Source of the DNA: a virus
Lineage: Duplodnaviria; Caudoviricetes
Direction: 5' to 3' (one strand)
IMG/VR virus record: IMGVR_UViG_3300017722_005389
Length of the DNA: 64,000 bases
Shown: piece after piece, positions 1 to 64,000 of the stretch
How the letters are laid out: every line of letters begins with the position of its first letter
How positions within the stretch are numbered: position 1 is the stretch's first letter
The notes under the pieces: generated by a model
The model's database searches: none
Told to the model about the DNA's origin: nothing
The model's input: the letters and a program-made list of their open reading frames with translations, nothing else
Program-made: the position numbers and the translations under genes

Positions 1-25
1 TTTTAACTTTTTAAATTTTTAACTT

Positions 26-280
26 ATGAAAACGTATAGCTTAAAGTTTTCTGTCACAGAAACACACACTCTTGAACTTAAAAAAAAACCTACAAAAAAA
101 CAACTCGATACACTTAGAAAGATGAGTACTGGAGAAATGTTAGCAGATAGTGTACGTGCTGAATTATCTGATCTGATATATTTAGAACTTGAGCATAGTG
201 TAGAAGATGTTACCCCTGAAAAATATCATTGGTTTGAACTTTGTGAAGGTGATGAAAAAACTTTAACTTATAAAGGATAA
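26..280 (+). CDS. hypothetical protein
   Basis: 84-aa ORF with A/T-rich leader; no motif recognised. Confidence 0.6.
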   Translation: MKTYSLKFSVTETHTLELKKKPTKKQLDTLRKMSTGEMLADSVRAELSDLIYLELEHSVEDVTPEKYHWFELCEGDEKTLTYKG

Positions 281-286
281 AACAAA

Positions 287-385
287 AGTCCTGTGGCGGA
301 ATTGGTAGACGCACCGAAAGGTAGGAACGGTATGGAACCCGATTAAATAATCCTAATTACAGGTTCAAATCCTGTCAGGACCACA
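287..385 (+). tRNA. atypical tRNA-like element (Leu/Ser-type D arm, non-canonical anticodon region)
   Basis: Acceptor AGTCCTG/CAGGACC, D arm GCG-GAATTGGTAGA-CGC, T arm ACAGG-TTCAAAT-CCTGT; the ~46-nt centre has no 7-nt anticodon loop; 3' end ACAA, no encoded CCA. Confidence 0.7.
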
Positions 386-396
386 AATTAATAAAT

Positions 397-594
397 ATGA
401 AAAATAAGATATTAACATTAATTTTCTTTTCATTAGGAGTTTTATGTTTTTATATTTTTGCATGTCAAATTGAATATGATAATTATTTCATTACAAGTTT
501 ATGGCTGCATATTTCTCAATTTTTCTTTTTTGGAGCCATATATTATTTTCATTTAACCTTTAAAGAAAATAAAAATCATGATAAAGAAAAATAA
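397..594 (+). CDS. small membrane protein
   Basis: 65 aa, two hydrophobic segments. Confidence 0.6.
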   Translation: MKNKILTLIFFSLGVLCFYIFACQIEYDNYFITSLWLHISQFFFFGAIYYFHLTFKENKNHDKEK

Positions 595-638
595 TTTTAT
601 TTCTTCAGAAAATTATTTTAAAATTTCTTTTGAAAAAA

Positions 639-670
639 TTTGGAATTCTGAAGAAGGTTTACTACTTTTG
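639..670 (+). promoter_or_regulatory. Bacteroidota-type sigma70 promoter
   Basis: TTTG (639-642), 20-nt spacer, TACTTTTG (663-670) upstream of ORF 706. Confidence 0.6.
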
Positions 671-705
671 TTACTACAAATTTGAATCATTAAAATTATA
701 GCATT

Positions 706-900
706 ATGGAAGAGTTAATTAAAATCAAATCTGAAAACGGTATACAACTGACAGATCGAGAATTGGCTGTCAGATGGTGGGGGAGACGTTCTGAAGAAGA
801 AAAGAAAGTTCTTTTAGAAACATATTTACCTTCTTATGAAATAAGCAGTGTAACCTATGAAACTATGTATTGGATCTGGTTGAAGCAACAAAAATTATAA
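706..900 (+). CDS. hypothetical protein
   Basis: 64-aa ORF downstream of a promoter. Confidence 0.6.
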   Translation: MEELIKIKSENGIQLTDRELAVRWWGRRSEEEKKVLLETYLPSYEISSVTYETMYWIWLKQQKL

Positions 901-944
901 TTTTTCAAACGAACTATATTATTTAATTTTTAAAAACAACAATT

Positions 945-1826
945 ATGGAAACCACAAATCTCGGTAATCAATTTGATACACTTCTTGGTGATATCAGCAA
1001 AGAAACACGTTCAGACATGATCCAGATCGACATCAGAAACATTGATGTCAACTGGGAAGAAAATGTTCGTCAGATTTATAACAACATTGAAGCATTATCA
1101 GAATCCATCAAGGAGCATGGATTGAAAGAGCCTCTGAAGTTGTCTCGCATCAAAGGGACCGACAGGTATCTTTTGGTGGATGGTCACAGAAGATACAAAG
1201 CAATCATGTTTCTTTTGGAGCAGGGGGTTCCAGTTTCCAGGGTGAAAGCTATTCTTGTGAACAATTCCCCAGAAGTTCGTCTTTCAGAGATGATCATCAC
1301 AGGAGTTCAAAAGCAACCTTTGCATCCTGTAGAACAAGCTGAAGCTTTCTTAAGACTGCAGAAATATGGATGGGATGTTAAGAAGATTGCATCTATGCTT
1401 TCTGAAGATGGCAAAAACAGGACGAACCTTGTATACCGCTACTTGAAACTTGCCAATGCTCCTGAAGCGATCAAACAGAGATGTTTGAAGGGTGAGATTT
1501 CCCACGACACTGTTATCAAAATTATTGAGGATACTGGAGCCGATTATGAAAAGGTTGTGGAGACAGTTGAAGATGCTGTTGCTGCCAACACCATTGTCAC
1601 AGAGACTGGTGAGAAGGTCGTGAAGAAAGTTAAAACTCGTCAAGTGGAAGCTATTGTAAAACCAAAGAAAGCTGGTTTTATGGAGAAGCTCCGTTTGGCT
1701 TCTGATGAATTCTTCAACGAAGGAGAAGAAAACGACATCCTGGAGGAATTCATCAAGCTGGATAACACTGAAGCTTCTACAGAAGATATCAAAGCGTTCT
1801 TTAGAAATATTACTAGGAAATCCTAA
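945..1826 (+). CDS. parB: ParB/RepB/Spo0J family protein
   Basis: N.R...IEALSESIKEHGLKEPL and LVDGHRRYKA motifs followed by an HTH-like region. Confidence 0.85.
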   Translation: METTNLGNQFDTLLGDISKETRSDMIQIDIRNIDVNWEENVRQIYNNIEALSESIKEHGLKEPLKLSRIKGTDRYLLVDGHRRYKAIMFLLEQGVPVSRVKAILVNNSPEVRLSEMIITGVQKQPLHPVEQAEAFLRLQKYGWDVKKIASMLSEDGKNRTNLVYRYLKLANAPEAIKQRCLKGEISHDTVIKIIEDTGADYEKVVETVEDAVAANTIVTETGEKVVKKVKTRQVEAIVKPKKAGFMEKLRLASDEFFNEGEENDILEEFIKLDNTEASTEDIKAFFRNITRKS

Positions 1827-1838
1827 TTGTTGTTACCT

Positions 1839-1864
1839 GAACCCTCTTAGGAGGGTTCTTTTTA
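1839..1864 (+). terminator. intrinsic terminator
   Basis: GAACCCTC-TTAG-GAGGGTTC then T run. Confidence 0.8.
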
Positions 1865-1876
1865 AATTGTATTTCT

Positions 1877-2071
1877 ATGGAACGCAAAATAAAATACTTT
1901 GGAATACTTGTAGTATTTCTATTGATACTTCAAATGCCAATTTTTTATAAAATTTCTAAGCTCCAATTAGGCTTCTGGATCGATTTGATAAGCTATCTAT
2001 CATTAGCTTGTCATATGGCGATTTTTGCTATGGTTGCTATCGAGATAATAAAAAAAGAATTGGAACTTTAA
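1877..2071 (+). CDS. small membrane protein
   Basis: 64 aa, two hydrophobic segments. Confidence 0.55.
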   Translation: MERKIKYFGILVVFLLILQMPIFYKISKLQLGFWIDLISYLSLACHMAIFAMVAIEIIKKELEL

Positions 2072-2143
2072 AAAATAATTTAAAACAAATCCTTTTATTT
2101 TCATTTGAAAGTATATATATTTGTGGAATAAAATTTTTATAAT

Positions 2144-2386
2144 ATGAACCCTCCAAAGAAAAATTTACCAGATTCTTTAAAAAAATATTCCGAAGATTAT
2201 TCTGAAGATGATCTGGATATATTCCTTCTATCTTTTATAGATGAGGATTATGAATTCAAAACCAGTAATGCCAATGATCCTGATATCTGGGATGGATTCA
2301 GTTACCCCGAAGAAGAATACTTTCTTCCTATGGAACCTTCAAACATTCAAGATAGCACAATACAGGTCAACCAAAGACCACTTTAA
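2144..2386 (+). CDS. acidic hypothetical protein
   Basis: 80 aa, D/E-rich. Confidence 0.55.
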   Translation: MNPPKKNLPDSLKKYSEDYSEDDLDIFLLSFIDEDYEFKTSNANDPDIWDGFSYPEEEYFLPMEPSNIQDSTIQVNQRPL

Positions 2387-2412
2387 ACCACATTTATTTT
2401 TAATACTTTCAA

Positions 2413-2571
2413 ATGAAAATTGCAATTTTTATTTTAGCACTCGGTATTTTCTTGGGAAGCTGCACAACTTGCAAAGAAAAATGCTGTACCGAAAAGGAAA
2501 AGCAGGACTCTACCAAAGTTGCTGTAGATACAGTTGTCGTTGACACTGTTTCCAAAGACTCAGCTAAGTAA
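2413..2571 (+). CDS. small lipoprotein (52 aa, not in ORF track)
   Basis: MKIAIFILALGIFLGSC lipobox; mature part TTCKEKCCTEKEKQDSTKVAVDTVVVDTVSKDSAK. Confidence 0.7.
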   Translation: MKIAIFILALGIFLGSCTTCKEKCCTEKEKQDSTKVAVDTVVVDTVSKDSAK

Positions 2572-2592
2572 TTTTAAGTTAAGCTTAACTCT

Positions 2593-2625
2593 GGCTTCTG
2601 AAGAAATTTCAGAAGCCTTTTTTTA
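2593..2625 (+). terminator. intrinsic terminator
   Basis: GGCTTCTGAA-GAAAT-TTCAGAAGCC then T run. Confidence 0.8.
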
Positions 2626-2969
2626 TTCTAAATTAATTTCCAACTTAATTAATTTTATTTGGCTTTCTTAAGAAACCACAAAACTTTCTTTGGGGTATTT
2701 CCCCTACAGTATATATTAAAAGTGTATGTGTTCTATATTATTCAATATAATATTCTTCTTTAGTTAATACTTTTGAGATTCTTTATATCTATATTATGAA
2801 ACTCAAAAGTATTGATCTAAACAGTCTAAAACGAAGTAGTGATGGGGCTTTCAGCCTATTCTATGCTTTTTATATTAATTTTTAGCATTTTTTACAAAAA
2901 AAACAGGTGGACAACTTATGTTATTCACCTGTTTGCGGTCGAGCCATTTATTTTAGATTTAAGACACTT

Positions 2970-3608
2970 TTATTTCTTAGGCTTGGTCTTAGTCCCACTT
3001 GGCTTAGTTTTTTCCTCCTGTCCAGCTTCAGGTTCATTCTGAAGGGATGTAGATTTGTCCAAGTAATTAAAAATTTGTTTTCTTTTGGATTTGATAAAGC
3101 TTGTGAGGATGGAATCAGATTTTCCATTGATGGCTGAGAAGTTCTCAAGGATTGATATGATGTATTCGGTCATAATATAGATGACCAGGATATTGTGTAG
3201 GGTATAGAAGAAGTACTCAGTAATTTCCGAAAGAACATCTGGGTTGTCAACATAAGAAAGATAGAAGCTGTTGGTAACGAGTAATAGTCCAAGCCAAACA
3301 AAAATTTTAAGTCCGAATCTACTAAACTTTCTGCTGACGATTGGAATTCCTTTTACTACACTGGCACAAAGTCCTGTTATTAGTTCTAGGATTGCTGCAA
3401 AAATAAATCCAACGATAGCCATTGAAGATAGTCCAAGCCAAATTTCCAACGTAGCAAAGATGGAAAAGCTAAGGATCGAGAATGGGAGTGTGAATAGAAG
3501 TAACTTTGGGTGGACAAGAGAGTTAAAGAAGTCCGAAAGGTTTGCAAAGCCAAATTGGTGGACAAACAGATCGAGCTGGGATTCAATAATGGAGATGAGT
3601 GGTTTCAT
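2970..3608 (-). CDS. phage holin family (Phage_holin_4_1-like) membrane protein
   Basis: Several TM segments; ELITGL..S...I.SRKF.R..K and EYIISILENF motifs; start moved to MKPLIS, behind a TATTTATA motif. Confidence 0.65.
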   Translation of the reverse strand: MKPLISIIESQLDLFVHQFGFANLSDFFNSLVHPKLLLFTLPFSILSFSIFATLEIWLGLSSMAIVGFIFAAILELITGLCASVVKGIPIVSRKFSRFGLKIFVWLGLLLVTNSFYLSYVDNPDVLSEITEYFFYTLHNILVIYIMTEYIISILENFSAINGKSDSILTSFIKSKRKQIFNYLDKSTSLQNEPEAGQEEKTKPSGTKTKPKK

Positions 3609-3727
3609 ATTTTTTATAAATAAATATTCAATAAATATGATAGCAGTCAAGAATTTATGGGCTGTCCAAAAGAAAAAAAGGGTAATATCCTGAAGACATT
3701 ACCCTTGGTTAGTTTAAGGTGGACAAC

Positions 3728-4198
3728 TTAGAATAGATCTGCGTTTGAATATAAAAGTTCCGAGTCTTCTTTAGAAGGTTCAACAATTACAAAAGTGTCC
3801 AAGATTTTTTCAGAGATTTTTTTGATGAATGCTTCGACTGTTGTGAAGTAGATCTTTGATCCATTATGATTAGAGCATTCAATATGGATTCCATTATCTT
3901 TGTACAGTATTACGAATGAGCTTATCTCCCTGTCCAAGTAAAGAGGTTCTCCTCCATTAGTCCCTTGAACTTTGTGGAACAAGTTATTTTTTAAATCTTC
4001 TGGCGTGTCCAGAAATACATTCAAGGGGGTACCTTTAGGATTTCTGTAGCCTTGTTGATGTACATAGTATAAGAAATCAATAACTTCACAATACGATTGA
4101 TAGATCACTTCCTTCTTATAATTTTCCAAAGAAAGTTTATAATTTCTTTCGATGGTTTTTTGTTCCTTAAGAGTGTCAAAATAATTTTGATAATTCAT
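3728..4198 (-). CDS. hypothetical protein
   Basis: 156-aa ORF with A-rich leader. Confidence 0.7.
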   Translation of the reverse strand: MNYQNYFDTLKEQKTIERNYKLSLENYKKEVIYQSYCEVIDFLYYVHQQGYRNPKGTPLNVFLDTPEDLKNNLFHKVQGTNGGEPLYLDREISSFVILYKDNGIHIECSNHNGSKIYFTTVEAFIKKISEKILDTFVIVEPSKEDSELLYSNADLF

Positions 4199-4216
4199 GT
4201 TGATTAAGTTTTAAGA

Positions 4217-4459
4217 TTAATGTTTACATCCTGCAGCGGACATAATCATAAATAATGTTACAAAAAGTATTAATTGGAACCATCTGACTCTTCTTGCGAA
4301 TATAGTTTCAAGTCCATAGCAGATTGAAAATCCGAAGCAGAATAAGGCTACTATTTCTCTAAATATAGGTTGGTCGCTGACTGCATCATAAATATCGAAA
4401 GCCCATACAAAGCTGATTGCCCACCAAAAGATTGCTGTTATAACTTTGAAAACGAACAT
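4217..4459 (-). CDS. membrane protein
   Basis: 80 aa, three hydrophobic segments; promoter cassette upstream. Confidence 0.65.
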   Translation of the reverse strand: MFVFKVITAIFWWAISFVWAFDIYDAVSDQPIFREIVALFCFGFSICYGLETIFARRVRWFQLILFVTLFMIMSAAGCKH

Positions 4460-4551
4460 AGCTTTAAATTTTAATAGTGAAATGATAGTAAAAATACAAA
4501 AGAAATTTCAAACTTCCAAAGAAATTCAAAATTTCTTTTGGAAGTCCAATG

Positions 4552-4812
4552 TTAAAGATGAACAAAATTCTTGCAGTAGACGAAAAAAACCAAGTTTTTT
4601 ATGCAGACTGAATCTGCTCTGTTGAGAGCTTGTTCAAGGTTATTATCGATAACTGCTTGAACAAAGCTTCCACCTAACAGAACTTTATCTCTTGTCATCA
4701 TAATGGTTGCAGCAATATGGCAAACATGGTATTCATCTTCTCCAATTGGCGCAGGTATGCCATTATAAAATTGTCCGAAAGCTTTTTCAGCTAATATATA
4801 ATATTTTTCCAT
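4552..4812 (-). CDS. hypothetical protein
   Basis: ORF, start at MEKYYIL. Confidence 0.65.
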   Translation of the reverse strand: MEKYYILAEKAFGQFYNGIPAPIGEDEYHVCHIAATIMMTRDKVLLGGSFVQAVIDNNLEQALNRADSVCIKNLVFFVYCKNFVHL

Positions 4813-4847
4813 AATAAAGTTATTTTTGTACAATAAATCGATCAACT

Positions 4848-5039
4848 TTAGAAATTAGTTTTGAATTTATCATTCAACTGGTCGAAAAGGTCGTTGATTT
4901 TATCAACTTCTTTTTGGTAGTAATCTTTCAACTCTTGGTGTTCAGCTTTGTCCATCTCATAGATATAAGTGTTCCTTAGAGTCAAAGTATTTGCCGTTAG
5001 GAGAACGAATTGTTCTTCTGTTAATTTGAAATTTTTCAT
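4848..5039 (-). CDS. hypothetical protein
   Basis: 63 aa; carries the conserved ACTATTAAAA leader. Confidence 0.6.
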   Translation of the reverse strand: MKNFKLTEEQFVLLTANTLTLRNTYIYEMDKAEHQELKDYYQKEVDKINDLFDQLNDKFKTNF

Positions 5040-5063
5040 AGTCTTTAAAGTTTTAATAGTAAT

Positions 5064-5567
5064 TTAAATATTGTTCTTAGATTCCAACCATTTTGAATAT
5101 TCAAAATCTATGATGTCTTGCTTAACCTCATACACATTGTCATTGTAACGGTACAAATCATCTTCTTCTGACCAATAAATCAAGTCCAAAAATTCTTGTT
5201 CCACATAAGTTACGTTATATGTCCCATCGGCATAAACCTTTGCTGTTCCGTATACCTCACAGCTATCTTCATCAAACTCGGTTTCGGCATCCAAACCATA
5301 TTCTCTACAGAGTATAGCCAAATCTTCAAGATTAGGTGTCCACTTAGTCATATACCTTATTGAAAATTCTGTCCCATCAGCTATTTCATTTGGTTCATCT
5401 TTAACGATAAAACAGAAGTAACCATTTTTTATATTCTCGCTGTGTATGGCTTGACCTTCATTGTATCTTTCTTCTGTGTAAGCAGCTTTGTTAATAGCAT
5501 TGGTCAAAGCTTCGATTTTGTCCGAACTTCCTTTGAAAGAAGTAAAGTTGTTGCACCAATTCGGCAT
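5064..5567 (-). CDS. YubB/DUF1281-like ferredoxin-like protein
   Basis: MPNWCNN start and Y.TKW.P motif. Confidence 0.65.
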   Translation of the reverse strand: MPNWCNNFTSFKGSSDKIEALTNAINKAAYTEERYNEGQAIHSENIKNGYFCFIVKDEPNEIADGTEFSIRYMTKWTPNLEDLAILCREYGLDAETEFDEDSCEVYGTAKVYADGTYNVTYVEQEFLDLIYWSEEDDLYRYNDNVYEVKQDIIDFEYSKWLESKNNI

Positions 5568-5634
5568 AAGTTTAAAGTTTTAATAGTGATTTAAAAATAA
5601 GAGCGTAAGCGATTAAAATTGTCCAACAAAAATA

Positions 5635-5679
5635 CAAAAGAAATCTTGAACTTCCAAATGAAATCCAAGATTTCTTTTG
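5635..5679 (-). promoter_or_regulatory. 45-bp hairpin/promoter cassette boundary element
   Basis: CAAAAGAAATCTTG-N17-CAAGATTTCTTTTG next to a TATTTTTG -7 box. Confidence 0.75.
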
Positions 5680-5711
5680 TGTAAACCCAAAATTTTTATT
5701 TTGAAATAATT

Positions 5712-6260
5712 TTATTTGTTTCTTTCGATTTCGGCATCGTACAGAACTTGCCATCTCAAAGGAATGTTTTTAATACAGACAAATTCCTCATCCTCCTCAA
5801 GTTGCATCTTATTATTCATTAACTCAATCAGCGAGGTGTAATGATAGACAATGTCCAAACTCTCCTTCGGACAATTATTCTTTGTGTCCCAAGCGACAAA
5901 ATCTTCTCTGAGGATGTTTGGCAGTTCTATTGGGGGAAACATATTATGCCAATTCTCTTTTACACAATAATCGCTGTCCATATCAAGCAAATGTTCAATG
6001 TCATTAGTTGCATAATGCATTCTATTATATTCATCCATGTTCAAGTGAATCGAAATTCCCGAAAGTGTTTCGGCAGAACTATTGTGAATGATAGCGTGTA
6101 ATTCACTCAACACTTTCTTTGCACAATCCATTCGGTTTTGGATTTCAAGCAATTTGATTTCAAGAAGCACCATCTGTGCTAATACTTCTTTAGAGTGTAC
6201 ATCTTTGTTTGCATTTGGATTGGCAATCAACTCTCTGAGTTCTTTAAATTCTTTTAGCAT
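5712..6260 (-). CDS. hypothetical protein
   Basis: 182-aa ORF in a cassette. Confidence 0.7.
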   Translation of the reverse strand: MLKEFKELRELIANPNANKDVHSKEVLAQMVLLEIKLLEIQNRMDCAKKVLSELHAIIHNSSAETLSGISIHLNMDEYNRMHYATNDIEHLLDMDSDYCVKENWHNMFPPIELPNILREDFVAWDTKNNCPKESLDIVYHYTSLIELMNNKMQLEEDEEFVCIKNIPLRWQVLYDAEIERNK

Positions 6261-6305
6261 AATCTTTAAGTTTTAATAGTGAATAAGTGATTTAAAATTG
6301 TCCAA

Positions 6306-6358
6306 CAAAAATACAAAAGAAAGTTGACATTTCCAAGAGAAGCATCAACTTTCTTTTG
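6306..6358 (-). promoter_or_regulatory. 45-bp hairpin/promoter cassette boundary element
   Basis: Perfect 14-bp IR CAAAAGAAAGTTGA/TCAACTTTCTTTTG (6314-6358); -33 TTG in the loop, -7 TATTTTTG at 6306-6313. Confidence 0.8.
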
Positions 6359-6366
6359 AAATAATA

Positions 6367-6606
6367 TTATTTTTTTTCTGTTCCGTATTCTTCAATATAA
6401 TACGCCACATCATTCCAAGTTATGCCATAACTTGCATCATGATGCTTAATCATATCCTCCAAAGCCTCTTGCGCTGCTTCTTTGTCTATGGTGTATGCCG
6501 AATCGTTATATTCTATAAAATCCTGCACAGACCACTTGATGGATTCTTTTTTGTACTGCTGAAATTCAGCCAGTAATTGCTCATACATTTCTTTGTAATT
6601 TTCCAT
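6367..6606 (-). CDS. hypothetical protein
   Basis: 79 aa, acidic. Confidence 0.65.
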   Translation of the reverse strand: MENYKEMYEQLLAEFQQYKKESIKWSVQDFIEYNDSAYTIDKEAAQEALEDMIKHHDASYGITWNDVAYYIEEYGTEKK

Positions 6607-6618
6607 AGCTGTTATAGT

Positions 6619-6825
6619 TTAATAAATGTTTAATAATTCTTTTTCTACTGCATTGTAAAAGTTGATTTGGTTTACATTGTGCTTGTCTCCGTTAAACTTT
6701 TTTAGGTCTATCAAATACTTTCTTATCTGTCTTAAAAATTTCTCATTAGATTTGAAAGCATGCTTCTCTACCTCTATGAATTCTAAGACTCTTTTTTTAG
6801 TCGCATAATAAGTTACCTTTCTCAT
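6619..6825 (-). CDS. hypothetical protein
   Basis: 68 aa, basic. Confidence 0.6.
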   Translation of the reverse strand: MRKVTYYATKKRVLEFIEVEKHAFKSNEKFLRQIRKYLIDLKKFNGDKHNVNQINFYNAVEKELLNIY

Positions 6826-6846
6826 AGCTGTTATAATTTAAAGTGA

Positions 6847-7059
6847 TTAAAACCAATCCAACTCAAGTAGTGAGATTTTACCCTCTAATATGCCTTGCAT
6901 TGTCTCTTTGCTAACAATCGCATTTACCCAACCACCGCAGGTTTCTGTGATGTCAAATTTGTCCTCAGACATTCTGTAAACATCACGAGTAATCAACCCG
7001 AATTTCCAATCAATAGAATGTCCAATTGGCAAGTTCATAATTTTTTCCATAGCTGTCAT
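6847..7059 (-). CDS. hypothetical protein
   Basis: 70 aa with cassette leader. Confidence 0.65.
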   Translation of the reverse strand: MTAMEKIMNLPIGHSIDWKFGLITRDVYRMSEDKFDITETCGGWVNAIVSKETMQGILEGKISLLELDWF

Positions 7060-7128
7060 AATAGTATAAATTTTAATTGTGAATTAATTGTAGTACAAAA
7101 ATAGAAAATACTTTTCACATTTCATAAT

Positions 7129-7434
7129 TTATTTTGAAATTTCTTTTGTAATAATTACTTTTTCAATAAATTTCCCATGTACGAAAATATCCCCCAATCC
7201 AACTTCATCTGTTGACAATACGGTTGCCAAGCAATATTCTAAGATTTCTTGTCTGTGTTCTCTTGCAATATCATCCTGCTCACCTTTCAAGCGATAAACA
7301 AACTCTCTTGGTTCATCTGCATCATTTTCAAATGCGTGAATCAGTTTTGTGTTGACATCATAAAAGATATCAAAGGTGTTGTCATTGGTAGTGTTGTCAG
7401 CCAATTCAATTTGCTCTAAAAATAATTCTAACAT
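7129..7434 (-). CDS. hypothetical protein
   Basis: 101 aa with cassette leader. Confidence 0.65.
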   Translation of the reverse strand: MLELFLEQIELADNTTNDNTFDIFYDVNTKLIHAFENDADEPREFVYRLKGEQDDIAREHRQEILEYCLATVLSTDEVGLGDIFVHGKFIEKVIITKEISK

Positions 7435-7530
7435 AGCTGTAAGTGTTTAAATAGTGAATTAAAGATAGTGTAAAATTACAAAAGAAATCTCGAACTTCCA
7501 AATGAAATCCGAAATTTCTTTTGAAATAAA

Positions 7531-7983
7531 TTAAAATACTTTTGAGTAATCTTCTTTGTTAAAGAGTTTTATAATATCTCTCAATACATCTGTATAATTC
7601 TCAAGAGGAATGTTTATACTAAATTCAACGTAACCATGCCCAGTACCATCCCCTAAAAAGTTTTTATCTGCTTTTGAGGTTTCTTTATACTTTTCATATA
7701 ACTCTCCTAAGCTAATAAATTGAGTGCTTTCTCTATAACCTAATACTTTCATTTTAAACTTAACAGAATCCTTTGTAGCGTAAAATGAAGGCACTTCATA
7801 TCTTTGACCTATTTTGCCTAAATGAATAGTGCAATAGGAATTGTAGTCGTGTACTTCAACATTTATTCTAAATACATTTGAGAGGTCATTTGCTAATGTT
7901 TTTGCAAATGCTTTGTTTCTTTTAACGTTATCAATTTCGGTTCTTTCAGAATCCAACATTGCTTGAAGAAATAAGTTTTCCAT
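7531..7983 (-). CDS. hypothetical protein, paralog of 8104-8562
   Basis: Shared MENLFLQAM start and motifs throughout. Confidence 0.8.
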   Translation of the reverse strand: MENLFLQAMLDSERTEIDNVKRNKAFAKTLANDLSNVFRINVEVHDYNSYCTIHLGKIGQRYEVPSFYATKDSVKFKMKVLGYRESTQFISLGELYEKYKETSKADKNFLGDGTGHGYVEFSINIPLENYTDVLRDIIKLFNKEDYSKVF

Positions 7984-8103
7984 AATAGTATAAATTTTAA
8001 TAGTGAATTAAAGATAGTGTAAAATTACAAAAGAAATCTTGAACTTCCAAATAAAATTCAAGATTTCTTTTGTGTAAACCCAAAATTTTTATTTTGAAAT
8101 AAT

Positions 8104-8562
8104 TTAAAATACTTTGGCGTATCTATTTAATTTAAACAATGATAGAATATCCTTTAGAACATCATCATAATTCTGAAGGGGAATTTGTATTCTAAACGTA
8201 ACGTTACCATGCCCACTTTTCTCATTTAAGAAATTATTATCTGCTGTAGCTGAATCTTTATATTTCTCATATAAATCTCCTAACAGCCTTCCAAAAAGTT
8301 GCGACTCACCTCTATACCCCAATACATTCATATTGAATATGACACCATCTTTTTTAGCAATAAAGTATGGGCAATTAAATCTTTGACTCATTGTTCCAAC
8401 ATAAATTTGTGAAGAATCAATAGAATCACTGATTTGCAAATTTATTTGAAATACTTTCGAAAGGTCATTTGCTAATTTTCTTGCGAAATCTTTGTTTGCT
8501 TTAATGTTATCAATTTCAGTTCTTTCAGAAATTGGCATTGCTTGAAGAAATAAGTTTTCCAT
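8104..8562 (-). CDS. hypothetical protein, paralog of 7531-7983
   Basis: Tandem duplicate including the upstream element. Confidence 0.8.
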   Translation of the reverse strand: MENLFLQAMPISERTEIDNIKANKDFARKLANDLSKVFQINLQISDSIDSSQIYVGTMSQRFNCPYFIAKKDGVIFNMNVLGYRGESQLFGRLLGDLYEKYKDSATADNNFLNEKSGHGNVTFRIQIPLQNYDDVLKDILSLFKLNRYAKVF

Positions 8563-8689
8563 AATAGTATAAATTTTAATAGTGAAATAAATAGAATGTA
8601 AAATTACAAAAGAAACTCCAAACTTCCAAATAAAATTCAGAGTTTCTTTTGTGTAAACCCAAAATTTTTATTTTGAAATAATTTAAAAG

Positions 8690-8902
8690 TTACATTTCAC
8701 GAACCCATTCATCAGCATCATCATTTGAGATTCCGAATTTTCTACAGAGAATATCCACAATTATATCTTGTGTAATAAACTCTTCTTCGTCATCAGTATC
8801 CATACAATTTCTTACAATGCCTTCTTCTACAAGAGAGTCAACAATTTCAATAGCCAAATCTCTAACGTAATCCAAATCTTTCGGGAAGTTAATCGTTTCC
8901 AT
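8690..8902 (-). CDS. acidic hypothetical protein
   Basis: Start at METINF after the cassette leader. Confidence 0.65.
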   Translation of the reverse strand: METINFPKDLDYVRDLAIEIVDSLVEEGIVRNCMDTDDEEEFITQDIIVDILCRKFGISNDDADEWVREM

Positions 8903-8999
8903 AATCTTAATGTTTAAATAGTGAAATAATTTAATTGTAGTACAAAAATAGAAAATACTTTTCACATTTCATAATTTCTTTTGAAATAATTTTATTACA

Positions 9000-9233
9000 T
9001 TAACGAATTCCTTTATTCCATCGACCTCGGAATAATCTGCCATTTTCTTTATCATTATTATTATAAGCATAAAACAAATCACCATAATGTGATGTAGATA
9101 ATAAATCTACATTATCATAAACGGATAAATCCACCTCTTTTTCAGGGTAATACCAATCGGTATTATTTTTTAACCAACCCCAACATTCGATAGTTATTTT
9201 ACCATTTTCCATAAAATCAGAAAAACTTTGCAT
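9000..9233 (-). CDS. hypothetical protein
   Basis: 77 aa in a cassette. Confidence 0.65.
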   Translation of the reverse strand: MQSFSDFMENGKITIECWGWLKNNTDWYYPEKEVDLSVYDNVDLLSTSHYGDLFYAYNNNDKENGRLFRGRWNKGIR

Positions 9234-9334
9234 AAAATAAATTTTAATAAGTGAATTAAATATTTGACCCTACAAAGATATGCAAAGCAATTCACATTTC
9301 CAAATGAAATCCAAGATTTCTTTTGAAATAATTT

Positions 9335-10174
9335 TCAATAAATTTCATCTAAGTCGATTCCGTGAGTTTCATACCACCATTCTTTTGACTTATTAGAATG
9401 TTTATCCTTTAATCTGTTATATCGTTCCAAAATTTTGTTTTGGCGTTCAATTTCATTATTAAAAAACTCATGTTCTAATACTTCTCTACACTTGTATATT
9501 TCACGAAGTATTTTACGTAAAACATAACCTTGTTTTAGATTAGAGGGTATATAACCACTTTCTATAATTTTTAGAGCCGTATCTTTGAGTGTTTCAACTT
9601 TATCTATTTTTTTACCATTGACAAACATTTCAAGTCTTTCAAGCCCAAATCCAACATCAATACAATTATCAAGTGGGTTGACAATATTACCAATTTCAAT
9701 ACCATCAACAAAAAATTCTGTACAATAACCTCCTATTTCACCATCGCTCCAATGACAGTTTTCATCGTCTACTATTACATCCTCAATGCCCAGTTGATTA
9801 TAATATCCAAGCCACTCTTTTCTGTCACTATGAATTGTAACATAATCGGGTGTAATACCTATTTTTTTTAAGAATGTAACCCAAAAGATAATAGTATCTT
9901 CAATAGACATCTCTCTGAATGAGAATAACCCAATCATATTAAAATAGAGCAAATGGGATAAATCGCCTATTTCTTCAAAGTCATTCATTCGAATACAAGC
10001 TTGAACATTTGAAACAGTATTTTTATATTCGCTATCTTTGAATTGACATTTGAATTTTTGCATTCCTGCAGGGCAAAACAAAGTTGTATTGTCATAAGGA
10101 TTTACTTTGTTTTCAATGCTAAAGAAGATATTTTTTTCTTCGCAAAATTTTTGGTATTCTTCAATAATATTCAT
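9335..10174 (-). CDS. alaS: truncated alanyl-tRNA synthetase (catalytic domain only)
   Basis: DNTTLFCPAGMQKFK, QACIRMND.E.IGD..HL.YFNMIG.FSF, IDVGFGLERL, GYVLRKILR; 279 aa, no editing or C-Ala domain. Confidence 0.9.
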   Translation of the reverse strand: MNIIEEYQKFCEEKNIFFSIENKVNPYDNTTLFCPAGMQKFKCQFKDSEYKNTVSNVQACIRMNDFEEIGDLSHLLYFNMIGLFSFREMSIEDTIIFWVTFLKKIGITPDYVTIHSDRKEWLGYYNQLGIEDVIVDDENCHWSDGEIGGYCTEFFVDGIEIGNIVNPLDNCIDVGFGLERLEMFVNGKKIDKVETLKDTALKIIESGYIPSNLKQGYVLRKILREIYKCREVLEHEFFNNEIERQNKILERYNRLKDKHSNKSKEWWYETHGIDLDEIY

Positions 10175-10273
10175 AAAATAAAATTTAATAAGTGAATTAA
10201 ATATTTGACCCTACAAAGATATGCAAAGCAATTCACATTTCCAAAAGAAATGCAAAATTATTTCAAAAGAATT

Positions 10274-10900
10274 TTAAATTCTTCCTCTGAAGTATTTAAG
10301 TTCCTCGTTATAGTTTATTTTCTTTCTAACGAAGTTTAAAATACTTTCCTTTGTAAGTTGCCCACTTGCATCACAAAGTGGATAATTTTGCGTTCTGATG
10401 ATTTCAGAAGCTGGATATGGGTTGCCTTGATGATTTATGAATGCTGGCAGAAACGTTGACATTTCCAACCTGATAAAACTATTAAGCTTGACACCAGAAA
10501 ACTTTTCATTTGCTTCCCAGATTGTTACAGCTGCTTTGGCTTGTTCAACATAATTCATTTGAAGCAACTCTTCTTTAGAAACCTTTAAAAGTTCTCTTGC
10601 GTGATCACCAAACATTATAAGTCCAGCAAAGCCACCACCATCAGCTTTTGGATCCATACCAGATTCACCCCACATTATAAGCAAACAGAATTTCCAATCC
10701 AATTTTCTGGCATCACCAAAAGATTTCAATACTTTGACAAACTCTTCCCTTTCAACATCAGGAACCTTGCAAAGCAACTCTTTGACATCTGAGTGTTCAA
10801 TTTCAATGGGAAGAGGTACCTTTATTGAATGCGCATAATTTTTTGGCGCAGCAGCGATCAATGTAATACATAAAAAAATAGAAGTAAAAATTGTTTTCAT
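10274..10900 (-). CDS. exported lytic transglycosylase (SLT-like)
   Basis: Signal peptide; IMWGESGMDPKA catalytic Glu motif and GLIMF motif. Confidence 0.7.
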   Translation of the reverse strand: MKTIFTSIFLCITLIAAAPKNYAHSIKVPLPIEIEHSDVKELLCKVPDVEREEFVKVLKSFGDARKLDWKFCLLIMWGESGMDPKADGGGFAGLIMFGDHARELLKVSKEELLQMNYVEQAKAAVTIWEANEKFSGVKLNSFIRLEMSTFLPAFINHQGNPYPASEIIRTQNYPLCDASGQLTKESILNFVRKKINYNEELKYFRGRI

Positions 10901-10998
10901 AATAAAATTGTTTTAAATAAAAAAACCCTTGGGCTCACTACTTCCCAAGGGCAATTCACTATTAAACTATAAGAACTTTTTCTTTGGGAACTTATGAG

Positions 10999-11151
10999 TT
11001 ATTCCCAGGAGCATTTTTGTTTTCGATTGTATTTTTTAGCGTTCTTATGGACTTTTTTAATCGCATAAAACCCATGCGGATGCTTCTCCAGATAGACTTC
11101 TCTTGCACCAGAACCGCAAGCTTTCTCAAGAATTTTATTTGATTTTTTCAT
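10999..11151 (-). CDS. small basic protein (50 aa, not in ORF track)
   Basis: MKKSNKILEKACGSGAREVYLEKHPHGFYAIKKVHKNAKKYNRKQKCSWE; hairpin CCCTTGGG/CCCAAGGG downstream. Confidence 0.55.
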   Translation of the reverse strand: MKKSNKILEKACGSGAREVYLEKHPHGFYAIKKVHKNAKKYNRKQKCSWE

Positions 11152-11186
11152 AAGTGGCTGTATATCATATTATAAATAGTATCCAA

Positions 11187-11690
11187 CTATATAAAAAGTG
11201 TATCACCAACTTTGGTGCCAGAAAATAATCTGGCTTCAGAAACTATAAATTTTCTAAATTGGGTGCTTTGCATATAGTTAAATCTGATGTCATCTTTTAT
11301 TTTTGTGAGGGGTCTTCTTGTGTCCTCTTTAGTAGATTCAGATATTTGTTCTTTGGATTCAAGGAACCCGAACAAGTACAACTTGTCATCCTTCTTTTGT
11401 AGTCCAACCCCGATATTTTCATAAGGGTCCTTCCAATTGGAGTCCTCAGAAGCTTTCTTAGGAAACATAATCTTCTGAAGAATTTCTTGTCTAGCTTCTT
11501 CATAAACCTGCTCTTCAAAAGAAAGGTTTGAAAGTGTATTGATGTCATGTCCAATGCATTCATAGACATTCTTCTTGATATCTATAAGGTATTGTGCTGA
11601 TTCTCCTTTGGAGTTGGTGTATTCCATACAGATGCATCTTACATCTTCGGTCAACTCATTCCAGCGATTTGAAACTTCTGTTACTTGCAT
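11187..11690 (-). CDS. hypothetical protein, homolog of 26952-27605
   Basis: Shared Y.N..GE...LI, Y.FGF and R..LTK.KD..R..M.S..FR.F motifs. Confidence 0.75.
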   Translation of the reverse strand: MQVTEVSNRWNELTEDVRCICMEYTNSKGESAQYLIDIKKNVYECIGHDINTLSNLSFEEQVYEEARQEILQKIMFPKKASEDSNWKDPYENIGVGLQKKDDKLYLFGFLESKEQISESTKEDTRRPLTKIKDDIRFNYMQSTQFRKFIVSEARLFSGTKVGDTLFI

Positions 11691-11803
11691 AATAAATATT
11701 TTAATTGCAAATGTACAACTTTATTTTTTAAAAAAGAAGGGTTCAAAGGAAAAAATTTTAATTTTCTTAAGAACCCTCCGAAAACTCAAAATTATACTAA
11801 TAC

Positions 11804-12121
11804 CTAAAGTACAAAACAAGGTACTGAAACTATATGTCCAGCTTCATTTCTTACAACAGCTGGATGTCCAGTTGCAGGTGCAAGACAATCAGTTCTCCCT
11901 TGAAGCTTTGCAGCTGTCAGAACCACTGCTGAAACTATAAAGAAAGTTCCCTCTGCTGAATCGGGCAGGTCTTGAACTGTCCCAAACACTTGGGAACAAA
12001 TTCCGTTTTCTATTTCAGAGAATGTCGCAGAAACTCTTGCAACAGTCCCAGATTTTACAAATACTGTCCCATCGTTGAAAACGATATCGTGTGGGGTGCA
12101 ATTGATGAATGTAGCAGTCAT
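11804..12121 (-). CDS. conserved phage hypothetical protein
   Basis: INCTPH.I...SG.VARV and IVS..V...R.D.L.P...VR..G.I pattern, recalled from phage proteins. Confidence 0.7.
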   Translation of the reverse strand: MTATFINCTPHDIVFNDGTVFVKSGTVARVSATFSEIENGICSQVFGTVQDLPDSAEGTFFIVSAVVLTAAKLQGRTDCLAPATGHPAVVRNEAGHIVSVPCFVL

Positions 12122-12304
12122 AGTAGTAAAGATTTAAATGTTAATAAAATTTTTCAATGCTGCTTTGCCTGCAATGGGTTTAGTGTGAAAAAATACGGGC
12201 TTTAGGGTTTCCCACTCCCTTTTTTTTTATTTTATAAACAAAATCCCGATTTTTTCTTTGACTTCTTTATATTCACGAAATAGTCTTTTTAGTTTTAAAA
12301 AATA

Positions 12305-12800
12305 AATTGGTGGCGTATTAATTATTTCACGCCTTAACTCCCAATATCTATCAATTAGTTTATCCATTCAATTTTCTTTTTGCTTCAAACAAATCAAACA
12401 TTTGCTCTCCAGTTAGCGATAATGTAATCCTGCAGCCATCTGTATGAGTGCCTGTTATTTCATCTTCCCTCTGCACTCAGTTGTAATACTAAATAATGCT
12501 TGTATTTCTACACACTATTCATTAGAAGGTTTTCGTTTTATACCTCATAGATTACAACTGCTCACCCTTGGGAACTGATTAACTTACATACTCAAGGTTG
12601 TCATCCTTGTACTGTTCCTGAAGACTTTACAGGTTTCACATTATGTAATTCATTCTGACTTGTGTAACAGTCTTATTAATCAGGTAGTTTCACATCTTAA
12701 TAAGACATTCACTACTTTAAGTGAGTTGTGGTGCATTAAAAAGAGCAGTTTGTCTACATGCTCAGATATACGCAGAATATCAATGCCTTTCTATGTTCTT
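12305..12800 (-). ncRNA. large structured ncRNA candidate (~500 nt)
   Basis: No ORF of 60 aa or more. Many helices: GGCGT/ACGCC, GAGTGC/GCACTC, CAGTTGTAAT/ATTACAACTG (12478-87/12551-60), TGTA-GAAA-TACA, CAAGG/CCTTG, CCTG/CAGG, GTCTTATTAA/TTAATAAGAC (12670-79/12697-706), GAGCA/TGCTC. Strand inferred from neighbours and the GAAA loop. Confidence 0.55.
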
Positions 12801-12911
12801 TAATAAATTATTGCGCATTAAAATTGCAGAACCTAATCTTTCAATTTTAGTGTGAAAAAAAAGGGGGCAAATGCCAAAGGGAAATCGCCCCCCACTTCAC
12901 TAATTAAAACA

Positions 12912-13238
12912 CTATATGGATGGAACTAAATTGCTTTTTAATACCTCTTGGATTCTTTCAACAACTTCCTTAGAATTTCCTCCAACATTCCAATGGGTTA
13001 TTTTTGTTTTGGCTGTACCCTCTCTGCCAAGATAATTTTTGCCGTTCTTCCAATTATAGATGGTGGCAACAGTACCATCTTCGAATTGAATATACCATTC
13101 AGCATCGGTCTTATATCCCTCGTCTGATTGTGGTTTTCCGAAAATCTTTTTAAGTAAGCTGTACTCCGCATCAATGTAACCTTGAAAATGAGTTCCATTG
13201 ACATCAATGTTTGACTTATTGTGTGTTACGAATTTCAT
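12912..13238 (-). CDS. conserved phage hypothetical protein
   Basis: GTHFQGYI...FGKP...KTDAEW...ATIYNWK...WNVGG. Confidence 0.75.
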   Translation of the reverse strand: MKFVTHNKSNIDVNGTHFQGYIDAEYSLLKKIFGKPQSDEGYKTDAEWYIQFEDGTVATIYNWKNGKNYLGREGTAKTKITHWNVGGNSKEVVERIQEVLKSNLVPSI

Positions 13239-13377
13239 AAGAAAATAAAATTTAATAGTGAGTGAATTAAACGACCTTACAAAGATACAACTTACATTTG
13301 GCATTTCAAAATTTTTCTTTAGAAAAAAACAAGGGCTTCAAAACTTTTTTTGCTTTCTAATGAAGCCCTTGTATATT

Positions 13378-13848
13378 TTACCAAGAAGAATGGTATTCAA
13401 AAGAAACTTCATAGTCATTCTCAAAGACACCCTCTATAGCTTCTGAAAGCATTTTTATTGTGTCTGCAACATCTTCGTAATAGTACGCTTTATACTCTGT
13501 ATCACCGAAGAAGAAACCTGCGTGTGTGGGCAAATTTTCCTGACTGAAAGCATTATCTTTCTTTTCTAACACTTGCTCACAAAGGGCAATAAGTTTTTTT
13601 AGTTGGGTAATGGTTACTTCGTAAACTCCACAATCATCTTCGCCATCTTGAACGTTATCTACGAACCATTTGTGGATATGGTTTGCTTTGCGCCAGTATG
13701 CAGCACTTTCATGAATTTCCGAAATCATTTTTGGTTTAATGTTAATGACATTGCCATTAACTTTGATTTCAACAGAAGCTTCAACATTACGGTGGTCATA
13801 ATGCGCACCGATGTAAATCTTCTTTGTCAGATACATATCAAGTCCCAT
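13378..13848 (-). CDS. conserved phage protein (MGLDMYL family)
   Basis: MGLDMYL start, YWRKANHIH.WF, GFFFG and Y.SSW end. Confidence 0.8.
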   Translation of the reverse strand: MGLDMYLTKKIYIGAHYDHRNVEASVEIKVNGNVINIKPKMISEIHESAAYWRKANHIHKWFVDNVQDGEDDCGVYEVTITQLKKLIALCEQVLEKKDNAFSQENLPTHAGFFFGDTEYKAYYYEDVADTIKMLSEAIEGVFENDYEVSFEYHSSW

Positions 13849-13890
13849 AATCTTTAAAGTTTTAAAATAGTGAATAAAATAATTGTACAA

Positions 13891-13943
13891 CAAAATTACA
13901 AAAGAAAGTTGACATTTCCAAGAGAAGCATCAACTTTCTTTTG
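13891..13943 (-). promoter_or_regulatory. 45-bp hairpin/promoter cassette boundary element
   Basis: Same 14-bp IR as at 6314; -7 TAATTTTG. Confidence 0.75.
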
Positions 13944-13956
13944 AAATAATTAAAAT

Positions 13957-14121
13957 TTAACAATCCATATCATTTACTTGGTTTCTAAAATACTCTGTGA
14001 TGTCTATTAAGGCATCCACCAATTCTTCTTCAGACATCAATGCGAATTCTTTCGCATCTTCAACTGTTTCGATTTCGTCTGAAGAAAAATCAAAAATTGC
14101 TTCAATAAGTTTCTTTCTCAT
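13957..14121 (-). CDS. small acidic protein (54 aa)
   Basis: MRKKLIEAIFDFSSDEIET...; own promoter upstream. Confidence 0.6.
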   Translation of the reverse strand: MRKKLIEAIFDFSSDEIETVEDAKEFALMSEEELVDALIDITEYFRNQVNDMDC

Positions 14122-14212
14122 AATAAAGTTTTAAAATAGTGAATGAAATAAAATAATTGTCCTACAAAAATAGAAAATACTTTTGGCATTTCCAAATTTT
14201 CTTTTGAAAGAA

Positions 14213-14485
14213 TTACAAATAATATTCAGTAATCAAATTGGTAGCGGTTTCTTCTATGTAAATATCGCTCATTGTATCTGTTGTATTGTACCAATAGTCA
14301 TCATCATCGGTTTTGAGAAACCCTTGCACTATATCATTGTTATAGATTTCAGTAGCAATCTGTTCAATTGCTTCAACTGAAGCAATATTATCTAACGGCA
14401 TTTCTTGATTAGATCTTGTAACTCTAATTCTTTCCCAGGTTCTTGCAACATGAACCAATACATAATTGAAAATTGTCCTATTCAT
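14213..14485 (-). CDS. hypothetical protein
   Basis: Start at MNRTIF. Confidence 0.6.
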   Translation of the reverse strand: MNRTIFNYVLVHVARTWERIRVTRSNQEMPLDNIASVEAIEQIATEIYNNDIVQGFLKTDDDDYWYNTTDTMSDIYIEETATNLITEYYL

Positions 14486-14615
14486 AAATTTGGATTTTTG
14501 CAGGTTTATAACCATAGTTCATTACTATCAAGCCAATTTCATTGTCAGCTTCCTTTTCAGTCAAAGGAACTCTGTTCAACTTGATGTTCTTATAAAACAA
14601 ATTAAATGTTTTCAT
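14478..14615 (-). pseudogene. small gene with premature in-frame TAA
   Basis: MKNI*LFYKNIKLNRVPLTEKEADNEIGLIVMNYGYKPAKIQIYE*; ATG overlaps the upstream TGA and the stop overlaps the next ATG. Confidence 0.45.
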
Positions 14616-14878
14616 ACAGTATTTATTCTTATGAGTTCTGTTTTAATAACAGAAGCAAGGTTATTAAGTTGTAAGACAACATCTAAAGGGTAATATTTAT
14701 AAACGGCTTCACAAGATAAGGTTTCAAAAACATCGCCACTATAAATTTTTTCTTCTAATTCGTAATCTGTATCGACATACATTTCTCTCCCCTCTAAGAG
14801 TTTAATAACTCCTTCCAACAATACATCTTTTGGAATTTCTGTTATTGAAATAACAGAAAAGCTTTCATTGGTAAACAT
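14612..14878 (-). CDS. hypothetical protein
   Basis: 88 aa with cassette leader. Confidence 0.65.
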   Translation of the reverse strand: MFTNESFSVISITEIPKDVLLEGVIKLLEGREMYVDTDYELEEKIYSGDVFETLSCEAVYKYYPLDVVLQLNNLASVIKTELIRINTV

Positions 14879-14973
14879 AATAGTATAATTTAATAGTGAA
14901 ATAAATATAATGTAAAATTACAAAAGAAATCTCGAACTTCCAAATGAAATCCAAGATTTCTTTTGAAATAATT

Positions 14974-15183
14974 TTAATTGTTTTCTATGGTATCTAAGTA
15001 AATCATTTCATTGTTGACACAAATATATTCTCTGTTATCGTTTCCAGTATCTGTGTACACCATTATATATCCAACTGGTGTTCCATTGAGAAACAATATA
15101 ATATCTTCATTATTCTCGTCCAAGTAAGACAGCTGGGCATAGCTTGTGAAATCAAGTGTCAATTCATCTGTGTAAAATTCCAT
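14974..15183 (-). CDS. acidic hypothetical protein
   Basis: 69 aa. Confidence 0.65.
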   Translation of the reverse strand: MEFYTDELTLDFTSYAQLSYLDENNEDIILFLNGTPVGYIMVYTDTGNDNREYICVNNEMIYLDTIENN

Positions 15184-15210
15184 AAGTATGATGTTTAATA
15201 GTGAGAAAAT

Positions 15211-15507
15211 TTATTGAAACTCGTAACCAACTTCGGTTACATAAAAATTAGAACCATCGAGGTTGTCATTTCTCATCTTTAACATATATATGTCAAAGTA
15301 TCCAAAGGTACTTTCCTTTTCGCTGTTGAACATTATGTTCCAATCAGTTATAGTATTTGTCTCGTCATCCTCGTTGACGATTTCAGCTTCAATTTTTTCA
15401 TCAAAGGCTTTTGACAAACTTTCTGTCAATGTTTTCATATTAAACCTTTGACCAACCAAAGATTCTAAAAAGTCTGCAATTTCTTTTTGCTTTTGAGTGA
15501 GAGCCAT
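15211..15507 (-). CDS. hypothetical protein
   Basis: Start at MALTQK after the leader. Confidence 0.65.
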   Translation of the reverse strand: MALTQKQKEIADFLESLVGQRFNMKTLTESLSKAFDEKIEAEIVNEDDETNTITDWNIMFNSEKESTFGYFDIYMLKMRNDNLDGSNFYVTEVGYEFQ

Positions 15508-15565
15508 AGTGATAATGTTTAATAGTGATTTAAAAATAAGAGCGTAAGCGATTAAAATTGTCCAA

Positions 15566-15618
15566 CAAAAATACAAAAGAAAGTTGACATTTCCAAGAGA
15601 AGCATCAACTTTCTTTTG
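15566..15618 (-). promoter_or_regulatory. 45-bp hairpin/promoter cassette boundary element
   Basis: Same IR as at 6314 and 13899. Confidence 0.75.
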
Positions 15619-15625
15619 AAATAAT

Positions 15626-15799
15626 TTATTTTTCTTTCAAATCTTCATAGGTGGTTATTGAAGCAGTTACTCTTTCTATAAATAAATCTGCCCATTGGTT
15701 ATCGTCCATCATGCCGATACCTTTTTGGTTTTGGTAATCTGCTAAGTCCTGCTGGATGTCATCAAGAATAGCTTTTAGCGTTTCAAAATTCATGTTCAT
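15626..15799 (-). CDS. small hypothetical protein (57 aa)
   Basis: MNMNFETLKAILDDIQQ...; conserved leader. Confidence 0.55.
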   Translation of the reverse strand: MNMNFETLKAILDDIQQDLADYQNQKGIGMMDDNQWADLFIERVTASITTYEDLKEK

Positions 15800-15832
15800 A
15801 ATGTAAAATTTTATTAGTGAGTGAAATAATAT

Positions 15833-16069
15833 TTATTCTTCGTTAAACTCTGCATTATGCTCACAATCCGCATAAAAAAGGTCGGGACAATCAGATATTT
15901 CTAATGTGTGTTTGCAATACGCACACTCAATTTCATTGTCCATTATATCGTGTAATAGAACCTCCCCACAATTCCCACACGTTACAATGTTAATATTTGC
16001 TAACGCTATAACTCTTTTTGATAGTTCAATTTGTTTTTCAACTAATTGTCTTTTTGTTACTTTTGTCAT
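15833..16069 (-). CDS. zinc-ribbon protein
   Basis: CGNC...CAYC...DCPD. Confidence 0.65.
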   Translation of the reverse strand: MTKVTKRQLVEKQIELSKRVIALANINIVTCGNCGEVLLHDIMDNEIECAYCKHTLEISDCPDLFYADCEHNAEFNEE

Positions 16070-16153
16070 AATTTTTAAAGTTTTATTAGTGAATAAAATA
16101 ATGTCCAACAAAAATAGAAAATACTTTTGGCATTTCAAAATTTATTTCCAACT

Positions 16154-16414
16154 TTATTTTGAAAGAATTAAATTTTTTATAGTCCCACTTCCAATGACAT
16201 AAACGAATAAATCTTCAATGATCGTTTCTTCATCGGTCTCTGTCCTATTCAAGAGAATGAAATTGTTATCATCATCTTGATAGATGAAAGTTCCCTCTGT
16301 ATCGCCATCGCTTTTCACAGACCAGACTGGGTTTCCTCCCCAGTTTGCTGAAGATCTCTGGACAACTCTTTTATAATGTTTGTCCAAGAACTTCTGTACG
16401 TTTTTGTGTAACAT
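16154..16414 (-). CDS. hypothetical protein
   Basis: 86 aa. Confidence 0.6.
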   Translation of the reverse strand: MLHKNVQKFLDKHYKRVVQRSSANWGGNPVWSVKSDGDTEGTFIYQDDDNNFILLNRTETDEETIIEDLFVYVIGSGTIKNLILSK

Positions 16415-16722
16415 AGTTTTAAGTTTAATAGTGAAATAAAATGTCCAAATTCAAATTGAACTTTCTTTTGAAATAATTTTTTAGTACAAATAAACTTTAG
16501 TTCCTCGCAGAATTTCTCTGCCACTTTCAATAATAAACAGTTTTGCTTCTTTTAAAGATTTTGCTTTAATCTCTTGTGTGCAAAATGAATCATTAGTGTT
16601 TGCTTTGCGTGTCCAAGCTTTGTAAGTTTTCATAATATTAGTTTTATTTGTGAATAATAAGTATAAAGATAAAAAAGAAAGTTGACATTTCCAAGAGAAG
16701 CATCAACTTTCTTTTGAAATAA

Positions 16723-16998
16723 TTACAACCAAGTTTTTTTAGTTATTTTCTTTTTTCCATCTACTAATTCCCATCTTTCAAACCACTGACCCCATTCACC
16801 CCTGCGAGACCTTGTAATTTCTACAGTATTATCCGTAGCATTGTCCAATAGTCTTTGCAGACTTTTCTTTAGGCTTTCATAAGTGTTAAAATGCCCTTGA
16901 GCTAAATGCTCTCCATAAGTTGAGTAATAATATATTAACCCAAGTCTTTCAGCAATATTTCTATTGCTTACTTTCAAACATACATAAGGTTGTCTCAT
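16723..16998 (-). CDS. hypothetical protein
   Basis: 91 aa in a cassette. Confidence 0.65.
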   Translation of the reverse strand: MRQPYVCLKVSNRNIAERLGLIYYYSTYGEHLAQGHFNTYESLKKSLQRLLDNATDNTVEITRSRRGEWGQWFERWELVDGKKKITKKTWL

Positions 16999-17155
16999 AT
17001 CTATATAATTTAATAGCGATTAAATTGTCCTACAAAAATAGTAAACACTTTTGGCATTTCCAAATTTTCTTTTGAAATAATTTCAGTTTCAAAAGATTTT
17101 TTTTGGTGCCCCTGGATCGATCTCCAGGGGCATTGTCCAAAATCTTACATTGCCC

Positions 17156-18082
17156 TTACATTGCCACCGACATTGCATCGTACATTGCCTTAGTCACAAT
17201 GAAGCTATTGTCCGACTGATTTTTAGGAACTTTTTTCAAGTTCAACCCTAAGACTTGTTTTTCTTGCAAGAACGTCAAATCTGTTTCATCGCCATTTGCG
17301 ACATCGTAACCTAAAAACGTTTCGGGGAATTGACCACCAAAAGAAGCTAAGTCAAAGACTACAGCTATTTTTTGTCCAATTGACAATGCATACATAGCTG
17401 TAGCTATATTGTTATGCTCATTGGTATTTGCATAGCTGAATGTAACATCATAATTGCTATGCTCATTGGCATTGTCCAATTGCTTTTGCATCTTAGTATA
17501 GTCATAGAATTGAACATCTGAATGAATGTCCAATAATGACTGGCTATCAGTTTTAAACAAGTTAATGTTCAAATCTGATGTACCATTCAAACGAACAGCA
17601 AAGTTCTTATTTTGTGATGCAGACAAAAACTTTGCAGCACTAATTTCGGCATTAAGCCAATCCATAAAAAAGTTTCGGTTAAAAAAGAATAACCAAGTTT
17701 TTTTCAGTCTTGCCCAAGTTATTTGGTTAATAACTTGTCCTTCAGTTAACATCATTGCCCTACCTGATTCAACAAGACAAGCTTGTTTGCAGCCTGATGT
17801 AGCTTGCGGACAAATATTGAAACCTGACATATCTGCTGCTGCAAGATACATTACTAAGGTATTGTAATCTTTTTTCTCGCCTTTGACAATCTTAGCTGAA
17901 CTATTTACGCCAGCAAGATACGACAAACCTGTCATTTTTGTAGCCTTTGAACGGTTGACAAATTTTTTGCTTTCAACGTTTCGAAGCATTGTAATTACTT
18001 CTTTCATTTTTGAAAGATAGTCTGACTTAGATGCAGACACTTCTGCTACAGCACCTGCAATTTTTTTAAGGAAAGCTTTCAT
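17156..18082 (-). CDS. GP88-like protein (Cys-cluster, radical-SAM-like)
   Basis: CPQATSGCKQACL..GR, VRLNGTSD, QFYDYTK, NGDETDL motifs. Confidence 0.75.
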   Translation of the reverse strand: MKAFLKKIAGAVAEVSASKSDYLSKMKEVITMLRNVESKKFVNRSKATKMTGLSYLAGVNSSAKIVKGEKKDYNTLVMYLAAADMSGFNICPQATSGCKQACLVESGRAMMLTEGQVINQITWARLKKTWLFFFNRNFFMDWLNAEISAAKFLSASQNKNFAVRLNGTSDLNINLFKTDSQSLLDIHSDVQFYDYTKMQKQLDNANEHSNYDVTFSYANTNEHNNIATAMYALSIGQKIAVVFDLASFGGQFPETFLGYDVANGDETDLTFLQEKQVLGLNLKKVPKNQSDNSFIVTKAMYDAMSVAM

Positions 18083-18164
18083 AGTGTATGAAATTTAATA
18101 GTGAAACAATAATAAGTACAAAGATAGTAAAAGATATTAGAACTACAAATAATTTCAAAAGAAA

Positions 18165-18470
18165 ATTTAAAATATTTTTTGTAGTCGTAACTACCTTTGC
18201 AAATATCTTGAGACAAAGATATAACAAGTTTTTCAAATAAAAAAATTTATTTTTACCTCAAAAGAACTTTTTTAATTTCCAAATTTTTTAACAATTTTAA
18301 CTAAAAAAAATTCTGGCATTGTAATATACGAAAACACGCTGGCAACGAAATATACGAAGATTTCAATCTGTTGCAGGTCTGGATTAATCCTACCTTCGAA
18401 CTTCGTCTCAGAGATATGCACTATCAATTAGCTGTTACAAAAGTATGCATAATAGCTGGCATTACAAAAT
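18165..18470 (-). repeat. ~310-bp direct repeat copy A (copy B at 23172-23530)
   Basis: Shared GTAACTACCTTTGCAAATATCTTGAGACAAAGATATAACAAG ... GGATTAATCCTACCTTCGAA ... CTATCAATTAGCT; own promoter at the right end. Confidence 0.85.
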
Positions 18471-18499
18471 ATTTTTAGTTAAATTTTTAAATTATTTTA

Positions 18500-18640
18500 A
18501 AATAATTTTCAAAGGAAAGATCTTTGTTTCTTTTGAACCCAGATTTGCCTCTATTCGCTTAAAATTTGCCATCTGAGACACTTTCACTCCAGTCTGGATT
18601 AATACCTCGATCCAAATGTAAAAACGTCTCAGATCGAATA
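18500..18640. repeat. ~140-bp repeat with ATCTGAGAC/GTCTCAGAT inverted arms (second copy ~19138-19300)
   Basis: Both copies start TTTTCAAA.GAAA.ATCTTTGTTTCTTTTGAACCCAG and carry GCCATCTGAGAC...GTCT(C/T)AGATCGAA. Confidence 0.7.
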
Positions 18641-18690
18641 TACGACAAGCTGGTATAAGGAATAAAAAAACCCCTTTCGGGGTTCAGAAG

Positions 18691-18843
18691 TTATTTTGAT
18701 ATCTTTATTTGTCTGTCATAAAGATAATCTTTATAAACAGCATATACATTGTAATCTTGCTCTTCTCTAACGAAGATTAACTTTTCATCTTCAGCTGGTG
18801 TGTAAGATTTTAAAACTTGCTTTGAACTCTTTTTCATAAACAT
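18691..18843 (-). CDS. small hypothetical protein
   Basis: MFMKKSSKQVLKSY...; followed by a CCCCTTTCGGGG terminator. Confidence 0.5.
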   Translation of the reverse strand: MFMKKSSKQVLKSYTPAEDEKLIFVREEQDYNVYAVYKDYLYDRQIKISK

Positions 18844-18857
18844 AATTTTTAAAGTTA

Positions 18858-19049
18858 TTATATAAGTTCCCATTTAATTACTGAGTCACTCAGTATGTTT
18901 AATATTTGCCCAGCCTCAAATCTGTCAATTACCGCATACTGAATTGTCAAAGTTTCTTTATCTTTACCCAGTAAAGATTCAGAGGTTCTAAAGGTGCTAC
19001 AAAAACTATTGAATAGTTTTTTGTTGTTTAATTTCATCTGTAGTGTCAT
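18858..19049 (-). CDS. hypothetical protein
   Basis: 63 aa behind a promoter and leader. Confidence 0.6.
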   Translation of the reverse strand: MTLQMKLNNKKLFNSFCSTFRTSESLLGKDKETLTIQYAVIDRFEAGQILNILSDSVIKWELI

Positions 19050-19442
19050 AAGTTAAAGTTTTAATAGTGATTTAATGAGTACAAATTACGATATTATTAT
19101 TGACACTACCAAATTATTTTAGTTAAAATTTTAAAATAATTTTCAAAAGAAAAATCTTTGTTTCTTTTGAACCCAGGTCCAGATTGCCCAGATTGCCCAG
19201 ATATAACTCTAATGATTAAAATTTTGCCATCTGAGACGCTTTTAGCTATTCAGTAACATCTTAGCCCAGACTGGTATAAAAGTGTCTTAGATCGAAGATT
19301 GTCACAAATTATTACTATAATTGGGACAAATTTAATGATCATTCGCAAAAAAAATAGACTACCAAAAGAAAATTATTGATCTACATTTGGTAGTCTATTA
19401 TACTTATCGCAAAAAAAAAGCTACCATAAAGGTAGCCTTAAT

Positions 19443-19610
19443 TTATCTTACAATGTATGCACTATCTTTGACAAACATTACCTTGAGCGTATCATCACCG
19501 CTCCATTGGTAGTTGTCTGGTGTTACAGCAGATGCAGATGCAGTTTCAAAATTTTGCAGCAGAAAATAAGCCACAACAACTAGTACTACTAATATCAGAA
19601 AATCTTTCAT
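19443..19610 (-). CDS. small membrane-anchored protein (55 aa)
   Basis: MKDFLILVVLVVVAYFLLQ... Confidence 0.6.
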   Translation of the reverse strand: MKDFLILVVLVVVAYFLLQNFETASASAVTPDNYQWSGDDTLKVMFVKDSAYIVR

Positions 19611-19636
19611 AAGTGTAAGTTTTAATAGTGAAGTAA

Positions 19637-19771
19637 TTATCTTTGGCTTGATTTAACACAATTGGCTACGCTTGGTGCTTGATGAGCAATCTGTGAAGTT
19701 TCAAGTAATAGAACCTCTACAAGCATTCCATTTATGAACATTACAAGTTTTTCTTCATTTTTGGATTTCAT
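19637..19771 (-). CDS. small hypothetical protein
   Basis: Start at MKSKNEE after a cassette element. Confidence 0.5.
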   Translation of the reverse strand: MKSKNEEKLVMFINGMLVEVLLLETSQIAHQAPSVANCVKSSQR

Positions 19772-19890
19772 TGGTAGTGAATTTAAATGGTAAATTAAAT
19801 ATAGTGTAAAATTACAAAAGAAAGTTGGCATTTCAAAATAAATTACCAACTTTCTTTTGTGTAAACCCAAAATTTTTCTTTTGAAATAAT

Positions 19891-20247
19891 TTAATTTATT
19901 CTGACACCATTTTTGAATGTAACTATAAAGCAGTCTCTGAACATTGTTCGTCTGTAGTATGAATGCTTTATATAGGCATCAGCTAAATCTTCTGAAGGAA
20001 TTAAAACTCTGTAGATTATTTTTCCATCTTTCAGACAAGCAGTCTCAAATTCATAGGCATCAATAACCTGTTCATGAAACTTAGGTTTCTGCATCAGCAT
20101 TTCTAGGTTTGATGTTGAAGCTATCTGTACTGCATATTGAATTTTATCGGGTACACAAGGAACTGTTTTGTTATCGGTGCTATCAATTGATTGCCCAAAA
20201 GAAAAAGTTGCTGTAACGACAAATAATGCGATTAAAATCTTTTTCAT
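19891..20247 (-). CDS. exported SPOR-domain-like protein
   Basis: Signal peptide; YAVQIAS ... IYRVLI ... DCFIV pattern. Confidence 0.55.
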   Translation of the reverse strand: MKKILIALFVVTATFSFGQSIDSTDNKTVPCVPDKIQYAVQIASTSNLEMLMQKPKFHEQVIDAYEFETACLKDGKIIYRVLIPSEDLADAYIKHSYYRRTMFRDCFIVTFKNGVRIN

Positions 20248-20253
20248 AAAGTT

Positions 20254-20412
20254 TTATTTTGTGTTTGAAGTAATGATTTTTATTATAGCTAAAACGAATG
20301 CTGTCCTTTCAGACATTGTTTCTTTCAGTTTAGCAAACGTTCTGTCGAACTCAGATTGATTTTCTTTTGAAATTTCAATCTTATAATTGAGTTTTGATAT
20401 GTTAACTTTCAT
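20254..20412 (-). CDS. small hypothetical protein
   Basis: Start at MKVNISK. Confidence 0.55.
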   Translation of the reverse strand: MKVNISKLNYKIEISKENQSEFDRTFAKLKETMSERTAFVLAIIKIITSNTK

Positions 20413-20503
20413 TTTTAATAATGAGTGAATTAAATTAGAAAACAAAATTAAAAAAGAAAGTTGGCATTTCAAAATAAATTACCAACTTTCTTTTGAATGA
20501 ATT

Positions 20504-20743
20504 TTATACCGCAATTAACCAATCAGTAACACCCCAATTTACTGAACTTGTAACCGAATAACCTTTTCTCCTAAGTCTATCAGCTACGATAGGCATATAC
20601 ATAAATTCCTCTACAGACCAACCAAATGAGGGTGCATCTTTGCAAGTTGTAAAGGTAGTGGTTAAACTATTACCACTTAACCAACCTTCAATTCTGTTCT
20701 GTAGTTCAGTAATGAACTGCTCTTTTCTTTCTAATGCTGTCAT
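20504..20743 (-). CDS. hypothetical protein
   Basis: 79 aa in a cassette. Confidence 0.65.
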   Translation of the reverse strand: MTALERKEQFITELQNRIEGWLSGNSLTTTFTTCKDAPSFGWSVEEFMYMPIVADRLRRKGYSVTSSVNWGVTDWLIAV

Positions 20744-20891
20744 AAGTTATAAAATTTTAATAGTGAGTGAAATAAAATAAGTGCGTAAGTGATTTAATTG
20801 ACCTTACAAAGGTAAGGATTAGTTTTATTATTTCAAAAGAAAATTCAAACTTTCTTTCGTATACTTTGAATTTTCTTTTGAAATGTTTTTT

Positions 20892-21065
20892 TTATCTGTT
20901 GATATACTGAATTCTCTGGCTTACTACCAGCATATTGATAAAGAATAATACACAAAAAAGAAGCGAATAAAATGTACCAAATAATATAGCTGCACACATA
21001 ATGCTAACAGCAGCAGCAGCCGAAAATAAAATGATAACAATAGCTGAAATGAATTGAGTTTTCAT
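20892..21065 (-). CDS. small membrane protein
   Basis: MKTQFISAIVII..., two TM segments. Confidence 0.6.
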   Translation of the reverse strand: MKTQFISAIVIILFSAAAAVSIMCAAILFGTFYSLLFCVLFFINMLVVSQRIQYINR

Positions 21066-21126
21066 AGTAAAAGTTTTTAAAGTGAGTTTAATATTTGCAG
21101 TTGGCTGGATGCTACACCCAGAATTT

Positions 21127-21396
21127 TCATTCAATTATATACCCTTTCATTTTTTTGGCACATTCATTTCCAATTGGAAACATTCCTTGTGTTTCAGCAC
21201 CTGTCATTTCAAGACATTTTTCATCAGTTATTGATGGATGAACAGCCAACCAATTTGTATTCATATGAACGTATTTTTTATCATTTGCTTTCATTGGTTT
21301 GCCACAACAAATGCACTGGTCTTCTGCCTGACCATATTTGTCCAAATTGCTGTCTAACATTGGGGAAACATAGAGTTCCTTTGTAATCTGTTCCAT
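21127..21396 (-). CDS. putative zinc-binding protein
   Basis: CICCGK ... FPIGNECAKK. Confidence 0.65.
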   Translation of the reverse strand: MEQITKELYVSPMLDSNLDKYGQAEDQCICCGKPMKANDKKYVHMNTNWLAVHPSITDEKCLEMTGAETQGMFPIGNECAKKMKGYIIE

Positions 21397-21458
21397 AATA
21401 GTAAATTTTTAAAGTGAGTTTAATATTTGCAGTTGGTCGGATACTGCGCCCCGAATGA

Positions 21459-21716
21459 TTATTCTGTAAGTTGTGTTGGCATTTTAAACCAATCTGCTGG
21501 CTCATACGAGCCAATTATAATGTCAACACAATTGATTGTCACATAGAACGCATTACAATTGTCCAAATATGGGTCGGAATCAAAAAATTCCAACTTGTAT
21601 TTGCCGTTATTGGTTTCAATAACATCAACAAACCCATAGGTTCTATTGTATTGAACCATAATGTTTTTTACATACTGCCAATCCGATTGGCTTGCTTTAT
21701 AATCTGACTTTGCCAT
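21459..21716 (-). CDS. hypothetical protein
   Basis: ~85 aa. Confidence 0.6.
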   Translation of the reverse strand: MAKSDYKASQSDWQYVKNIMVQYNRTYGFVDVIETNNGKYKLEFFDSDPYLDNCNAFYVTINCVDIIIGSYEPADWFKMPTQLTE

Positions 21717-21815
21717 AATTATCAATTTTTAATAGTGTCCAACAAAGGTAGTGATTAGTTCTGAATAATCATAATTATTTCAAAAGAAAATTCAAATTAT
21801 TTTCTAAAGAAAAAA

Positions 21816-22067
21816 TCAGTTCAAGCTTGACATATACGATAGCTTATCCTGGCTGTGTCCAAGTCTGAAATAGACATCAGCTAAGAACAAAAACTTTTGT
21901 CTAAGTGCAGACTCACTATGTTCAAAAATTTCAGTCTCAAGTTCAATTGTCTCTGCAATTTCAGCTATCAGTTTCAAAGTTTCTGAAGCTATCTTTAGAT
22001 CAGAAATTGTCGGCTTGTCCAATAGCCTATTAAATAGATCGAAATTCATTTGAATTATTTTTCTCAT
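21816..22067 (-). CDS. hypothetical protein
   Basis: Start at MRKIIQ, after a GGGGCTTTCGCCCC hairpin. Confidence 0.55.
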   Translation of the reverse strand: MRKIIQMNFDLFNRLLDKPTISDLKIASETLKLIAEIAETIELETEIFEHSESALRQKFLFLADVYFRLGHSQDKLSYMSSLN

Positions 22068-22110
22068 ATGTATTTTTATTTGTGGGGGGCTTTCGCCCCC
22101 CGATGAATAA

Positions 22111-23094
22111 TTATTCTGCTTCTGCTTCGGTTGGTTCAACTGCTGTTGCCAATGAACGTCCAAGTATCAGTTCAACTGCTTTTTTTGCCTCGTTGACTGC
22201 CTTGAATATCCACTTAGGCTCACTTTCAAGTTTCGATATCCAACCGTTCAGATATGCTTGAGAGTTTTGAACGTTCATTTGGATGCCTGACAACTCGCAA
22301 AGCATTCCTGCGCCTATTTCGGCTATCAGTTCTTCATAGCTGTACTGATGACTACCAAAGCGGTCAAATTGCGCTACACCTTGTCGGTTCAATTTGTCCA
22401 TGTTACCAGTGCTATGCACCAATTCATGGAATAGGGTTTGATAGTAAGCATCGGAACTTACAAATTGTCCAATACTCGGCATATACAATATGTTAAATTG
22501 TGGGCTGTATGCAGCACTATTCGATTCAATGATTTTGGGGCAATTTGCATAGCCTTTCAAGATGCTTTCGCCATTGTCCAAAATTGGGTTGTTTTTCGCT
22601 TCGGGAATGTACTTAGACATATCCCAATTTAAATGGTCTATTGAAAATACCACAAACCCTTTTACAGTTGGAAAACTGTATGTCTTTTTTTCGCCATTGC
22701 TGTCCAAGATAGGATTGCCATTGGCATCTTTGCATTCCTTTGTTATCGGTGTTACTCGAATAAGGTGCAGACCTTTCGCACCCTTTTTAATTGGGAAAGG
22801 TACAGCAGCACCTTTGCTATCGACATAACCGTTACCTTGCTTTTTGTAGCCAAGCTTTTTTGCAGCACCTGCAACTGTAGCATAGTGCGCTTGAACGCCA
22901 TACATAGATGCATGGAGATTCGCCCAAAATGCATTTGAACCTGTGTATACGCTGTCATAAGCTACATTGCCTACAATAGATGTTATCCAAGGCTTTTGCC
23001 ATCCGACAATCCCTTGTTTCAAACCGTTAATGAATAGTTCTGTAATCTTAGCTTCAACAGAAGCTTCGACATTAGCATTTTTAGTGTACGCCAT
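22111..23094 (-). CDS. ardC: ArdC-like ssDNA-binding antirestriction protein with zincin-like domain
   Basis: WQKPW, Y.G.N, IKKGAKG, YYQTLFHELVHSTG, FGSHQYSYEELIAEIGA. Confidence 0.85.
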   Translation of the reverse strand: MAYTKNANVEASVEAKITELFINGLKQGIVGWQKPWITSIVGNVAYDSVYTGSNAFWANLHASMYGVQAHYATVAGAAKKLGYKKQGNGYVDSKGAAVPFPIKKGAKGLHLIRVTPITKECKDANGNPILDSNGEKKTYSFPTVKGFVVFSIDHLNWDMSKYIPEAKNNPILDNGESILKGYANCPKIIESNSAAYSPQFNILYMPSIGQFVSSDAYYQTLFHELVHSTGNMDKLNRQGVAQFDRFGSHQYSYEELIAEIGAGMLCELSGIQMNVQNSQAYLNGWISKLESEPKWIFKAVNEAKKAVELILGRSLATAVEPTEAEAE

Positions 23095-23171
23095 AATAGT
23101 GAGTTTAAAAGTGAAATAATAAGTACAAAAATATGCAAAAGTTTTGAAACGGCAAAATTTTAAATGTTAAA

Positions 23172-23530
23172 TTTTTAAAATATTTTTTGTAGCCGTAACT
23201 ACCTTTGCAAATATCTTGAGACAAAGATATAACAAGTTTTTTAATTATTCAAATTTATTTTTACCTCAAAAGAACTTTTTTAAATTCCAAATTTTTTAAC
23301 AATTTTAACTAAAAAAAATTCTGGCATTGTAATATACAACATATACGACAAATTGTATAATATACGACGTATACGACAAATTGTAATATACGAGATATAC
23401 GACAGATTATATAATATACGAAGATTTCAATCTGAGGTAGGTTTGGATTAATCCTACCTTCGAATTTACTCTCAGAGATATGCTCTATCAATTAGCTATA
23501 CAAAGGTATGCATAATAGTTGACATTTCAA
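23172..23530 (-). repeat. direct repeat copy B (copy A at 18165-18470)
   Basis: Near-identical to copy A with an expanded TATACG tract. Confidence 0.85.
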
Positions 23531-23840
23531 AATTATTTCAAAAGAAAATTTAAAATATTTTCAAAATAAAATGATCAAAAAATTTGGATATATCAAATTT
23601 CCGCCTGTGCCATTTTCTCTCAAAAGATGACTCTATATATCAAAAGAAAATAAAGTTTCTTCTGAGGGCAAATCTGAGCGTTCTGAGGGGTAAATCTGAG
23701 GCTATCTTAGGGTAAATCTGAGGCTATCTGAATCTAAACTGATAGCCAGATTTTGATATACGACATATACGACATATACGAAAAATTGATAGCCAGATTT
23801 TGATATACGACAAACTGATATAAGCATAAAAAAAAGTCCC

Positions 23841-24083
23841 TTATAGGGACTCAAATTCAGAAGGGGTTATACTATAAGCTTCAGGTGAATACCATCCTGC
23901 TGTAACGTAATTCCAATTGTAATTTTTAGTTTTTGCGTCAGTATGAATATGTATGCTACCATATTTATTTATTCCGTTAAATATGGCATTAGTGCATTTT
24001 ACATCTGAGCAATAATAATTACCCTCTTTTTTAATGCTTTCTACATTAACTCTTTGCCCGATTTTAAAATTTGTGTGTTCCAT
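23841..24083 (-). CDS. hypothetical protein
   Basis: 80 aa between a long spacer and a terminator. Confidence 0.65.
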   Translation of the reverse strand: MEHTNFKIGQRVNVESIKKEGNYYCSDVKCTNAIFNGINKYGSIHIHTDAKTKNYNWNYVTAGWYSPEAYSITPSEFESL

Positions 24084-24410
24084 AAGAAGTAAATTTAATA
24101 GTGATAAATAATTGACCTTACAAAAGTATACTTTATCTTGATATTATTATAACTTTTTTTACTTTATTTTCAAAAATAAAAAATTTAACTAAATTTATTT
24201 GGAAATATCAAATCTCCATTCTGGGGCATTATTTTTCAAAAGTCAACATAGTGTCCAACTGATGACATAAAATGGCTCAAAACCCGGTTTTTGTGGCTTC
24301 TGAAGGCATCTGAACGTTCTGAATGCATCTGATAACCCCGATGAATGATATACTAAAAAATTACCTATAGGCAATAAAAAAACCCCGAAAGGGGTTTTTG
24401 TTCATTGTGT
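24084..24410 (-). repeat. ~330-bp terminator-spacer-promoter repeat R1
   Basis: High identity to R2-R6. Confidence 0.85.
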
Positions 24411-24427
24411 AAAGTTTTTTATAAATT

Positions 24428-24667
24428 TTATAGTTCAATTAAAATTGTTTTTCCAACTTCAAACAAATGCTCAAAGCCTTTTTTGTCCATGTCGGTATAA
24501 ACACCGCAATGAAATGTACTGCCTAATCCGTTACGGCAAATCATAGTGCCGTAGATTATTTTAGAATCTGCACTTACTTCGATGTGAGTTTCTTGTAAGT
24601 TTTTAGATTCTTCTGTATCCCAATACTGAGCTAATAAAGCTAATTTTAAATCATTGATAGTTTTCAT
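24428..24667 (-). CDS. hypothetical protein
   Basis: 79 aa. Confidence 0.65.
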   Translation of the reverse strand: MKTINDLKLALLAQYWDTEESKNLQETHIEVSADSKIIYGTMICRNGLGSTFHCGVYTDMDKKGFEHLFEVGKTILIEL

Positions 24668-24998
24668 TGAATAGTAGTGTTTAAAGTGAATTAAATAATT
24701 TACCTTACAAAGGTATACTTTGTTTTTATATTATTATAATTTTTTTTGCTTTATTTTCAAAAATAAAAAATTTAACTAAATTTATTTTGAAATATCAAAT
24801 TTCGATTCTGGGGCATTGTTTTTCCTTAGAAGGTATAAGATGTCCAAATGTCAATAAAATGCTCTCTGAGGGCAAATCTGAGTGTTCTGAATGCATCTGA
24901 ACGTTCTAATGACATCTGATAACCCCAATAAATGATATACTAAAAAATTACCTATAGGCAATAAAAAAACCCCTTTCGGGGTTTCTGTTTTGATAAAT
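24668..24998 (-). repeat. ~330-bp repeat R2
   Basis: Leader ATAGTAGTGTTTAAAGTGAATTAAA, CAAAGGTATACTTTG, TCTGA repeats, CCCCTTTCGGGG terminator. Confidence 0.9.
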
Positions 24999-25325
24999 TT
25001 AATCGTTTTTGAAGATTTTAGAAAATAATTGGTCAATACCAAATCCTAATACTTGATGTTTTGTACCATTCATTTCAAAATGACATTCAATCTCGATGCC
25101 ATATATTGTTTTACCTGTACCCACACAAACTAATGTATCGCCAAAATCTGCTTTATTTGGAAGATACAATTCATAGCTTTGACTACCATAATAGCCATCG
25201 TGATAGGTGTACCCACCCCCACCAGTTGATAGGGCTAATACTTGCTGGCTGTTACGAATTTTAATTTTTGTTCCATAGTAATTGATATAATAATCAACAG
25301 ATTTTAAAGATTTTTGCGTTGTCAT
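24999..25325 (-). CDS. hypothetical protein
   Basis: 108 aa. Confidence 0.7.
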   Translation of the reverse strand: MTTQKSLKSVDYYINYYGTKIKIRNSQQVLALSTGGGGYTYHDGYYGSQSYELYLPNKADFGDTLVCVGTGKTIYGIEIECHFEMNGTKHQVLGFGIDQLFSKIFKND

Positions 25326-25642
25326 AATAGTAGTGTTTAAAGTGAATTAAATTATTGACCTTACAAAGGTATACTTTGTTTTTATATTATTATAACTTTT
25401 TTTACTTTATTTTCAAAAATAAAAATTTTAACTAAATTTATTTGGAAATATCAAATTTCGATTCTGGGGCATTATTTTTCTTCAGAAGGTATAAGATGTC
25501 CAAATGCCAATAAAATGCTTTCTGAGGGCAAATCTGAACGTTCTGAAGGCATCTGAACGTTCTGAAGGTATCTGATAACCCCGATGAATGATATACGACA
25601 ATTTGATATAGGGACAAAAAAAATCCCCTTTCGGGGACTTTT
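25326..25642 (-). repeat. ~320-bp repeat R3
   Basis: As R2. Confidence 0.9.
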
Positions 25643-25942
25643 TTAAAAAAAAGAAATTTCAATTTCTTTTTTTTGTGTTATTAACTCATATCGGCTCTCG
25701 CCAACATATTTGCGAGAAACGATATGTTTATTTTTTTGTATGTAAAATGTTCCCTTTATAATTAATACATCGCCCTTTGGCGATGCTTTCCAATGGATAA
25801 TGTCAGTTACAGTTACTGACACCATTGTTATTTGCCTATTATAAGTTATAGGTACAATAATTCTGTCACCTATGGTGTTTGGGCAATAATCGTACGTTAA
25901 GTTAGTTAGGCAGTTGTTTCTAACAATTGTTACCTTTTTCAT
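25643..25942 (-). CDS. hypothetical protein
   Basis: 99 aa. Confidence 0.65.
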   Translation of the reverse strand: MKKVTIVRNNCLTNLTYDYCPNTIGDRIIVPITYNRQITMVSVTVTDIIHWKASPKGDVLIIKGTFYIQKNKHIVSRKYVGESRYELITQKKEIEISFF

Positions 25943-26279
25943 AATAGTAGTGTTTAAAGTGAATTAAATTAATGACCTTACAAAGGTATACTTTATCTTG
26001 ATATTATTATAATTTTTTTTGCTTTATTTTCAAAAATAAAAAATTTAACTAAATTTATTTGGAAATATCAAATCTCCATTCTGGGGCATTATTTTTCTTT
26101 AGAAGGTATATGACATCCAAAAGATAATAAAATGCACTCAGAGGGCAAATCTGAGTGTTCTGAATGCATCTGAGTGTTCTGAATGCATCTGAGTGTTCTG
26201 AATGCATCGGATAACCCCAATAAATGATATACTAAAAAATTACCTATAGGCAATAAAAAAACCCCTTTCGGGGTTTCTG
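25943..26279 (-). repeat. ~335-bp repeat R4
   Basis: As R2; contains about three tandem 19-nt TTCTGAATGCATCTGAGTG units. Confidence 0.9.
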
Positions 26280-26609
26280 TTATATTGCCCAAACACCACC
26301 GCAACCACAATTAGATTCTTCGGGTTCTTTGCGATTCCCACAATCGCAGTATATCAAATCTTCGTAGGCTTTTTCAGCCTCGAATAATGCACTTTCGGTG
26401 GCATAGCCTTTGCGAGAATAACCATCCCAACCTTTGAGTTTAGAACTCAATTGCGAGAGGTTTTTTTCCGCTTGTTGCAACTTTGTAAGTTGCGTTGGTT
26501 GTGTTGGCATTTTGAACCAATCCTGCTTTAGCAACCAATCCTGATACCATTTAGGGGTATTAGAAAAATTTTCGCCTTTGTACTTTCCGAATTTAAGAAT
26601 GAAGTTCAT
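26280..26609 (-). CDS. DUF3820/QSregVF_b-like protein with C-terminal Cys motif
   Basis: LKFGKYKG.....P.WY..WL motif; C-terminal CDCG...NCGCG. Confidence 0.6.
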   Translation of the reverse strand: MNFILKFGKYKGENFSNTPKWYQDWLLKQDWFKMPTQPTQLTKLQQAEKNLSQLSSKLKGWDGYSRKGYATESALFEAEKAYEDLIYCDCGNRKEPEESNCGCGGVWAI

Positions 26610-26951
26610 AATAGTAGTGTTTAAAGTGAATTAAATTAATGACCTTACAAAGATATACTTTGTTTTTATATTATTATAATTTTTTCTACTTTATTTTCAA
26701 AAATAAAAAATTTAACTAAATTTATTTGGAAATATCAAATTTCGATTCTGGAGCATTGTTTTTCCTTAGAAGGTATAAGATGTCCAAATGCCAATAAAAT
26801 GCTTTCTGAGGGCAAATCTGAGCGTTCTGTAGGCATCTGAGTGTAAATCTGTCCGACATTCAATTGCCCGATAGATAATATGCTACATTGCTTTATGGTA
26901 TACTAAAAAATGTCCAATGGGCAAAAAAAAAGCCCCTTTCGGGGCTGTTGG
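26610..26951 (-). repeat. ~340-bp repeat R5
   Basis: As R2, right half diverged. Confidence 0.85.
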
Positions 26952-27605
26952 TTATTCGTTTACTACAATGGTTTCACCCATTGCTTTCAGCGTATGTATC
27001 GCTGAAACTTTGAATTGGCGGAATTTACCGCTTTTCATTTTAGACCTTAATATGTCTTTCGCTTTAGTTAATGCATACCTTGTGTCGGTTTTTTCAGTTT
27101 CGCTTTCGGTGACTACAACTTTGTCCCGAACTTGAAACCCGAACACAAAATATTCGTTTGTTGTCGGGTTGAACTTGAACCCATTGTCCAAGATTTCATA
27201 GGCAGATTTTTGCCCTTTGCTTCTGTTGTAGGCTGTTTGAACATCTTTAGCAGTGCAGTTTATGTCAGCTTTAGTGCCAATTCCCGAAAGGAATTGAACA
27301 ACCAATCCTGCAATATGCGTGAAATCTGCATCCGCTTTAAAATGGCGCAAATAATCAGCAATTTTGAATGCTTTTAATAGCTCAACACGAGCCGTTTCAA
27401 GCAGCATATCTTTGTCGCTGAAATTTAGCGACATAAGATAATTGAAATCGTCAGATTTAGCCTTTTCAAGGCTGTAACCGACATTTATCAGTTGGTTTTG
27501 AACTTCGCCAAGTTCATTTGTGTAGCCATTGATAGCTACAAAACTTGTACCTTTAATTTGGCTTAGTGTAGCCTTAACAGTTTCAAAAGACATTACATTT
27601 GTCAT
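26952..27605 (-). CDS. hypothetical protein, homolog of 11187-11690
   Basis: Shared motifs plus a ~45-aa insertion. Confidence 0.75.
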   Translation of the reverse strand: MTNVMSFETVKATLSQIKGTSFVAINGYTNELGEVQNQLINVGYSLEKAKSDDFNYLMSLNFSDKDMLLETARVELLKAFKIADYLRHFKADADFTHIAGLVVQFLSGIGTKADINCTAKDVQTAYNRSKGQKSAYEILDNGFKFNPTTNEYFVFGFQVRDKVVVTESETEKTDTRYALTKAKDILRSKMKSGKFRQFKVSAIHTLKAMGETIVVNE

Positions 27606-27860
27606 AATAGTAGTGTTTAAAGTGAATTAAATAATTGACCTTACAAAGGTCTTATTTTATTTTATATTATTATAATTTTTTCTACTTTATTTTCAAAAAT
27701 AAAAAATTTAACATAAAAAATTTGGAAATATCAAATTTCGATTCTGAAGCGTTATTTTTCAAAAGTCAACATAGTGTCCAACTAATGACATAAAATGGCT
27801 CAAAACCCGGTTTTTGTGGCTTCTGAAGGCATATAAGGTTCTTTAGAAAATCAATATTTT
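27606..27860 (-). repeat. repeat R6 (partial)
   Basis: Right part matches the R1 variant (GTCAACATAGTGTCCAACT...GGCTCAAAACCCGG). Confidence 0.8.
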
Positions 27861-27868
27861 TTCTTTAG

Positions 27869-28148
27869 AAGGTGTCCGATATACTAAAGTTTTATTATAT
27901 ACGAATGTGTCCAATGTACGTTGTATACGTTATATACGAATGTGTCCAATGTACGCTGTATACGTTATATGCGAATGTGTCCAATGTACGCTGTATACGT
28001 TATATACGAAGGTGTCCGATATACTAAAGTTTTATTATATACGAATGTGTCCAATGTACGTTGTATACGTTATATACGAATGTGTCCAATGTACGCTGTA
28101 TACGTTATATACGAATGTGTCCAATGTACGTTGTATACGTTATATACA
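27869..28148. repeat. 8 x 35-bp tandem repeat in a 2 x 140-bp higher-order unit
   Basis: Units start at 27869, 27904, 27939, 27974, 28009, 28044, 28079, 28114 (AATGTGTCCAATGTACGYTGTATACGTTATATACG and an AAGGTGTCCGAT variant). Confidence 0.9.
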
Positions 28149-28149
28149 C

Positions 28150-28530
28150 AGCTACCTACTATATACGACATATACGCAAGTATGTACAATATACGTTATA
28201 TACGAAAATTTGCCCATACCATATACAAGATATACAACAACACCTACCATATACGTCATATACGCAGTACCTACTATATACGTTATATACGTAAGTACCT
28301 ACTATATACGTCATATACGCAGTACCTACCATATACGTTATATACGACAGTACCTACTATATACGTTATATACGAAGCCCCTACCATATACGTTATATAC
28401 GCAGTACCTACCATATATAACATATACGAAAGTATAGCCCTACCATATACGAAAATATACCCCTACCATATACGAAAATACCCCTCCCCTCCATATACGA
28501 CATCTCCCCCTACCCATATACGAAACCCCC
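28150..28530. repeat. degenerate 27-28-bp TATACG-rich tandem repeats
   Basis: GCAGTACCTACYATATACGTTATATAC-type units ending in C-rich tracts. Confidence 0.85.
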
Positions 28531-28607
28531 CTCCTGACCTGTATACGAAATCTGGTCATGGATCAGCCGACCTGCTAAAAAAATTTTTTTCAAAATTTTC
28601 AAATTCC

Positions 28608-28764
28608 CCAAAGAAAGCAATCTTATCTTCCAAAGAAAGCAATCTTATCTTCCAAAGAAAGCAATCCTATCTTCCAAAGAAATTAAAATGTTTCCAAAGA
28701 AAGCAAAATGTTTCCAAAGAAAGTAAAATGTTTCCAAAGAAAGTAAAATGTTTCCAAAGAAATT
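28608..28764. repeat. 8 x 20-22-bp CCAAAGAAA repeats
   Basis: CCAAAGAAAGCAATCTTATCTT / CCAAAGAAAGTAAAATGTTT units. Confidence 0.85.
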
Positions 28765-28812
28765 AATCATATTGTCGCAAAAATGTACAATATTTGCGAC
28801 AGATAAAAACCT

Positions 28813-28893
28813 GAAATATCGTTGGAATGGGCGATAAATGAAAATATCGTTGCGATGGGTGATATATGAAAATATCGTTGCGATGGGTGATAT
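28813..28893. repeat. 28-bp direct repeats
   Basis: ATGAAAATATCGTTGCGATGGGTGATAT x2 plus one degenerate copy; preceded by IR TGTCGCAAA/TTTGCGACA (28773-28801). Confidence 0.8.
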
Positions 28894-28975
28894 ATGTTTA
28901 TTTCAAAAATGGGTCAGTGTCAAAAATTTTTTTTTGGTGAAATTTTGGTTTTTGGGGTATATTTATGATAAAATA

Positions 28976-29860
28976 ATGGATAATAGAAAATTATTAGATG
29001 AATCGAGAATAAATCAGAGGATGTTTCATTTGATGGAAAGTGGTTTCTTTGGAAAAAAACTTCTTAAGGAGGATGAGAGTCCTTATGATGATAATGATTT
29101 AGATAGCATGTCAAACTTAATATTAAGTTGGGATAAGGTTAACATTGATATTGTTTTCACTATGCTTGAGGCTTATCCATTAGTTTTAGAAGAGTTTTTT
29201 AAACGTAGTGAATTTGAGGAACTAGAGCCATTTTTAAGGGAAAATCATTTAAGTTTTACTAAAGAAGATTTATATGAGTTTTCGGATGTCTATCATGTAA
29301 ATATGTTTAACAATAAAGAAATCACTGAGATACCTAAAAGTCTATTAAATTTACCAGAATTAGGTATAATAACTATTGCAAAATGTGGGCTAAAGAGTAT
29401 ACCTGTTGAGATTGGTAAATGTAAAATAAGAGAATTAGATTTGCGTGGAAATGATATTACTGATATACCTGATTCTCTTACAGATATAACTACATTAGAC
29501 TATTTGGATTTGAGTCATAATAAAATTAGTTATTTGCCAGAATCGATTGGTAATTTGGTAGGATTGTTATATTTGGATGTGAGTAATAATAATCTTCACG
29601 ATTTGCCTGACAGCATTGTTAAATTAGATAAATTAGAACATTTTGATGTAGAAAATAATTACAGAATAAATTTGCCACGTGAGTATTGGGCGATATTCAA
29701 TCAGACTATGGAGGATATATTTAGCGATGGGATGAGTTATCAAGAGTTGTTTCATAAGTTTAAGAATAGTGCTATTATGAGGTTTGATTCATTGAGGGAT
29801 GGTGACAAGCGTAAGATATTGGAGGCGTTGTATGAGTATTGGAATTTGTATAAAAAATAA
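28976..29860 (+). CDS. leucine-rich repeat protein
   Basis: About five 23-aa LRRs (LDLRGNDITDIPDSL, LDLSHNKISYLPESIGNL, LDVSNNNLHDLPDSI); start moved to MDNRKLLDE. Confidence 0.85.
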   Translation: MDNRKLLDESRINQRMFHLMESGFFGKKLLKEDESPYDDNDLDSMSNLILSWDKVNIDIVFTMLEAYPLVLEEFFKRSEFEELEPFLRENHLSFTKEDLYEFSDVYHVNMFNNKEITEIPKSLLNLPELGIITIAKCGLKSIPVEIGKCKIRELDLRGNDITDIPDSLTDITTLDYLDLSHNKISYLPESIGNLVGLLYLDVSNNNLHDLPDSIVKLDKLEHFDVENNYRINLPREYWAIFNQTMEDIFSDGMSYQELFHKFKNSAIMRFDSLRDGDKRKILEALYEYWNLYKK

Positions 29861-29872
29861 GTAAAATAATAT

Positions 29873-30631
29873 ATGAGAATAATTATTACGGAAGAGCAAT
29901 ATGGTTTTATAACTTCATATAAAAATATTACTGAAAATACTTTATTAAAAAATGTTGTTAGGAGATATGAATCTTTAATAAAGAAAAAGGGTGTTGGTAT
30001 TTTAGGTAAATTGGAGGAATCTGATTTAGAAAATCCAAATAAATATGAAGACGAAATAAATACAATTATTGAATTATATTATGATTTAGAAGATGCTTAT
30101 AACTATGATGATGATTTTGATTATAAACAAGGTCAATCTGAGTTATTTTCTAAATTAAAAGATAACATTGTATATAAGATGTGGTTTAATTATAAAAATG
30201 CTATGGAGCGTAACAGACCTGATTCTGCGTTATCGTTAGATAGGTTTGCGAATTATTTAAATTCAGGTACGTTATTATTATTTGAAAATAATGAAAGTTA
30301 CATTATTGGTAAATATTCAAATGGATTTTTTAAACCATCACATTTTGCACCTAAGAGTATAAGAGAGGGTATTGAGATAATAAAGGAATTAATTAAGTAT
30401 GACAATATAGTTTTTACTGTAACAGATGATTTAAAAGATATGTTAGATAAATTGGGGGCATATTCAAATGATAATCTTGTTATTTCGATGATATTTAGGG
30501 ATATGCTTGTTAAAAAGCATGTGGTTCTAACGAATCCTTATATAATGGCACAGGTATTAAATGGATTGATGAATAATGAGTATAAAGACATATCAGATTT
30601 TGAAAATATAACTTATGAAGATTTAAAATAA
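29873..30631 (+). CDS. hypothetical (putative virion) protein
   Basis: MRIIITEEQY leader. Confidence 0.75.
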   Translation: MRIIITEEQYGFITSYKNITENTLLKNVVRRYESLIKKKGVGILGKLEESDLENPNKYEDEINTIIELYYDLEDAYNYDDDFDYKQGQSELFSKLKDNIVYKMWFNYKNAMERNRPDSALSLDRFANYLNSGTLLLFENNESYIIGKYSNGFFKPSHFAPKSIREGIEIIKELIKYDNIVFTVTDDLKDMLDKLGAYSNDNLVISMIFRDMLVKKHVVLTNPYIMAQVLNGLMNNEYKDISDFENITYEDLK

Positions 30632-30639
30632 ATTAATAT

Positions 30640-31425
30640 ATGAGTAAGATAATAATAACGGAGGGTCAGTTAAGTTTTCTTTTTGAGGGTGTCAATGAGC
30701 AGGGGGAGCTTCGCAGGTTGGTTGAGGAGGTTATAGATAAATTTTCAAAAGAAAACTTATCTGTTGTCAAGAGGGTTAAGAGGCAGATAGATTCGGGTCT
30801 TCATTTTGATGGTTATTTTAACAGTGACTATATCAGTTTGGTTGAAATTACAAATGGGGGGTTATATGATTTGTTGGGAGATTTCATCAAGAATTCTTCG
30901 GTTAATATAGTTTTTTATGAAGATCAAAACAAGCGTAGGAAGGGGTATTATGATGGTAATGTTAAAATAAAATATAATAAAGATTTTGAGGATAGTTTGG
31001 TATATCAGGTTGGGTTTTACGAGAAGGCTGATGATATTAGTTCATCGGAAGCTGAACAGATTCTTAAGAAGGCTATGGGAATTTCCTTTAGGAGTACATT
31101 GATTCATGAGTTGCAGCATGCTTATGATGCTTATAGGAGTGGTGGGAAGTATAGATCAGACAGGAGGAGTGTTGCTTATTATAACAAAAGGGGTGAAAAG
31201 GATATGAGTGATGAGGAGTATCAAGTATATTTAAGATTACCACATGAGTATTGGGCAAGGTTCAGTGAGACGATGGCGGATATATTTAGAAATAGGATGA
31301 GTTTTGAGGATTTGCTTGATAAGTTTAAGAAGAGTGCTATTATGAGGTTTGATTCATTGAGGGATGGTGACAAGCGTAGGATATTGAAGGCGTTGTATGG
31401 GTATTGGGATTTGCATAAAAAATAA
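30640..31425 (+). CDS. HExxH zincin-like protein
   Basis: TLIHELQHAYD ... LPHEYWAR; MSKIIITEGQL leader. Confidence 0.7.
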   Translation: MSKIIITEGQLSFLFEGVNEQGELRRLVEEVIDKFSKENLSVVKRVKRQIDSGLHFDGYFNSDYISLVEITNGGLYDLLGDFIKNSSVNIVFYEDQNKRRKGYYDGNVKIKYNKDFEDSLVYQVGFYEKADDISSSEAEQILKKAMGISFRSTLIHELQHAYDAYRSGGKYRSDRRSVAYYNKRGEKDMSDEEYQVYLRLPHEYWARFSETMADIFRNRMSFEDLLDKFKKSAIMRFDSLRDGDKRRILKALYGYWDLHKK

Positions 31426-31437
31426 GTAAAATAATAT

Positions 31438-32784
31438 ATGAGAACAATAAATGAGGCATTAGGGGTTCCAGATAACATTTTAAAGTTAGGTGAGCAGTTG
31501 TATAATGAGATATTGGATATTATCAAGAATGAGAAAAACTTTGATAATATTATGAAACGTGTGTATACTGTCAGGGGTGGTATTATAGGAGATGTAAACT
31601 TTAAGAGTATTGACATATCATTTAATATAGATATTGAATCGAATCCAGGTTATTTTGATGATAATGAGATGTTTTCGTATCGTGGCATGTCATATAAACC
31701 TAATGATTATAAAATTGAATCTTCTAAAGATGAAAAAGAATATTTTAAAAAATATGAGCAGAATGATATAAGTATTGATATTATATTAAATTTCAAATTA
31801 GATGAGACTTTTGTTGAAGGTTTTAAAAAGTATCTTCCATCTAAATTATATGAGTTTATATCGAGTGATAAATCTGAATTTGTTACAGACTTGACACATG
31901 AATTGATGCATGGATATGATTTTTACAAGGCTAATGTAAAAAATATAAAAAGTAAAATGGATTACGATTCAGCCAGAGAATCTATATCAATGGTTAATAG
32001 CATCAGACCTTTGGATGAATTATTTTTTATGATGTATTATTTTCACAGTATTGAAAATTCTGTCAGGACATCTGAGTTGGCTGCAGAAATAAAACAAAGT
32101 GGTATAAAGCAGGATGAGTTTTTGAAAAAATTTAAAGAGACAACTGTTTACAAGTATATTCAAAGGGTTAAAAGTATTTCTTTTGAAAGTATTATGAAAC
32201 GTTTGAGTACTGATTCTTACATGCAAATATTTTTTAATACTTTAAAGGCTAATGGGATGTCTGATGATAAATTGGTGAGAATGTCTGATGCAGCAATTGT
32301 AGATGCATTCATGAATTGGTTTTATGATATTATAAAGAAGAATAAATCTAGTAGTATGAAAGATTACCTTTTAGGTGATGAGCAAAAACTTTCAGACAAG
32401 CAGCAGAAATATTTTGATGATTACATAAGAAATCTTAACAAGCATAAGGATTACAAAGATTTCTTCAAAAGTGAGATAGGCATTCTCAAGAAAAATGCGG
32501 ATAATCTTCTTAGGAAGATTTCTGGTGTTTACGCATATATACCATTGATGAATTCGGAGCGAGTTGATTTGGATGATCAGGTTCGAATGTTGGCAAAGAT
32601 GGTTAACAAGGGGGACAGGGGAAGTATTGAGATTGCTTCGCAGATTGCTGATGGCATAGGTATTGATTTTAACAAGTATGTCATAGGAAGGTATTTCAAG
32701 AGTTCTTTAGCAGTCAACAAACTTTCTTTGGATGTATCGGGTCTTATCCAGTATTTTAAGAAAAGAAGAAATAATAATATATGA
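31438..32784 (+). CDS. HExxH-containing protein
   Basis: DLTHELMHGYD ... ENSVR. Confidence 0.7.
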   Translation: MRTINEALGVPDNILKLGEQLYNEILDIIKNEKNFDNIMKRVYTVRGGIIGDVNFKSIDISFNIDIESNPGYFDDNEMFSYRGMSYKPNDYKIESSKDEKEYFKKYEQNDISIDIILNFKLDETFVEGFKKYLPSKLYEFISSDKSEFVTDLTHELMHGYDFYKANVKNIKSKMDYDSARESISMVNSIRPLDELFFMMYYFHSIENSVRTSELAAEIKQSGIKQDEFLKKFKETTVYKYIQRVKSISFESIMKRLSTDSYMQIFFNTLKANGMSDDKLVRMSDAAIVDAFMNWFYDIIKKNKSSSMKDYLLGDEQKLSDKQQKYFDDYIRNLNKHKDYKDFFKSEIGILKKNADNLLRKISGVYAYIPLMNSERVDLDDQVRMLAKMVNKGDRGSIEIASQIADGIGIDFNKYVIGRYFKSSLAVNKLSLDVSGLIQYFKKRRNNNI

Positions 32785-33302
32785 GAACAATAATAATAAC
32801 GGAGGGTCAGTTTAGGTTTCTTAAGGAGGTTGAGAATATTTCAGATGGGAAATATGAGGCTATATTTGTAGCAGGGTTTGAGACAGGATATGGAACTGAT
32901 AAGCAGTTACAATATTTTAAAAATGGGTTTGGTGTGAACAGGAATGTTGCTGTTTTCAAGTTTGACATGACACCTTTCAATCAAAAGCAGAGTATTTCGG
33001 ATGTTTTGGCTTCAAATCCAAAGATACCTGTATTTTTATTTAGTGCTGGTGCTCAGAATGCGGAATTTTTATCTTCAAATGGAAATATAGATCGTAACAA
33101 GTTGTATATTATACAGCCTAATGGTACGAGGGATGCTGTTAAGAAAAGTGTTGATGCAGCTGTGAATAATAACGTGCCAGCTAAAAATGTTTTTGTTGGG
33201 TCTGCGCCTAATGTTGGGAAGGACATTGTTCAAGGGGCAACACCGACTGTATCAAAAGATCATTTTCAATCTTTGACAGAAGTTGCATCTAAATTTGCTT
33301 AA
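32781..33302 (+). CDS. alpha/beta-type domain protein, paralog of the C-terminal half of 33327-34220
   Basis: YEAIFVAG...QLQYFKNGFG...NPKIPVFL.S.GA. Confidence 0.75.
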   Translation: MRTIIITEGQFRFLKEVENISDGKYEAIFVAGFETGYGTDKQLQYFKNGFGVNRNVAVFKFDMTPFNQKQSISDVLASNPKIPVFLFSAGAQNAEFLSSNGNIDRNKLYIIQPNGTRDAVKKSVDAAVNNNVPAKNVFVGSAPNVGKDIVQGATPTVSKDHFQSLTEVASKFA

Positions 33303-33309
33303 GATAAGA

Positions 33310-33317
33310 TATTTATA
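33310..33317 (+). promoter_or_regulatory. TATTTATA putative late promoter motif
   Basis: Recurs 9-20 nt before starts: 34271, 38260, 40082 (+); 3615, 38236, 45603, 51143, 62731 (-). Confidence 0.55.
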
Positions 33318-33326
33318 AATAAAAAG

Positions 33327-34220
33327 ATGATAAACGAATCAAAATTAAACTCAAAGATGTTTCATTTGATGGAAAGTGGTTTCTTTGGGAAGCAAGTTTT
33401 GAATGAGGCTGAAGAGATAAAGCAGGGTGCTTATGGGGATCCGTATCAATATAAGAGGGTTGAAACTCCTGATGGCATCAAATATATGTATGCTAAAAAG
33501 GGGAATGACAATTGGGTTGAACAAATTTACAAAGTTGGAATTGATAGTATCAAAAAATTGATATTTCCAAAGGATTTGGAAGGTTCTTCAGAAAAAACAA
33601 GTGCTTCTTCAGAAAAAACAAGTGCTTCTTCAGAAAAAACAAGTGCTTCTTCAGAAAAAAAAGATGCTTCTTCAGAAAAAAAGAGTGCTTCTCCAGAAAC
33701 AAAGGCTTCTTCAGAAAAATCTTCTTTTGCAAGCAAATTTATGAGCAGTGGAACTTACGATGCCATATTTGTAGCAGGTGACAAAACACGTATTCCCATT
33801 CCAAGTCAATTACAATATTTTAAGAATGGGTTTGGCAAGGATAGGAATGTTGCAGCATTTGATTCTAATGCAGGTTGTGTTCCATTTGGACACAAACAGA
33901 CAATTGAGCAAGTGTTGGCTGAAAATCCTAAGATACCTGTATTTTTGTATAGTTTAGGTGCAATATATGTAGACAGGGTTGCTTCAAATGGTAATGCGGA
34001 TGTTCGAAAGATATTTGTAATTGAGCCTTATTATGGAAGGGGGCAACATGTTAAAGATAATATAGATGTAGCTATTGGTATGGGTGTCAAGCCTAGCCAA
34101 ATTTATGTTGGAGGATATGCTGATGTAGGATTAGGTGTTGTTAAAGGTGCTACACCTACTAAATCTAATAATCACTCTTTAGCTGTAACAGAAGTTGCTG
34201 AAATACATAAGAATGCGTAA
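33327..34220 (+). CDS. modular putative virion protein (GDPYQYK module + SSEK linker + alpha/beta domain)
   Basis: Modules shared with both neighbours; 21-nt tandem repeat linker. Confidence 0.8.
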   Translation: MINESKLNSKMFHLMESGFFGKQVLNEAEEIKQGAYGDPYQYKRVETPDGIKYMYAKKGNDNWVEQIYKVGIDSIKKLIFPKDLEGSSEKTSASSEKTSASSEKTSASSEKKDASSEKKSASPETKASSEKSSFASKFMSSGTYDAIFVAGDKTRIPIPSQLQYFKNGFGKDRNVAAFDSNAGCVPFGHKQTIEQVLAENPKIPVFLYSLGAIYVDRVASNGNADVRKIFVIEPYYGRGQHVKDNIDVAIGMGVKPSQIYVGGYADVGLGVVKGATPTKSNNHSLAVTEVAEIHKNA

Positions 34221-34288
34221 TTAAAGCATAAGAATGCGTAATTAAAGCATGAAAATACATAAATTAAAGATATTTATAAATAAAAAAA

Positions 34289-35299
34289 ATGATAAACGAA
34301 TCAAAATTAAACAACAAGATGCTCCATTTGATGGAAAGCGGTTTCTTTGGGAAGGGACTTTTAAAGGAACAAGAAGAAGTGAAACAAGGAGGTCAGGGAG
34401 ATCCATACCAGTATAAAAAAGTTAAGAATACTGATGGAACTGTGAAATATTTTTATGCTAAAAAGGGTAATACTAATTGGGTTGAACAAAAATATAAAGA
34501 AGGTATTGATAGTATTAAAAAATATTATTTTCCAGATGAAGGAAATACTTCTACGGAAACAAAACCTGAAACAAAACCTGAAACAAAACCTGAAACAAAA
34601 CCTGAAACAAAACCTGAAACAAATGGGCAAGAAGTGATTAAACAAGGAGGTCAGGGTGATCCCTACCAATATAAAAGAGTTCAAAATACAGATGGTAGTG
34701 TAAAATATTTTTATGCTAAAAAGGGTGATACTAATTGGACTGAACAAAAAGATCCAACAGGTATTAGTGATATTCAAAAATATTATTTTACAGATGATTT
34801 TAAAGGTTCTACTGGAGCAAAAACTGATGCAGGTGTAAAAGATAATACAGGTGTAAAAGATAATACAGGTGTAAAAGATAATACTGCTAATACAAATGCT
34901 GAAATGGACAGTAAAGAATTGGCTAGAAGGCAAAAGAGTTTTTATGCTGGGTTATCTAAAATTAGTTTGGCAGCAAATAATTTCACTTATAAAAAGGGTA
35001 ATTTTGAGATAAATGATATTACAACAAGCACCCCTAGTATACGTTTTAGGGATTATAATGGTAAATATATGGATGAGACTAAAATAGAGATAGATCCTGA
35101 GTTTATAAAAATAGCAAAAGCTAAAGGGTTTAGTGAAAGAGGATGTTGGGTATATAGGGCAATTGAAGATGTAGAGGGTGAATATAAATATGCCAAAAAA
35201 GGATTATATCTTTTCAAATGTGGATCTGGCTCTTATCCATATAGATATAACATGTCAATAGATGAGTTGAAAAAAATATCATATGTATATTCAAAATAA
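34289..35299 (+). CDS. modular putative virion protein (2 x GDPYQYK module, ETKP and GVKDNT repeats)
   Basis: Same MINESKLN..M.HLMESGFFGK leader as 33327. Confidence 0.8.
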   Translation: MINESKLNNKMLHLMESGFFGKGLLKEQEEVKQGGQGDPYQYKKVKNTDGTVKYFYAKKGNTNWVEQKYKEGIDSIKKYYFPDEGNTSTETKPETKPETKPETKPETKPETNGQEVIKQGGQGDPYQYKRVQNTDGSVKYFYAKKGDTNWTEQKDPTGISDIQKYYFTDDFKGSTGAKTDAGVKDNTGVKDNTGVKDNTANTNAEMDSKELARRQKSFYAGLSKISLAANNFTYKKGNFEINDITTSTPSIRFRDYNGKYMDETKIEIDPEFIKIAKAKGFSERGCWVYRAIEDVEGEYKYAKKGLYLFKCGSGSYPYRYNMSIDELKKISYVYSK

Positions 35300-35406
35300 A
35301 ATATATAAAATAAATAAAAAAAAAATCTTCAGAAAGCAATAAATTTTCCGAAGATTTTTTTTTATCTTTGTAGAATTGTTTAACTTTTAAAAAAAAAAAT
35401 ATAATT

Positions 35407-35619
35407 ATGGAAGATGAATTTTCTTTACGTTTATTTATTGGATTATTTGCTGCAGATGTTGATATTTTTTTGCTTCAGAATAAAGAGCAAACTGCTGATA
35501 ATGACAAAGAGTTTTTCACCAGAGATGAGATAAGATCTCAATTGAAAGCTACGGTTTCAAAATTTGCGAACGTGATGCAGCATTTAGGATATAATCTTGA
35601 TAAACCATTACTCAAATGA
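35407..35619 (+). CDS. hypothetical protein
   Basis: 70 aa; TATCTTTG -7 box upstream. Confidence 0.65.
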   Translation: MEDEFSLRLFIGLFAADVDIFLLQNKEQTADNDKEFFTRDEIRSQLKATVSKFANVMQHLGYNLDKPLLK

Positions 35620-36461
35620 AATATTATTTATTTTTACTATTATTATTTTACAATTGCACGTTTGTAGCTTCTTCGGAACCACAGATTTCATCAGAATTTG
35701 AAAAAATTTCTGAAGAACCCAACAATGGTATTCAGTTGAGGGTTTTATCTTGGAACATCCAGAATTTTGGAGAAAGCAAGATGAAGAATGACAGCATAAT
35801 GCATTATATAGCGGAGGTTATAAATTCTTATGATATTGTTGTGATTCAGGAGATATCAACGAGTATTTATGGGGCTAAAGCTGTTGCAAAGTTGGATGGC
35901 ATATTGGACAGGATGGGAAGTAATTGGGATTATGCTATTTCGGATCCAACTGAAGGTGTTGGAACTGAGCGGTATGCTTATATTTTCAAGCCAAGCAGAA
36001 TTCAATTGAAAAAGGCATTTCTTGAGAAGGTTTTTGAAACTTCTATAGAGAGGGAGCCTTATTTGGGAATTTTTGAATTCAAGGGAAGTTTATATAACTT
36101 CTATAACATCCATTTGGTTCCAGAGGGCAAAAATCCTGAGAAGGAGGTAAGTGTCTTATGTATGTTAAGTGGTTTTAAGGGAAAGTATATTGTTCTTGGG
36201 GATTTCAATCTTTCTGAAAAGCATCGTTCATTTGATTGTCTTAAGAAGACTTATAAGGCTTCATTTGAGAATGAGAAGACTTCTTTGAAGATGGAGGTTA
36301 AAGATGGTGAATATTTGAACAAGGAGTATGACAATGCTTTTATTTCTTCAGAGGTTACATTGATTTCTAAAGGGGTTGTGCATTTTTACAAGGATTTTAA
36401 TAATATAAAATCTGCGAGAGCTGTTTCAGATCATTGTCCTATATTTATAACTATAAAATAA
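35616..36461 (+). CDS. exported endonuclease/exonuclease/phosphatase (DNase I-like)
   Basis: SWNI, IQE, ERYAYIF, REPY, GDFN, YDN, SDHCPI motifs; hydrophobic N-terminus. Confidence 0.85.
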   Translation: MKYYLFLLLLFYNCTFVASSEPQISSEFEKISEEPNNGIQLRVLSWNIQNFGESKMKNDSIMHYIAEVINSYDIVVIQEISTSIYGAKAVAKLDGILDRMGSNWDYAISDPTEGVGTERYAYIFKPSRIQLKKAFLEKVFETSIEREPYLGIFEFKGSLYNFYNIHLVPEGKNPEKEVSVLCMLSGFKGKYIVLGDFNLSEKHRSFDCLKKTYKASFENEKTSLKMEVKDGEYLNKEYDNAFISSEVTLISKGVVHFYKDFNNIKSARAVSDHCPIFITIK

Positions 36462-36506
36462 TTGAACAAAAATATATGTTTTTGTATGTATAATTGAACA
36501 TTATGA

Positions 36507-36538
36507 AAAATTCCCAGATTGCTCTGGGAATTTTTTTA
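36507..36538. terminator. bidirectional terminator
   Basis: AAAAATTCCCAGA-TTGC-TCTGGGAATTTTT between convergent genes. Confidence 0.75.
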
Positions 36539-37390
36539 TGGTACGATGTTTAGAATATTTCCAACGATGAATAAATCTCCGCTTAAAAGTCCATCTGCTT
36601 GGGCTGCTGCAAGGTCTACATAAGTTTTTAGACCTGATATGTTCAATCTGACAGGTTGAGTTGCATCTGTCGGGTCTGCATAAATATTGAATCCTGCAGT
36701 GTAGGTTTGAGCGATGTTATTAGCATACATGCTTACAATTTTAACACCAGCTGCGTCTTGCATATCAATACCTATTTCAGTTTGAGCTGTAAGGTCATTA
36801 ACTTTTAATGAAGTTTCAGTAGCGGATAAAGATAAAATTGAAGTCTGACCTGATATGTTGTCTTCAAAACTAATTCCTGATGAAACAGTATCTAAACTTA
36901 TACTTGTATTTATACTTCCAACAGAAGTATTAAAAAATATGTTATCATATTCTATTGAAATTTGACTGTTATCTGATGCAAGATCTTCCACACGCATTTC
37001 TATACTGCCCACAGCCATTGCTATATTTAAATAATACGTTCCATCGAAAATTGATTTGATGTATGAAGGGAAAAATGTTGAACCATCTCCTCCGAATGCT
37101 GGCACATTTGAATTAAAAGCAAAATCTTCATAATAAGTTCCAGATACAGGGTCTTTATAATAAACTCCAGGTGCTTCTACAGTAGTTGTAAATGGAAATT
37201 CATAATAATCTGAATCAAAAGTTTTAAATTTTGTTCCATAATTATATCCAAATTCGTCTGTAAACAGTGTCATCATATTCCACATATCTTCTATAGAAAA
37301 TTTGCCATTTATACCATTGGTTTGGGTATAAAGTTCTGTGGTACCTGTTGGTGGTGACAGTGGAAAATTATTTGGTTTTATTCCTGCCAT
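36536..37390 (-). CDS. putative tail/fibre structural protein
   Basis: N-terminal KP..FP.....ELYTQT.G.N.KF module shared with 41855, 42424 and 42969; beta-rich. Confidence 0.55.
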   Translation of the reverse strand: MAGIKPNNFPLSPPTGTTELYTQTNGINGKFSIEDMWNMMTLFTDEFGYNYGTKFKTFDSDYYEFPFTTTVEAPGVYYKDPVSGTYYEDFAFNSNVPAFGGDGSTFFPSYIKSIFDGTYYLNIAMAVGSIEMRVEDLASDNSQISIEYDNIFFNTSVGSINTSISLDTVSSGISFEDNISGQTSILSLSATETSLKVNDLTAQTEIGIDMQDAAGVKIVSMYANNIAQTYTAGFNIYADPTDATQPVRLNISGLKTYVDLAAAQADGLLSGDLFIVGNILNIVP

Positions 37391-37392
37391 AA

Positions 37393-37635
37393 TTAAGAAT
37401 TTATAATATTTATTGCGTTTTCTGCAGAAGCTATTTCTGAGTTCACTTTTTGAGTTAGAAATGCCAATTGTTGTTGTCTTTGTTGTACAACATTATTCAA
37501 AAATTTGATTACATCTTCTTTTTTCATTGTTTTATGAGTGAAAGTGGTTTCACCTATAATTGATTTTTTGGAAGTATCTTTGGTTTCTAAAGTAATGTTA
37601 TCTCCTTGTGTTTCTACAATTTTATATTCTATCAT
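37393..37635 (-). CDS. hypothetical protein
   Basis: 80 aa, C-terminal coiled coil. Confidence 0.6.
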   Translation of the reverse strand: MIEYKIVETQGDNITLETKDTSKKSIIGETTFTHKTMKKEDVIKFLNNVVQQRQQQLAFLTQKVNSEIASAENAINIINS

Positions 37636-37650
37636 AATTTTAATTTTTTG

Positions 37651-37884
37651 TTATTTTGTTTTATTACAAGAATCAATATAGTCTTTTAGTTTCTCAATTT
37701 CTTTTTCTGACATTGTTTTTAATTTTTTTTTGGAGATTCCATGAGCCAATGCATCTTCTGCCCAATCATATTTAAGTTTTGCTTCGTTTTTTCCGAGTGA
37801 GATTGGATCATTATCATCTTCACTTTTTTCCATTTCTTCTTTGATGATTGTTTTTACCAATCTTTTAAAATTTTGCAGGTTCAT
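37651..37884 (-). CDS. hypothetical (putative virion) protein
   Basis: LKRLVKTIIKEE-type leader. Confidence 0.65.
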   Translation of the reverse strand: MNLQNFKRLVKTIIKEEMEKSEDDNDPISLGKNEAKLKYDWAEDALAHGISKKKLKTMSEKEIEKLKDYIDSCNKTK

Positions 37885-37902
37885 AAATAGATTTTTTAAT
37901 AT

Positions 37903-38223
37903 TTAGTTGTTTAATTTTTCTTCAGAAGGTATTTCTGGTTCTTTAGGAAGTATTTCGGTTTCTTCAGGAAGTAAATCTTTTGCTTTTGATTTTCTGTATC
38001 CGAGAAGTCCTACACCTATACCAACGAAAATGATACTTTGAGTTACCACATCGATATCTTTTGCCAGGAACATTTTATCAATGCATCCTAAGAAGAAGCA
38101 TAGTGTTCCTACGGAGCATATCAAAATTCCCATAACGCCTGAAGCTGAGGTTTTTCCATCAGAGTTAGATGTCATTTGAGCGAATGAGAATTTGTTTATC
38201 ATTTCGTTAAATTTCTTTTTCAT
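37903..38223 (-). CDS. two-TM membrane protein (holin-like)
   Basis: Two hydrophobic helices, charged tail. Confidence 0.55.
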   Translation of the reverse strand: MKKKFNEMINKFSFAQMTSNSDGKTSASGVMGILICSVGTLCFFLGCIDKMFLAKDIDVVTQSIIFVGIGVGLLGYRKSKAKDLLPEETEILPKEPEIPSEEKLNN

Positions 38224-38278
38224 TGGTTTTTTATTTATAAATATTCCATATTTCTCTTATATTTATAAAAAAGACAAA

Positions 38279-40072
38279 ATGATTTTACCGATTGAGCAAA
38301 AAAGAGATGAAATAATTGAAAAAATTCAAAAGAACCAAATAACAATCATAAGCACCCCCACTGGATCGGGAAAAACCATGATGGTTCCGAAGTATGCGTA
38401 TGATTTGCTTGGGAAGCAGATTTTTTGTACTGTACCGAGGCGGATACTTGCGACTGAAGCGATGAACAGTGCGAATGACATACATGGTGAGGAGTTTGCA
38501 GGATATATTCATGGAGAAGGAACGTTTAATAAAGAAGCCCCAGTTTGTTATATAACTGAGGGTTCTTTTATTATGAGGAATATGGCTGATAAGTTGACTG
38601 TTGGTTCTGTGGTATGTTTTGACGAAGTTCATGAGCAGGGCAAGATTCTTGAGACATTGCTTTATGCTGCCATTGGGTATGCTGAAAAGGGTTTGAAGAT
38701 TGTTTTAATGTCTGCGACTTTGGATATTCCTAAATACAAGGGTTATTATGAAAAGCGAGGTCTTTCTGTTGGGGTTGTATCGCTTCCACCTGCGGAGAAA
38801 TTGTTTGATATTTCTTATGAAATCACGGCTTCTCCAGAGAAGTCTGTTGCAGAGGCTGCGAAGGCTGGTGGCAGGGTTTTGGTTGGTCTTTCTGGCAAAG
38901 AGGAGATTGAGCGATTTCAGAGGGATGTTGTTCGAACTTTCAAGGGAAAGATTTTTCAGATTCATGGGGAGGTTGAGATTGAGGAACAGGAGGAGGCTTT
39001 GGCGTGTTTGGAGCCATGTGTTTATCTTTGCACGAACATGGTCCAATCTGGTATAACCATCAAGGGTTTGACACATGGGTATTTTGATGGATTTGGGAAG
39101 AGGATAGAGATGGAGAAGGGTGAGAACAAGCTTGTGAAATATAAGTTGTCTAAAAGTGAAATGAAGCAATGGTATGGCAGGTTGGGCAGGTTATGTGCTG
39201 GGACAATTTTTATAACGAATAAAAAGGATATTGAGTTAGAAGGTAGGGATGAGATGCCAACGCCAGAAATTTTAAGAACTTCTTTGGAGGATATCATTCT
39301 TTATTTTGCATATATGGGATTAGATTTATCTGAATGTGTACTATTAAATAAGCCTCCAAAAGAAAACATAAGACTTTCTGTGGAGGTTTTGAAAAAATTG
39401 GGATGTGCTGATGTTTCAGGCAAAGTTATTTCGTATGGATTGGCTGTGATTTCTGAAGGGGCTGGTGTTCGGGGTGGAATTGCTGCTATAAAGGGAAGAT
39501 TTTTGAGTTTGGAGAATTTGGCTAAAAAGGTTGCTTTGGTATCAAGTTACAAATCATTTTTCAGCAAGAATGGTGAGATGACAACACCTTTGAATATTAT
39601 AACAAAGTTTATTGGGGATGATTTGTATGAGAAGTACAAGCATTCTGATTTGTTGTTGCAAGTTGGGGTTGTGGAATATTTTATCAAGAAGTATTCTGTT
39701 ATCAATGATAAGAGGACTGGTTATGTTATACCTGAGCTTGAGTTGGAATTGTTCAAGCAAGAGTGTGACAATGCTTTTATTTTTAGAAGAACCTTACAAA
39801 ACATCATATATAATTTTTATAAGATTGATAGGTTGACTGTTAATGGTTCTGAGGAGATTGAAAATATTGATCTGGTGATAAAGGCTATGTATGCTGATTG
39901 TATAACTGATGCGTTCTTTGGTAAGGCATATGATGGAAAGAATTTCAGAAAAATTGTGCATAATTCAAAGGCTGTTCAACTTCTTAGGAAGAACGCTGTT
40001 GGCAATTTTGTATGTCTTGAGGACAAAAGGAACAAGAATATTTTTCTTTTGGAGAATGTAACATATATATAA
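38279..40072 (+). CDS. HrpA/HrpB-like DEAH-box RNA helicase
   Basis: TPTGSGKT, VPRRI, DEVHE, MSAT, TNMVQSGITI, QWYGRLGR, PEILRTSL; start moved to MILPIE. Confidence 0.85.
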   Translation: MILPIEQKRDEIIEKIQKNQITIISTPTGSGKTMMVPKYAYDLLGKQIFCTVPRRILATEAMNSANDIHGEEFAGYIHGEGTFNKEAPVCYITEGSFIMRNMADKLTVGSVVCFDEVHEQGKILETLLYAAIGYAEKGLKIVLMSATLDIPKYKGYYEKRGLSVGVVSLPPAEKLFDISYEITASPEKSVAEAAKAGGRVLVGLSGKEEIERFQRDVVRTFKGKIFQIHGEVEIEEQEEALACLEPCVYLCTNMVQSGITIKGLTHGYFDGFGKRIEMEKGENKLVKYKLSKSEMKQWYGRLGRLCAGTIFITNKKDIELEGRDEMPTPEILRTSLEDIILYFAYMGLDLSECVLLNKPPKENIRLSVEVLKKLGCADVSGKVISYGLAVISEGAGVRGGIAAIKGRFLSLENLAKKVALVSSYKSFFSKNGEMTTPLNIITKFIGDDLYEKYKHSDLLLQVGVVEYFIKKYSVINDKRTGYVIPELELELFKQECDNAFIFRRTLQNIIYNFYKIDRLTVNGSEEIENIDLVIKAMYADCITDAFFGKAYDGKNFRKIVHNSKAVQLLRKNAVGNFVCLEDKRNKNIFLLENVTYI

Positions 40073-40099
40073 TTTTAAGACTATTTATAGATAAAAAAT

Positions 40100-41851
40100 A
40101 TGAAAATAAGATTAACTGAATCGCAGTATATTGATTTTTTAAATGAAAAAAAATTAAGATTCTTAAGAAAAAACGGTTGCAATACTTGCAATAAAAAAAG
40201 TGGATTATTAGCAGAAATGTACTTACAAGAAGATTTAAAGGTAGGTAAAGGTGTTGTTTGTTTGAATCAAAATGATGTTGCAGAATATATAAATTCTGTT
40301 AGGCTGGGTGCAGTAAAAATTGCTGATAAATACAAACAGTTTCTCGATATTATTAATTTTAATAAATTACAAGGTAAAACATTTACTACAGCAAATCCAT
40401 TTATACATGGAAAATCTAAATTATTTTTCGATGATGAAGGAGGTGTACAAACAGAAAATAAACGTATTACTCAATTAAAAAAAGAATTAGATGAATTATA
40501 TACAGAGTATCGAAAGGCTATAACTTCAAAAAGTGGTTCTGCAGATAACATAGCTAATAAAATAAAGAAAAGGCTTGGAAATCTTTTAGATATATATGAA
40601 GGTTTAGAGGTTGATATAGAAAATTTTAGAAAGAATTTATTAGTTGAGCCAAGAACTATTATCAGTAAGAATGAAAAAATGATGAAATCTGGGGGCAAGA
40701 ACGATGTAGTTGTAAATACAGGTATTCCAGCTGTTGGAGCTATTGTATTTAATACAGCAGCTAATGAATTTCAAATGGTTGAGACTTGTCCTGGTAGGGG
40801 TACTTGTGTTAATTTCTGTTATGCATTGACAAGTAATTATACTCGTTTTATGGGTACTTATGATGTTATGATAAGAAGGTTGAATTTAATGATTAATAAC
40901 CCTAAAAAATATGAAGATAAATTATTTAATGAATTATATAATTTAGCTAAAAATAAAAATGCTTTTTTATATAAGGCTGAACTTAATGATGTTGTGAGAA
41001 ACTTCATTTCAAAAGGAAAAAAACAATTAAATAATCTAAAAAATCAAAATCCTGAATTGAGTTTTGATGAAATTTTTGATTTCAAAAAAATAGGATTAGG
41101 AAAGGAATTTGAAGAATATATGACAGCTTATTTAATTGAAAAAAAGAGGGTAGTGTTAAGATGGAATGATTCAGGAGACTTTTTTAATGAAACTTATCAA
41201 GTATTAGCATCAAATGTATTAAAGCGATTAAGAGATTTGGATGTGTATATTGTCAGTACGACTTATACCAAGATTGCAGATGTTAGTGCAGATGTTAAAA
41301 AATTGTTTAGTAAAGAAATGGATTTTGCAATTTATTCTATAGGTGGTGCAAGTAAAGTTGAAACTAAGAAGTTTAATGCTGCAACTGAAACTAATAGACC
41401 TATTAAAAAGGCTATAAGTCCTCAAGGTGATATATTTATAAATCCTATAACAAAAGAACCGTATGATTATCTTTTTTCAGATTTAAATTATATCTTAGAT
41501 ATAAGAAAACAAAAGGAACCAAATAATAAGATATATACTGCTATAGCTAAAACTTATTTTAAAACTGAATATAATCCAAAGGATCATATACAATCAAGTA
41601 AAATTAAAAATGAAATAGAGTCATTAATTCCATCTGTAAGAGAGGAATTTAAAGAGCAAATGAAGGAATACTTAAAAAGAGAATATAATGAATCTGTTAG
41701 TTTTTTTGATATTGTTTTTCTTGATGAATTAAAAAATAATCCAAAGAAACAATATGGTGAAAAAAGATATTATGTTATAGTTCCAAAAGGATCTGGGGAT
41801 GATGCAACCATATACAGCACTACTAAATGGATATTGAATTTATTACACTAA
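40100..41851 (+). CDS. GP88-like domain protein with virion-type leader
   Basis: CPGRGTCVNFCYA, LRWNDSGDF, YTK; MKIRLTESQY leader. Confidence 0.7.
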   Translation: MKIRLTESQYIDFLNEKKLRFLRKNGCNTCNKKSGLLAEMYLQEDLKVGKGVVCLNQNDVAEYINSVRLGAVKIADKYKQFLDIINFNKLQGKTFTTANPFIHGKSKLFFDDEGGVQTENKRITQLKKELDELYTEYRKAITSKSGSADNIANKIKKRLGNLLDIYEGLEVDIENFRKNLLVEPRTIISKNEKMMKSGGKNDVVVNTGIPAVGAIVFNTAANEFQMVETCPGRGTCVNFCYALTSNYTRFMGTYDVMIRRLNLMINNPKKYEDKLFNELYNLAKNKNAFLYKAELNDVVRNFISKGKKQLNNLKNQNPELSFDEIFDFKKIGLGKEFEEYMTAYLIEKKRVVLRWNDSGDFFNETYQVLASNVLKRLRDLDVYIVSTTYTKIADVSADVKKLFSKEMDFAIYSIGGASKVETKKFNAATETNRPIKKAISPQGDIFINPITKEPYDYLFSDLNYILDIRKQKEPNNKIYTAIAKTYFKTEYNPKDHIQSSKIKNEIESLIPSVREEFKEQMKEYLKREYNESVSFFDIVFLDELKNNPKKQYGEKRYYVIVPKGSGDDATIYSTTKWILNLLH

Positions 41852-41854
41852 TTT

Positions 41855-42427
41855 ATGTCAAATCAAAGACCGAATACATTTCAACTTCTTCAGAACATTG
41901 ATGGTTCTGAAGAAGTTTATACGCAAAATAACGGAATCAGTGAAAAATTCACTGTTGATCAGGTAAAAACGTATATTCTTCAGAACGTTGATGTTTGGGA
42001 GTATAAGGAGTTTATTTTGACACCATCAGATTTGGCACAAATTTCAACAGTAAAGTTTCAGCTTCTTGATGAGAATGATTTGGGTTCTGATGAGTATTAT
42101 GAGATTGGCAGAATAATATTTGAATCAATTATTAATGAGGCAAATAATATTCCTAATGATGCAGGAAAACCTCTTTATTTGGTATATAAACAAAATCCGA
42201 CAATACCTTACACTGATCCTCATCCAAACAATGCTTTTGTCGATGATTTACCATCCACTTTGATAGGTTGTAGTTTACCTGTGGTATTTAATTATTACAT
42301 GAACAAATCTTTTAGAGAATTTACGCCAAATATGGGATTATATTTAGATTCTCAACTTAATGGAGGTGGCGGTACAGTTCAATATAAAATAAAAATTTAT
42401 TACAAGAGGAGACCTATTAACTCATGA
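41855..42427 (+). CDS. putative structural protein, paralog 1 of triplet
   Basis: IDGSEEVYTQ N-module, LLDE..L...EYYEI core, KIYY end. Confidence 0.7.
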   Translation: MSNQRPNTFQLLQNIDGSEEVYTQNNGISEKFTVDQVKTYILQNVDVWEYKEFILTPSDLAQISTVKFQLLDENDLGSDEYYEIGRIIFESIINEANNIPNDAGKPLYLVYKQNPTIPYTDPHPNNAFVDDLPSTLIGCSLPVVFNYYMNKSFREFTPNMGLYLDSQLNGGGGTVQYKIKIYYKRRPINS

Positions 42428-42966
42428 GTATAAAAAGACCTACAGATTTTCCTGTGAAACCATTTATTGATGGTTCTGAAGAAATTTATACCCAGACTGG
42501 TGGAATTAATTATAAATTTACAGTCAATGATGTGGCTTCTTTAGTGTTACAAGGAGTTAACCAGTGGTTATATAAGGAAGTTATACCTAGTAGCTCTGAA
42601 TGGGAGAGTGTAGATGTATCACCAATACAGCTTTTAGATGAAAGTTTGTTGGCTCCTAATGAATTTTATGAAGTTAACAGGATTATATGTGAGGTTATTG
42701 TCGGGGCAGTTTCAGGTCTTGATAAATCTCCTATATATTTTTTATATAAACAAAATGCTTTAATCCCTTTAAATACTTCAAGTACTATTGGAGCAATTGA
42801 TAGTACATTTTATGAATCAACCGTTAATGCTGTTAATGTTTATTATATGGAAGAGATTCCTGGATTGTTTCAAAAAGGAGATGGATTATATTTACAATCA
42901 TTTATTGATGCAGTTCCTAATGATTCAGTTTACACATTTAAGATTTATTATAGAATAAGCAGTTAA
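42424..42966 (+). CDS. putative structural protein, paralog 2
   Basis: As above. Confidence 0.7.
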   Translation: MSIKRPTDFPVKPFIDGSEEIYTQTGGINYKFTVNDVASLVLQGVNQWLYKEVIPSSSEWESVDVSPIQLLDESLLAPNEFYEVNRIICEVIVGAVSGLDKSPIYFLYKQNALIPLNTSSTIGAIDSTFYESTVNAVNVYYMEEIPGLFQKGDGLYLQSFIDAVPNDSVYTFKIYYRISS

Positions 42967-42968
42967 TT

Positions 42969-43490
42969 ATGGCAAATGTAAAACCTAATGAGTTTCCAAT
43001 GAAACCATTTATTGATGGTTCTGAAGAAGTATATACCCAAACGCCAAGTGGCAATTACAAATACACTCTTTCAACAGCAATTGACTATATTTCCATTGGA
43101 GTTGATAAATGGGAGTCTATGGAATTAGTTTTAACCCCCTCAAATATGGGAGTTAGTATAAATATTTTGGATGAAAATTTATTGGGTGTTAATGAATACT
43201 ATGAGATTCATAAGGTGGTTATTATGTATGATTTTGGCACAATAGCATATGATCAAAACTCATCAATTCGTTTTAGATTTTTGGATAATATAAATGCATA
43301 TATTTACAACTTTTTTTCACTACCAAAAACTTTTTTTGAAGAGCCAAATAGTTTTGTATCTTATTTTCATACTCAAAATGACCATGACCCATATTCTAGG
43401 AATACAGGTTTTTATTTGGAAGGCACCGATAGTTTATCAATCGGTGATGGTACTATAACAATTAGGGTTTATTACAAGATAAATTCTTAA
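42969..43490 (+). CDS. putative structural protein, paralog 3
   Basis: As above. Confidence 0.7.
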   Translation: MANVKPNEFPMKPFIDGSEEVYTQTPSGNYKYTLSTAIDYISIGVDKWESMELVLTPSNMGVSINILDENLLGVNEYYEIHKVVIMYDFGTIAYDQNSSIRFRFLDNINAYIYNFFSLPKTFFEEPNSFVSYFHTQNDHDPYSRNTGFYLEGTDSLSIGDGTITIRVYYKINS

Positions 43491-44014
43491 GAAATCCTAT
43501 TATATTCTCTAAAACTATGAGGATATTCGTTATAATCATCTGCTTCATAAGATTTTTCATAAGAAATCTCCCATTCATCCCAATTTACTGGTAAATATGC
43601 ATCTGGATTTTCAATTTCGCCTTGCATTTCGGTTATAAACAGCTTATCGCATAAATTTATACCTTGTTCATACAAATTTTGACCTCCAATGATGTAAATA
43701 TTCTTCTTTAGAAGGGTTGTACTATATAAACAGTTTATCAAATCATGAAAAAGCAAAGTATTTTTAGCATTATAGTTTTTATCTTCAGAAATTATGCAAT
43801 TTACTCTAAAAGGATTGGCTTTTCTTTGATTTCTATCCTGATTTTCAAAAGTAAATTCGTCCATAATGACAATTGATCGCTGGGTTTTAGATCTTTCGCT
43901 TTTTGTATGCAATTTTGTCAAAAATGGGAACAAATTATCTTTAAAAGTGGCACCATTTTTATCAATTCTTGTGAAAATCGATATAAATGGCTTTTGTCGA
44001 GGGGTTTCCTTCAT
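43487..44014 (-). CDS. folA: divergent dihydrofolate reductase
   Basis: IYIIGGQNLY...CDKLFITEM...DAYLP...W...YPHSFREY; N-terminal motifs degenerate. Confidence 0.7.
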   Translation of the reverse strand: MKETPRQKPFISIFTRIDKNGATFKDNLFPFLTKLHTKSERSKTQRSIVIMDEFTFENQDRNQRKANPFRVNCIISEDKNYNAKNTLLFHDLINCLYSTTLLKKNIYIIGGQNLYEQGINLCDKLFITEMQGEIENPDAYLPVNWDEWEISYEKSYEADDYNEYPHSFREYNRIS

Positions 44015-44018
44015 TATT

Positions 44019-44273
44019 TTATTTGGTTTTTATGGATTTCAACAGAAATTTATCTTGTTCTACTGAAATTTCGTTCATTTTCATTTGTAATGAGGTAAAT
44101 GTTGACAAAAGTTCCATTTTATAGGTGGATTTTTTGTCATCATCAGGGGTTTCTTCGATTTTTTTAAGAATATTGTGGCAATTTTCGCTTAAATTCCAGT
44201 ATTCTTCGTCTAAATTTTTAAAATTTTCGTTAAAAGTCTCGAAATTTCTTTGGAGTGTTGATATTTTGTCCAT
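44019..44273 (-). CDS. coiled-coil hypothetical protein
   Basis: 84 aa. Confidence 0.6.
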   Translation of the reverse strand: MDKISTLQRNFETFNENFKNLDEEYWNLSENCHNILKKIEETPDDDKKSTYKMELLSTFTSLQMKMNEISVEQDKFLLKSIKTK

Positions 44274-45588
44274 TTGATTGCATTAGATTCTTAAGAAGCT
44301 CCTTCATTTCATATGGAGGGGCATCTGTTACGTCATTATTATTAGTAGGAGAACCTTTTATCCATGTAGAAAGTTCATATATATCGTCAAAATCTATTTC
44401 ATCTTCATTATTCCTAATTCTTTCGCTCCATTTCTCCCAAACACCCTTTCCATAGTTAAAAATATCTCTTAAAAAGTCTAAAATTTCCTTATTTTTTATT
44501 TTTTTTATATCTTTTATGTTAAAATGTTCACTATTATAACTATAAAAGTAGTTTTCTAAGTTTCTAAAGAGGTTTGAAAGCTTGTTTTGGACTAATTTTA
44601 ACTTCTCAAGAGTGATTATATAGTAGATTTTATCTAAATTTAACGATTTTACTGAATAAATGTTTGCAATATGCTTAAGATTTTTGCCTATAATCTTCTT
44701 TGAATTGATTGCTTCTGTGTGATCAGTTGTCACTTTTAACACTTTATTACCTCCAATATCGTAAGCATGACCGAATAGACCCCCACCTAAATGCTTATAA
44801 GAAGTGATCCCAAGCTTATCGAAGATTTTATCCATGAAATCATACCCTTTATTTTCTTCATTTATGTTAAAGTCTTCAGGATCTTCATCAAAAGAATCAA
44901 AATAATTTCCAAAGCCGATATCAAAAATTGCTAAATCCCCATTAGGTTTCAATCCCCAATTAGAAACATTTAATATTTCGCCAGTATCTATATTATTTTC
45001 GCTTAATTCATCAATCATTGAAAGCATTTGATTGAATAACCATTCAAATTGCTTGTTTTTCAATGGAGGGATTTGTATATCGTCTATAGTACCATGTTCA
45101 TAATAATGATGCATGATTTCTGCTAAAGACATTTTTTGTTCAGAGTACTCTAAAAGTTTTTTTTTTGAAGGGTTGTAATTTTCAAATATTTGAGGATTAA
45201 TTCTTCCAAATTTTCTCATCATAACACCTGCAAAAGAATTTGCTTCATTTTCATGAGGGCTTCCATCCTCTCCAGAGAGGTTTGTAAGCTCTCCATTGAG
45301 ATCTTGTTGAACGTGTTTAAGTTCATGTGCTATACTTCTTAAAATGTCTCCTATATGCCTATTTTTAACATATACACAAAGGGATTTATCGGAAGGTTTA
45401 TAATGTGCAAAGGTTGAGAGTTCACCATCCCTTTTAGTTTTTAATTTTATAGCAAGTTTCTGCTTTATATTAAGTTGTTCTTTGCAAGAACTTATAAATT
45501 TCTTCATAAGTTCAAATTTTTCATCGGTAATATATGGGTGTGAATCTGGAAGATTGCTGTATTGTTGTTCAGTTATAAGAATTTTCAT
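44230..45588 (-). CDS. HExxH domain + kinase-like protein
   Basis: AHELKHVQQ...HENEAN; NWG...LAIFDIG; LGGGLFGHAY...VLKVT. Confidence 0.65.
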   Translation of the reverse strand: MKILITEQQYSNLPDSHPYITDEKFELMKKFISSCKEQLNIKQKLAIKLKTKRDGELSTFAHYKPSDKSLCVYVKNRHIGDILRSIAHELKHVQQDLNGELTNLSGEDGSPHENEANSFAGVMMRKFGRINPQIFENYNPSKKKLLEYSEQKMSLAEIMHHYYEHGTIDDIQIPPLKNKQFEWLFNQMLSMIDELSENNIDTGEILNVSNWGLKPNGDLAIFDIGFGNYFDSFDEDPEDFNINEENKGYDFMDKIFDKLGITSYKHLGGGLFGHAYDIGGNKVLKVTTDHTEAINSKKIIGKNLKHIANIYSVKSLNLDKIYYIITLEKLKLVQNKLSNLFRNLENYFYSYNSEHFNIKDIKKIKNKEILDFLRDIFNYGKGVWEKWSERIRNNEDEIDFDDIYELSTWIKGSPTNNNDVTDAPPYEMKELLKNLMQSNGQNINTPKKFRDF

Positions 45589-45618
45589 GAATAATCTTTA
45601 ACTATAAATATATTCTTG

Positions 45619-45978
45619 TTATTCAAAAATCAAATGCCTACCATTTTCTTGAAATACAACTGAATGTAAAATATTGTTAGTAAAATGAAGTATAATCCAT
45701 TTTCCCCATTCAGGGGTTTCTTTTTCGTACATAAATAATTTATATATACCATTGATTTGTCTATGGTAAATTTTGCCTATTTTTTCTTTTATAATGGTAT
45801 TTTTAAATATCACTGTGATTTCTGTTGTATCAGAATTTATTGTAATTTTAGAATGAATTCTTTTTACTTTTTCTTCATCCCCATATATTTTAGTCATTAA
45901 TTTTGATTCAAAAGAAAATTGTGCTTTAACTAAATTGGACATTCCAATTAATATAAAAATAACAAGTAGATTTTTCAT
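45619..45978 (-). CDS. exported hypothetical protein
   Basis: Signal peptide ending VKA-Q. Confidence 0.65.
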   Translation of the reverse strand: MKNLLVIFILIGMSNLVKAQFSFESKLMTKIYGDEEKVKRIHSKITINSDTTEITVIFKNTIIKEKIGKIYHRQINGIYKLFMYEKETPEWGKWIILHFTNNILHSVVFQENGRHLIFE

Positions 45979-46028
45979 AGATTTTATTTTTTTTATGGTT
46001 TATGAGTATTTATTAGTAAATAAGTATT

Positions 46029-46478
46029 ATGAATAATAAAAATAATAAATTAAATTACATTAAAAATCTTATTCGAGAACAAGTGCAACTTGAATTTAAA
46101 AGGAAAAATAATTTTTTAAATGAGCAAGAGTTGGGAAATAATGAAATAGAACTAGTTTTTAATTCATCAGAAAATGGTGGTAGTTTTTTTATTAAAGATG
46201 TTAGTAAAAGGCAGAACCTTTTGTCAAAATATAAATATCTTAATTTGACAGGTTTTAGAAGATTCAAAGGTGATAATACTGTTGGAACACCTAATTTGAT
46301 CGAATTTGTTATAAATTTAAATGATTATAAATATAAAGTAACTAAAAACGATTTTGTTGTGAGTTATAATGATCAAACTAAAACAATAAATGTCGATTTT
46401 AAAAATCTGTCAGTAGGAGGTGTTATAAATTTGATCACTCCTAAAGGTATGAAAGTTCGACATGATATGCGTTATTAA
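46029..46478 (+). CDS. hypothetical (putative virion) protein
   Basis: IKNLIREQ...FLNE leader. Confidence 0.65.
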   Translation: MNNKNNKLNYIKNLIREQVQLEFKRKNNFLNEQELGNNEIELVFNSSENGGSFFIKDVSKRQNLLSKYKYLNLTGFRRFKGDNTVGTPNLIEFVINLNDYKYKVTKNDFVVSYNDQTKTINVDFKNLSVGGVINLITPKGMKVRHDMRY

Positions 46479-46483
46479 GATTA

Positions 46484-47626
46484 TTAAATAATCAATTTTT
46501 TCTTTAGAATTTTTTCTATATTCTTTATTTGTTTATAAGAAATAACTATAAGTTTATAACCATTATTCTTTGCAAAAAGTTTCTTTATTTTATCATTTTC
46601 TTTTTGAATTTTGAATTTATCTTCTCCACCGAAGATTTCTATAGCTTCATAATGTTGTTTTCCATTGAATTCTATTAAGGTTTTTAAAGAAGAAATATAA
46701 AAATCAAAAGAAAGCTGAAGGATGTTTCTGCATTTTTTAAATTTCTTTTGGGATGTAAATTTTATTTTATTAAAATTTAGATATTCTCTTATGATTATTT
46801 CACCTTTAGATTCTTTACATTTTGGACATCCTTGCCCTGATGTATGTGAATGTGCTCTTTGGGTGAAATAACCATGTTTTTTACATTTTATTTTTATTTT
46901 ATCATTTGATCCTTTATATTCAACTTTTGAATAATCGTATTTATTCTTATGTTTTTCTTTACATTTTTTTAAGAAGTAATCAAGCTCATTTATCAGTTTA
47001 CCTCTTGAAATATTAATTGCGCATTTCGGGCAGTCAGATTTTCTCAAATGATCAACAGCTCTTTGTTCAAATTCACCATGTTTTTTACATATAATTTTAA
47101 TTTTAGATCTAACTCCTTTATAATTCACCAAGGAATAATCATATGTTTCACCATGAATTTCTTTTGCTTTTTTTATGAAGCTTTTTGTATCTAATCTATA
47201 AGTATTTTTTTCTTTTTGGATTTTACATTTTTTCCCTCTATCAATATATCTGCATTTTGGGCAATTGAACCCTGAAGCATGTATTCTCGGAAGTTGTTCG
47301 AACTCTCCATGTGATGGGCATATTATTTTTACTTTTATATTATTATTTTTATAATCCACCAAGGAATAATCATATTTGTTACCATGAACTTCTTTTGATT
47401 TTTTAATAAATCCTTCAGTATCATTTTTGCTTGTATGGCTACATTTGGGACACCCTGCAGGATTTTTTCTAATATGAGATTGAGCCGTAGTTTCAAAAAT
47501 ACCATGTTCTTTACAAATTATTTTCATAGGTATTTTAGAATTTATATAATTAGCTAAAGAATAATCATACCTATCCCCATGTATTTCAGTTGCCTTTTGA
47601 ATAAATCTTTCTGTAGTGTATTTCAT
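46484..47626 (-). mobile_element. putative homing endonuclease (DUF723-like Zn repeats + Vsr/DUF559-like nuclease)
   Basis: 4 x FI.KA..IHG..YDYS.V.Y...KIKIIC..HG.F.Q...H...CPKC; C-terminal FDFYI...IEFNGKQHY. Confidence 0.75.
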
Positions 47627-49608
47627 TTCAAATACTTTCTTTTATATAGCCACAATGCACAATTTTTAGGTTCGGCTCTGTCGATATTTTTTAAAAATTC
47701 AATGTTGAAAGGATCCACAGCTTTATTTTTACTATAGACTTTAGCTAATTCTCCCCAAATATCTCTATAAAGTAGATTAAATTCTGGGTGGAATCTATGA
47801 TACAATGATTTTTTATAAAAATAAGTTGGATAATACTTTTCTTCTTCCGAAGGAACATCTGGAATTTCCAATGGTTCTAATACAGGTTCTCCATGTTGAC
47901 CTAAAAATCCTATTTCTTCTATGAGCAGATGTCCCATATAGGTTTCATAACAATAGAAATTCCTGCCTTTATCATTTGTCAGATACATTAATGTTGTACC
48001 TGGTTTGTAATCTTTTAGCCATTGAAGGGTTAAAGTATTTCTTTGGATAATTTTTTCACCGACATTTTGTTTTGTTGTGATTTTCTTATCAAGTTCAATA
48101 ATATTTTCAATAACACTTTCGATTTGGAAGTAATAGATTTTGATATTTTTGCTGATACCTGATTTTAGAATTCTATCTATACGTCCGTTTCTTTGAGTGA
48201 TTTTGGATGGGTTCCATTTCTGGTCAAAATGTATAAGGATGTTTGCGTTGTGTAAGCTTACGCCTTCAGATAACACATCTGTTGCAGCGAGGACATTTAT
48301 ATCGAATAACTCTGAAGAATCATAATTGGCATCAAAAGAAGCCTGAATGCTTTCTAAAAGATTTTCATTACTGTCTGAAGTATAACATAGGTATTCTTTT
48401 GAATAATTTTTATCTAAAAATTCGCTTATAATTTCTAAGGTATCTTTATATTCTGTGAAAATGACTGTTTTTTCATCAGAAATTGTTTTTAGCATCAGAT
48501 TCAATTTGCCATCATCGTTTAATTCTTTCAAAATATCCGAAATACTTAAAAAAGCGTCTTTATCGAATTCTAAATCTTTTCTATAGGCATTTGATAGGGG
48601 TAATTCAATATTATCTATAAATACTGAATGTGTTGATTTGTTAAGTTCCTGGTTAACATTTAAAATCATTTTTTCGATTGATTTTTTGAATGCATGGACA
48701 GAACTATCCAATCTTTTCAGAAGAAATGTTTTTATAAGTCCTTTGAAAGATTGCTGAGTTTTATACTTTGGATGGTTGCTATAATAGAGTTTATTTTGGA
48801 TTGCAAAATTTGTTGAATGTAGAATTTTTATAATATTTGAAATTTTCGAAATTTCTTCAGAAGAAAAAAAGTTTTGCAAGTTAATTTTTTCTATCTTTGG
48901 GAAGTGTCCCATCAATTCTACATCAGAAGGATAATCTTTTACAATAGATTCTCTTGTATTTCTTATGGAAAATGTGCTTACCACTTTTGAAATATTTGTG
49001 ATAAGGGATTCTTTTATCGAAGTAGTTTCATTTTTTTTGGAGATGGTTCCAAAATCTGGGACATCTTCAGAATATCTGTCTATATAGTTCAGTTTCTTCT
49101 CAGTTTCTATTGCTTTGTCAAGCATGATTCCTAACGAGATAAAAGCTGGAGTATCAGTTTTAAAATTTATAAGTGATAATACATCTCTAAATTCTCTTAT
49201 ATTGTTTTGAAATGGAGTTGCTGTCAAAATGATAACTATGGGGTTATACTTTTTGACATATTCAAAAACTTTTATAAAGGATTTTGATTTTAAATTTCTG
49301 AGGTTGTGTCCTTCGTCAATGATGAGAACTTCCGAAGGTTCTGTTGGAGGTTTTACGAAGGTGAATATATCAAAAGAATTTGTTGTGTTCTTTAGAACGT
49401 TCTTCCAATTTCTTTGGTTTGATTTTGGCGATATTATATTTATTCTACCATCTGTAAGATTTATGGCTGTTGTGGAAGCTGTGATGGTTTTACCTAAACC
49501 TGTTTCATCAAAAATACACGCACCATTATTATTTTTTATAATTTCCAAAAGAAGGTTGATTGAGTTCTTTTGAAATTCGAAGGGTTCGTAAGAAGGAATA
49601 GTTTTCAT
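47623..49608 (-). CDS. SNF2-like superfamily 2 helicase
   Basis: DETGLGKT, DEGHNLRN, LTATPFQN, TDVLSEGVSL, WNPSKITQRNGRIDR. Confidence 0.85.
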   Translation of the reverse strand: MKTIPSYEPFEFQKNSINLLLEIIKNNNGACIFDETGLGKTITASTTAINLTDGRINIISPKSNQRNWKNVLKNTTNSFDIFTFVKPPTEPSEVLIIDEGHNLRNLKSKSFIKVFEYVKKYNPIVIILTATPFQNNIREFRDVLSLINFKTDTPAFISLGIMLDKAIETEKKLNYIDRYSEDVPDFGTISKKNETTSIKESLITNISKVVSTFSIRNTRESIVKDYPSDVELMGHFPKIEKINLQNFFSSEEISKISNIIKILHSTNFAIQNKLYYSNHPKYKTQQSFKGLIKTFLLKRLDSSVHAFKKSIEKMILNVNQELNKSTHSVFIDNIELPLSNAYRKDLEFDKDAFLSISDILKELNDDGKLNLMLKTISDEKTVIFTEYKDTLEIISEFLDKNYSKEYLCYTSDSNENLLESIQASFDANYDSSELFDINVLAATDVLSEGVSLHNANILIHFDQKWNPSKITQRNGRIDRILKSGISKNIKIYYFQIESVIENIIELDKKITTKQNVGEKIIQRNTLTLQWLKDYKPGTTLMYLTNDKGRNFYCYETYMGHLLIEEIGFLGQHGEPVLEPLEIPDVPSEEEKYYPTYFYKKSLYHRFHPEFNLLYRDIWGELAKVYSKNKAVDPFNIEFLKNIDRAEPKNCALWLYKRKYLK

Positions 49609-49666
49609 TTTTAAAATAAAAAATGTTGGCAGAACAAGTCTGCCAACAATAAGTTAATAAAAGGAG

Positions 49667-50014
49667 TTAAAATGGTAATTCGTCCCCAGTATCATAGGTT
49701 TCATATTCATAAGAATCTTCATTTTCATCAGAATCATTGCTATCTGATGTGACTTTATCAATTCTCCAGGCTTGAAGGTTAACATAGAACTTTCCTTGCC
49801 ATTCGCTTCCTCGAATATTGAATGAAACCTTTAGCATGTCACCGACTTTTTTATTATCAAGCAGACCACATTTGTCCTGTTTCATCTCAAATTTTAGTTT
49901 TTGAGGATATTGCTCATCTGTTTCAACAATAAACTCTCTCTTTTTGAATCCATTTGCTCCTATAGTTTGTGTTGGATCAATTTGGATTATTCTCCCTATC
50001 ATTTCAAAATTCAT
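49667..50014 (-). CDS. DUF3127 family ssDNA-binding protein
   Basis: FKKREF.VET.EQYPQ..FE..QDK...V.FN.RG.EW...Y.NL.AWRI, acidic tail ending LPF. Confidence 0.85.
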   Translation of the reverse strand: MNFEMIGRIIQIDPTQTIGANGFKKREFIVETDEQYPQKLKFEMKQDKCGLLDNKKVGDMLKVSFNIRGSEWQGKFYVNLQAWRIDKVTSDSNDSDENEDSYEYETYDTGDELPF

Positions 50015-50105
50015 AAATCTATATTTTTGTTTAAAATTATGTTATCGAATATAATAACTGTTATGAATTATGAAAAGTTCAAAATTTCTTTAGAAATTTT
50101 ATTTT

Positions 50106-51131
50106 TTAACTTAATGAGTTGATTAATTCACTTACTTTTTTAGCACTATATGCAACAGCTCTTTTAGCACCTATTAACCTAGTTCTAGCTTTCATTGCAT
50201 CTTGTAATATACCTTTCATAGTATAATCAGGATTATTTTTAATATAATTTACCAAACTATTATAAAGTATTTGAAAATTACCTGCTCCATTCCAAGCCCC
50301 ATAAGCAAAGTGAACTTGCAATCTTGCATCTGAATTAATTATACCTTCTATTTTTTTATCCATTTTTACAATATTTTTTTTATTAAAATTATATGCAGCT
50401 AACATTACGTTTGCTGCAGCTTTTCTTAAAGTTGAACCTTTTGGCACATGATTATATGTCCATTTAGGTTTATCTTTAGATAAGGGGCTCCATCCACTGT
50501 TTTTATCTACAGTATTCCAAAATGCTAATCCTTCTGGAGTTGTATTATTTTTTCCACCATGCTTTCTATCAATTCCAAATAAAGTTTCTCCTGAATCATA
50601 CATATATTCACCCCCTTTTAGACTAGCCTTCATATCTGGATGATAATAACCTCCTTCTAAACGATCTATAATTAGATTTGTAATAGTATCCCAATCTTTT
50701 GGGGATACAATTTCATCAGAGAATTCTGTTTTTGCTTCAGGAGTTTCTTCCTCTGCTTCAGCATTTGTACCTAAAATGGTATTGTATAACATTGTAATAG
50801 TTTCTCTGTCAGGATCTATCCTGGAATCACTAAATCCACTTGGAAACACTTGTTCTCTTTGGTATTTTCCGATAAAATCTTGAAATTTTTGACATTCACC
50901 AATTTCTTTATAATCATTTTCAGGGCTACATTCTTTTTTAATTTTTTCAATTTCATCAGAAAATCCTACTTTTGGATCTGAAAACAGCGTTAATATATGT
51001 TCAACATCTGTTGGTTCGTTAACACCTCCTAATCCTATAGATTGAAAATCGGCTTTCTTTGTAACACCTTCTTTGATAAGCTTTCTTAAGGCAACTTTTA
51101 TTTCTTCTTTTATCAACAATTTTTTTCGCAT
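50106..51131 (-). CDS. putative virion-associated muramidase (GH108-like)
   Basis: LEGGY...GETLFGID motif; LRKLIKE leader. Confidence 0.55.
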   Translation of the reverse strand: MRKKLLIKEEIKVALRKLIKEGVTKKADFQSIGLGGVNEPTDVEHILTLFSDPKVGFSDEIEKIKKECSPENDYKEIGECQKFQDFIGKYQREQVFPSGFSDSRIDPDRETITMLYNTILGTNAEAEEETPEAKTEFSDEIVSPKDWDTITNLIIDRLEGGYYHPDMKASLKGGEYMYDSGETLFGIDRKHGGKNNTTPEGLAFWNTVDKNSGWSPLSKDKPKWTYNHVPKGSTLRKAAANVMLAAYNFNKKNIVKMDKKIEGIINSDARLQVHFAYGAWNGAGNFQILYNSLVNYIKNNPDYTMKGILQDAMKARTRLIGAKRAVAYSAKKVSELINSLS

Positions 51132-51245
51132 GGAAATTTTATTATAAATATTTACAACTTTTTTTAAATCGATTTTTGAACTTTTTTAAAGTTTCAATAG
51201 TTGATATAATCGATATCATTTTTCACATAAAACTTTATCAGTACA

Positions 51246-51605
51246 ATGAAAAAACAATCTTTAAAGTCTAAAGTTTCAAAAATTAATAGGCTTATCAAAG
51301 AAATCGATGAAAAAATTGTTTATAACGAAAAAATGTACAAGTTTTTCGTAAAACTCTCTTTGGATTATAATACAGCTTTCCAAAGAGCCGAATATGTTCC
51401 TTTGAATACAAAAGAATATGGGAAAAATATGGTTTCTGATGAAGTTGAAAATATTTATAAGTTTGCACAAAGGTATCTTCAAAAGAGGGATTTTTATGTT
51501 CGTTGGATATTAAAAATACAATCTATAGTAAGAAATAATAATCTGGGGCTATTTATTATAAATGCAAAGTATAGTAATAAATCTTACTTTGACGATTTGA
51601 TTTAA
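51246..51605 (+). CDS. hypothetical protein
   Basis: 119 aa, basic. Confidence 0.6.
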   Translation: MKKQSLKSKVSKINRLIKEIDEKIVYNEKMYKFFVKLSLDYNTAFQRAEYVPLNTKEYGKNMVSDEVENIYKFAQRYLQKRDFYVRWILKIQSIVRNNNLGLFIINAKYSNKSYFDDLI

Positions 51606-51646
51606 AATCTTCAAAAGAACACTTAGAATAAATTGTTAACGTTATT

Positions 51647-52273
51647 ATGAAAGAATTTCAAACCATCCTGAAGGAAAAAGGTTATTATCAAGGGTCTATT
51701 GATGGTATCATTGGAAAAATGAGTTTGGCTGCTACACAAAGTTTTATTTCTGATGAAATCAAAAAACGTAATTGGGTGCAACCTACTACAGAATTCGTAT
51801 GGATTAGAACTGACCAGAAATTGGATAATAAATTTGCAGATATTTGCGTAAGGTTCAATGCAGGTGTGGCTGATATGGTTATGACTTGTTCCACTGTCCC
51901 TGGCGATTTCTATATTTTCAATCCGCTGACGGTGGGAGGGGTCACTGGTGCAGCGATTGCTTGCGAACAGCAGCAAATCCAATCACATACTTTTGTTAGC
52001 AGTGCAAATTGGAAGTCACTTTGGCTTGGGGCACCTTATTTCATGCAAACAGGTGTTGTTGAAATCTTCCGTGATGGTAATAAGAACCGTGTGATAGATA
52101 AAAACATTAAAACCAAGGGTTTCTATGGAATTAACTTCCATAGAGCAGGTTTAGGTTCTCTTGTAGATAATTGGTCTGCAGGATGTCAAGTGGTCGCTGA
52201 TAACAGTTGGTTTCAAGCGATCAAAATCTTCCAAAATGGGCAGAAAATAAATTTCACTTTGATAGAATTATAA
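51647..52273 (+). CDS. endolysin-like: PG-binding domain + L,D-transpeptidase-like His/Cys domain
   Basis: GYYQGSIDGIIG; GINFHRA...WSAGCQV. Confidence 0.7.
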   Translation: MKEFQTILKEKGYYQGSIDGIIGKMSLAATQSFISDEIKKRNWVQPTTEFVWIRTDQKLDNKFADICVRFNAGVADMVMTCSTVPGDFYIFNPLTVGGVTGAAIACEQQQIQSHTFVSSANWKSLWLGAPYFMQTGVVEIFRDGNKNRVIDKNIKTKGFYGINFHRAGLGSLVDNWSAGCQVVADNSWFQAIKIFQNGQKINFTLIEL

Positions 52274-52298
52274 CTCCCCAAAATTTCCTGGATAAAAT

Positions 52299-52380
52299 AA
52301 AACTTCTTTTGAAAATTATATATCTCCAAAAGTAACAAAAAACTTCTTTTGGTGAAATGTAAATTTTCAAAAGAAGTTTT
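52299..52380. repeat. 19-bp perfect inverted repeat upstream of the QL array
   Basis: AAAACTTCTTTTGAAAATT (52299-317) / AATTTTCAAAAGAAGTTTT (52362-380); a third half-site lies between. Confidence 0.8.
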
Positions 52381-52417
52381 TTTTATAATGGTTAGGATGA
52401 AATATTTATGAATTTTT

Positions 52418-52449
52418 TTTTGGATTTATGGATTTTTATCTTACCTTTG
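52418..52449 (+). promoter_or_regulatory. Bacteroidota-type promoter for the QL array
   Basis: TTTG, 19 nt, TACCTTTG; a second candidate at ~52518-52548. Confidence 0.65.
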
Positions 52450-52576
52450 TGGAATGTTATTTTCAAATTTTAAACGGAATGTTTATAAGCCTTCTTTTGA
52501 AATAAAACCAGCCTTCCTTTGAATTTAATCACAAAAGTGGTATCTTTATATGCCAAAAGAAATAAAATGTCTTACA

Positions 52577-52705
52577 ATGGAAAATCTCAATAAAAAAATC
52601 AATAGTCAACTTCATAGGCAACGTTATGATAAACTTTATGGGCAACTTTATAGTCAACTTGATATGCAACTTAAAAATCAAATGAAGGATGAAAAAATTA
52701 AATGA
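52577..52705 (+). CDS. QL-repeat mini-protein 1 (42 aa)
   Basis: MENLNKKINSQLHRQRYDKLYGQLYSQLDMQLKNQMKDEKIK. Confidence 0.65.
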   Translation: MENLNKKINSQLHRQRYDKLYGQLYSQLDMQLKNQMKDEKIK

Positions 52706-52901
52706 TAAAATTTTTGATAGCCTTAATTGGCAATTCCGTAATCGACTTAGAAGTCAACTTCATGGTCAACTTTATAATCAACTTTATAATAAACTTGAAA
52801 GTCAACTTGAAAGTCAACTTTATGAGCAACTTAATATGCAACTTTATGGGCAACTTAATATGCAACTTAAAACTCAAATGAAGGATGGAGAATTTAAATG
52901 A
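52689..52901 (+). CDS. QL-repeat mini-protein 2
   Basis: M(E/K)NL start, QLxx repeats, 17-nt overlap. Confidence 0.75.
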   Translation: MKKLNDKIFDSLNWQFRNRLRSQLHGQLYNQLYNKLESQLESQLYEQLNMQLYGQLNMQLKTQMKDGEFK

Positions 52902-53094
52902 ACAAATTGATAGCAGTATTAGAAGTCAAATCGATTTTGAACTCTGTAGGGAACTTGAACATCAGCTCGATAGATATCTCAAAATTAAACTTCATAATAA
53001 ATCTAAAATTCTTGATCAACTCCTCAATAGTGAACTTGATTGGCGAATTGATTGGCAATTTCAAAATCAAATGGAGCATGAAAAATTTAAATAA
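52885..53094 (+). CDS. QL-repeat mini-protein 3
   Basis: Family pattern. Confidence 0.75.
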   Translation: MENLNEQIDSSIRSQIDFELCRELEHQLDRYLKIKLHNKSKILDQLLNSELDWRIDWQFQNQMEHEKFK

Positions 53095-53278
53095 AGAAGA
53101 ATGTAGTGGTCTTAATGAGCCATTACTTAACAGGCTTGAATGGGAGTTCAATAGGAAACTTGAAGTTCCGCTTGAACGTAAGCTTTATGATGAACTTAAC
53201 AGGCAAATCAAATGGGGGCTTTACAGTCAAATTCAAAGGCAACTTGAAAAACTAAAGGAACATGGAAAATCTCAATAA
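53078..53278 (+). CDS. QL-repeat mini-protein 4
   Basis: MKNLNKEEC start inside a longer ORF. Confidence 0.7.
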   Translation: MKNLNKEECSGLNEPLLNRLEWEFNRKLEVPLERKLYDELNRQIKWGLYSQIQRQLEKLKEHGKSQ

Positions 53279-53486
53279 AAAAATCAATAGTCAACTTCAT
53301 AGGCAACTTTATGATAAACTTTATGGGCAACTTTATAGTCAACTTGATAGAAAACTTCAAAATCAACTTATTAATAAACTTGATAGGCAACTTGAAAGTC
53401 AAATTTATGAGCAACTTTATGGGCAACACCGTGTTCAACTTAGAAGTCAACTTAAAAAACTAAAGGAACATGGAAAATTTAAATGA
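53262..53486 (+). CDS. QL-repeat mini-protein 5
   Basis: Family pattern. Confidence 0.75.
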   Translation: MENLNKKINSQLHRQLYDKLYGQLYSQLDRKLQNQLINKLDRQLESQIYEQLYGQHRVQLRSQLKKLKEHGKFK

Positions 53487-53685
53487 AGAGCTTGGTACAA
53501 TTCTTAATAATAAAGTTAGTCCGCTTTATAGTGAGGTTGTTAGTTACCTTCAAATTCACACAAAACTTTATTGGGAACTTGAACGTCTGCTTGATAGGGA
53601 TGTCAGGGGTTTGCTTTATAGTGGACTTAATAGACAAATTTATATACAACTTCGAAATCAAATGAAGGATGGAAAAGCTCAATAG
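53470..53685 (+). CDS. QL-repeat mini-protein 6
   Basis: Family pattern. Confidence 0.75.
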   Translation: MENLNEELGTILNNKVSPLYSEVVSYLQIHTKLYWELERLLDRDVRGLLYSGLNRQIYIQLRNQMKDGKAQ

Positions 53686-53893
53686 CAAAATATTTAATGT
53701 ATTTCATAATAAACTTCATAATAAACTTTATAGTCAACTTGGTACTCAAATTGATGGGCAACTTTATAGGCAACTTGATAATCTACTTAAAATTCAACTT
53801 TATAGTCAACTTAGTAGTCAACTTTATAGTGGACTTAATAGTCAACTTTATAATCAGCTTAAAAATCAAATGAAGGATGGAAAATTTAAATAA
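53669..53893 (+). CDS. QL-repeat mini-protein 7
   Basis: Family pattern. Confidence 0.75.
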   Translation: MEKLNSKIFNVFHNKLHNKLYSQLGTQIDGQLYRQLDNLLKIQLYSQLSSQLYSGLNSQLYNQLKNQMKDGKFK

Positions 53894-54071
53894 GAAAATC
53901 AGTAATGGAATGGCAGGTGGGCTTAGTAAGCTCAGTCTTATGCAACATTTAAATTTAGAATGGGGATTGAGTAGTATACTTATTGGTAAATTGGATGGGG
54001 TAACTGTTGGTTTTAACATGCAACTTGGTAGTCAACTTAAAAAAAATATAATAGATGGAAAATTTAATTGA
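53877..54071 (+). CDS. QL-repeat mini-protein 8 (divergent)
   Basis: Conserved ends, divergent core. Confidence 0.7.
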   Translation: MENLNKKISNGMAGGLSKLSLMQHLNLEWGLSSILIGKLDGVTVGFNMQLGSQLKKNIIDGKFN

Positions 54072-54255
54072 TAAAATCTTTTATAGTCTTGATAGTAAAC
54101 TTGATAGGCAATTTTATAGTCAACTTGGTACTCAAATTGATGGGCAACTTTATAGGCAACTTTATAGTCAACTTAGTAGTCAACTTTATAGTCAACTTAG
54201 TAGTCAACTTTATTGGCAACTTAAAACTCAAATAAAAGATGGAAAATTTAAATGA
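54055..54255 (+). CDS. QL-repeat mini-protein 9
   Basis: Family pattern. Confidence 0.75.
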   Translation: MENLIDKIFYSLDSKLDRQFYSQLGTQIDGQLYRQLYSQLSSQLYSQLSSQLYWQLKTQIKDGKFK

Positions 54256-54427
54256 AAAAATCCGTAGTGGTCTTAATGGTAAACTTGATAGTCTACTTTA
54301 TGGGCAACTTCGTAGTCAACTTTATAATCAACTTCATAGTAGACTTAATAGGCAACTCCGTAATAAACTTTATTGGCAATTTTATAGTATACTTGAAAAT
54401 CAAATGAAGGATGGAAAATTTAAATAG
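54239..54427 (+). CDS. QL-repeat mini-protein 10
   Basis: Family pattern. Confidence 0.75.
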   Translation: MENLNEKIRSGLNGKLDSLLYGQLRSQLYNQLHSRLNRQLRNKLYWQFYSILENQMKDGKFK

Positions 54428-54611
54428 GAAAATATATAGTCGACTTGATAGGCAACTTGATAGTGAATTCTTTAATGAATTTTATTGGCAATTTGAAAGG
54501 CAACTTTATAGTGAACTCGGTAATCAAATTTGTAGTCCGCTTCGTAGACAATTCTATTGGCAGATTAATTTACAACTTAAAACTCAAATGAAAGATGGAA
54601 AATTTAAATAA
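54411..54611 (+). CDS. QL-repeat mini-protein 11
   Basis: Family pattern. Confidence 0.75.
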   Translation: MENLNRKIYSRLDRQLDSEFFNEFYWQFERQLYSELGNQICSPLRRQFYWQINLQLKTQMKDGKFK

Positions 54612-54795
54612 GAAAATCCGTAGGGGTTTTAATATTAAACTTGATAGTGAACTTGACAACCAACTTTGTAGTCAAATTGATAGACAACTTTATTGGCAAC
54701 TCTGTAATCAACTTGAAAGTCAACTTTTTTGGATACTTGATGAACGACTTGGTGAACAACTTAAAACTCAAATGAAAGATGGAAAATCTCAGTAA
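54595..54795 (+). CDS. QL-repeat mini-protein 12
   Basis: Family pattern. Confidence 0.75.
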   Translation: MENLNKKIRRGFNIKLDSELDNQLCSQIDRQLYWQLCNQLESQLFWILDERLGEQLKTQMKDGKSQ

Positions 54796-55009
54796 AAATA
54801 TTAATAGTCTTAATATTGAACTTGGTAGTGAACTTAATATTCAACTTGGTACTCAAATTGATGGGCAACTTCGTAATCAATTTCTTAATCAACTTGGTAG
54901 TAAACTTCATAGTCAACTTCATAGTCAACTTCATTGGCAACTTAATAATCAAATTGGTAATCAAATTGGTAATCAACTTAAAACTCAAATGGGGAATGAA
55001 AAATTTTAA
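54779..55009 (+). CDS. QL-repeat mini-protein 13
   Basis: Family pattern. Confidence 0.75.
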   Translation: MENLSKNINSLNIELGSELNIQLGTQIDGQLRNQFLNQLGSKLHSQLHSQLHWQLNNQIGNQIGNQLKTQMGNEKF

Positions 55010-55172
55010 TGAGAAACTTCGTAATCAACTTCGTAGTGAACTTCATAATAAACTTTATAAGCAAATTGATAGAAAACTTGCTATAGCTGTTCATTTGGAA
55101 CTTGACAGTCAAATAGGTATTCAACCCTGTTTTGAAATTAATAAGCAGCTTAAACGATTAAATGGAAGATGA
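54996..55172 (+). CDS. QL-repeat mini-protein 14
   Basis: MKNFNEKLR start. Confidence 0.7.
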   Translation: MKNFNEKLRNQLRSELHNKLYKQIDRKLAIAVHLELDSQIGIQPCFEINKQLKRLNGR

Positions 55173-55417
55173 AGAAATTGAATACTGAAATCTGTAATCA
55201 ACTTAGTGAAAAGATTTGTTTTCAACTTAATAAAAAAAATTTAGATTGGCAGCTTAGTGTAGAGGTTAATGATAAATTGAATGCCCAACTTTACATTAAT
55301 TTACGCAGTCAGCTTAACGGTCGAATTAGTACACAACTTTACAGGGAGATTAATTTACTTCATTGGGAATTCAATGAACAATTTATAAATCAAATGGAAG
55401 ATGGAAAATTTAAATGA
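55169..55417 (+). CDS. QL-repeat mini-protein 15
   Basis: Family pattern. Confidence 0.75.
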   Translation: MKKLNTEICNQLSEKICFQLNKKNLDWQLSVEVNDKLNAQLYINLRSQLNGRISTQLYREINLLHWEFNEQFINQMEDGKFK

Positions 55418-55661
55418 AAAAATCCGTAGTGGTCTTAATGGTAAACTTGATAGTCTACTTTATGGGCAACTTAATTTGAAAATTAATTGGGAATTTAGAA
55501 AGCGAATTCGTAATCAACTTGAAAGTCAACTTGAAAGTCAACTTGGTAATCAACTTGAAAGTCAAATTGAAAATCAACTTTATTAGCAACTTAAAAGACA
55601 ACTTAATTGGCAGCTTAATGGACAACTTAAAACTCAAATGAAAAATGAAAAATCTCAATAG
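55401..55661 (+). pseudogene. QL-repeat mini-protein 16 with premature TAG (55584-55586)
   Basis: QLY-TAG-QL where paralogs have QLY-TGG-QL; frame continues QLKRQLNWQLNGQLKTQMKNEKSQ. Confidence 0.65.
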
Positions 55662-55857
55662 GAAAATAGATAGTAAAATTGAAAGTCAACTTGGTAGTCA
55701 ACTTTATAATCAACTTGAAATACAACTTGATAGGCAACTTGATAGTCAACTTTATTTACAAATCCGTATCCCACTTAATAGGCAATTGTATTCACGATTA
55801 TATAATCCACTTTTTAATATAATTTACAATCAAATGGAACATGAAAAATCTCAATAG
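55645..55857 (+). CDS. QL-repeat mini-protein 17
   Basis: Family pattern. Confidence 0.75.
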   Translation: MKNLNRKIDSKIESQLGSQLYNQLEIQLDRQLDSQLYLQIRIPLNRQLYSRLYNPLFNIIYNQMEHEKSQ

Positions 55858-56029
55858 TAAAATATATAGTAAAATTGAAAGTCAACTTAATAATCAAATC
55901 AATATACAACTTGATAGGCAACTTCATAGTCAACTTTATTGGCAGCTTCGTAGTCAACTTTTTAGTCAACTTCATTGGGAATTTAATGAACAATTTATAA
56001 ATCAAATGGAACATGGAAAATTTAAATAA
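55841..56029 (+). CDS. QL-repeat mini-protein 18
   Basis: Family pattern. Confidence 0.75.
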   Translation: MKNLNSKIYSKIESQLNNQINIQLDRQLHSQLYWQLRSQLFSQLHWEFNEQFINQMEHGKFK

Positions 56030-56237
56030 AAAGATTCACAATCAAATCTGGAGTCAACTCGAAAGTAAACTTGAAATCAGAAGTCGATACGATAAACAAC
56101 TTCGTGGGGAATTTGAAATTGATTGGCAACTTTGTAGTCAACTTGAGAATCAACTTGAAAGTCGACTTTACTGGGAATTAGGTATAGAAATCAATAGTCA
56201 AATTATAGCTCAAATGGAACATGGAAAATTTAAATAG
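56013..56237 (+). CDS. QL-repeat mini-protein 19
   Basis: Family pattern. Confidence 0.75.
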   Translation: MENLNKKIHNQIWSQLESKLEIRSRYDKQLRGEFEIDWQLCSQLENQLESRLYWELGIEINSQIIAQMEHGKFK

Positions 56238-56427
56238 GCAACTTTATAATCAACTTTGTGAACTTAATATTCAACTCAGTAATCAACTTGAAAGTCAACT
56301 TGAAAGTCAACTTGAAAGTCAACTTTATTGGAAACTTCGTAGTCAACTTAATAGTCAACTTCATTCGCAACTTGAAAGTTGGCTTAATGAACAACTTAAA
56401 ACTCAAATGAAAGATGAAAAATTTTAA
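56221..56427 (+). CDS. QL-repeat mini-protein 20
   Basis: Family pattern. Confidence 0.75.
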   Translation: MENLNRQLYNQLCELNIQLSNQLESQLESQLESQLYWKLRSQLNSQLHSQLESWLNEQLKTQMKDEKF

Positions 56428-56635
56428 TGACGTTATCTGTGAAAAATTATTTAATAGTCTTCGAGTGGAACTCAATAGCCAGCTTAGTAATAATCTGAAT
56501 AGTGGAGTTGTTTTTCGAATAAGTAGGGAGTTGCGAAGTATATTGATAGATAAATTTGATTTAAATTTTTATTCTGAATTGGATGAATTACTTGTTATTA
56601 ATATTGAAAATCTCAATAAAGTAGAAAAAATTTGA
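56414..56635 (+). CDS. QL-repeat mini-protein 21 (divergent)
   Basis: MKNFN start, Leu periodicity kept. Confidence 0.7.
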   Translation: MKNFNDVICEKLFNSLRVELNSQLSNNLNSGVVFRISRELRSILIDKFDLNFYSELDELLVINIENLNKVEKI

Positions 56636-56713
56636 CATTTTACGCTCTTTAGTAGAAAAAATTTGACATTTTAAAAGAAAATACAATTATTGTTGAAAAA
56701 ATTTGCATCAGAA

Positions 56714-56745
56714 TTTGGATAATTCATTTTCTCTTTCTATTTTTG
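56714..56745 (+). promoter_or_regulatory. Bacteroidota-type promoter for the DUF6745 operon
   Basis: TTTG, 20 nt, TATTTTTG. Confidence 0.65.
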
Positions 56746-56788
56746 TGACATGGTTAGCAATTGGTAAACAATTTTACTAAAGATAGAT

Positions 56789-57079
56789 ATGAAAATCAAA
56801 TGTATAAATGATGATTTTTCTAAAGTAATTGAAGAGCTTAGAAAAGAATCTAATGGAATTCCGTTAAAATTTCCTCAAAATGGGGAACTTTATACCATCA
56901 GAGAAACGTTTGATAATGATGGATTGGTAACTTCTTATCTTCTCAATGAAATATATAATCCCACATTTTATATTCCAGTGATCAAACAACGAAGGGAGTT
57001 ATCATTTGCCGAATGGAGATTTGAACATATAACTGAAAATATTGAAATAGAACAAACAGAATTAGTTAACAATTATTAA
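56789..57079 (+). CDS. hypothetical protein
   Basis: 96 aa, first gene of the internal operon. Confidence 0.7.
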   Translation: MKIKCINDDFSKVIEELRKESNGIPLKFPQNGELYTIRETFDNDGLVTSYLLNEIYNPTFYIPVIKQRRELSFAEWRFEHITENIEIEQTELVNNY

Positions 57080-57089
57080 ATTTAAAACC

Positions 57090-58274
57090 ATGAAAACTTT
57101 AGAAGATTTCACACCGAGTATTGCAGCAAAAATTCCAGAATACCAACAAAGAGCCTTAGAAGGTATTTTTGATGGTGGTCGTTACTCTAAATTCGATTTA
57201 GATAAAGCTAAGGCTTGTGTCGATTGGAATTATAAATACAGTGGAATTGAAGCCCCTAAATGGGTATTTGCAGCTGAAAATCCATTTGAGGCACAATTGA
57301 TGTATAATTACATCTTAGCTCAATTGAATGAAAATCCAAGCCTGAAGGATGGGGAAAAATATCTTGGACCATTTCTCCCAAAGGAAGAAAATATCAAGGA
57401 CTACTTGGAATACCAAGAGAACTATGTATTCACGATGAATGTCTATTCTGATTGCTATTATACTTGGTATGAGTTCATCAGAAAAGAATTTGAACTACCT
57501 TTGACAATAAATGATGACTTTCAAGAGTGTTTCCGCTTACAAAGGGAATCAGGCATTTTCAATGTTATTTGTAATGAATTGTTTGCTGTTGTTTCCAAAT
57601 ATCCTACAAAGGTTCATTGGAATTCTGAAAACCAGTTACATAACCTTTCAGGGGTAGCTGTAGAATGGTCTTCAACAGCACCATACACACAATTTGATTG
57701 CTATTATATCAATGGTAGAAATTTACCTACTGAAATTTATTTAGCGATCCAAAATAATACTTATAAAGTAGAAGACTTTTTCTCTGAAGAGAATGAAGAA
57801 ACTAAGTCTACTGCAATCATGTACATTCAAGAATTGCATGGTGATACAGCTTTAATTGATTTCTTGGGTGATAATTTGAAAGAAGTTGATACTTATATAG
57901 ACAAGAAGGCTGAAAAGTTTTTAGAAGGTACTACAAATGGTCAAAACATTGGAGTTTATACTTTGTTCGTTGGAGAAATTTTAGATGAAAAGGTTGCATA
58001 TGTCAGATGCTATTGCCCATCGACAGATAGACTTTTCTTCTTAGGAGTGGAACCTACACATAAGAACGCAAAAGATGCAATTGCTTCTTTGTATACAATT
58101 CCTAAAAAGTTAAAGCCTTATATTAAATATATCCAAAGACAGGGTGAAAGATTTTCAACTGTATTTGATGAAAAAGGTAAAACCTTGATGAGTGAATTGT
58201 CTAAAGAAGATTTGGCTGATATGATATCTATCACTGGTGATGAATATTTCAGCAAAATGCAATATGAATACTAA
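57090..58274 (+). CDS. DUF6745-like protein
   Basis: AENPFEAQ, DCYY.WYEF, YPTKVHW.SENQLHNLSGVAVEW, YYINGR.LP, NEETK, VRCYCPSTDRLFFLGV; family recalled from motifs. Confidence 0.65.
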   Translation: MKTLEDFTPSIAAKIPEYQQRALEGIFDGGRYSKFDLDKAKACVDWNYKYSGIEAPKWVFAAENPFEAQLMYNYILAQLNENPSLKDGEKYLGPFLPKEENIKDYLEYQENYVFTMNVYSDCYYTWYEFIRKEFELPLTINDDFQECFRLQRESGIFNVICNELFAVVSKYPTKVHWNSENQLHNLSGVAVEWSSTAPYTQFDCYYINGRNLPTEIYLAIQNNTYKVEDFFSEENEETKSTAIMYIQELHGDTALIDFLGDNLKEVDTYIDKKAEKFLEGTTNGQNIGVYTLFVGEILDEKVAYVRCYCPSTDRLFFLGVEPTHKNAKDAIASLYTIPKKLKPYIKYIQRQGERFSTVFDEKGKTLMSELSKEDLADMISITGDEYFSKMQYEY

Positions 58275-58304
58275 ACATTTTTTAAAATTTTAAAACAAAT
58301 TATT

Positions 58305-58532
58305 ATGTCAACAAAAATCAATGTTGCTCCAACAAGTACAGAGGGGCATTTCGTAGAAGGCGCAAATCAAGTTATCGAACTTGATGCTATCAATGAAACA
58401 TTTGCAGTAATTGGTAGTGCCAAATTAGTAACAAAAAATCACACCTCCTTAGATTTGGCTGAGGATTGTTTGATTACTTGTCAACAGGTATATAACCCTT
58501 TTGCCAAAGTATTTCAAAAAAGTCGTGACTAG
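58305..58532 (+). CDS. small His-containing (cupin-like) partner usually found next to DUF6745 genes
   Basis: EGH...L.TKNHTSL.L...QQVYNPF...RD resembles the GE.TGH.H...HEEH...QREY.P...D pattern. Confidence 0.55.
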   Translation: MSTKINVAPTSTEGHFVEGANQVIELDAINETFAVIGSAKLVTKNHTSLDLAEDCLITCQQVYNPFAKVFQKSRD

Positions 58533-58552
58533 TTTTCATGTTCTATTTTTAG

Positions 58553-58582
58553 AAGGGGATGGTAATATCATCCCCTTTTTAT
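58553..58582 (+). terminator. intrinsic terminator
   Basis: AAGGGGATG-GTAATAT-CATCCCCTT then T run. Confidence 0.75.
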
Positions 58583-58596
58583 TTAAATTATTTTAA

Positions 58597-58794
58597 ATGG
58601 AAAATCTCAATAAAAAAATTCGTAATCAAAATCAAATTTACGATAAATTACATTCTTGGATGGACAATATAATCGATATCGAACTCGGTAGGAAACTTGA
58701 TAGTAAACTATTTGATCCAAACTTTCATCACAGGATACGTATTTTACTCCATATTCAACTTGAAACTGAAATGAAACATGAAAAACCTCGTTAG
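58597..58794 (+). CDS. QL-repeat mini-protein 22
   Basis: Family pattern. Confidence 0.72.
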   Translation: MENLNKKIRNQNQIYDKLHSWMDNIIDIELGRKLDSKLFDPNFHHRIRILLHIQLETEMKHEKPR

Positions 58795-58990
58795 TAAAAT
58801 TTATTCGGAAATATATAACAAATTTCACAATGTCCTTTGTTTTGAAACAGATGGTAAATTAGCATCTAATCTTCAAAGGAACGTAGAAGAAAAACTTTAT
58901 AAGGATATTGAAGCCAAATTTCGCTGGCAGCTTTGTGGTGAAATTGACTTTCAACTTCAAAAAAACATGAAGAATGAAGAATTTAAATAA
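58778..58990 (+). CDS. QL-repeat mini-protein 23
   Basis: Family pattern, divergent. Confidence 0.72.
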   Translation: MKNLVSKIYSEIYNKFHNVLCFETDGKLASNLQRNVEEKLYKDIEAKFRWQLCGEIDFQLQKNMKNEEFK

Positions 58991-59180
58991 AAAACTATAC
59001 TCAAAGTTAAATTTTAATCTTAATGAAGATCTTGAAATTAAGATTGAACCTGGAATGAGTAATCAACTTTATAATCAACTTTATTTAGGAATAGTCATGG
59101 AAGTTGACAGGCAACTTCATTGGAATATTGATGAACAAATTGGTAGTCAACTTCAATTGAAAAAAAAAAATAGTTTCTAA
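58974..59180 (+). CDS. QL-repeat mini-protein 24
   Basis: Family pattern. Confidence 0.72.
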   Translation: MKNLNKKLYSKLNFNLNEDLEIKIEPGMSNQLYNQLYLGIVMEVDRQLHWNIDEQIGSQLQLKKKNSF

Positions 59181-59389
59181 TGAAGAATATAAATGACAAA
59201 ATAACTAAAGGGGTGTATTTCGATGAAAATCTTCAAGTGGAGATTATGAATCAATTGCAGCCATATGATATTCATGAAAGGCTTGGTAGTTTGCTTTCTC
59301 AGAAAATCAACAGGTGTCTTAAATGGCAATTAAGAAATGAGATGAAAATAGGATTAATTCGTTTTAGGAACAAAAAACGTTATGGTTGA
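59180..59389 (+). CDS. QL-repeat mini-protein 25 (divergent)
   Basis: MKNIN start. Confidence 0.68.
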   Translation: MKNINDKITKGVYFDENLQVEIMNQLQPYDIHERLGSLLSQKINRCLKWQLRNEMKIGLIRFRNKKRYG

Positions 59390-59392
59390 AAT

Positions 59393-59596
59393 ATGAAAAA
59401 TCTTAGTAAAAATATTAATTATCAAATCAGTAGACAATTTGATAGCAAACTTGGTAGTCAACTTAAAAATCAACTTGAAAGTCGACTTCGTAGTCAACTT
59501 TTTAGTCAACTTTATAATCAACTTGATAGACAACTTTATTGGCAGCTTAATGAACAACTTGAAACTCAAATGAAACATGAAAAATTTAAATTCTAA
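59393..59596 (+). CDS. QL-repeat mini-protein 26
   Basis: Family pattern. Confidence 0.75.
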   Translation: MKNLSKNINYQISRQFDSKLGSQLKNQLESRLRSQLFSQLYNQLDRQLYWQLNEQLETQMKHEKFKF

Positions 59597-59789
59597 AATA
59601 CACAGAGGTATATATATCGATTTCATTCATGAGGTTGGTGAAGAGTTGACTGAAGGTAAGATAGATAGTCATTTTCTTTTTGAGCTTGACAGATTGATTT
59701 TGTCAAATGTGCTTTTTGATGCAAGGCGTAGTTTTAGATTGATTAATTCTCAAGTGAAAAATAAAATTTCTAATGAAAAATTTAAATAA
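59577..59789 (+). CDS. QL-repeat mini-protein 27 (divergent)
   Basis: MKNLNSKI start. Confidence 0.7.
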   Translation: MKNLNSKIHRGIYIDFIHEVGEELTEGKIDSHFLFELDRLILSNVLFDARRSFRLINSQVKNKISNEKFK

Positions 59790-60009
59790 AAAACTTGATA
59801 CCTTAGAATTTAGTATAAACAGGCAAATTAACAATAAACTATGTAGACCTCTTTATAAGCATTTGTTTAAAGAGTTTGTGCCTATTTCAATTGATATTTT
59901 TTCTTTGCAAATGGAAATAAATCTTACAGATGATATTTTTTCTTTGCAAATGGAAATAAATCTTTCAAATGAAATCAAAAAAATTAAGCAACATGGAAAA
60001 TCTCAATAG
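59773..60009 (+). CDS. QL-repeat mini-protein 28
   Basis: Internal DIFSLQMEINL duplication. Confidence 0.7.
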   Translation: MKNLNKKLDTLEFSINRQINNKLCRPLYKHLFKEFVPISIDIFSLQMEINLTDDIFSLQMEINLSNEIKKIKQHGKSQ

Positions 60010-60217
60010 TAATATTGGTAGGCAACTTCTTAGTCAACTCGGTAGTCAACTTAAAGTTGCTCTTGAAATGCAACTTCTTAGTCCACTTTACAGTCAACTC
60101 GGTAATCAACTTGAAAGTCAACTTGAAAGTCAACTTGGTAATCAACTTTTTTGGATACTTGATGAACGACTTGGTGAACAACTTAAAACTCAAATGGAAC
60201 ATGGAAAATATCAGTAA
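59993..60217 (+). CDS. QL-repeat mini-protein 29
   Basis: MENLNSNIG start. Confidence 0.75.
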   Translation: MENLNSNIGRQLLSQLGSQLKVALEMQLLSPLYSQLGNQLESQLESQLGNQLFWILDERLGEQLKTQMEHGKYQ

Positions 60218-60425
60218 CGATATTAATAGTGAACTTAATAGCCAAATTCATATACGACTCCGTAGTCAACTCGGTAGTCAACTTAAAGTTGCTCGTGAAA
60301 TGCAACTTCTTAGTCCACTTTACAGTCAACTCGGTAATCAACTTGATAGGCAACTTTATAACCAATTTAGTACTCAAATTGATGGGTAACTTCAAAATCA
60401 ATTGAAACATGGAAAATCTCAGTAA
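60201..60425 (+). pseudogene. QL-repeat mini-protein 30 with premature TAA (60387-60389)
   Basis: GGG-TAA-CTT where paralogs have GGG-CAA-CTT; frame continues LQNQLKHGKSQ. Confidence 0.6.
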
Positions 60426-60621
60426 AGATATTAATAGTGAAATTTATAGTCAATTAAATAAACCAATCAGTAGTCAACTCGGTAGTCGACTTAAAGTTGC
60501 TTATGAAATGCAACTTCTTAGTCCACTTTGTATTCAACTCACTCTTCAATTTAATTTGGGACTTTGCAGTCAACTTGATAGGCAACTTAAAAATAAAATG
60601 AAAAATGGAAAATTTCAGTAA
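60409..60621 (+). CDS. QL-repeat mini-protein 31
   Basis: Family pattern. Confidence 0.75.
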   Translation: MENLSKDINSEIYSQLNKPISSQLGSRLKVAYEMQLLSPLCIQLTLQFNLGLCSQLDRQLKNKMKNGKFQ

Positions 60622-60670
60622 AAAGATTAGGTAAATTTTAACTCAAATGAAGCATGGAAATTTTAAATAA
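60605..60670 (+). pseudogene. collapsed relic of a QL unit
   Basis: MENFSKKIR* directly followed by the TQMKHGNFK* end; core deleted. Confidence 0.6.
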
Positions 60671-60851
60671 GGAAATTTGTAATCAACTTGAAATAAAAAT
60701 TAGTCATAAGTTACAAAATCAGCTTTACAATCGATTTGACATTCAAATGAAAGATATATTTATTAGCCATTTTGATATTGCGTTTTTTCGGCAGTTATAT
60801 CGGAATCTTGACAGGCAGAGTTATTGGTTGCTGAAGAAAAAGTTGAAATAA
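60654..60851 (+). CDS. QL-repeat mini-protein 32
   Basis: Family pattern. Confidence 0.72.
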   Translation: MEILNKEICNQLEIKISHKLQNQLYNRFDIQMKDIFISHFDIAFFRQLYRNLDRQSYWLLKKKLK

Positions 60852-60911
60852 ATTTCTTTTTTTGAAATATTATTTTTACCTTTGAGGAAAATAGTTTAAT
60901 TCTAATGGAAC

Positions 60912-61157
60912 ATGGAAAATATTAGTAAAAAGATAAATAGTAAACCTGATAGTCAACTTTTTTGGCAACTTGAAAGTCAACTTTATAATCAACTCCATAA
61001 TCAACTCCATAATCAACTTCAACAACTTGATAGGCAACTTGGTAATCAACTTGAAAGTCAACTTTATTGGGTACTTCTTAGTCCACTTTACAGTCAACTT
61101 CGTAGTCAACTTAGTGAACAACTCAAAACTCAAATGGAAGATGGAAAATCTCAGTAG
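60912..61157 (+). CDS. QL-repeat mini-protein 33
   Basis: Family pattern. Confidence 0.75.
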   Translation: MENISKKINSKPDSQLFWQLESQLYNQLHNQLHNQLQQLDRQLGNQLESQLYWVLLSPLYSQLRSQLSEQLKTQMEDGKSQ

Positions 61158-61335
61158 AAAGATACATAGTTCCCAATTTGTTAAAATTCATAGGGAGCTT
61201 AATGGAGAACTTGATTGGAGATTTAGTCTTAAAGTGCAAAATTATATCACCGATGAATTACAAATGAGAGCTGTCAAAATTATATTTGGTTTATTGAATA
61301 TACAACTTTTGAAGGAACTTAAAAAGAAAAAATGA
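61141..61335 (+). CDS. QL-repeat mini-protein 34
   Basis: MENLSRKIH start. Confidence 0.7.
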   Translation: MENLSRKIHSSQFVKIHRELNGELDWRFSLKVQNYITDELQMRAVKIIFGLLNIQLLKELKKKK

Positions 61336-61544
61336 AAAATCTTAATAATGAAATTCGTAATAAAGCCCATGAAAAACTTTACGGTAAACTCTATAGTGAA
61401 CTTTATAAGCAACTAAATTGGCAGCTCACTAAAACACTCTATACTCAATTGATGCAGCCAATTGAAAATTTATATACTGAAGATTTTTATTGGCAACTTT
61501 ATGGGCAACTTGAAAATCAAATGGAAGATGGAAAACCTCAATAG
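61332..61544 (+). CDS. QL-repeat mini-protein 35
   Basis: Family pattern. Confidence 0.75.
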   Translation: MKNLNNEIRNKAHEKLYGKLYSELYKQLNWQLTKTLYTQLMQPIENLYTEDFYWQLYGQLENQMEDGKPQ

Positions 61545-61734
61545 AAAAATTAGTAATAAACTTGATATTCAAATTGAACTTAATGAGGAAATCGATGTAG
61601 AACTTGATAATCAACTTGATAATCAATTTTATAGTCAAATTGATAGGAAACTTTATTGGCAACTCCGTAGTCAACTTAGTAGTCAACTTCACAGGCAACT
61701 TAAAATTCAAATAAAACATGGAAAATCTCAATAG
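61528..61734 (+). CDS. QL-repeat mini-protein 36
   Basis: MENLNRKIS start. Confidence 0.75.
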   Translation: MENLNRKISNKLDIQIELNEEIDVELDNQLDNQFYSQIDRKLYWQLRSQLSSQLHRQLKIQIKHGKSQ

Positions 61735-61906
61735 AAATATTAATTATCAAATCAGTAGACAATTTGATAGCAAAATTGATAATCAACTTAAATATCAACT
61801 TTATAGCCAACTTCGTAGTCAATTTCATAGTAGACTTAATACACAACTTTTTTGGCAACTTCGCAGTCAACTTAAAATTCAAATGGAACATGGAAAATCT
61901 CAATAG
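61718..61906 (+). CDS. QL-repeat mini-protein 37
   Basis: Family pattern. Confidence 0.75.
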   Translation: MENLNRNINYQISRQFDSKIDNQLKYQLYSQLRSQFHSRLNTQLFWQLRSQLKIQMEHGKSQ

Positions 61907-62090
61907 AAAAATTCGTAATAGTATTCATTTGAAATTTAATAATAGTGTTGAGAGGGTAAATTATCAATTCGATAGTAAATTACATAGTGAACTCCGTATG
62001 GAATTTAACAATCCAATTTATAATCAAATCAATTGGGAGTTTCATAGCAAACTTAATAATCAAATTTCAACCATTAGACAATCTCATTAG
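61890..62090 (+). CDS. QL-repeat mini-protein 38
   Basis: MENLNRKIR start. Confidence 0.7.
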   Translation: MENLNRKIRNSIHLKFNNSVERVNYQFDSKLHSELRMEFNNPIYNQINWEFHSKLNNQISTIRQSH

Positions 62091-62114
62091 TAAAACTTTT
62101 AAAATAAAATAATT

Positions 62115-62432
62115 ATGACAGCAGTAGAATTTTTAGAAAATGAGTTAAAAAATAGATATTCATTAGATAATTCTGAACCCTTATTCCAGCAAGCCAAAGA
62201 ACTTGAAAAGCAGCGAGCTAAAACAATGTATACCGAGGAAGATTTAATTTTCATTGAAGTAAAAAAACTTCTTCAGAAGAAAGAAGATGAACTTCGTTGG
62301 TATATGGAAAAATATTTTTCTGAAGAAGAAATGGTTAAACATTCAGAGAATCTTTTAAGAATGATTTCCGATAATGGTGAGGTTGCATTTATTAAAATGC
62401 AGTTTTTAAAATCAAAGGTTCCTGGGCAGTGA
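62115..62432 (+). CDS. hypothetical protein
   Basis: MTAVEFL...FQQAKELEKQ. Confidence 0.65.
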   Translation: MTAVEFLENELKNRYSLDNSEPLFQQAKELEKQRAKTMYTEEDLIFIEVKKLLQKKEDELRWYMEKYFSEEEMVKHSENLLRMISDNGEVAFIKMQFLKSKVPGQ

Positions 62433-62439
62433 ATTTCTA

Positions 62440-62712
62440 TTAATATTCTTCGCTTGACCTTTTGCTTGGAGAAAATGATTGTTTAAAAGTAGTTCCGTTA
62501 CTCATAGAGATCCAATCGGATTGCATAAGACGATCTTCTATTTCATCTATAAACCTATTTCTTTCTCTATAATTAGAAAAATCGACATTATTATCATTAG
62601 CCATCGCTAATTCTCCATCTAATAGTGAACGTAAATTGATGCCCATTCCTTCACTTTCTTCCTTAAGAACTTTTTTCACTAAGTTCCTCAATTCATTTAA
62701 ACTGATTTTCAT
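62440..62712 (-). CDS. hypothetical (putative virion) protein
   Basis: MKISLNELRNLVKKVLKEE leader, TATTTATA upstream. Confidence 0.65.
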   Translation of the reverse strand: MKISLNELRNLVKKVLKEESEGMGINLRSLLDGELAMANDNNVDFSNYRERNRFIDEIEDRLMQSDWISMSNGTTFKQSFSPSKRSSEEY

Positions 62713-62816
62713 ATTTAAATTATTTTTTATTATAAATATATACCAAACGGAAAAAAAGTCTTATATTTGAGGCTTAATTAACATTATTAATAACATTTAT
62801 TTAAAAATCAAAAATT

Positions 62817-63656
62817 ATGAATCTTATAACATCAAACACTCCAGGGTTCCACAAAAACATTCTTTTTAACATTTTAACTGAATTGGGTTATGTGGATATT
62901 TTAGATTTCCAAAAGAGAAATGGATTAACTGCAGATGGGTTATTTGGAATAAATTCTTACAATAAATTGTATAGCATTCTTTTGAAAGTTGAGGCTATCG
63001 ATTTTGAGGGGTATTATTTTAAAGCTACATTTCCTAAAAAGCAAATTATTTGGCATCATAGTGCAGGTTGGGACAATGTGAGGGGGATGTTTGATTGGTG
63101 GAAGAACGATAAAGCATATCATGTAGCAACTGCAATTGGTATAAATGATGAAGGAAAAGTATATCGTGGATTTGATGAATCTTTTTGGGCTGCTTCTATT
63201 GGTTGTACATCAGATATTTTTATTGCTAACAATGTTCATTTGAAATATGTAAATGGAAGAGTTGTAAATAACACTGAATTAGATCAAGCTGCTGTGGTAG
63301 TTGAAGTTGGCAATTGGGGTTCTTTAACATTCAAAGATGGCAAATATTATTCTTGGGCAAATGCGGTTGTTCCTATAGAAAAAGTTATTGAACTAAATTA
63401 TAAGCATGTACAATTTTATGAAGCCTATACTGATGCAGAAATCAAAACTTTGAAATACTGGACATTGTTGAATGCTATACGTTTTCAAATACCTGTAGAT
63501 TATAGTTATGATGATTTCTTCAAAGTGAGTAAAAAGGCTTTATCTGGAGAAAAAGGGGTATTTACTCATAATTCATATCGTTCAGATAAAAGTGATGTAA
63601 GTCCTCAGCCAAAATTGATTAAAATGGCTGAATCAATGATTGAATATACAAAATAG
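62817..63656 (+). CDS. N-acetylmuramoyl-L-alanine amidase endolysin with PG-binding domain
   Basis: FQKRNGLTADGLFG; IIWHHSAG; VVVEV; THNSYRSDKSDVSP. Confidence 0.8.
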   Translation: MNLITSNTPGFHKNILFNILTELGYVDILDFQKRNGLTADGLFGINSYNKLYSILLKVEAIDFEGYYFKATFPKKQIIWHHSAGWDNVRGMFDWWKNDKAYHVATAIGINDEGKVYRGFDESFWAASIGCTSDIFIANNVHLKYVNGRVVNNTELDQAAVVVEVGNWGSLTFKDGKYYSWANAVVPIEKVIELNYKHVQFYEAYTDAEIKTLKYWTLLNAIRFQIPVDYSYDDFFKVSKKALSGEKGVFTHNSYRSDKSDVSPQPKLIKMAESMIEYTK

Positions 63657-63689
63657 TATTATATCAAATTTAACAAAAAATAATTTCAA

Positions 63690-64000
63690 ATGAACTTAGC
63701 TTCCGCACAAAGAATTGTTAGCATCACTCCAATTGAAGGAGCTGATGCAATTGAAACTGCAATGGTTTTAGGATGGGAAATTGTTGTCAAAAAAGGGGAA
63801 TATCAAGTTGGCGATTTATGCTGCTATATTCAAATTGATACAGTGGTTCCAGAGAAACCTGAATATGAATTTTTGATAGATCGAAAGTTTCGAGTGAGAA
63901 CTATTAAACTCAGAAAGCAAATTTCTCAAGGACTTATTGTTCCTTTACCTGAAGGAAACTGGTCTGAAGGAGATGACTTAACAGATGTTATCGGTGTGAA
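63690..64000 (+). CDS. RNA ligase (DRB0094/Rnl2-like), 5' part, cut by the window end
   Basis: MNLASAQRIVSITPIEGADAIE.A.VLGWEIVVKKGEYQVGD...IQID..VP...R..KLRKQISQGL. Confidence 0.85.
   Translation, partial: MNLASAQRIVSITPIEGADAIETAMVLGWEIVVKKGEYQVGDLCCYIQIDTVVPEKPEYEFLIDRKFRVRTIKLRKQISQGLIVPLPEGNWSEGDDLTDVIGV

Follow-up and report, generated by a model that had tools for sequence, protein, structure and literature searches.

The 64,000-nt stretch of phage DNA analysed here (the window; IMG/VR record IMGVR_UViG_3300017722_005389, Caudoviricetes) carries a gene whose product is, judged by its sequence, a mini alanyl-tRNA synthetase (mini-AlaRS) far smaller than that of Tupanvirus and belonging to prokaryotic hosts. 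We consider it likely that the mini-AlaRS charges tRNA-Ala. For the family as a whole, the evidence leans towards a functional AlaRS of ~280 aa whose ancestral form would have been an autoregulated sensor, a ribosome pause caused by uncharged tRNA-Ala leading to a −1 slip and so to synthesis of a nearly alanine-free AlaRS. The most surprising element, this Ala-codon frameshift switch, appears in the relatives and not in the window copy. The features of the locus are as follows.

9335–10174, minus strand: mini alanyl-tRNA synthetase gene, 279 aa, in-frame ATG, 3 Ala residues in total
9608–10174, minus strand: class II catalytic domain (residues ~1–189), with active-site positions invariant in 106 family sequences
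9338–9607, minus strand: condensed helical tRNA-recognition domain (residues ~190–279), from structure alignment and motifs
10214–10245, minus strand: Bacteroidota-type promoter, consensus match to TTTG-N20-TAnnTTTG, 39 nt before the ATG
10163–10259, minus strand: repeat at the cassette head, comprising promoter and leader, upstream of the mini-AlaRS gene; repeat family D17
9222–9318, minus strand: further copy of that repeat (92% identity) at the head of the next cassette, directly downstream of the mini-AlaRS gene

The open reading frame is intact from its ATG. Residues 6–163 of the protein match Pfam tRNA-synt_2c (PF01411; E = 1e-20), the search that the earlier note had proposed for its 279-aa class II AlaRS, and the motif 2 and motif 3 Arg residues, the adenine-stacking Phe and the Ala-pocket Trp, Asp and Gly are all present, confirming that identification. 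With E. coli AlaRS numbering counting Met1, the equivalences (window = E. coli) are R62=R70, D65=D77, H74=H87, F78=F91, M80=M93, W142=W171, E153=E184, E160=E210, N163=N213, V165=V215, D173=D236, G175=G238, G177=G240 and R180=R243. These 14 active-site positions are invariant in the 106 family sequences (a table of 107 rows, including one E. coli control), so the loss of catalytic Arg residues that the earlier note had allowed for does not occur. The protein resembles solved AlaRS fragments, and its sequence scores to full AlaRS are weak: it reached 74 bits against the canonical alaS equivalog TIGR00344 (cut-off 457), and in PHROGs it had one weak match, to a family of 897 positions. The dN/dS of the window copy is ~0.08 against its nearest relative and 0.07–0.08 against close relatives (pairs with dS <2).

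The AlphaFold model of the protein has a pLDDT of 91, and its best structural match is an E. coli AlaRS fragment (TM 0.77). In VIA-align, model residues 1–279 superpose on E. coli AlaRS 2–412 (Z 22.9, rmsd 3.9) and also on A. fulgidus AlaRS 60–458. Because the full model spans E. coli 2–412, the shortening (~130 residues) is internal and does not come from a chain that stops after the catalytic domain. On this model the catalytic domain is followed by the tRNA-recognition domain in its entirety, in condensed form, where the earlier note had seen a core with only the start of the helical domain. The recognition domain contains a PSN motif with N212 equivalent to E. coli N303, and R224 is equivalent to R315. 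At the C-terminus, WWxETHG is the counterpart of LYDTYG and places E269 at the D400 position; a profile of canonical residues 345–415 matches the family C-terminus weakly, so this assignment rests on the structure alignment and the xT[HY]G motif. N303 and D400 are the residues with which AlaRS reads G3:U70 (PMC10036535). The N303 position is N in ~70 of the 106 family sequences, about one-third of members having no N there, and the D400 position is D in ~78 and E in 12, the window copy among the latter. Editing and C-Ala domains were absent from the protein, as the earlier note had it, and equally from the whole window and from the 6 kb around any related locus.

The small size is shared. A homologue search gave 977 matches among proteins of 153–489 aa, the best 120 being mostly 274–290 aa, and a search free of length limits found no close long relative. 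In 226 family loci the end points of the gene differ by no more than a few codons. Thus the length of ~280 aa holds family-wide, and the possibility raised by the earlier note, that homologues are full length and the window copy a recent fragment, falls away. In a quick maximum-likelihood tree, which left out Tupanvirus AlaRS, a long branch (SH-aLRT 99) separates the family from the other sequences, and the Bacteroidota alaS tested (Flavobacterium) falls outside it; the premise of a truncated Bacteroidota AlaRS is therefore unsupported. Database labels for members say AlaRS-related and nothing more specific.

Viral members lie on contigs of 22–58% GC and up to 635 kb. The window protein is also carried on a contig of 271,677 bp, the longest one with this protein, and the window itself appears to come from a large AT-rich phage genome. 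Bacterial members come from many Rhizobium, Neorhizobium, Phyllobacterium, Inquilinus and Caulobacteraceae genomes and some Planctomycetota, and a full-length alaS accompanies the mini-AlaRS in all five genomes checked. The bacterial gene stands alone in varying contexts, and no conserved element was found downstream of it. Across 232 loci no conserved neighbouring protein gene, partner or carrier included, was found, and operon and biosynthetic-cluster readings were dropped for that reason. Six family copies (L139, L145, L146, L148, L068 and L072) have internal stops or frameshifts and are candidates for pseudogenes or assembly errors; L068, with 24 stops, perhaps has another frame break or code. 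One member (L048, 5725–6936) is 403 aa long; its N-terminus is extended by ~90 aa that match no known family, and it probably also has an internal insertion. L156 and L157 are two gene copies ~39 kb apart on one 68-kb contig, from duplication or an assembly artefact.

Linkage to tRNA genes was assessed in 29 clusters with at least two tRNA genes nearby. A tRNA-Ala gene lay within 6 kb in 21 of these, and the nearest tRNA was Ala in 12, against 5.2 expected (p ~6e-4, kinship ignored). G3:U70 was present in 34 of 38 distinct neighbouring tRNA-Ala. Phage copies thus often adjoin G3:U70 tRNA-Ala genes. The tRNA arrays round the gene (L009–L013, L057, L175–L190) contain many repeated genes for Glu, Gly, Tyr, Asp and Ala, and at L010 and L166 the acceptor stem is mispaired and without G3:U70 in a few tRNA-Ala(UGC/GGC). 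In the window, ARAGORN found zero tRNA genes, and neither ARAGORN nor Rfam found a tRNA-Ala gene. A tRNA-like RNA at 287–383 (plus strand), missed by ARAGORN, scored 37 bits with Rfam; its D and T arms are well formed, it has A1.C72 and U3:A70, and a normal anticodon arm is missing. The U3:A70 pair rules it out as an AlaRS substrate, in line with the earlier note's remark that this element lacks G3:U70. Two near-complete phage genomes with ATG-type copies of the gene likewise have no tRNA-Ala, so that these copies would act on host tRNA, and host tRNA-Ala is most likely also what the window enzyme would charge.

The protein avoids the amino acid that it would attach. Its Ala content is below that of the neighbouring genes in 81 of 81 loci (by GC class, 1.1 vs 4.3%, 1.6 vs 6.2% and 3.8 vs 11.9%). 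The window copy has 3 Ala in 279 residues, vs 4.5% for the rest of the window genes (p = 0.001). Counts in three Alphaproteobacteria are 12–15 Ala for the mini enzyme and 90–111 for the housekeeping AlaRS. This scarcity is partly but not entirely a matter of the fold, since the matching 1–410 region of the same housekeeping enzymes is still richer in Ala (6.8–7.8%, vs 4.3–5.4% in the mini enzyme). Among AT-rich loci, genes of the frameshift type described below have a median of 1 Ala, several having 0, vs 5 in those of the ATG type (p = 5e-6).

When the 5′ ends of bacterial copies were aligned, a near-invariant AGGAGG-N6-ATG was found in the frame +1 to that of AlaRS, in a short frame ending R-D-A-stop. 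Clustering at 90% identity gave 65 clusters with no in-frame ATG near the start and 44 with one. The succession of a +1-frame start, a slip-prone codon and a first Ala codon occurred in 62 of the 65 no-ATG clusters and in 0 of the 44 ATG clusters (31/34 vs 0/26 at 75% identity), and in those 62 the first Ala codon of the leader is the exact start of AlaRS homology. The slip codon begins with the same base as the one preceding it, and six kinds were seen: G_GAC 51, A_AAC 5, G_GTC 2, T_TTA 2, G_GAA 1 and T_TCC 1. All 62 clusters have an Ala codon directly after the slip site, whereas the slip codon and the distance to the stop vary, the leader frame ending 0–7 codons past the Ala codon. The relatives thus show the sequence marks of a programmed −1 frameshift: a two-frame ORF, no in-frame start and a shift-prone site. 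Examples occur at L076–L148 (at ~5975–6010), at L005, L011–L013, L018, L057, L175–L177, L184 and L234, and at L150–L152. Sequencing error and polymerase slippage were rejected as causes, because complete bacterial chromosomes (L123, L129) show the pattern and no homopolymer run is involved. An in-frame start is lacking in the bacterial copies, whose starts are therefore likely to be misplaced by gene callers.

Because the start codon lies in the +1 frame, ribosomes on these mRNAs must slip −1 or stop. Slipping by −1 brings CGC or AGC into the A site, and a tRNA-Ala already paired to GCN cannot re-pair with either, so that a P-site slip over an empty Ala codon alone would fit, the ‘hungry’ route of frameshifting (PMC7026636). 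Most of the sampled relatives thus look as if they can be made only through a ribosome slip at an unfilled Ala codon. In one AT-rich phage clade a 7-bp stem begins 6 nt past the CGC, with 7/7 pairs in 14 of 16 loci and covariation from G-C to A-T, G-C to C-G and A-T to G-C. This hairpin is gone from six ATG-type relatives of that clade and is not evident in most Rhizobium or Planctomycetota copies. In the tree the leader is found on the deepest branches and the ATG types sit nested within (7 changes); provided that the root is correct, this points to repeated loss of the leader. The window copy belongs to an all-ATG clade; it has an in-frame ATG and no out-of-frame leader, Ala-codon slip site or hairpin.

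We propose that a stand-alone AlaRS devoid of editing tops up Ala-tRNA(Ala). Alanine would be activated with ATP in the AlaRS pocket, whose residues are intact, and the condensed recognition domain, whose fold the model shows, would read the acceptor stem, presumably at G3:U70. Proofreading might be left to host AlaRS or AlaXp-type editors in trans, or be dispensed with. In the leader-bearing relatives, scarce Ala-tRNA would make the ribosome wait at the first Ala codon and slip −1, so that AlaRS is made; failing a slip, leader translation would end within the 0–7 codons that follow. This would close a feedback loop, with a product that needs almost no alanine and relieves the shortage of Ala-tRNA. 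The shortage could come from inhibition or overloading of the host AlaRS, from poor charging of phage tRNAs or from low alanine. Since a second AlaRS would be of use only where charging capacity or affinity is the bottleneck, an inhibited or overloaded host enzyme, or ill-charged phage tRNAs, is the likely trigger. The window phage would have dropped the sensor and would express the enzyme simply from a host-type promoter; with a plain in-frame ATG, it would be made whenever that promoter fires.

Charging is favoured by the adjacency of tRNA-Ala genes, the Ala-poor protein and the Ala-codon leader. Of the activities that the earlier note had listed, charging of tRNA-Ala without proofreading is now, with the recognition domain added to these three lines, the best supported, and synthesis of ApnA or alanylation of a non-tRNA target loses ground, because the recognition domain is kept, tRNA-Ala genes adjoin the gene and the family has the leader. 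Several observations count against charging: the E at the D400 position and the missing leader in the window copy, the one-third of members with no N at the N303 position, the absence of tRNA-Ala from the window and from the two near-complete ATG-type phage genomes, a length ~180 residues below that of Tupanvirus AlaRS, and the failure of the comparable E. coli N461 fragment to complement in vivo (PMC10036535).

The alternative to which we give most weight, though it is itself unlikely, accepts a real AlaRS and regards the leader as a constant damper, through a fixed low-rate frameshift or near-cognate re-initiation, instead of a sensor of Ala-tRNA. The hairpin, which lies at stimulator distance in one clade, would suit a fixed rate, and many copies have CTG, ATT or ATA directly after the slip site, where re-initiation could occur; several, however, have no near-cognate start there (L059, L177, L190, L211). 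Also against a damper are an Ala codon that stays constant in 62 clusters despite the varying slip codon and stop distance, the lower Ala content of frameshift-type genes (median 1 vs 5 in AT-rich loci), and the inability of an A-site tRNA-Ala to re-pair, by which only a P-site slip over an empty A site would fit. We regard it as improbable that the enzyme activates alanine (or lactate, Ser or Gly) only to pass it to a protein or metabolite, or to make ApnA dinucleotides. Truncated aaRS paralogues such as EpmA and the amino acid:carrier-protein ligases do act on non-tRNA acceptors, and the intact active site and the absence of C-Ala, the main tRNA-binding domain, agree with such a role. Those paralogues, however, lose their tRNA-binding parts, whereas mini-AlaRS keeps the recognition domain as far as the D400 motif; the 232 loci hold no conserved partner or carrier gene, and the tRNA-Ala adjacency, Ala avoidance and Ala-codon leader would be left unexplained.

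It is more improbable again that mini-AlaRS is one subunit of a split AlaRS, needing an editing or C-Ala partner like the alpha subunit of Nanoarchaeum. In the absence of beta, N. equitans alpha shows weak charging that is not specific for G3:U70 (PMC10036535), and host genomes have free-standing tRNA_SAD proteins of ~240–270 aa. The recognition domain is, however, kept through D400, unlike in alpha, and the 6 kb around every locus and the window contain no editing or C-Ala region. Separate from these proteins, open frames of 560–600 aa with a tRNA_SAD editing motif were seen in Inquilinus and Reyranella (G002:C1:6214282, L246; G009:C23:233296); they are distinct from alaS and from short AlaXp-like frames. 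Harm to the host, by mischarging of tRNA-Ala with Ser or Gly or by sequestration of tRNA-Ala, has very little to commend it. The D236/G238 pocket is what lets AlaRS misactivate Ser and Gly; it is unchanged in the window protein (D173, G175), and the editing domain is absent. Against harm, intact copies are under purifying selection beside a normal alaS in many bacterial genomes, and the phage depends on the same ribosomes. Lastly, a recent, decaying fragment of host alaS, to which the short length and weak scores to full AlaRS could point, is refuted for practical purposes by the 977 homologues of the same length, the near-identical end point in 226 loci, the single clade far from cellular AlaRS and the dN/dS of ~0.08.

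Feedback frameshifts whose product relieves the triggering shortage are known from prfB (RF2) and antizyme; prfB, unlike the present leader, senses release factor via a +1 shift at a stop codon. Auxiliary, inhibitor-resistant aaRS paralogues (IleRS2, TrpRS1, SerRS2) similarly provide a second aaRS beside the housekeeping copy, TrpRS1 being induced through cognate codons in its leader, but they are full length and use attenuation instead of frameshifting. The proposed mechanism itself matches hungry-codon −1 frameshifting, a one-tRNA P-site slip over an empty A site; as of a 2016 review, no such shift was known to be used for a starvation-specific product (PMC7026636, PMC5009743). For the enzyme, the nearest parallel is Tupanvirus AlaRS (461 aa; Antika et al. 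2023), which, although it has neither an editing nor a C-Ala domain, charges tRNA-Ala and can rescue yeast (PMC10036535), and so sets a precedent for a working AlaRS of this kind. It too is viral and consists of catalytic and tRNA-recognition domains, but the present protein, at 279 aa, is condensed by internal deletions. Tupanvirus AlaRS has lost the N/D readers, which the phage and bacterial family mostly keeps, and is an amoeba-virus enzyme with no reported frameshift control, placed with eukaryotic enzymes and related to that of its amoeba host (PMC10036535).

Canonical alaS (TIGR00344; 876 aa in E. coli) shares the fold of residues 1–412 and all catalytic residues checked; mini-AlaRS differs in having no barrel, editing or C-Ala domains and in forming a separate clade. 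The small-AlaRS of CPR, DPANN and Asgard (~560–600 aa; bioRxiv 2023.05.29.542759) is also reduced, without barrel and C-Ala, but retains the editing domain and belongs to a different clade. N. equitans alpha is a similarly short catalytic chain but requires beta and has only part of the recognition domain, and no beta-like gene was found here (6 kb per locus, and the window). A literature search, with most subscription journals outside its coverage, returned no description of the mini-AlaRS family or its frameshift; in a paper on Mu Mom (PMC13219725), AlaRS serves as a reagent only.

If correct, this would be a natural hungry-codon frameshift acting as a feedback switch common to phages and bacteria, and the family supplies a testable candidate for deliberate hungry-codon frameshifting, a case for which the 2016 review knew no example. 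The enzyme would show how small a working natural AlaRS can be and would serve as a compact model, of interest for aaRS origins, of how G3:U70 in the acceptor stem is read; the ~20-nt switch could report Ala-tRNA charging. The spread through large phages and soil Alphaproteobacteria points to some pressure on alanine charging, for example an AlaRS inhibitor or a defence toxin.

In the window, the segments 10163–10259 and 9222–9318 are 92% identical over 97 nt, and each has, 39 nt before an ATG, a match to TTTG-N20-TAnnTTTG, the Bacteroidota primary-sigma consensus. The observation in the earlier note that the gene has its own promoter, nearly identical to that of the neighbouring cassette, was thus borne out at the level of sequence. 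As the second copy adjoins its downstream end, the mini-AlaRS gene is flanked by direct repeats, and the host-type promoter may point to ‘early’ expression. The repeat belongs to a larger family at 4.4–20 kb of the window. The closest relatives (L153–L159, L074, L075, L008) do not have the cassette promoter, so the cassette context is local and no family trait.

About 15 copies of the promoter-bearing repeat lie at 4460–19900, each heading a small minus-strand cassette. Two paralogous ORFs of ~150 aa (7531–7983 and 8104–8562, minus strand), which gave no family match, are arranged as tandem cassettes with repeats D8 and D12, which suggests cassette duplication via the promoter repeats. Just upstream of the mini-AlaRS gene, at 10274–10900 (minus strand), a 208-aa ORF has a predicted hydrophobic N-terminus, weak PHROG matches and an ESG..A..G..GL motif reminiscent of lytic transglycosylases. 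A low-complexity tandem-repeat stretch at 27907–28766, near a GC-skew switch, is possibly an origin or terminal region.

Follow-up and report, generated by a model that had tools for sequence, protein, structure and literature searches.

The window, a 64,000-nt stretch of lake-metagenome-derived DNA, looks like part of the genome of a large Bacteroidota phage. Its genes include those for a GP88-like protein, ParB, helicases, HNH endonucleases and an anti-restriction protein, and between ~2 and 27.6 kb small genes are arrayed on the minus strand, with a repeated hairpin-promoter motif in the spacers between them. The locus analyzed here is a 790-nt gap between two genes of this array. As a first, sequence-only reading of this DNA had noted, the array motif is missing from the region; there are zero copies of it between 9263 and 13881. 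The gap and its borders contain the following features, given in the direction of minus-strand transcription:

12912-13304, minus strand: array gene encoding 130 aa.
12848..12900, minus strand: G/C hairpin plus U8 run (−22.5 kcal/mol, z −3.8), the intrinsic terminator of the 130-aa gene.
12179..12860, minus strand: insertion (cassette) of ~665 nt plus two 15-nt direct repeats, absent from near-identical phage contigs.
12740..12794, minus strand: upstream hairpin module with two hairpins, 80-95% identical in six contigs.
12463..12742, minus strand: predicted twister-type ribozyme, long form, spanning everything between and including the two P1 strands, assigned by a covariance model match (model R1) and the family fold.
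12360..12476, minus strand: 38-aa ORF with a GTG start, the start codon lying within the P2 3′ strand of the ribozyme.
12227..12367, minus strand: conserved 46-aa gene (MDKLIDRYWELRREIINTPPIYF...), the cargo of the cassette, starting 96 nt after the ribozyme.
12179..12219, minus strand: the cassette's own terminator-like hairpin, GGGAGUGGGAAACCCUAAAGCCC (12219-12197), read from the sequence.
11804-12121, minus strand: array gene encoding 105 aa.

Comparison with the IMG/VR contigs L001, L002 and L004, in which the flanks of the gap are 90-97% identical to those in the window, revealed that the 130-aa and 105-aa genes are separated there by only 128-129 nt. The additional DNA in the window is bounded by a 15-nt direct repeat (TTTAGTGTGAAAAAA on the plus strand, at 12179-12193 and 12846-12860), of which the window contains exactly two exact copies, and the 21 nt at the junction in the relatives that lack the insert align to both insertion ends. 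Copy 1 of the repeat is the tail of the upstream terminator (UUUUUUCACACUAAA, 12860-12846); this terminator, which the sequence-only reading had correctly placed next to the region, lies just upstream of it and is also found in L001, L002 and L004. Copy 2 is included in the tail (GUA-UUUUUUCACACUAAA) of the cassette's own terminator-like hairpin, which is weak (−8.5 kcal/mol, z −0.6).

On its minus strand, the insertion contains a covarying hairpin module, a 280-nt structured RNA, the 46-aa gene and its own terminator. These parts form a mosaic, in that a different set of phages supplies the closest relatives of hairpin module, ribozyme and ORF module, and from this mosaic origin we infer that the indel reflects an insertion here rather than a deletion in the relatives. 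Most likely, a mosaic cassette of ~665 nt recombined into the early-gene array at the terminator tail. It is conceivable, though rather unlikely, that hairpin module, ribozyme, cargo gene and terminator are a unit that moves between unrelated phages through recombination at such tails. The cassette with its tiny cargo gene is a presence/absence polymorphism among phages that are otherwise near-identical. The insert is found at 99.9% identity in L070-L075, six metagenome contigs of the same phage that offer no diversity for comparison, the differences being one substitution, in one contig and in the upstream 130-aa gene, and the length of an A9/A10 run. No paralogues of the insert were found in the window or in 62 related loci, neither the gap nor a conserved stretch of 6.5 kb had a DNA match in the GenBank phage collection, and an exact 27-mer had no match in IMG/VR.

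The interval 12305-12800 had been described as ORF-free. This description holds for longer frames, as there is no ORF of at least 60 aa in 12122-12911, but the low end of the interval is overlapped by the 46-aa ORF (12367..12227, minus strand), which is a real gene. The 46-aa protein has two homologue clusters among 1.84 billion representatives, with E values of 8e-18 and 2e-13. The 124 nt at 12244-12367 recur at 97.6% identity in L063-L068, unrelated phage-like contigs with YqaJ, HNH, DUF3127 and NinG genes, and at 77% identity in L069, where five consecutive codons (TPPIY) show synonymous changes only. The ORF is intact, with a start codon and a stop codon followed by the terminator. Searches of Pfam and PHROG gave no match to the 46-aa gene, and tblastn of both small ORFs against the GenBank phage collection likewise gave none. 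The 38-aa ORF is probably not a gene. It had no match in Pfam, PHROG or the phage collection, the DNA from 12368 to 12460 is unconserved in other contigs, and it is recorded only as a 38-aa gene call in same-phage contigs, with the GTG read as M; an exact look-up of its literal V-first translation returned nothing.

For the remainder of the interval, the sequence-only reading had proposed a densely paired noncoding RNA of ~500 nt, ROOL-like or of a new large type, and had suggested that its folding energy be compared with that of shuffled sequences. The more balanced base composition that it had pointed to was borne out (GC 0.34-0.37, compared to 0.22-0.29 in the usual spacers of the array), and the helices that it had listed are present in the sequence: two perfect 10-bp stems (12478-87/12551-60 and 12670-79/12697-706), the GAGTGC/GCACTC and GAGCA/TGCTC helices, and a TGTA-GAAA-TACA hairpin, which reads so on the minus strand. 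Two perfect 10-mers within 120 nt are unusual relative to shuffles (mean 0.15, P about 0.03), and two or more are also found in 26% of 666-nt tiles of the same hairpin-rich window. As a whole, 12305-12800 does not fold better than its dinucleotide shuffles (z −0.21 for the plus strand and −1.47 for the minus strand). By the energy comparison that had been suggested, this poor fold looked like a refutation; it is the comparative evidence, drawn from related sequences, that reverses the verdict. The structured unit is not the ~500-nt interval but 280 nt of the minus strand, 12463-12742, and belongs to a family with members of 69-435 nt. What survives of the proposal is a conserved, structured, phage-associated noncoding RNA with relatives and covarying helices; the size and the ROOL/GOLLD reading do not survive. 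Among the listed helices, 12478-87/12551-60 (the base of P5) and GAGCA/TGCTC (P0-like) are kept in the relatives, whereas 12670-79/12697-706 and GAGTGC/GCACTC are specific to this copy.

The relatives were found by using a pseudo-translation of plus-strand 12423-12575 as the query, with several degenerate words scanned at once. This search yielded two contigs, L076 and L077, that share 117 nt (12468-12582) with the window at 91% identity with two single-base indels, as well as 24 nt that match exactly at 12676-12699. A 19-mer taken from these 24 nt (block B) is present in 31 IMG/VR contigs and a 22-mer pattern (block C) in at least 119; among ~186,000 prokaryote species genomes, the 19-mer was found in 3 small MAG contigs only. 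Overall, the RNA family is present in more than 150 IMG/VR phage contigs, and hence represents a large and well-delimited phage RNA family that was missed by the standard RNA catalogue. The 149 elements collected, of which 117 are unique, range from 69 to 435 nt with a median of 170 nt, most being 69-250 nt long. The unique elements divide into 71 short forms and 46 long forms (about 40% long). Phage contigs carry one or two copies, and the 64-kb window a single one, around which conservation ends at 12794 and 12463.

The short form consists of a twister-like core plus P5 and nothing else. It reads U/AAUGCA-CC-AYAA-CUCAC-UUCCCAAGG-GUGAG-CAGUUGUAA-(variable arm)-UUACAACUG-AG-UGCA-GA-GGG, where the slash marks the predicted scissile bond, and the bases just outside its ends pair. 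We assessed the proposed structure, including both pseudoknots, on A3, an alignment of 46 short forms built without the window. In this alignment, 91% of cells are paired, compared to 32-45% when the partners are slid, and both partners change in 13 pairs. Not one of the measures was reached by any of 500 shuffles. All six pairs of P1 covary, and in a partner-shuffle test P1 had 2.20 contiguous pairs compared to 1.12 ± 0.09, a difference of about 11 standard deviations. The core strands pair at 95-100%. P2 (UGCA/UGCA) is 100% paired with U-A variants, a compensatory change from C-G to U-A being present in 5 members, and P4 (CUCAC/GUGAG) is 99.6% paired with compensated pairs, its closing pair changing from C-G to U-A in 10 members. 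The P5 base is paired in 98% of cells, with the compensated variants CAAUUGUAA/UUACAAUUG and CAAUUAUAA/UUAUAAUUG.

The CCC:GGG pseudoknot is 99.3% paired and shows one C-G to A-U double change, in L113, while for the CC strand, in a register taken from solved structures, pairing with the GG of L4 would be possible in 110 of 116 members; two U-G variants occur, and double changes do not. At N-1, just 5′ of the predicted scissile bond, 104 of 118 members have U, and 115 of 116 have A at each of the two positions after the predicted cleavage site. Conservation of the individual G-A-GGG positions ranges from 110 to 115 of 116, with the candidate general-base G in 114 of 116; since the elements were gathered by exact matches to conserved blocks, this apparent conservation is inflated and the variation of the pseudoknots limited.

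This layout was compared with that of the twister ribozyme, for which PMC6154101 and bioRxiv 10.1101/2024.07.11.603121 cite Roth et al. 2014 and which contains stems P1, P2 and P4, two L4 pseudoknots and the auxiliary stems P0, P3 and P5 (bioRxiv 10.1101/2024.07.11.603121; PMC6154101). The twister descriptor specifies an 'NC' strand after P2, for a 2-bp pseudoknot with the end of L4, and a 3′ 'GRG' strand for the other pseudoknot; cleavage is at 'NA', with A as general acid and G as general base, and the P4/L4 consensus is CCGG-UCCCAAGC-CCGG (bioRxiv 10.1101/2024.07.11.603121). In the phage family, each of the descriptor elements has a counterpart where it would be expected, with CC:GG as a candidate for the 2-bp pseudoknot, and the candidate catalytic A and G hardly vary. 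The two RNAs share the same order of elements, namely P0, P1, U/A-A, P2, a candidate 2-nt pseudoknot strand, P4 with UCCCAAG-N, P5, P2′, G-A-GGG and P1′, with the loop CCC partnered by the 3′ GGG and the candidate catalytic A and G conserved. They also share a variable, sometimes absent P1 and linkage to phage genes. The L4 sequence UUCCCAAGG equals the published consensus UCCCAAGC at 7 of 8 positions, and the sole deviation, a G instead of C as the last base, would be matched by CC in the partner strand. The register in which L4 and the pseudoknots are placed on twister derives in part from what we take to be the arrangement in the Osa-1-4 structure.

Besides this L4 and partner-strand difference, the phage family differs from twister in that about 40% of its members carry an accessory domain of ~60-290 nt between the P4 5′ strand and L4. 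To our knowledge, no accessory insert 5′ of L4 has been described for twister. Further, P5 is always present in the phage family, with a 9-10-bp base that is conserved in sequence, whereas it is reported in only about 1% of twisters (PMC6154101). Finally, the Rfam twister models, which include twister-P1 (RF03160, named in bioRxiv 10.1101/2024.07.11.603121), do not detect the family. With Rfam 15, no twister match was obtained for the window, at the gathering score or at E up to 10, for the short members L199 and L113 (members of 125 nt and of 69 nt, the latter length searched within 131 nt, were covered) at E up to 10, or for eight long-form loci at E up to 5. The Rfam scans of the window, L076/L077, the eight long-form loci and the two short members returned only tRNAs and chance matches. 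The obligatory P5 insertion and the different stems may explain why these models miss the family. Our literature searches found no description of such a twister variant. Based on its sequence features, we assign the family as a twister-type variant of type P1 with a P0-like hairpin and an obligatory P5. Its members provide a concrete sequence set on which cleavage could be assayed and with which the Rfam twister models could be extended.

Other ribozyme classes agree less well with this layout. Twister-sister ribozymes are not known to have a double pseudoknot and cleave the other strand of the internal loop. Twister-sister (Weinberg et al. 2015; RF02681) resembles the phage family in its multi-stem junction, some twister-like loop nucleotides and a location near phage-related genes, but the phage family keeps the CCC:GGG pseudoknot, compensated once, and has no Rfam match. 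A hammerhead was rejected, as the three stems are joined by the junction sequences CAYAA, none and A, with no CUGANGA/GAAA core between them and no Rfam match, and HDV-like and theta layouts were rejected by hand comparison, in which junction sequences and topology disagreed.

The covariance model R1, derived from A3 and hence from 46 other phages, matched 12459-12598 of the window on the minus strand with 63.7 bits (E 3.6e-14); the match was to the minus strand only, and there was no second match in the 64-kb window below E 2.6. The parts of the window copy are as follows:

12737..12742, minus strand: P1 5′ strand UUUU (12742-12739) and, from the twister descriptor, the predicted scissile bond U12738/A12737.
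12721..12735, minus strand: P2 5′ strand UGCA (12735-12732), pseudoknot strand CC (12731-12730), junction ACAA, and P4 5′ strand CUCAC (12725-12721).
12575..12720, minus strand: accessory domain between the P4 5′ strand and L4, found in long-form members only.
12715-12712 with 12687-12684, minus strand: accessory helix Hx, GUAG/CUAC.
12708-12702 with 12698-12692, minus strand: accessory helix H1, a small hairpin.
12683-12675 with 12583-12575, minus strand: accessory helix H2, CUGAUUAAU/GUUAAUCAG, which encloses a 91-nt variable arm.
12561..12574, minus strand: L4 loop UUCCCAAGG (12574-12566) and P4 3′ strand GUGAG (12565-12561).
12478..12560, minus strand: P5 stem with base CAGUUGUAAU (12560-12551)/AUUACAACUG (12487-12478), one of the perfect 10-bp stems noted above.
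12463..12477, minus strand: A12477-G12476, P2 3′ strand UGCA (12475-12472), G12471, A12470, GGG (12469-12467), and P1 3′ strand AAGA (12466-12463).

All three core blocks of the window copy equal the family consensus. Unconstrained folding of 12746..12459 produced exactly the family helices P1, P2, P4, Hx, the small H1, H2 and P5, with an energy of −70.9 kcal/mol compared to −55.8 ± 4.1 kcal/mol for shuffles (z −3.64), and 0 of 200 shuffles folded as well. The CCC of L4 pairs with GGG 12469-12467 and its GG can pair with CC 12731-12730; within the P5 base lies a variable arm of two hairpins, the GAAA-capped one among them. This copy has a short P1 of just 4 bp (UUUU/AAGA). From the comparison with twister, cleavage would be expected between U12738 and A12737, with G12471 as the candidate general base. 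Two copy-specific helices compete with this fold. The first, 12706-12697/12679-12670, clashes with H1 and H2 and is absent from the minimum-energy fold, and the second pairs GAGUGC 12478-12473 with GCACUC 12452-12447.

The upstream hairpin module, 55 nt in the window, is found in L213, L142, L125, L210, L178 and L185. Its first hairpin, GNNG-UGAUAUU-CNNC, covaries (GCAG/CUGC, GUAG/CUAC and GACG/CGUC) and is weakened by a mismatch in the window copy. The second hairpin, GAGCA-loop-UGCUC (12764-12744; −6.8 kcal/mol, z −2.2), is located at the place of twister P0, and the U-run that follows it is the P1 5′ strand.

The extra domain of the long form sits between CUCAC and UCCCAAGG and contains three covarying helices as well as the blocks GURGAUAUAAAGACUUCUUA ... 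UAAGAUGUGAAACYAC-CUGAUUAA, its conserved core being UAAGAUGUGAAACUAC. Hx is GUAG/CUAC in 22 members and GUGG/CCAC in 13, and H2, CUGAUUAA/UUAAUCAG, has fully compensated variants such as AAUAACUA/UAGUUAUU. Hx, H1 and H2 are all present in the minimum-energy fold of the window copy, in which the V1 arm of the domain is down to a 3-nt loop. Lying beside L4, the accessory domain could hinder docking. It is conceivable, though rather unlikely, that it is a sensor or protein-binding module that gates L4 docking, which would make the family a natural allosteric twister with which phages switch the expression of mobile accessory-gene cassettes.

From the family membership, helices, covariation, indel and orientation observed here, we consider, with a probability of about 0.7, that the element 12742..12463 (minus strand) is a member of a large phage-specific family of twister-type RNAs and lies within a recombined cassette of ~665 nt. 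Judged by the match to twister, catalysis by the family is probable. The genomic context of the family also bears on its function. The element is co-oriented with the downstream genes in 81 of 84 cases, these genes are diverse (50 clusters among 56), and an ATG is found 30-49 nt after the element in 26 of 94 cases. The co-orientation, the diversity of downstream genes and the frequent ATG fit a general transcript-processing role. The diversity also led us to reject a riboswitch, and a tRNA-linked element or tRNA intron was rejected as well, with a same-strand tRNA within 600 nt downstream in only 5 of 132 cases, 4 of which are one locus.

The frequent nearby ATG would also suit a non-cleaving, conserved leader RNA with a twister-like layout, which might bind a protein or ligand or stabilize or modulate translation, with the accessory domain as its functional center. 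We regard such a leader as unlikely. It would account for the failure of the Rfam twister models to recognize any member and for the P5 base, H2 and the two accessory blocks being far more conserved in sequence than pairing needs. However, invariance peaks at the positions with a catalytic function in twister (A in 115 of 116, G in 114 of 116), the short form is composed solely of the twister-like core and P5, and the mutually unrelated downstream genes argue against a gene-specific regulator.

Alternatively, the window copy could be a passenger remnant, the ~665 nt being recombination debris or a decaying cassette that is untranscribed or inactive. The insert is indeed a mosaic with parts closest to different phages, it lies behind a strong terminator without the array promoter motif, its V1 arm is reduced to a 3-nt loop and its first upstream hairpin is mismatched. 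Yet every core position equals the consensus and all helices appear in the minimum-energy fold, the 46-aa ORF is intact with start, stop and terminator, and the six same-phage contigs keep the insert at 99.9% identity, which together make decay improbable.

A giant ornate RNA of ~500 nt of the ROOL or GOLLD kind, or a group I/II intron, OLE or HEARO, is very improbable. Like ROOL and GOLLD, the latter of which is lake-linked, the element is a many-helix, phage-associated noncoding RNA from a lake, in an ORF-poor and hairpin-rich region, and some relatives have a tRNA close downstream; nevertheless, there is no Rfam 15 match to ROOL, GOLLD, OLE, HEARO or intron models at E up to 10 in the window, and none in the relatives, conservation stops at 12794 and 12463, most members are too small at 69-250 nt, and the element, much smaller than ROOL and GOLLD, has a ribozyme-like three-way junction core with pseudoknots. 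An intron is further opposed by the flanks, which lack conservation, belong to no gene as exons and yield no ORF when joined. Equally hard to credit is a decayed or recoded protein-coding gene on the plus strand: one frame has only 3 stops in about 170 codons, and a 119-aa JGI gene call lies on the same strand in L072, but that call needs TGA read-through, each of the three stops is a different codon, the conserved part contains single-base indels between relatives, the Cys-, Ser- and Leu-rich translation has no homologue, and conservation takes the form of blocks and compensatory pairs, not codons. Stop-codon recoding was rejected in that no frame opens on reassigning any single stop.

What self-cleaving ribozymes do in phages and bacteria has long been an open question. 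For phage-linked ribozymes, transcript processing has been proposed (PMC6765202; PMC10085705), and bacterial as well as phage ribozymes have been suggested to process polycistronic RNA (PMC6765202). Given the co-orientation, the unrelated downstream genes, the lack of an array promoter and the preceding terminator, the simplest model for the twister-type element is cleavage of read-through RNA. In this model, the cassette, which has no promoter motif of its own, would be transcribed by polymerase reading through the upstream terminator. The RNA would then fold, with L4 docking through the two pseudoknots, CCC:GGG and GG:CC, and self-cleavage would occur between U12738 and A12737. The cut would detach the upstream message and leave the downstream RNA with a 5′-OH and a compact, folded 5′ end, such that the 46-aa gene 96 nt further on would gain a defined, context-independent 5′ end. 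The element would in this way influence expression of the cargo, although the cassette, directly behind a strong terminator and with no recognizable promoter, may be poorly transcribed. The phages with and without the cassette form a natural isogenic pair in which the effect of a 5′ ribozyme on a phage gene could be measured.

This arrangement resembles the phage and prophage operons that are punctuated by hammerhead and twister ribozymes (PMC10085705; PMC6765202), in that the ribozymes are intergenic and co-oriented within an array of small early or accessory genes and presumably cut polycistronic or read-through RNA into defined messages. Unlike the ribozymes of those operons, the phage element is present not in series but as one copy per 64 kb, or one to two per related contig, and it moves in an inserted cassette with its own cargo gene and terminator.

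Within the cassette, the ~665-nt insertion that carries the twister-type RNA (a structured RNA family, putatively self-cleaving), and in the sequence next to it, we delineated four features (window coordinates unless stated):

12244-12367, minus strand: small-protein module of 124 nt, also found in contigs L063-L069
12740-12794, minus strand: two-hairpin module, also found in L125, L178, L185, L210, L213 and L142
12444-12855, plus strand: public 119-aa gene call (2723-3134 of L072, a metagenome contig of the same phage), on the strand opposite to the RNA
11804-12121, minus strand: 105-aa gene, downstream of the cassette

The 124-nt module encodes a protein of 42-46 aa with the motif NTPPIYF, for which searches of Pfam and PHROG returned no match. 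Sequence comparison revealed 97.6% identity between the module of this phage and its counterparts in unrelated phage-like contigs, while the flanks have nothing in common. From these sequences, the module looks like a tiny gene that was exchanged recently.

The first stem of the two-hairpin module covaries (GCAG/CUGC, GUAG/CUAC and GACG/CGUC). The module is present both with and without the putative twister-type ribozyme behind it and therefore stands on its own as a unit, which may be a terminator or form an RNA 3' end. A second recurring motif, UCAAGGRUUGCAACCUUGUGAGAGUAC, was found at ~30 loci (for example, L203, L207, L210 and L213), on the same strand as the twister-type element and usually 60-400 nt upstream of it; a diverged copy lies at 12610-12587 (minus strand) in the window. 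The motif seems to form the 3' terminus of a further conserved RNA module, one that is absent from Rfam. Upstream of the twister-type element, L199 and L207 carry paired hairpins of the GGCUACUUCAGCAAU...AGUAGCC type, and some phage contigs (L112, L130, L162 and L199) each harbor two twister-type elements, spaced 275-720 nt apart.

The 119-aa gene call requires TGA read-through; it is an artefact, and it hides the twister-type RNA in annotations.

The 105-aa gene matches two PHROG families in their C-terminal parts only (97-206 of 329 and 127-235 of 237) and possibly encodes a free-standing domain or has been truncated.

One tRNA recurs near the twister-type element in other phage contigs:

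L076 1745-1822 and L077 2825-2902: tRNA with anticodon UUA, also in L080 and L095

In these contigs, of 65 kb and 142 kb, the tRNA shares the strand of the element and follows it at a distance of 103 nt. Its anticodon would decode the UAA stop codon, and the tRNA may be a sign of stop-codon recoding in the phages that carry it. In the window, ARAGORN detected no tRNA over the whole length; Rfam reported one at 287-383 (plus strand; 37.3 bits), covering 97 nt versus the 71 positions of the model, which may be an insertion-bearing tRNA or a tRNA-like element. In L078, a 24.6-kb viral contig, ARAGORN predicted a tmRNA (3076-3464, plus strand; tag peptide APKAVELRLAA) ~1 kb from the twister-type element.

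What the first reader, a model, noticed from the sequence alone, without database searches (positions are those of the whole stretch)
52577..62090. Array of 38 paralogous QLxx-repeat mini-genes wrapped around a DUF6745-like operon: candidate new system
Seen: 21 + 17 ORFs of about 42-86 codons with fixed ends (M(E/K)NL(N/S)..I ... QL(K/E).QM..GK(F/S)) and a hypervariable core of 4-residue QLxx repeats (12-nt CAACTT period). Divergent members keep the Leu rhythm with other codons, which argues for coding function. In the middle sits a promoter-to-terminator unit: 96-aa ORF, DUF6745-like gene, small His partner. Recalled, not verified here: many DUF6745 proteins carry an internal QVxxQVxxQL repeat tract between the SP motif and the D..W..FY motif. 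This copy has no such tract at that position (ENPFEAQ...DCYYTWYEF). Inferred: the variable repeat helix has been externalised into a library of trans-acting peptides that pair with one core protein, or that act as decoys or specificity modules against host defence sensors.
Basis: partly seen in the sequence, partly recalled or inferred. Interest (0 to 1): 0.92.

Follow-up and report, generated by a model that had tools for sequence, protein, structure and literature searches.

The report
Detached repeat mini-genes around DUF6745 gene
A large uncultured phage carries 38 small genes, each encoding a helix-forming four-residue repeat that related phages build into a single protein of unknown function (DUF6745); here that protein has lost the repeat. 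No paper in the held library mentions DUF6745, although the same split layout recurs in other phage lineages.

Summary
In detail: 21 + 17 co-directional mini-ORFs of 42-82 codons flank a 96-aa gene, a 394-aa DUF6745-family gene and a 75-aa partner.

**The mini-ORFs behave as coding genes**
- The start ATG is kept at 106 of 106 junctions in four strains.
- Orthologous units show 1 new stop against about 30 expected under neutrality.
- The every-fourth-residue hydrophobic rhythm is under purifying selection.
- The other three positions drift freely (dN/dS about 0.8). The neighbouring 394-aa gene has dN/dS 0.05.

**Link to DUF6745**
- Fused homologues carry the same Ser-Gln-Leu-x tract, on the same 12-nt unit, exactly where the window's copy has none.
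- Free-standing capped mini-genes turned up only beside tract-less DUF6745 genes: 7 of 12 tract-less loci against 0 of 27 tract-bearing IMG/VR loci. They use three different repeat types.

So "the tract has been externalised" is supported.

The function is unknown. The nearest published analogue is the tunable tetrapeptide repeat of mycobacteriophage Tweety gp54, which is not a homologue. This scan has noted the same phenomenon before on other DNA. A search of the held paper library found no paper that mentions DUF6745.

The parts
52419..52449 (+). Bacteroidota-type promoter-like motif (TTTG-N-TAnnTTTG), 128 nt upstream of the first mini-gene
   Evidence: the motif occurs 24 times in the window against 5.6 expected, and no shuffle of 100 reached 24. 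This is one of only two + strand hits in the region. A perfect AT-rich inverted repeat followed by a T-run lies just upstream at about 52334-52385 (read).
52577..56635 (+). Array 1: 21 translationally coupled mini-genes (42-82 codons) encoding N-cap, (x-Q-L-x)n core and basic C-cap
56714..56745 (+). Promoter-like motif 44 nt upstream of the 96-aa gene
56789..57079 (+). 96-aa gene of unknown function. It is conserved in strains of this phage but not next to DUF6745 genes elsewhere
   Evidence: dN/dS 0.12-0.24; no tblastn match in six other DUF6745 loci
57090..58274 (+). 394-aa tract-less DUF6745-family protein (the constant core)
   Evidence: 422 homologues, many tagged PF20530; 21 of 46 aligned homologues hit PF20530. 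AF2 model with pLDDT 89; best fold matches are DUF6745 proteins (E 1e-12 and 9e-14); dN/dS 0.05-0.06 between strains.
58305..58532 (+). 75-aa conserved partner protein of DUF6745
   Evidence: found immediately downstream of the DUF6745 gene in six other loci at 49-88% identity. Also present in L036, L040, L041, L042, L045 and L050.
58551..58579 (+). Terminator-like hairpin (13 pairs, then a T-run) closing the central operon, 18 nt before array 2
58597..62090 (+). Array 2: 17 mini-genes of the same family plus a 9-codon remnant (60605-60634). On average it is more diverged than array 1, and no consensus promoter of its own was found

Best explanation
The 38 ORFs are real, translated mini-protein genes. 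They are the detached and multiplied form of the variable tetrapeptide-repeat element that most DUF6745 proteins carry between their N- and C-terminal parts. AlphaFold2, at low confidence, predicts that element as an amphipathic alpha-helical hairpin.

In this phage lineage the core gene has lost the tract and is kept almost invariant, together with its small partner. About 40 hairpin-only proteins are encoded in two co-directional, translationally coupled arrays on either side of it. Each has a conserved N-cap (MENLNKKI) and a basic C-cap (QMKDGKFK).

Selection keeps each unit's start codon, its open frame and its hydrophobic residue every fourth position. The other three positions drift. Unit number and content change between near-identical strains through unequal crossing-over and exchange of segments.

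Inferred, not shown: the phage makes many surface variants of the repeat element at once, where relatives retune a single built-in tract by slippage. These variants would serve the same accessory function as the DUF6745-partner module. By analogy with Tweety gp54, and because the locus sits in a region of small early-type genes, that function is most likely in phage-host conflict (counter-defence or host takeover). Whether the peptides dock on the core protein is open.
For: **Shown: coding constraint**
- ATG is kept at 106 of 106 junction motifs in four strains.
- The overlapping upstream codon is always NAT and never the synonymous NAC, in 36 of 36 cases.
- 550 differences in 47 orthologous unit pairs created 1 in-frame stop against 29.6 expected.
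- Rhythm positions change at half the rate of the others. Second-codon-position changes are depleted (8, against 30 at position 1), and about 39 of 47 replacements stay hydrophobic.
- Lag-4 periodicity persists in units that have lost the QL words.

**Shown: same element as the DUF6745 tract**
- Fused homologues hold (SQLx)n at the exact place where the window copy has none.
- The 12-nt unit has the same design: AGT-CAA-CTT-NRT here, AGT-CAG-CTT-NRT in L005 and TCA-CAG-CTT-NRT in L001.
- The mini-gene profile matches these tracts in hundreds of proteins of 340-560 aa.

**Shown: association with tract loss**
- Free-standing capped mini-genes occur with tract-less DUF6745 genes in three repeat types:
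  - the window lineage (SQLx);
  - L040, L041 and L042 (xSVx; at least 40 units in L041), and L045 and L047 (same profile);
  - L050 (xQVx).
- They occur in 0 of 27 tract-bearing IMG/VR loci.
- Two long tract-bearing records hold no QL-type mini-gene (the one type searched) outside the gene itself.
- Fisher p = 5e-5 by locus and about 0.02 by clade.

**Shown: constant core, variable arrays**
- The 394-aa gene has dN/dS 0.05 and is 99% identical between strains.
- The mini-genes have dN about 25 times higher at a similar dS.
- The upstream array has 21, 30, about 28-32 and 21 units in four strains.
- Identical stretches of 36-52 nt are shared between distant units, including across the operon.

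**Shown: expression signals**
- A promoter motif lies before array 1.
- Stop/start overlaps are typical of coupled translation here, as are ATGA overlaps in the L041 array.

**Predicted**
- The tract of fused P0012 folds as a helical hairpin, H64-134 and H140-195, projecting from the core.
Against: - There is no direct evidence of transcription, translation or binding.
- dN/dS of about 0.8 with no third-position excess also fits weakly constrained or decaying genes. Several units are truncated or have lost their caps.
- Array 2 begins 18 nt after a strong terminator-like hairpin and no consensus promoter was found for it.
- The closest tract-less relatives (L002-L004), and also L036, L063 and L065, show no clear mini-genes in the DNA available. 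The core can therefore exist without them, or they lie elsewhere.
- The helical-hairpin model has low confidence, pLDDT 43-69.
- Similarity between mini-genes and tracts rests mainly on a low-complexity repeat.
- The QL-type and SV-type mini-gene families show no profile similarity, so common descent of the caps is not shown.
Confidence: 0.5

Rival explanations
1. The mini-proteins are real and descend from the DUF6745 tract, but they act on their own, for example as self-associating amphipathic helices, scaffolds or sponges. They do not touch the core protein. The linkage reflects only where they arose by duplication.
For: In the L045 record most mini-genes lie about 45 kb from the DUF6745 gene. 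The tract-less core has a well-ordered connection (pLDDT 86-95) where the tract would be, with no obvious empty docking site. The closest tract-less relatives lack detectable mini-genes.
Against: Mini-genes were found only in genomes whose DUF6745 gene lacks the tract. That points to functional replacement, not an unrelated role. In L041 and L042 mini-genes sit between the core gene and its partner.
Confidence: 0.2
2. The arrays are a runaway tandem amplification of a gene fragment with little or no present function. They are tolerated, sloppily translated and slowly decaying.
For: dN/dS is 0.82 with no codon-position bias outside the rhythm positions. Some units are truncated or have lost caps, and one is a 9-codon remnant. 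Copy number differs freely between strains.
Against: There is 1 new stop against about 30 expected. Start codons are kept 106 of 106 times. The hydrophobic rhythm is under purifying selection. Highly diverged units are still full-length and 90-99% conserved as orthologues between strains. The same layout evolved with other repeat types in other lineages.
Confidence: 0.15
3. The units are silent donor cassettes, as with pilS or vls. They recombine into the DUF6745 gene to give it a new tract and are not meant to be translated themselves.
For: The arrays flank an expression locus on both sides. Units are stop-free inside and exchange segments with one another. Relatives do carry a tract at the matching site.
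Against: Every unit has its own ATG and stop in a conserved coupled junction, and successive units are in different frames. The core gene is 394 aa without a tract in every strain seen and 99% identical between them. No cap-like sequence flanks the insertion point. The apparent KDG match is the ordinary family linker.
Confidence: 0.07
4. The functional entity is the DNA or RNA, for example a phased 12-bp protein-binding array, an origin or a structured RNA, and the ORFs are incidental.
For: The 12-nt period is close to a helical repeat. Silent sites in fused tracts are perfectly uniform. Several frames are open in the repeat-rich units.
Against: In diverged units only the QL frame is open. Constraint follows codon positions and amino-acid class. 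Other lineages keep the protein design with unrelated DNA repeats. There is no Rfam match.
Confidence: 0.05

Closest known systems
Central tetrapeptide tract of DUF6745 (Pfam PF20530 / phrog_31813) phage and prophage proteins, e.g. Microcystis phage Ma-LMM01 DUF6745 protein, Sphingobacterium sp. ML3W OHD16_06870, Niabella sp. LL912_00715
   Same: The core gene is a family member by sequence and by fold and has the conserved small partner. The mini-genes encode the same x-Q-L-x repeat on the same 12-nt unit design as the tracts of fused relatives.
   Different: Here the tract is missing from the core. It exists instead as about 38 separate genes with their own starts, stops and conserved caps. 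No function is known for the family, and the held paper library has no paper that mentions DUF6745.
Mycobacteriophage Tweety gp54 (with Che8 gp57 and PMC gp51): tetrapeptide-repeat, mutationally tunable counter-defence protein (PMC9262239; PMC2884959)
   Same: The repeat unit is 12 bp. [quoted passage not shown] Repeat number changes between isolates. The gene sits among early or accessory genes. Changing the repeat number retunes activity against the Phrann gp29/gp30 defence.
   Different: It is not homologous to DUF6745 (hhalign probability 0.05). Its repeat is Ala-Ala-x-x inside one polypeptide. No free-standing copies are mentioned in the two Tweety papers read here (PMC9262239, PMC2884959). 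The function of the present locus is untested.
Gene 'accordions' of poxviruses (K3L amplification; recalled from memory, Elde et al. 2012)
   Same: A host-interaction gene is amplified in tandem, and copy number varies between closely related genomes. This raises both dosage and mutational supply.
   Different: Accordions are transient and the copies are near-identical. Here the units have diverged to 25-55% identity and have stable orthologues between strains.
Silent cassette arrays for antigenic variation (Neisseria pilS/pilE, Borrelia vls; recalled from memory)
   Same: Many partial paralogues flank one expressed locus, and segments are exchanged among units.
   Different: The units here have start and stop codons and coupled junctions. 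The expressed gene never carries a cassette.

Membership tests
DUF6745 (PF20530), applied to the 394-aa gene | Match to the Pfam model above its gathering score | tested here: not met
   12.9 bits, E 0.068, against a cut-off of 27. However, 21 of 46 aligned homologues do match (best E 8.6e-11).
DUF6745 (PF20530), applied to the 394-aa gene | Full-length sequence homology to proteins that carry the domain | tested here: met
   PF20530-tagged proteins at E 1e-120 with 45-48% identity over 100% of the query; the ESM Atlas nearest clusters are all DUF6745 (score 0.96).
DUF6745 (PF20530), applied to the 394-aa gene | Same fold as family members | tested here: met
   the best AFDB cluster matches include named DUF6745 proteins (from E 2.9e-12; the unnamed top hit is 1.1e-12); the Ma-LMM01 DUF6745 protein at E 8.7e-14. 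No other fold matched in PDB.
DUF6745 (PF20530), applied to the 394-aa gene | Conserved small partner gene immediately downstream | tested here: met
   the 75-aa partner is found in six other loci at 49-88% identity.
DUF6745 (PF20530), applied to the 394-aa gene | Central tetrapeptide-repeat tract (typical of the family, not universal) | tested here: not met
   no tract in the window copy, nor in L002-4, L036, L040-42, L045, L047 or L050.
Tweety gp54-type tunable tetrapeptide-repeat protein | Homology to gp54 | tested here: not met
   hhalign probability 0.05 between the DUF6745 profile and gp54 (L053:5645-6766).
Tweety gp54-type tunable tetrapeptide-repeat protein | 12-bp unit with invariant silent sites and variation at first and second codon positions | tested here: met
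   met in fused relatives (100% uniform Ser, Gln and Leu codons; variable NRT codon). The mini-genes keep the design in degraded form (CTT is 68% of Leu codons, against 21% in control genes).
Tweety gp54-type tunable tetrapeptide-repeat protein | Repeat embedded between unique N- and C-terminal domains of one protein | tested here: not met
   the units are free-standing with only 8-12-residue caps.
Tweety gp54-type tunable tetrapeptide-repeat protein | Counter-defence activity that depends on repeat number | not testable with these tools
   Needs a cultured host and phage.
Silent cassette / gene-conversion system (pilS, vls type) | Donor copies lack start codons and promoters, and the expressed gene carries a copy of a cassette | tested here: not met
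   ATG at 106 of 106 junctions, and a promoter motif before array 1; the core gene has no tract in any strain.
Diversity-generating retroelement target | Adenine-specific differences between a template repeat and a variable repeat, and a nearby reverse transcriptase | tested here: not met
   the A's of AGT and CAG/CAA are invariant, while the variable codon is NRT. That pattern is not adenine-directed. A reverse transcriptase was not searched for specifically.

The most novel reading that the evidence does not exclude
This is a split, combinatorial system. One invariant core (the tract-less DUF6745 protein plus its 75-aa partner) is armed in trans by any of about 40 interchangeable helical-hairpin peptides, which dock through their conserved caps. 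A single phage then expresses a whole repertoire of specificities against host factors or defences at once, and the repertoire is renewed by recombination within the arrays.
Probability: 0.15. Interest if true: 0.9.

Novelty: new variant of a known kind. Interest (0 to 1): 0.68.

Why it matters
DUF6745 proteins with fast-changing tetrapeptide tracts are widespread in phages and prophages. The mini-gene profile alone finds 858 tract-bearing cluster representatives. None has been studied, and the held paper library has no paper that mentions the family.

This locus separates the family's two parts: a constant core under strong purifying selection, and a variable element present as dozens of separately encoded proteins. 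That makes the role of the repeat testable on its own. It also shows that the repeat, not only its length as a spacer, is what selection maintains.

If the repeat element is a specificity determinant in phage-host conflict, as repeat number is in Tweety gp54, these arrays would be a way for a virus to carry a standing library of variants.

Tried and rejected
**Searches that found nothing**
- DNA and protein searches of the GenBank phage collection gave no match.
- The PDB sequence search, Foldseek on PDB and Swiss-Prot AFDB and VIA-align on the wide PDB set (best Z 5.5 on a beta-meander only) gave no functional fold lead for the core protein.
- PADLOC gave no hit for any window protein. Rfam gave nothing credible.
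- A scan of bacterial and archaeal genome contigs found only 10 MAG loci. Most are cut at the tract, none has mini-genes, and none comes from a cultured host.

- Complex prediction and the look-up of sequencing runs. Binding and expression therefore stay untested.

**Ideas considered and dropped**
- Common ancestry of the QL-type and SV-type mini-gene families. hhalign finds no similarity. The caps look alike only as a short motif, (N/K)L(N/G)K(K/S)(I/F).
- The core's SLKDGEKY as a remnant of the mini-gene C-cap MKDGKFK. This segment aligns with the ordinary linker of tract-less relatives (ELIDRDTF, SLLEKETY), so the likeness is probably chance.
- A polyprotein made by +1 frameshifting at each junction. 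The invariant ATG, and a second junction type (…CATGGAAAATCTCAATAG) that is not slippery, argue against it.
- DGR mutagenesis. The pattern of variable bases does not fit.
- The 96-aa gene as part of the conserved module. It is not found beside DUF6745 genes elsewhere.

Full report
**1. What is there**

The window is 30% G+C and has many small co-directional genes. It carries helicases, an HNH endonuclease and an anti-restriction-like gene. It has no close relative in the GenBank phage collection. The identical 394-aa protein is on record on contigs of up to 271,677 bp. The Bacteroidota promoter consensus TTTG-N17-21-TAnnTTTG occurs 24 times against 5.6 expected. I therefore read the window as part of a large uncultured phage of a Bacteroidota host, seen mainly in JGI and ENA metagenome assemblies.

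Between 52577 and 62090, all on the + strand, lie the following:
- 21 mini-ORFs;
- a three-gene unit of 96 aa, 394 aa and 75 aa;
- 17 more mini-ORFs and one 9-codon remnant.

The units are 42-82 codons long. They start M(E/K)NL(N/S)xKI and usually end QLKxQMK(D/H)GK(F/S)(K/Q). At 25 of 36 junctions the stop of one unit lies 17 nt inside the next, so that …GATGGAAAATTTAAATAA reads as D-G-K-F-K-stop in one frame and M-E-N-L-N in the next. Each unit is therefore shifted by one frame. The cores are built on a 12-nt period, AGT-CAA-CTT-NRT, which encodes S-Q-L-x.

**2. Are they genes?**

Nine other contigs carry the same locus in closely related strains (L007-L015). I compared the window with three of them, L007, L008 and L010.

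- Control genes have dN/dS of 0.04-0.36 at dS 0.02-0.48, mostly 0.03-0.15. The 394-aa gene has dN/dS 0.05.
- Orthologous mini-ORF pairs have dS 0.07 but dN/dS 0.82, with no excess of third-position changes. Taken alone, that looks neutral.
- The 550 differences in 47 ortholog pairs created only one in-frame stop, where 29.6 are expected from random substitution.
- The start ATG is present at all 106 junction motifs in four strains. The overlapping upstream codon is always NAT and never the synonymous NAC.
- Residues on the every-fourth hydrophobic rhythm change at half the rate of the rest. They show a strong deficit of second-position changes (8, against 30 at position 1), and about 39 of 47 replacements stay hydrophobic.
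- The lag-4 rhythm is significant in nearly every unit, including units with only 1-3 QL dipeptides. Those diverged units are open only in this frame and are 90-99% conserved as positional orthologues between strains.

I conclude that the units are translated. Selection keeps an open frame, a start codon and an amphipathic period-4 pattern, and lets the other three positions drift.

**3. Relation to the central gene**

The 394-aa protein misses the Pfam gathering score for DUF6745. The other evidence places it in the family:
- It has 422 homologues, many tagged PF20530.
- 21 of 46 aligned homologues hit the Pfam model.
- Its ESM Atlas neighbours are all DUF6745.
- Its confident AF2 model (pLDDT 89) matches only DUF6745 proteins: AFDB clusters from E 1.1e-12, and the Microcystis phage Ma-LMM01 protein at 8.7e-14.
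- No solved structure resembles it.

Longer homologues of 460-590 aa carry a run of (S-Q-L-x)n between the ENPxExQ helix and the YLFTxNxYS motif, exactly where the window copy has none. Their DNA units are AGT-CAG-CTT-NRT or TCA-CAG-CTT-NRT, with perfectly uniform silent sites. Other relatives have SELx, SSLx, xNVx, xQVx or LRxN at the same place.

AF2 predicts the tract of P0012 as a two-helix hairpin that continues a core helix, at low confidence (pLDDT 43-69). A profile of the 38 units matches these tracts. It finds 858 cluster representatives in 1.84 billion proteins. Most of the best 150 listed are fused proteins of 340-560 aa. The only full-length capped matches belong to this phage lineage.

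The 75-aa gene is the family's conserved partner. The 96-aa gene is not.

**4. Does tract loss go with free-standing units?**

I fetched 41 IMG/VR loci that encode relatives of the core and scanned them for 12-nt-periodic DNA and for small ORFs with lag-4 identity.

- None of the 27 tract-bearing loci has a free-standing unit.
- In two long tract-bearing records, of 82 kb and of 148 kb (90% complete), every match to the QL-type mini-gene profile lies inside the DUF6745 gene itself. Only the QL type was searched in these records.
- Among tract-less loci:
  - L041 has the core, one mini-gene, the partner and then at least 40 mini-genes of the form MILGKSIKDKV-(xSVx)n-SIPKIKL, joined by ATGA overlaps.
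  - L040 and L042 have 2 and at least 5.
  - L045 has one adjacent unit and at least 10 more about 45 kb away.
  - L047 has units next to the gene and at the contig start.
  - L050 has two (xQVx)n units.
- By locus this is 7 of 12 against 0 of 27 (p = 5e-5). At a conservative clade level it is about p = 0.02.

There are exceptions. L002-L004, the closest relatives of the window's core at 71% identity, show none, but they are short fragments of a provirus. L036 has only doubtful degenerate candidates. L063 and L065 also show none.

The QL and SV mini-gene families are not detectably homologous. Either detachment happened more than once or the families have diverged beyond recognition.

**5. Dynamics**

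- The upstream array has 21 units in the window, 30 in L007, about 28-32 in L008 and 21 in L010.
- Repeat-rich units find only 60-85% matches in other strains, while diverged anchor units keep their order.
- Exact stretches of 36-52 nt are shared between non-adjacent units, including between the two arrays.
- The core operon between the arrays is 99% identical among strains.

**6. Expression signals**

A host-type promoter motif lies 128 nt before array 1, and another lies 44 nt before the 96-aa gene. A 13-pair hairpin with a T-run follows the partner gene. Array 2 starts 18 nt after that hairpin, and no consensus promoter was found for it. Its expression would need read-through or an unrecognised promoter.

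**7. Mechanism**

Shown:
- a family of translated amphipathic repeat mini-proteins;
- the same repeat element as the DUF6745 tract;
- linkage to a tract-less, highly conserved core and its partner;
- rapid turnover of the arrays.

Inferred: the detached units replace the built-in tract, and give many variants at once where relatives have one tunable tract.

By analogy only: a role in counter-defence. The nearest studied case is Tweety gp54. There, changes in the number of Ala-Ala-x-x repeats (a 12-bp unit with invariant silent sites) let the phage escape the Phrann gp29/gp30 defence (PMC9262239, PMC2884959). gp54 is unrelated to DUF6745.

Binding of the peptides to the core could not be tested.

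**8. Novelty**

The held paper library has no paper that mentions DUF6745.

Earlier notes of this scan describe fused tracts in many genomes, and free-standing repeat mini-genes in a few others. The phenomenon is therefore not new to the scan.

What this window adds:
- the largest QL-type case;
- strain-level selection tests;
- an independent test of the link between tract loss and mini-genes.

I class it as a new variant of a known kind, namely hypervariable tetrapeptide-repeat phage accessory proteins.

Noticed in passing
window, - strand: 13280-13310, 14165-14196, 16109-16139, 17033-17064, 20443-20473, 23501-23531 and others: A family of near-identical extended promoters (TTTG(G)AAATGCCAA...TAnnTTTG) precedes many leftward small genes. 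It is probably one temporal class of phage promoters of Bacteroidota type. The core motif is enriched 24 against 5.6 expected.
   Followed up: partly
L041:10635-18848 (IMGVR_UViG_3300023242_000006): A second, unrelated-looking array has at least 40 mini-genes of the form MILGKSIKDKV-(xSVx)n-SIPKIKL, following a tract-less DUF6745 gene and its partner. One mini-gene sits between the core and the partner.
   Followed up: partly
W, L041 and L050 mini-gene N-termini: Three mini-gene families with different repeats share a short N-cap pattern, (N/K)L(N/G)K(K/S)(I/F): MENLNKKI, MKLGKSI and MNLGKKF. Profile comparison shows no significant similarity, so this may be convergence or a docking motif.
   Followed up: partly
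and loci (e.g. L017, L019, L020, L023, L026-L029, L056-L061): Many metagenome contigs that encode DUF6745 end inside or at the repeat tract. Assemblies systematically break there, and databases under-represent full-length fused proteins.
   Followed up: no
window:34289-35299 (+): A 336-aa protein has an internally duplicated domain of about 60 aa (QGGQGDPYQYK...). The copies are separated by six TKPE repeats and followed by GVKDNT repeats. It is unrelated to the QL family.
   Followed up: no
window:7531-7983 and 8104-8562 (-): Two adjacent paralogous genes of 150 and 152 aa both start MENLFLQAM. Identical promoter-like sequences lie at 9273-9304 and 10214-10245, which suggests further local duplications in this genome.
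   Followed up: no
window:52334-52385: A perfect AT-rich 13-bp inverted repeat followed by a T-run lies after the 208-aa endolysin-like gene. It is probably a terminator that the G+C-based scan missed, and it was the cause of a spurious mir-2062 Rfam hit.
   Followed up: no
L044:3248-3922: A 224-aa protein in a phage with a tract-bearing DUF6745 gene has its own 12-nt-periodic tract (A-N-A-A type) after an unrelated N-terminal domain. Tetrapeptide arrays are therefore not confined to DUF6745.
   Followed up: no
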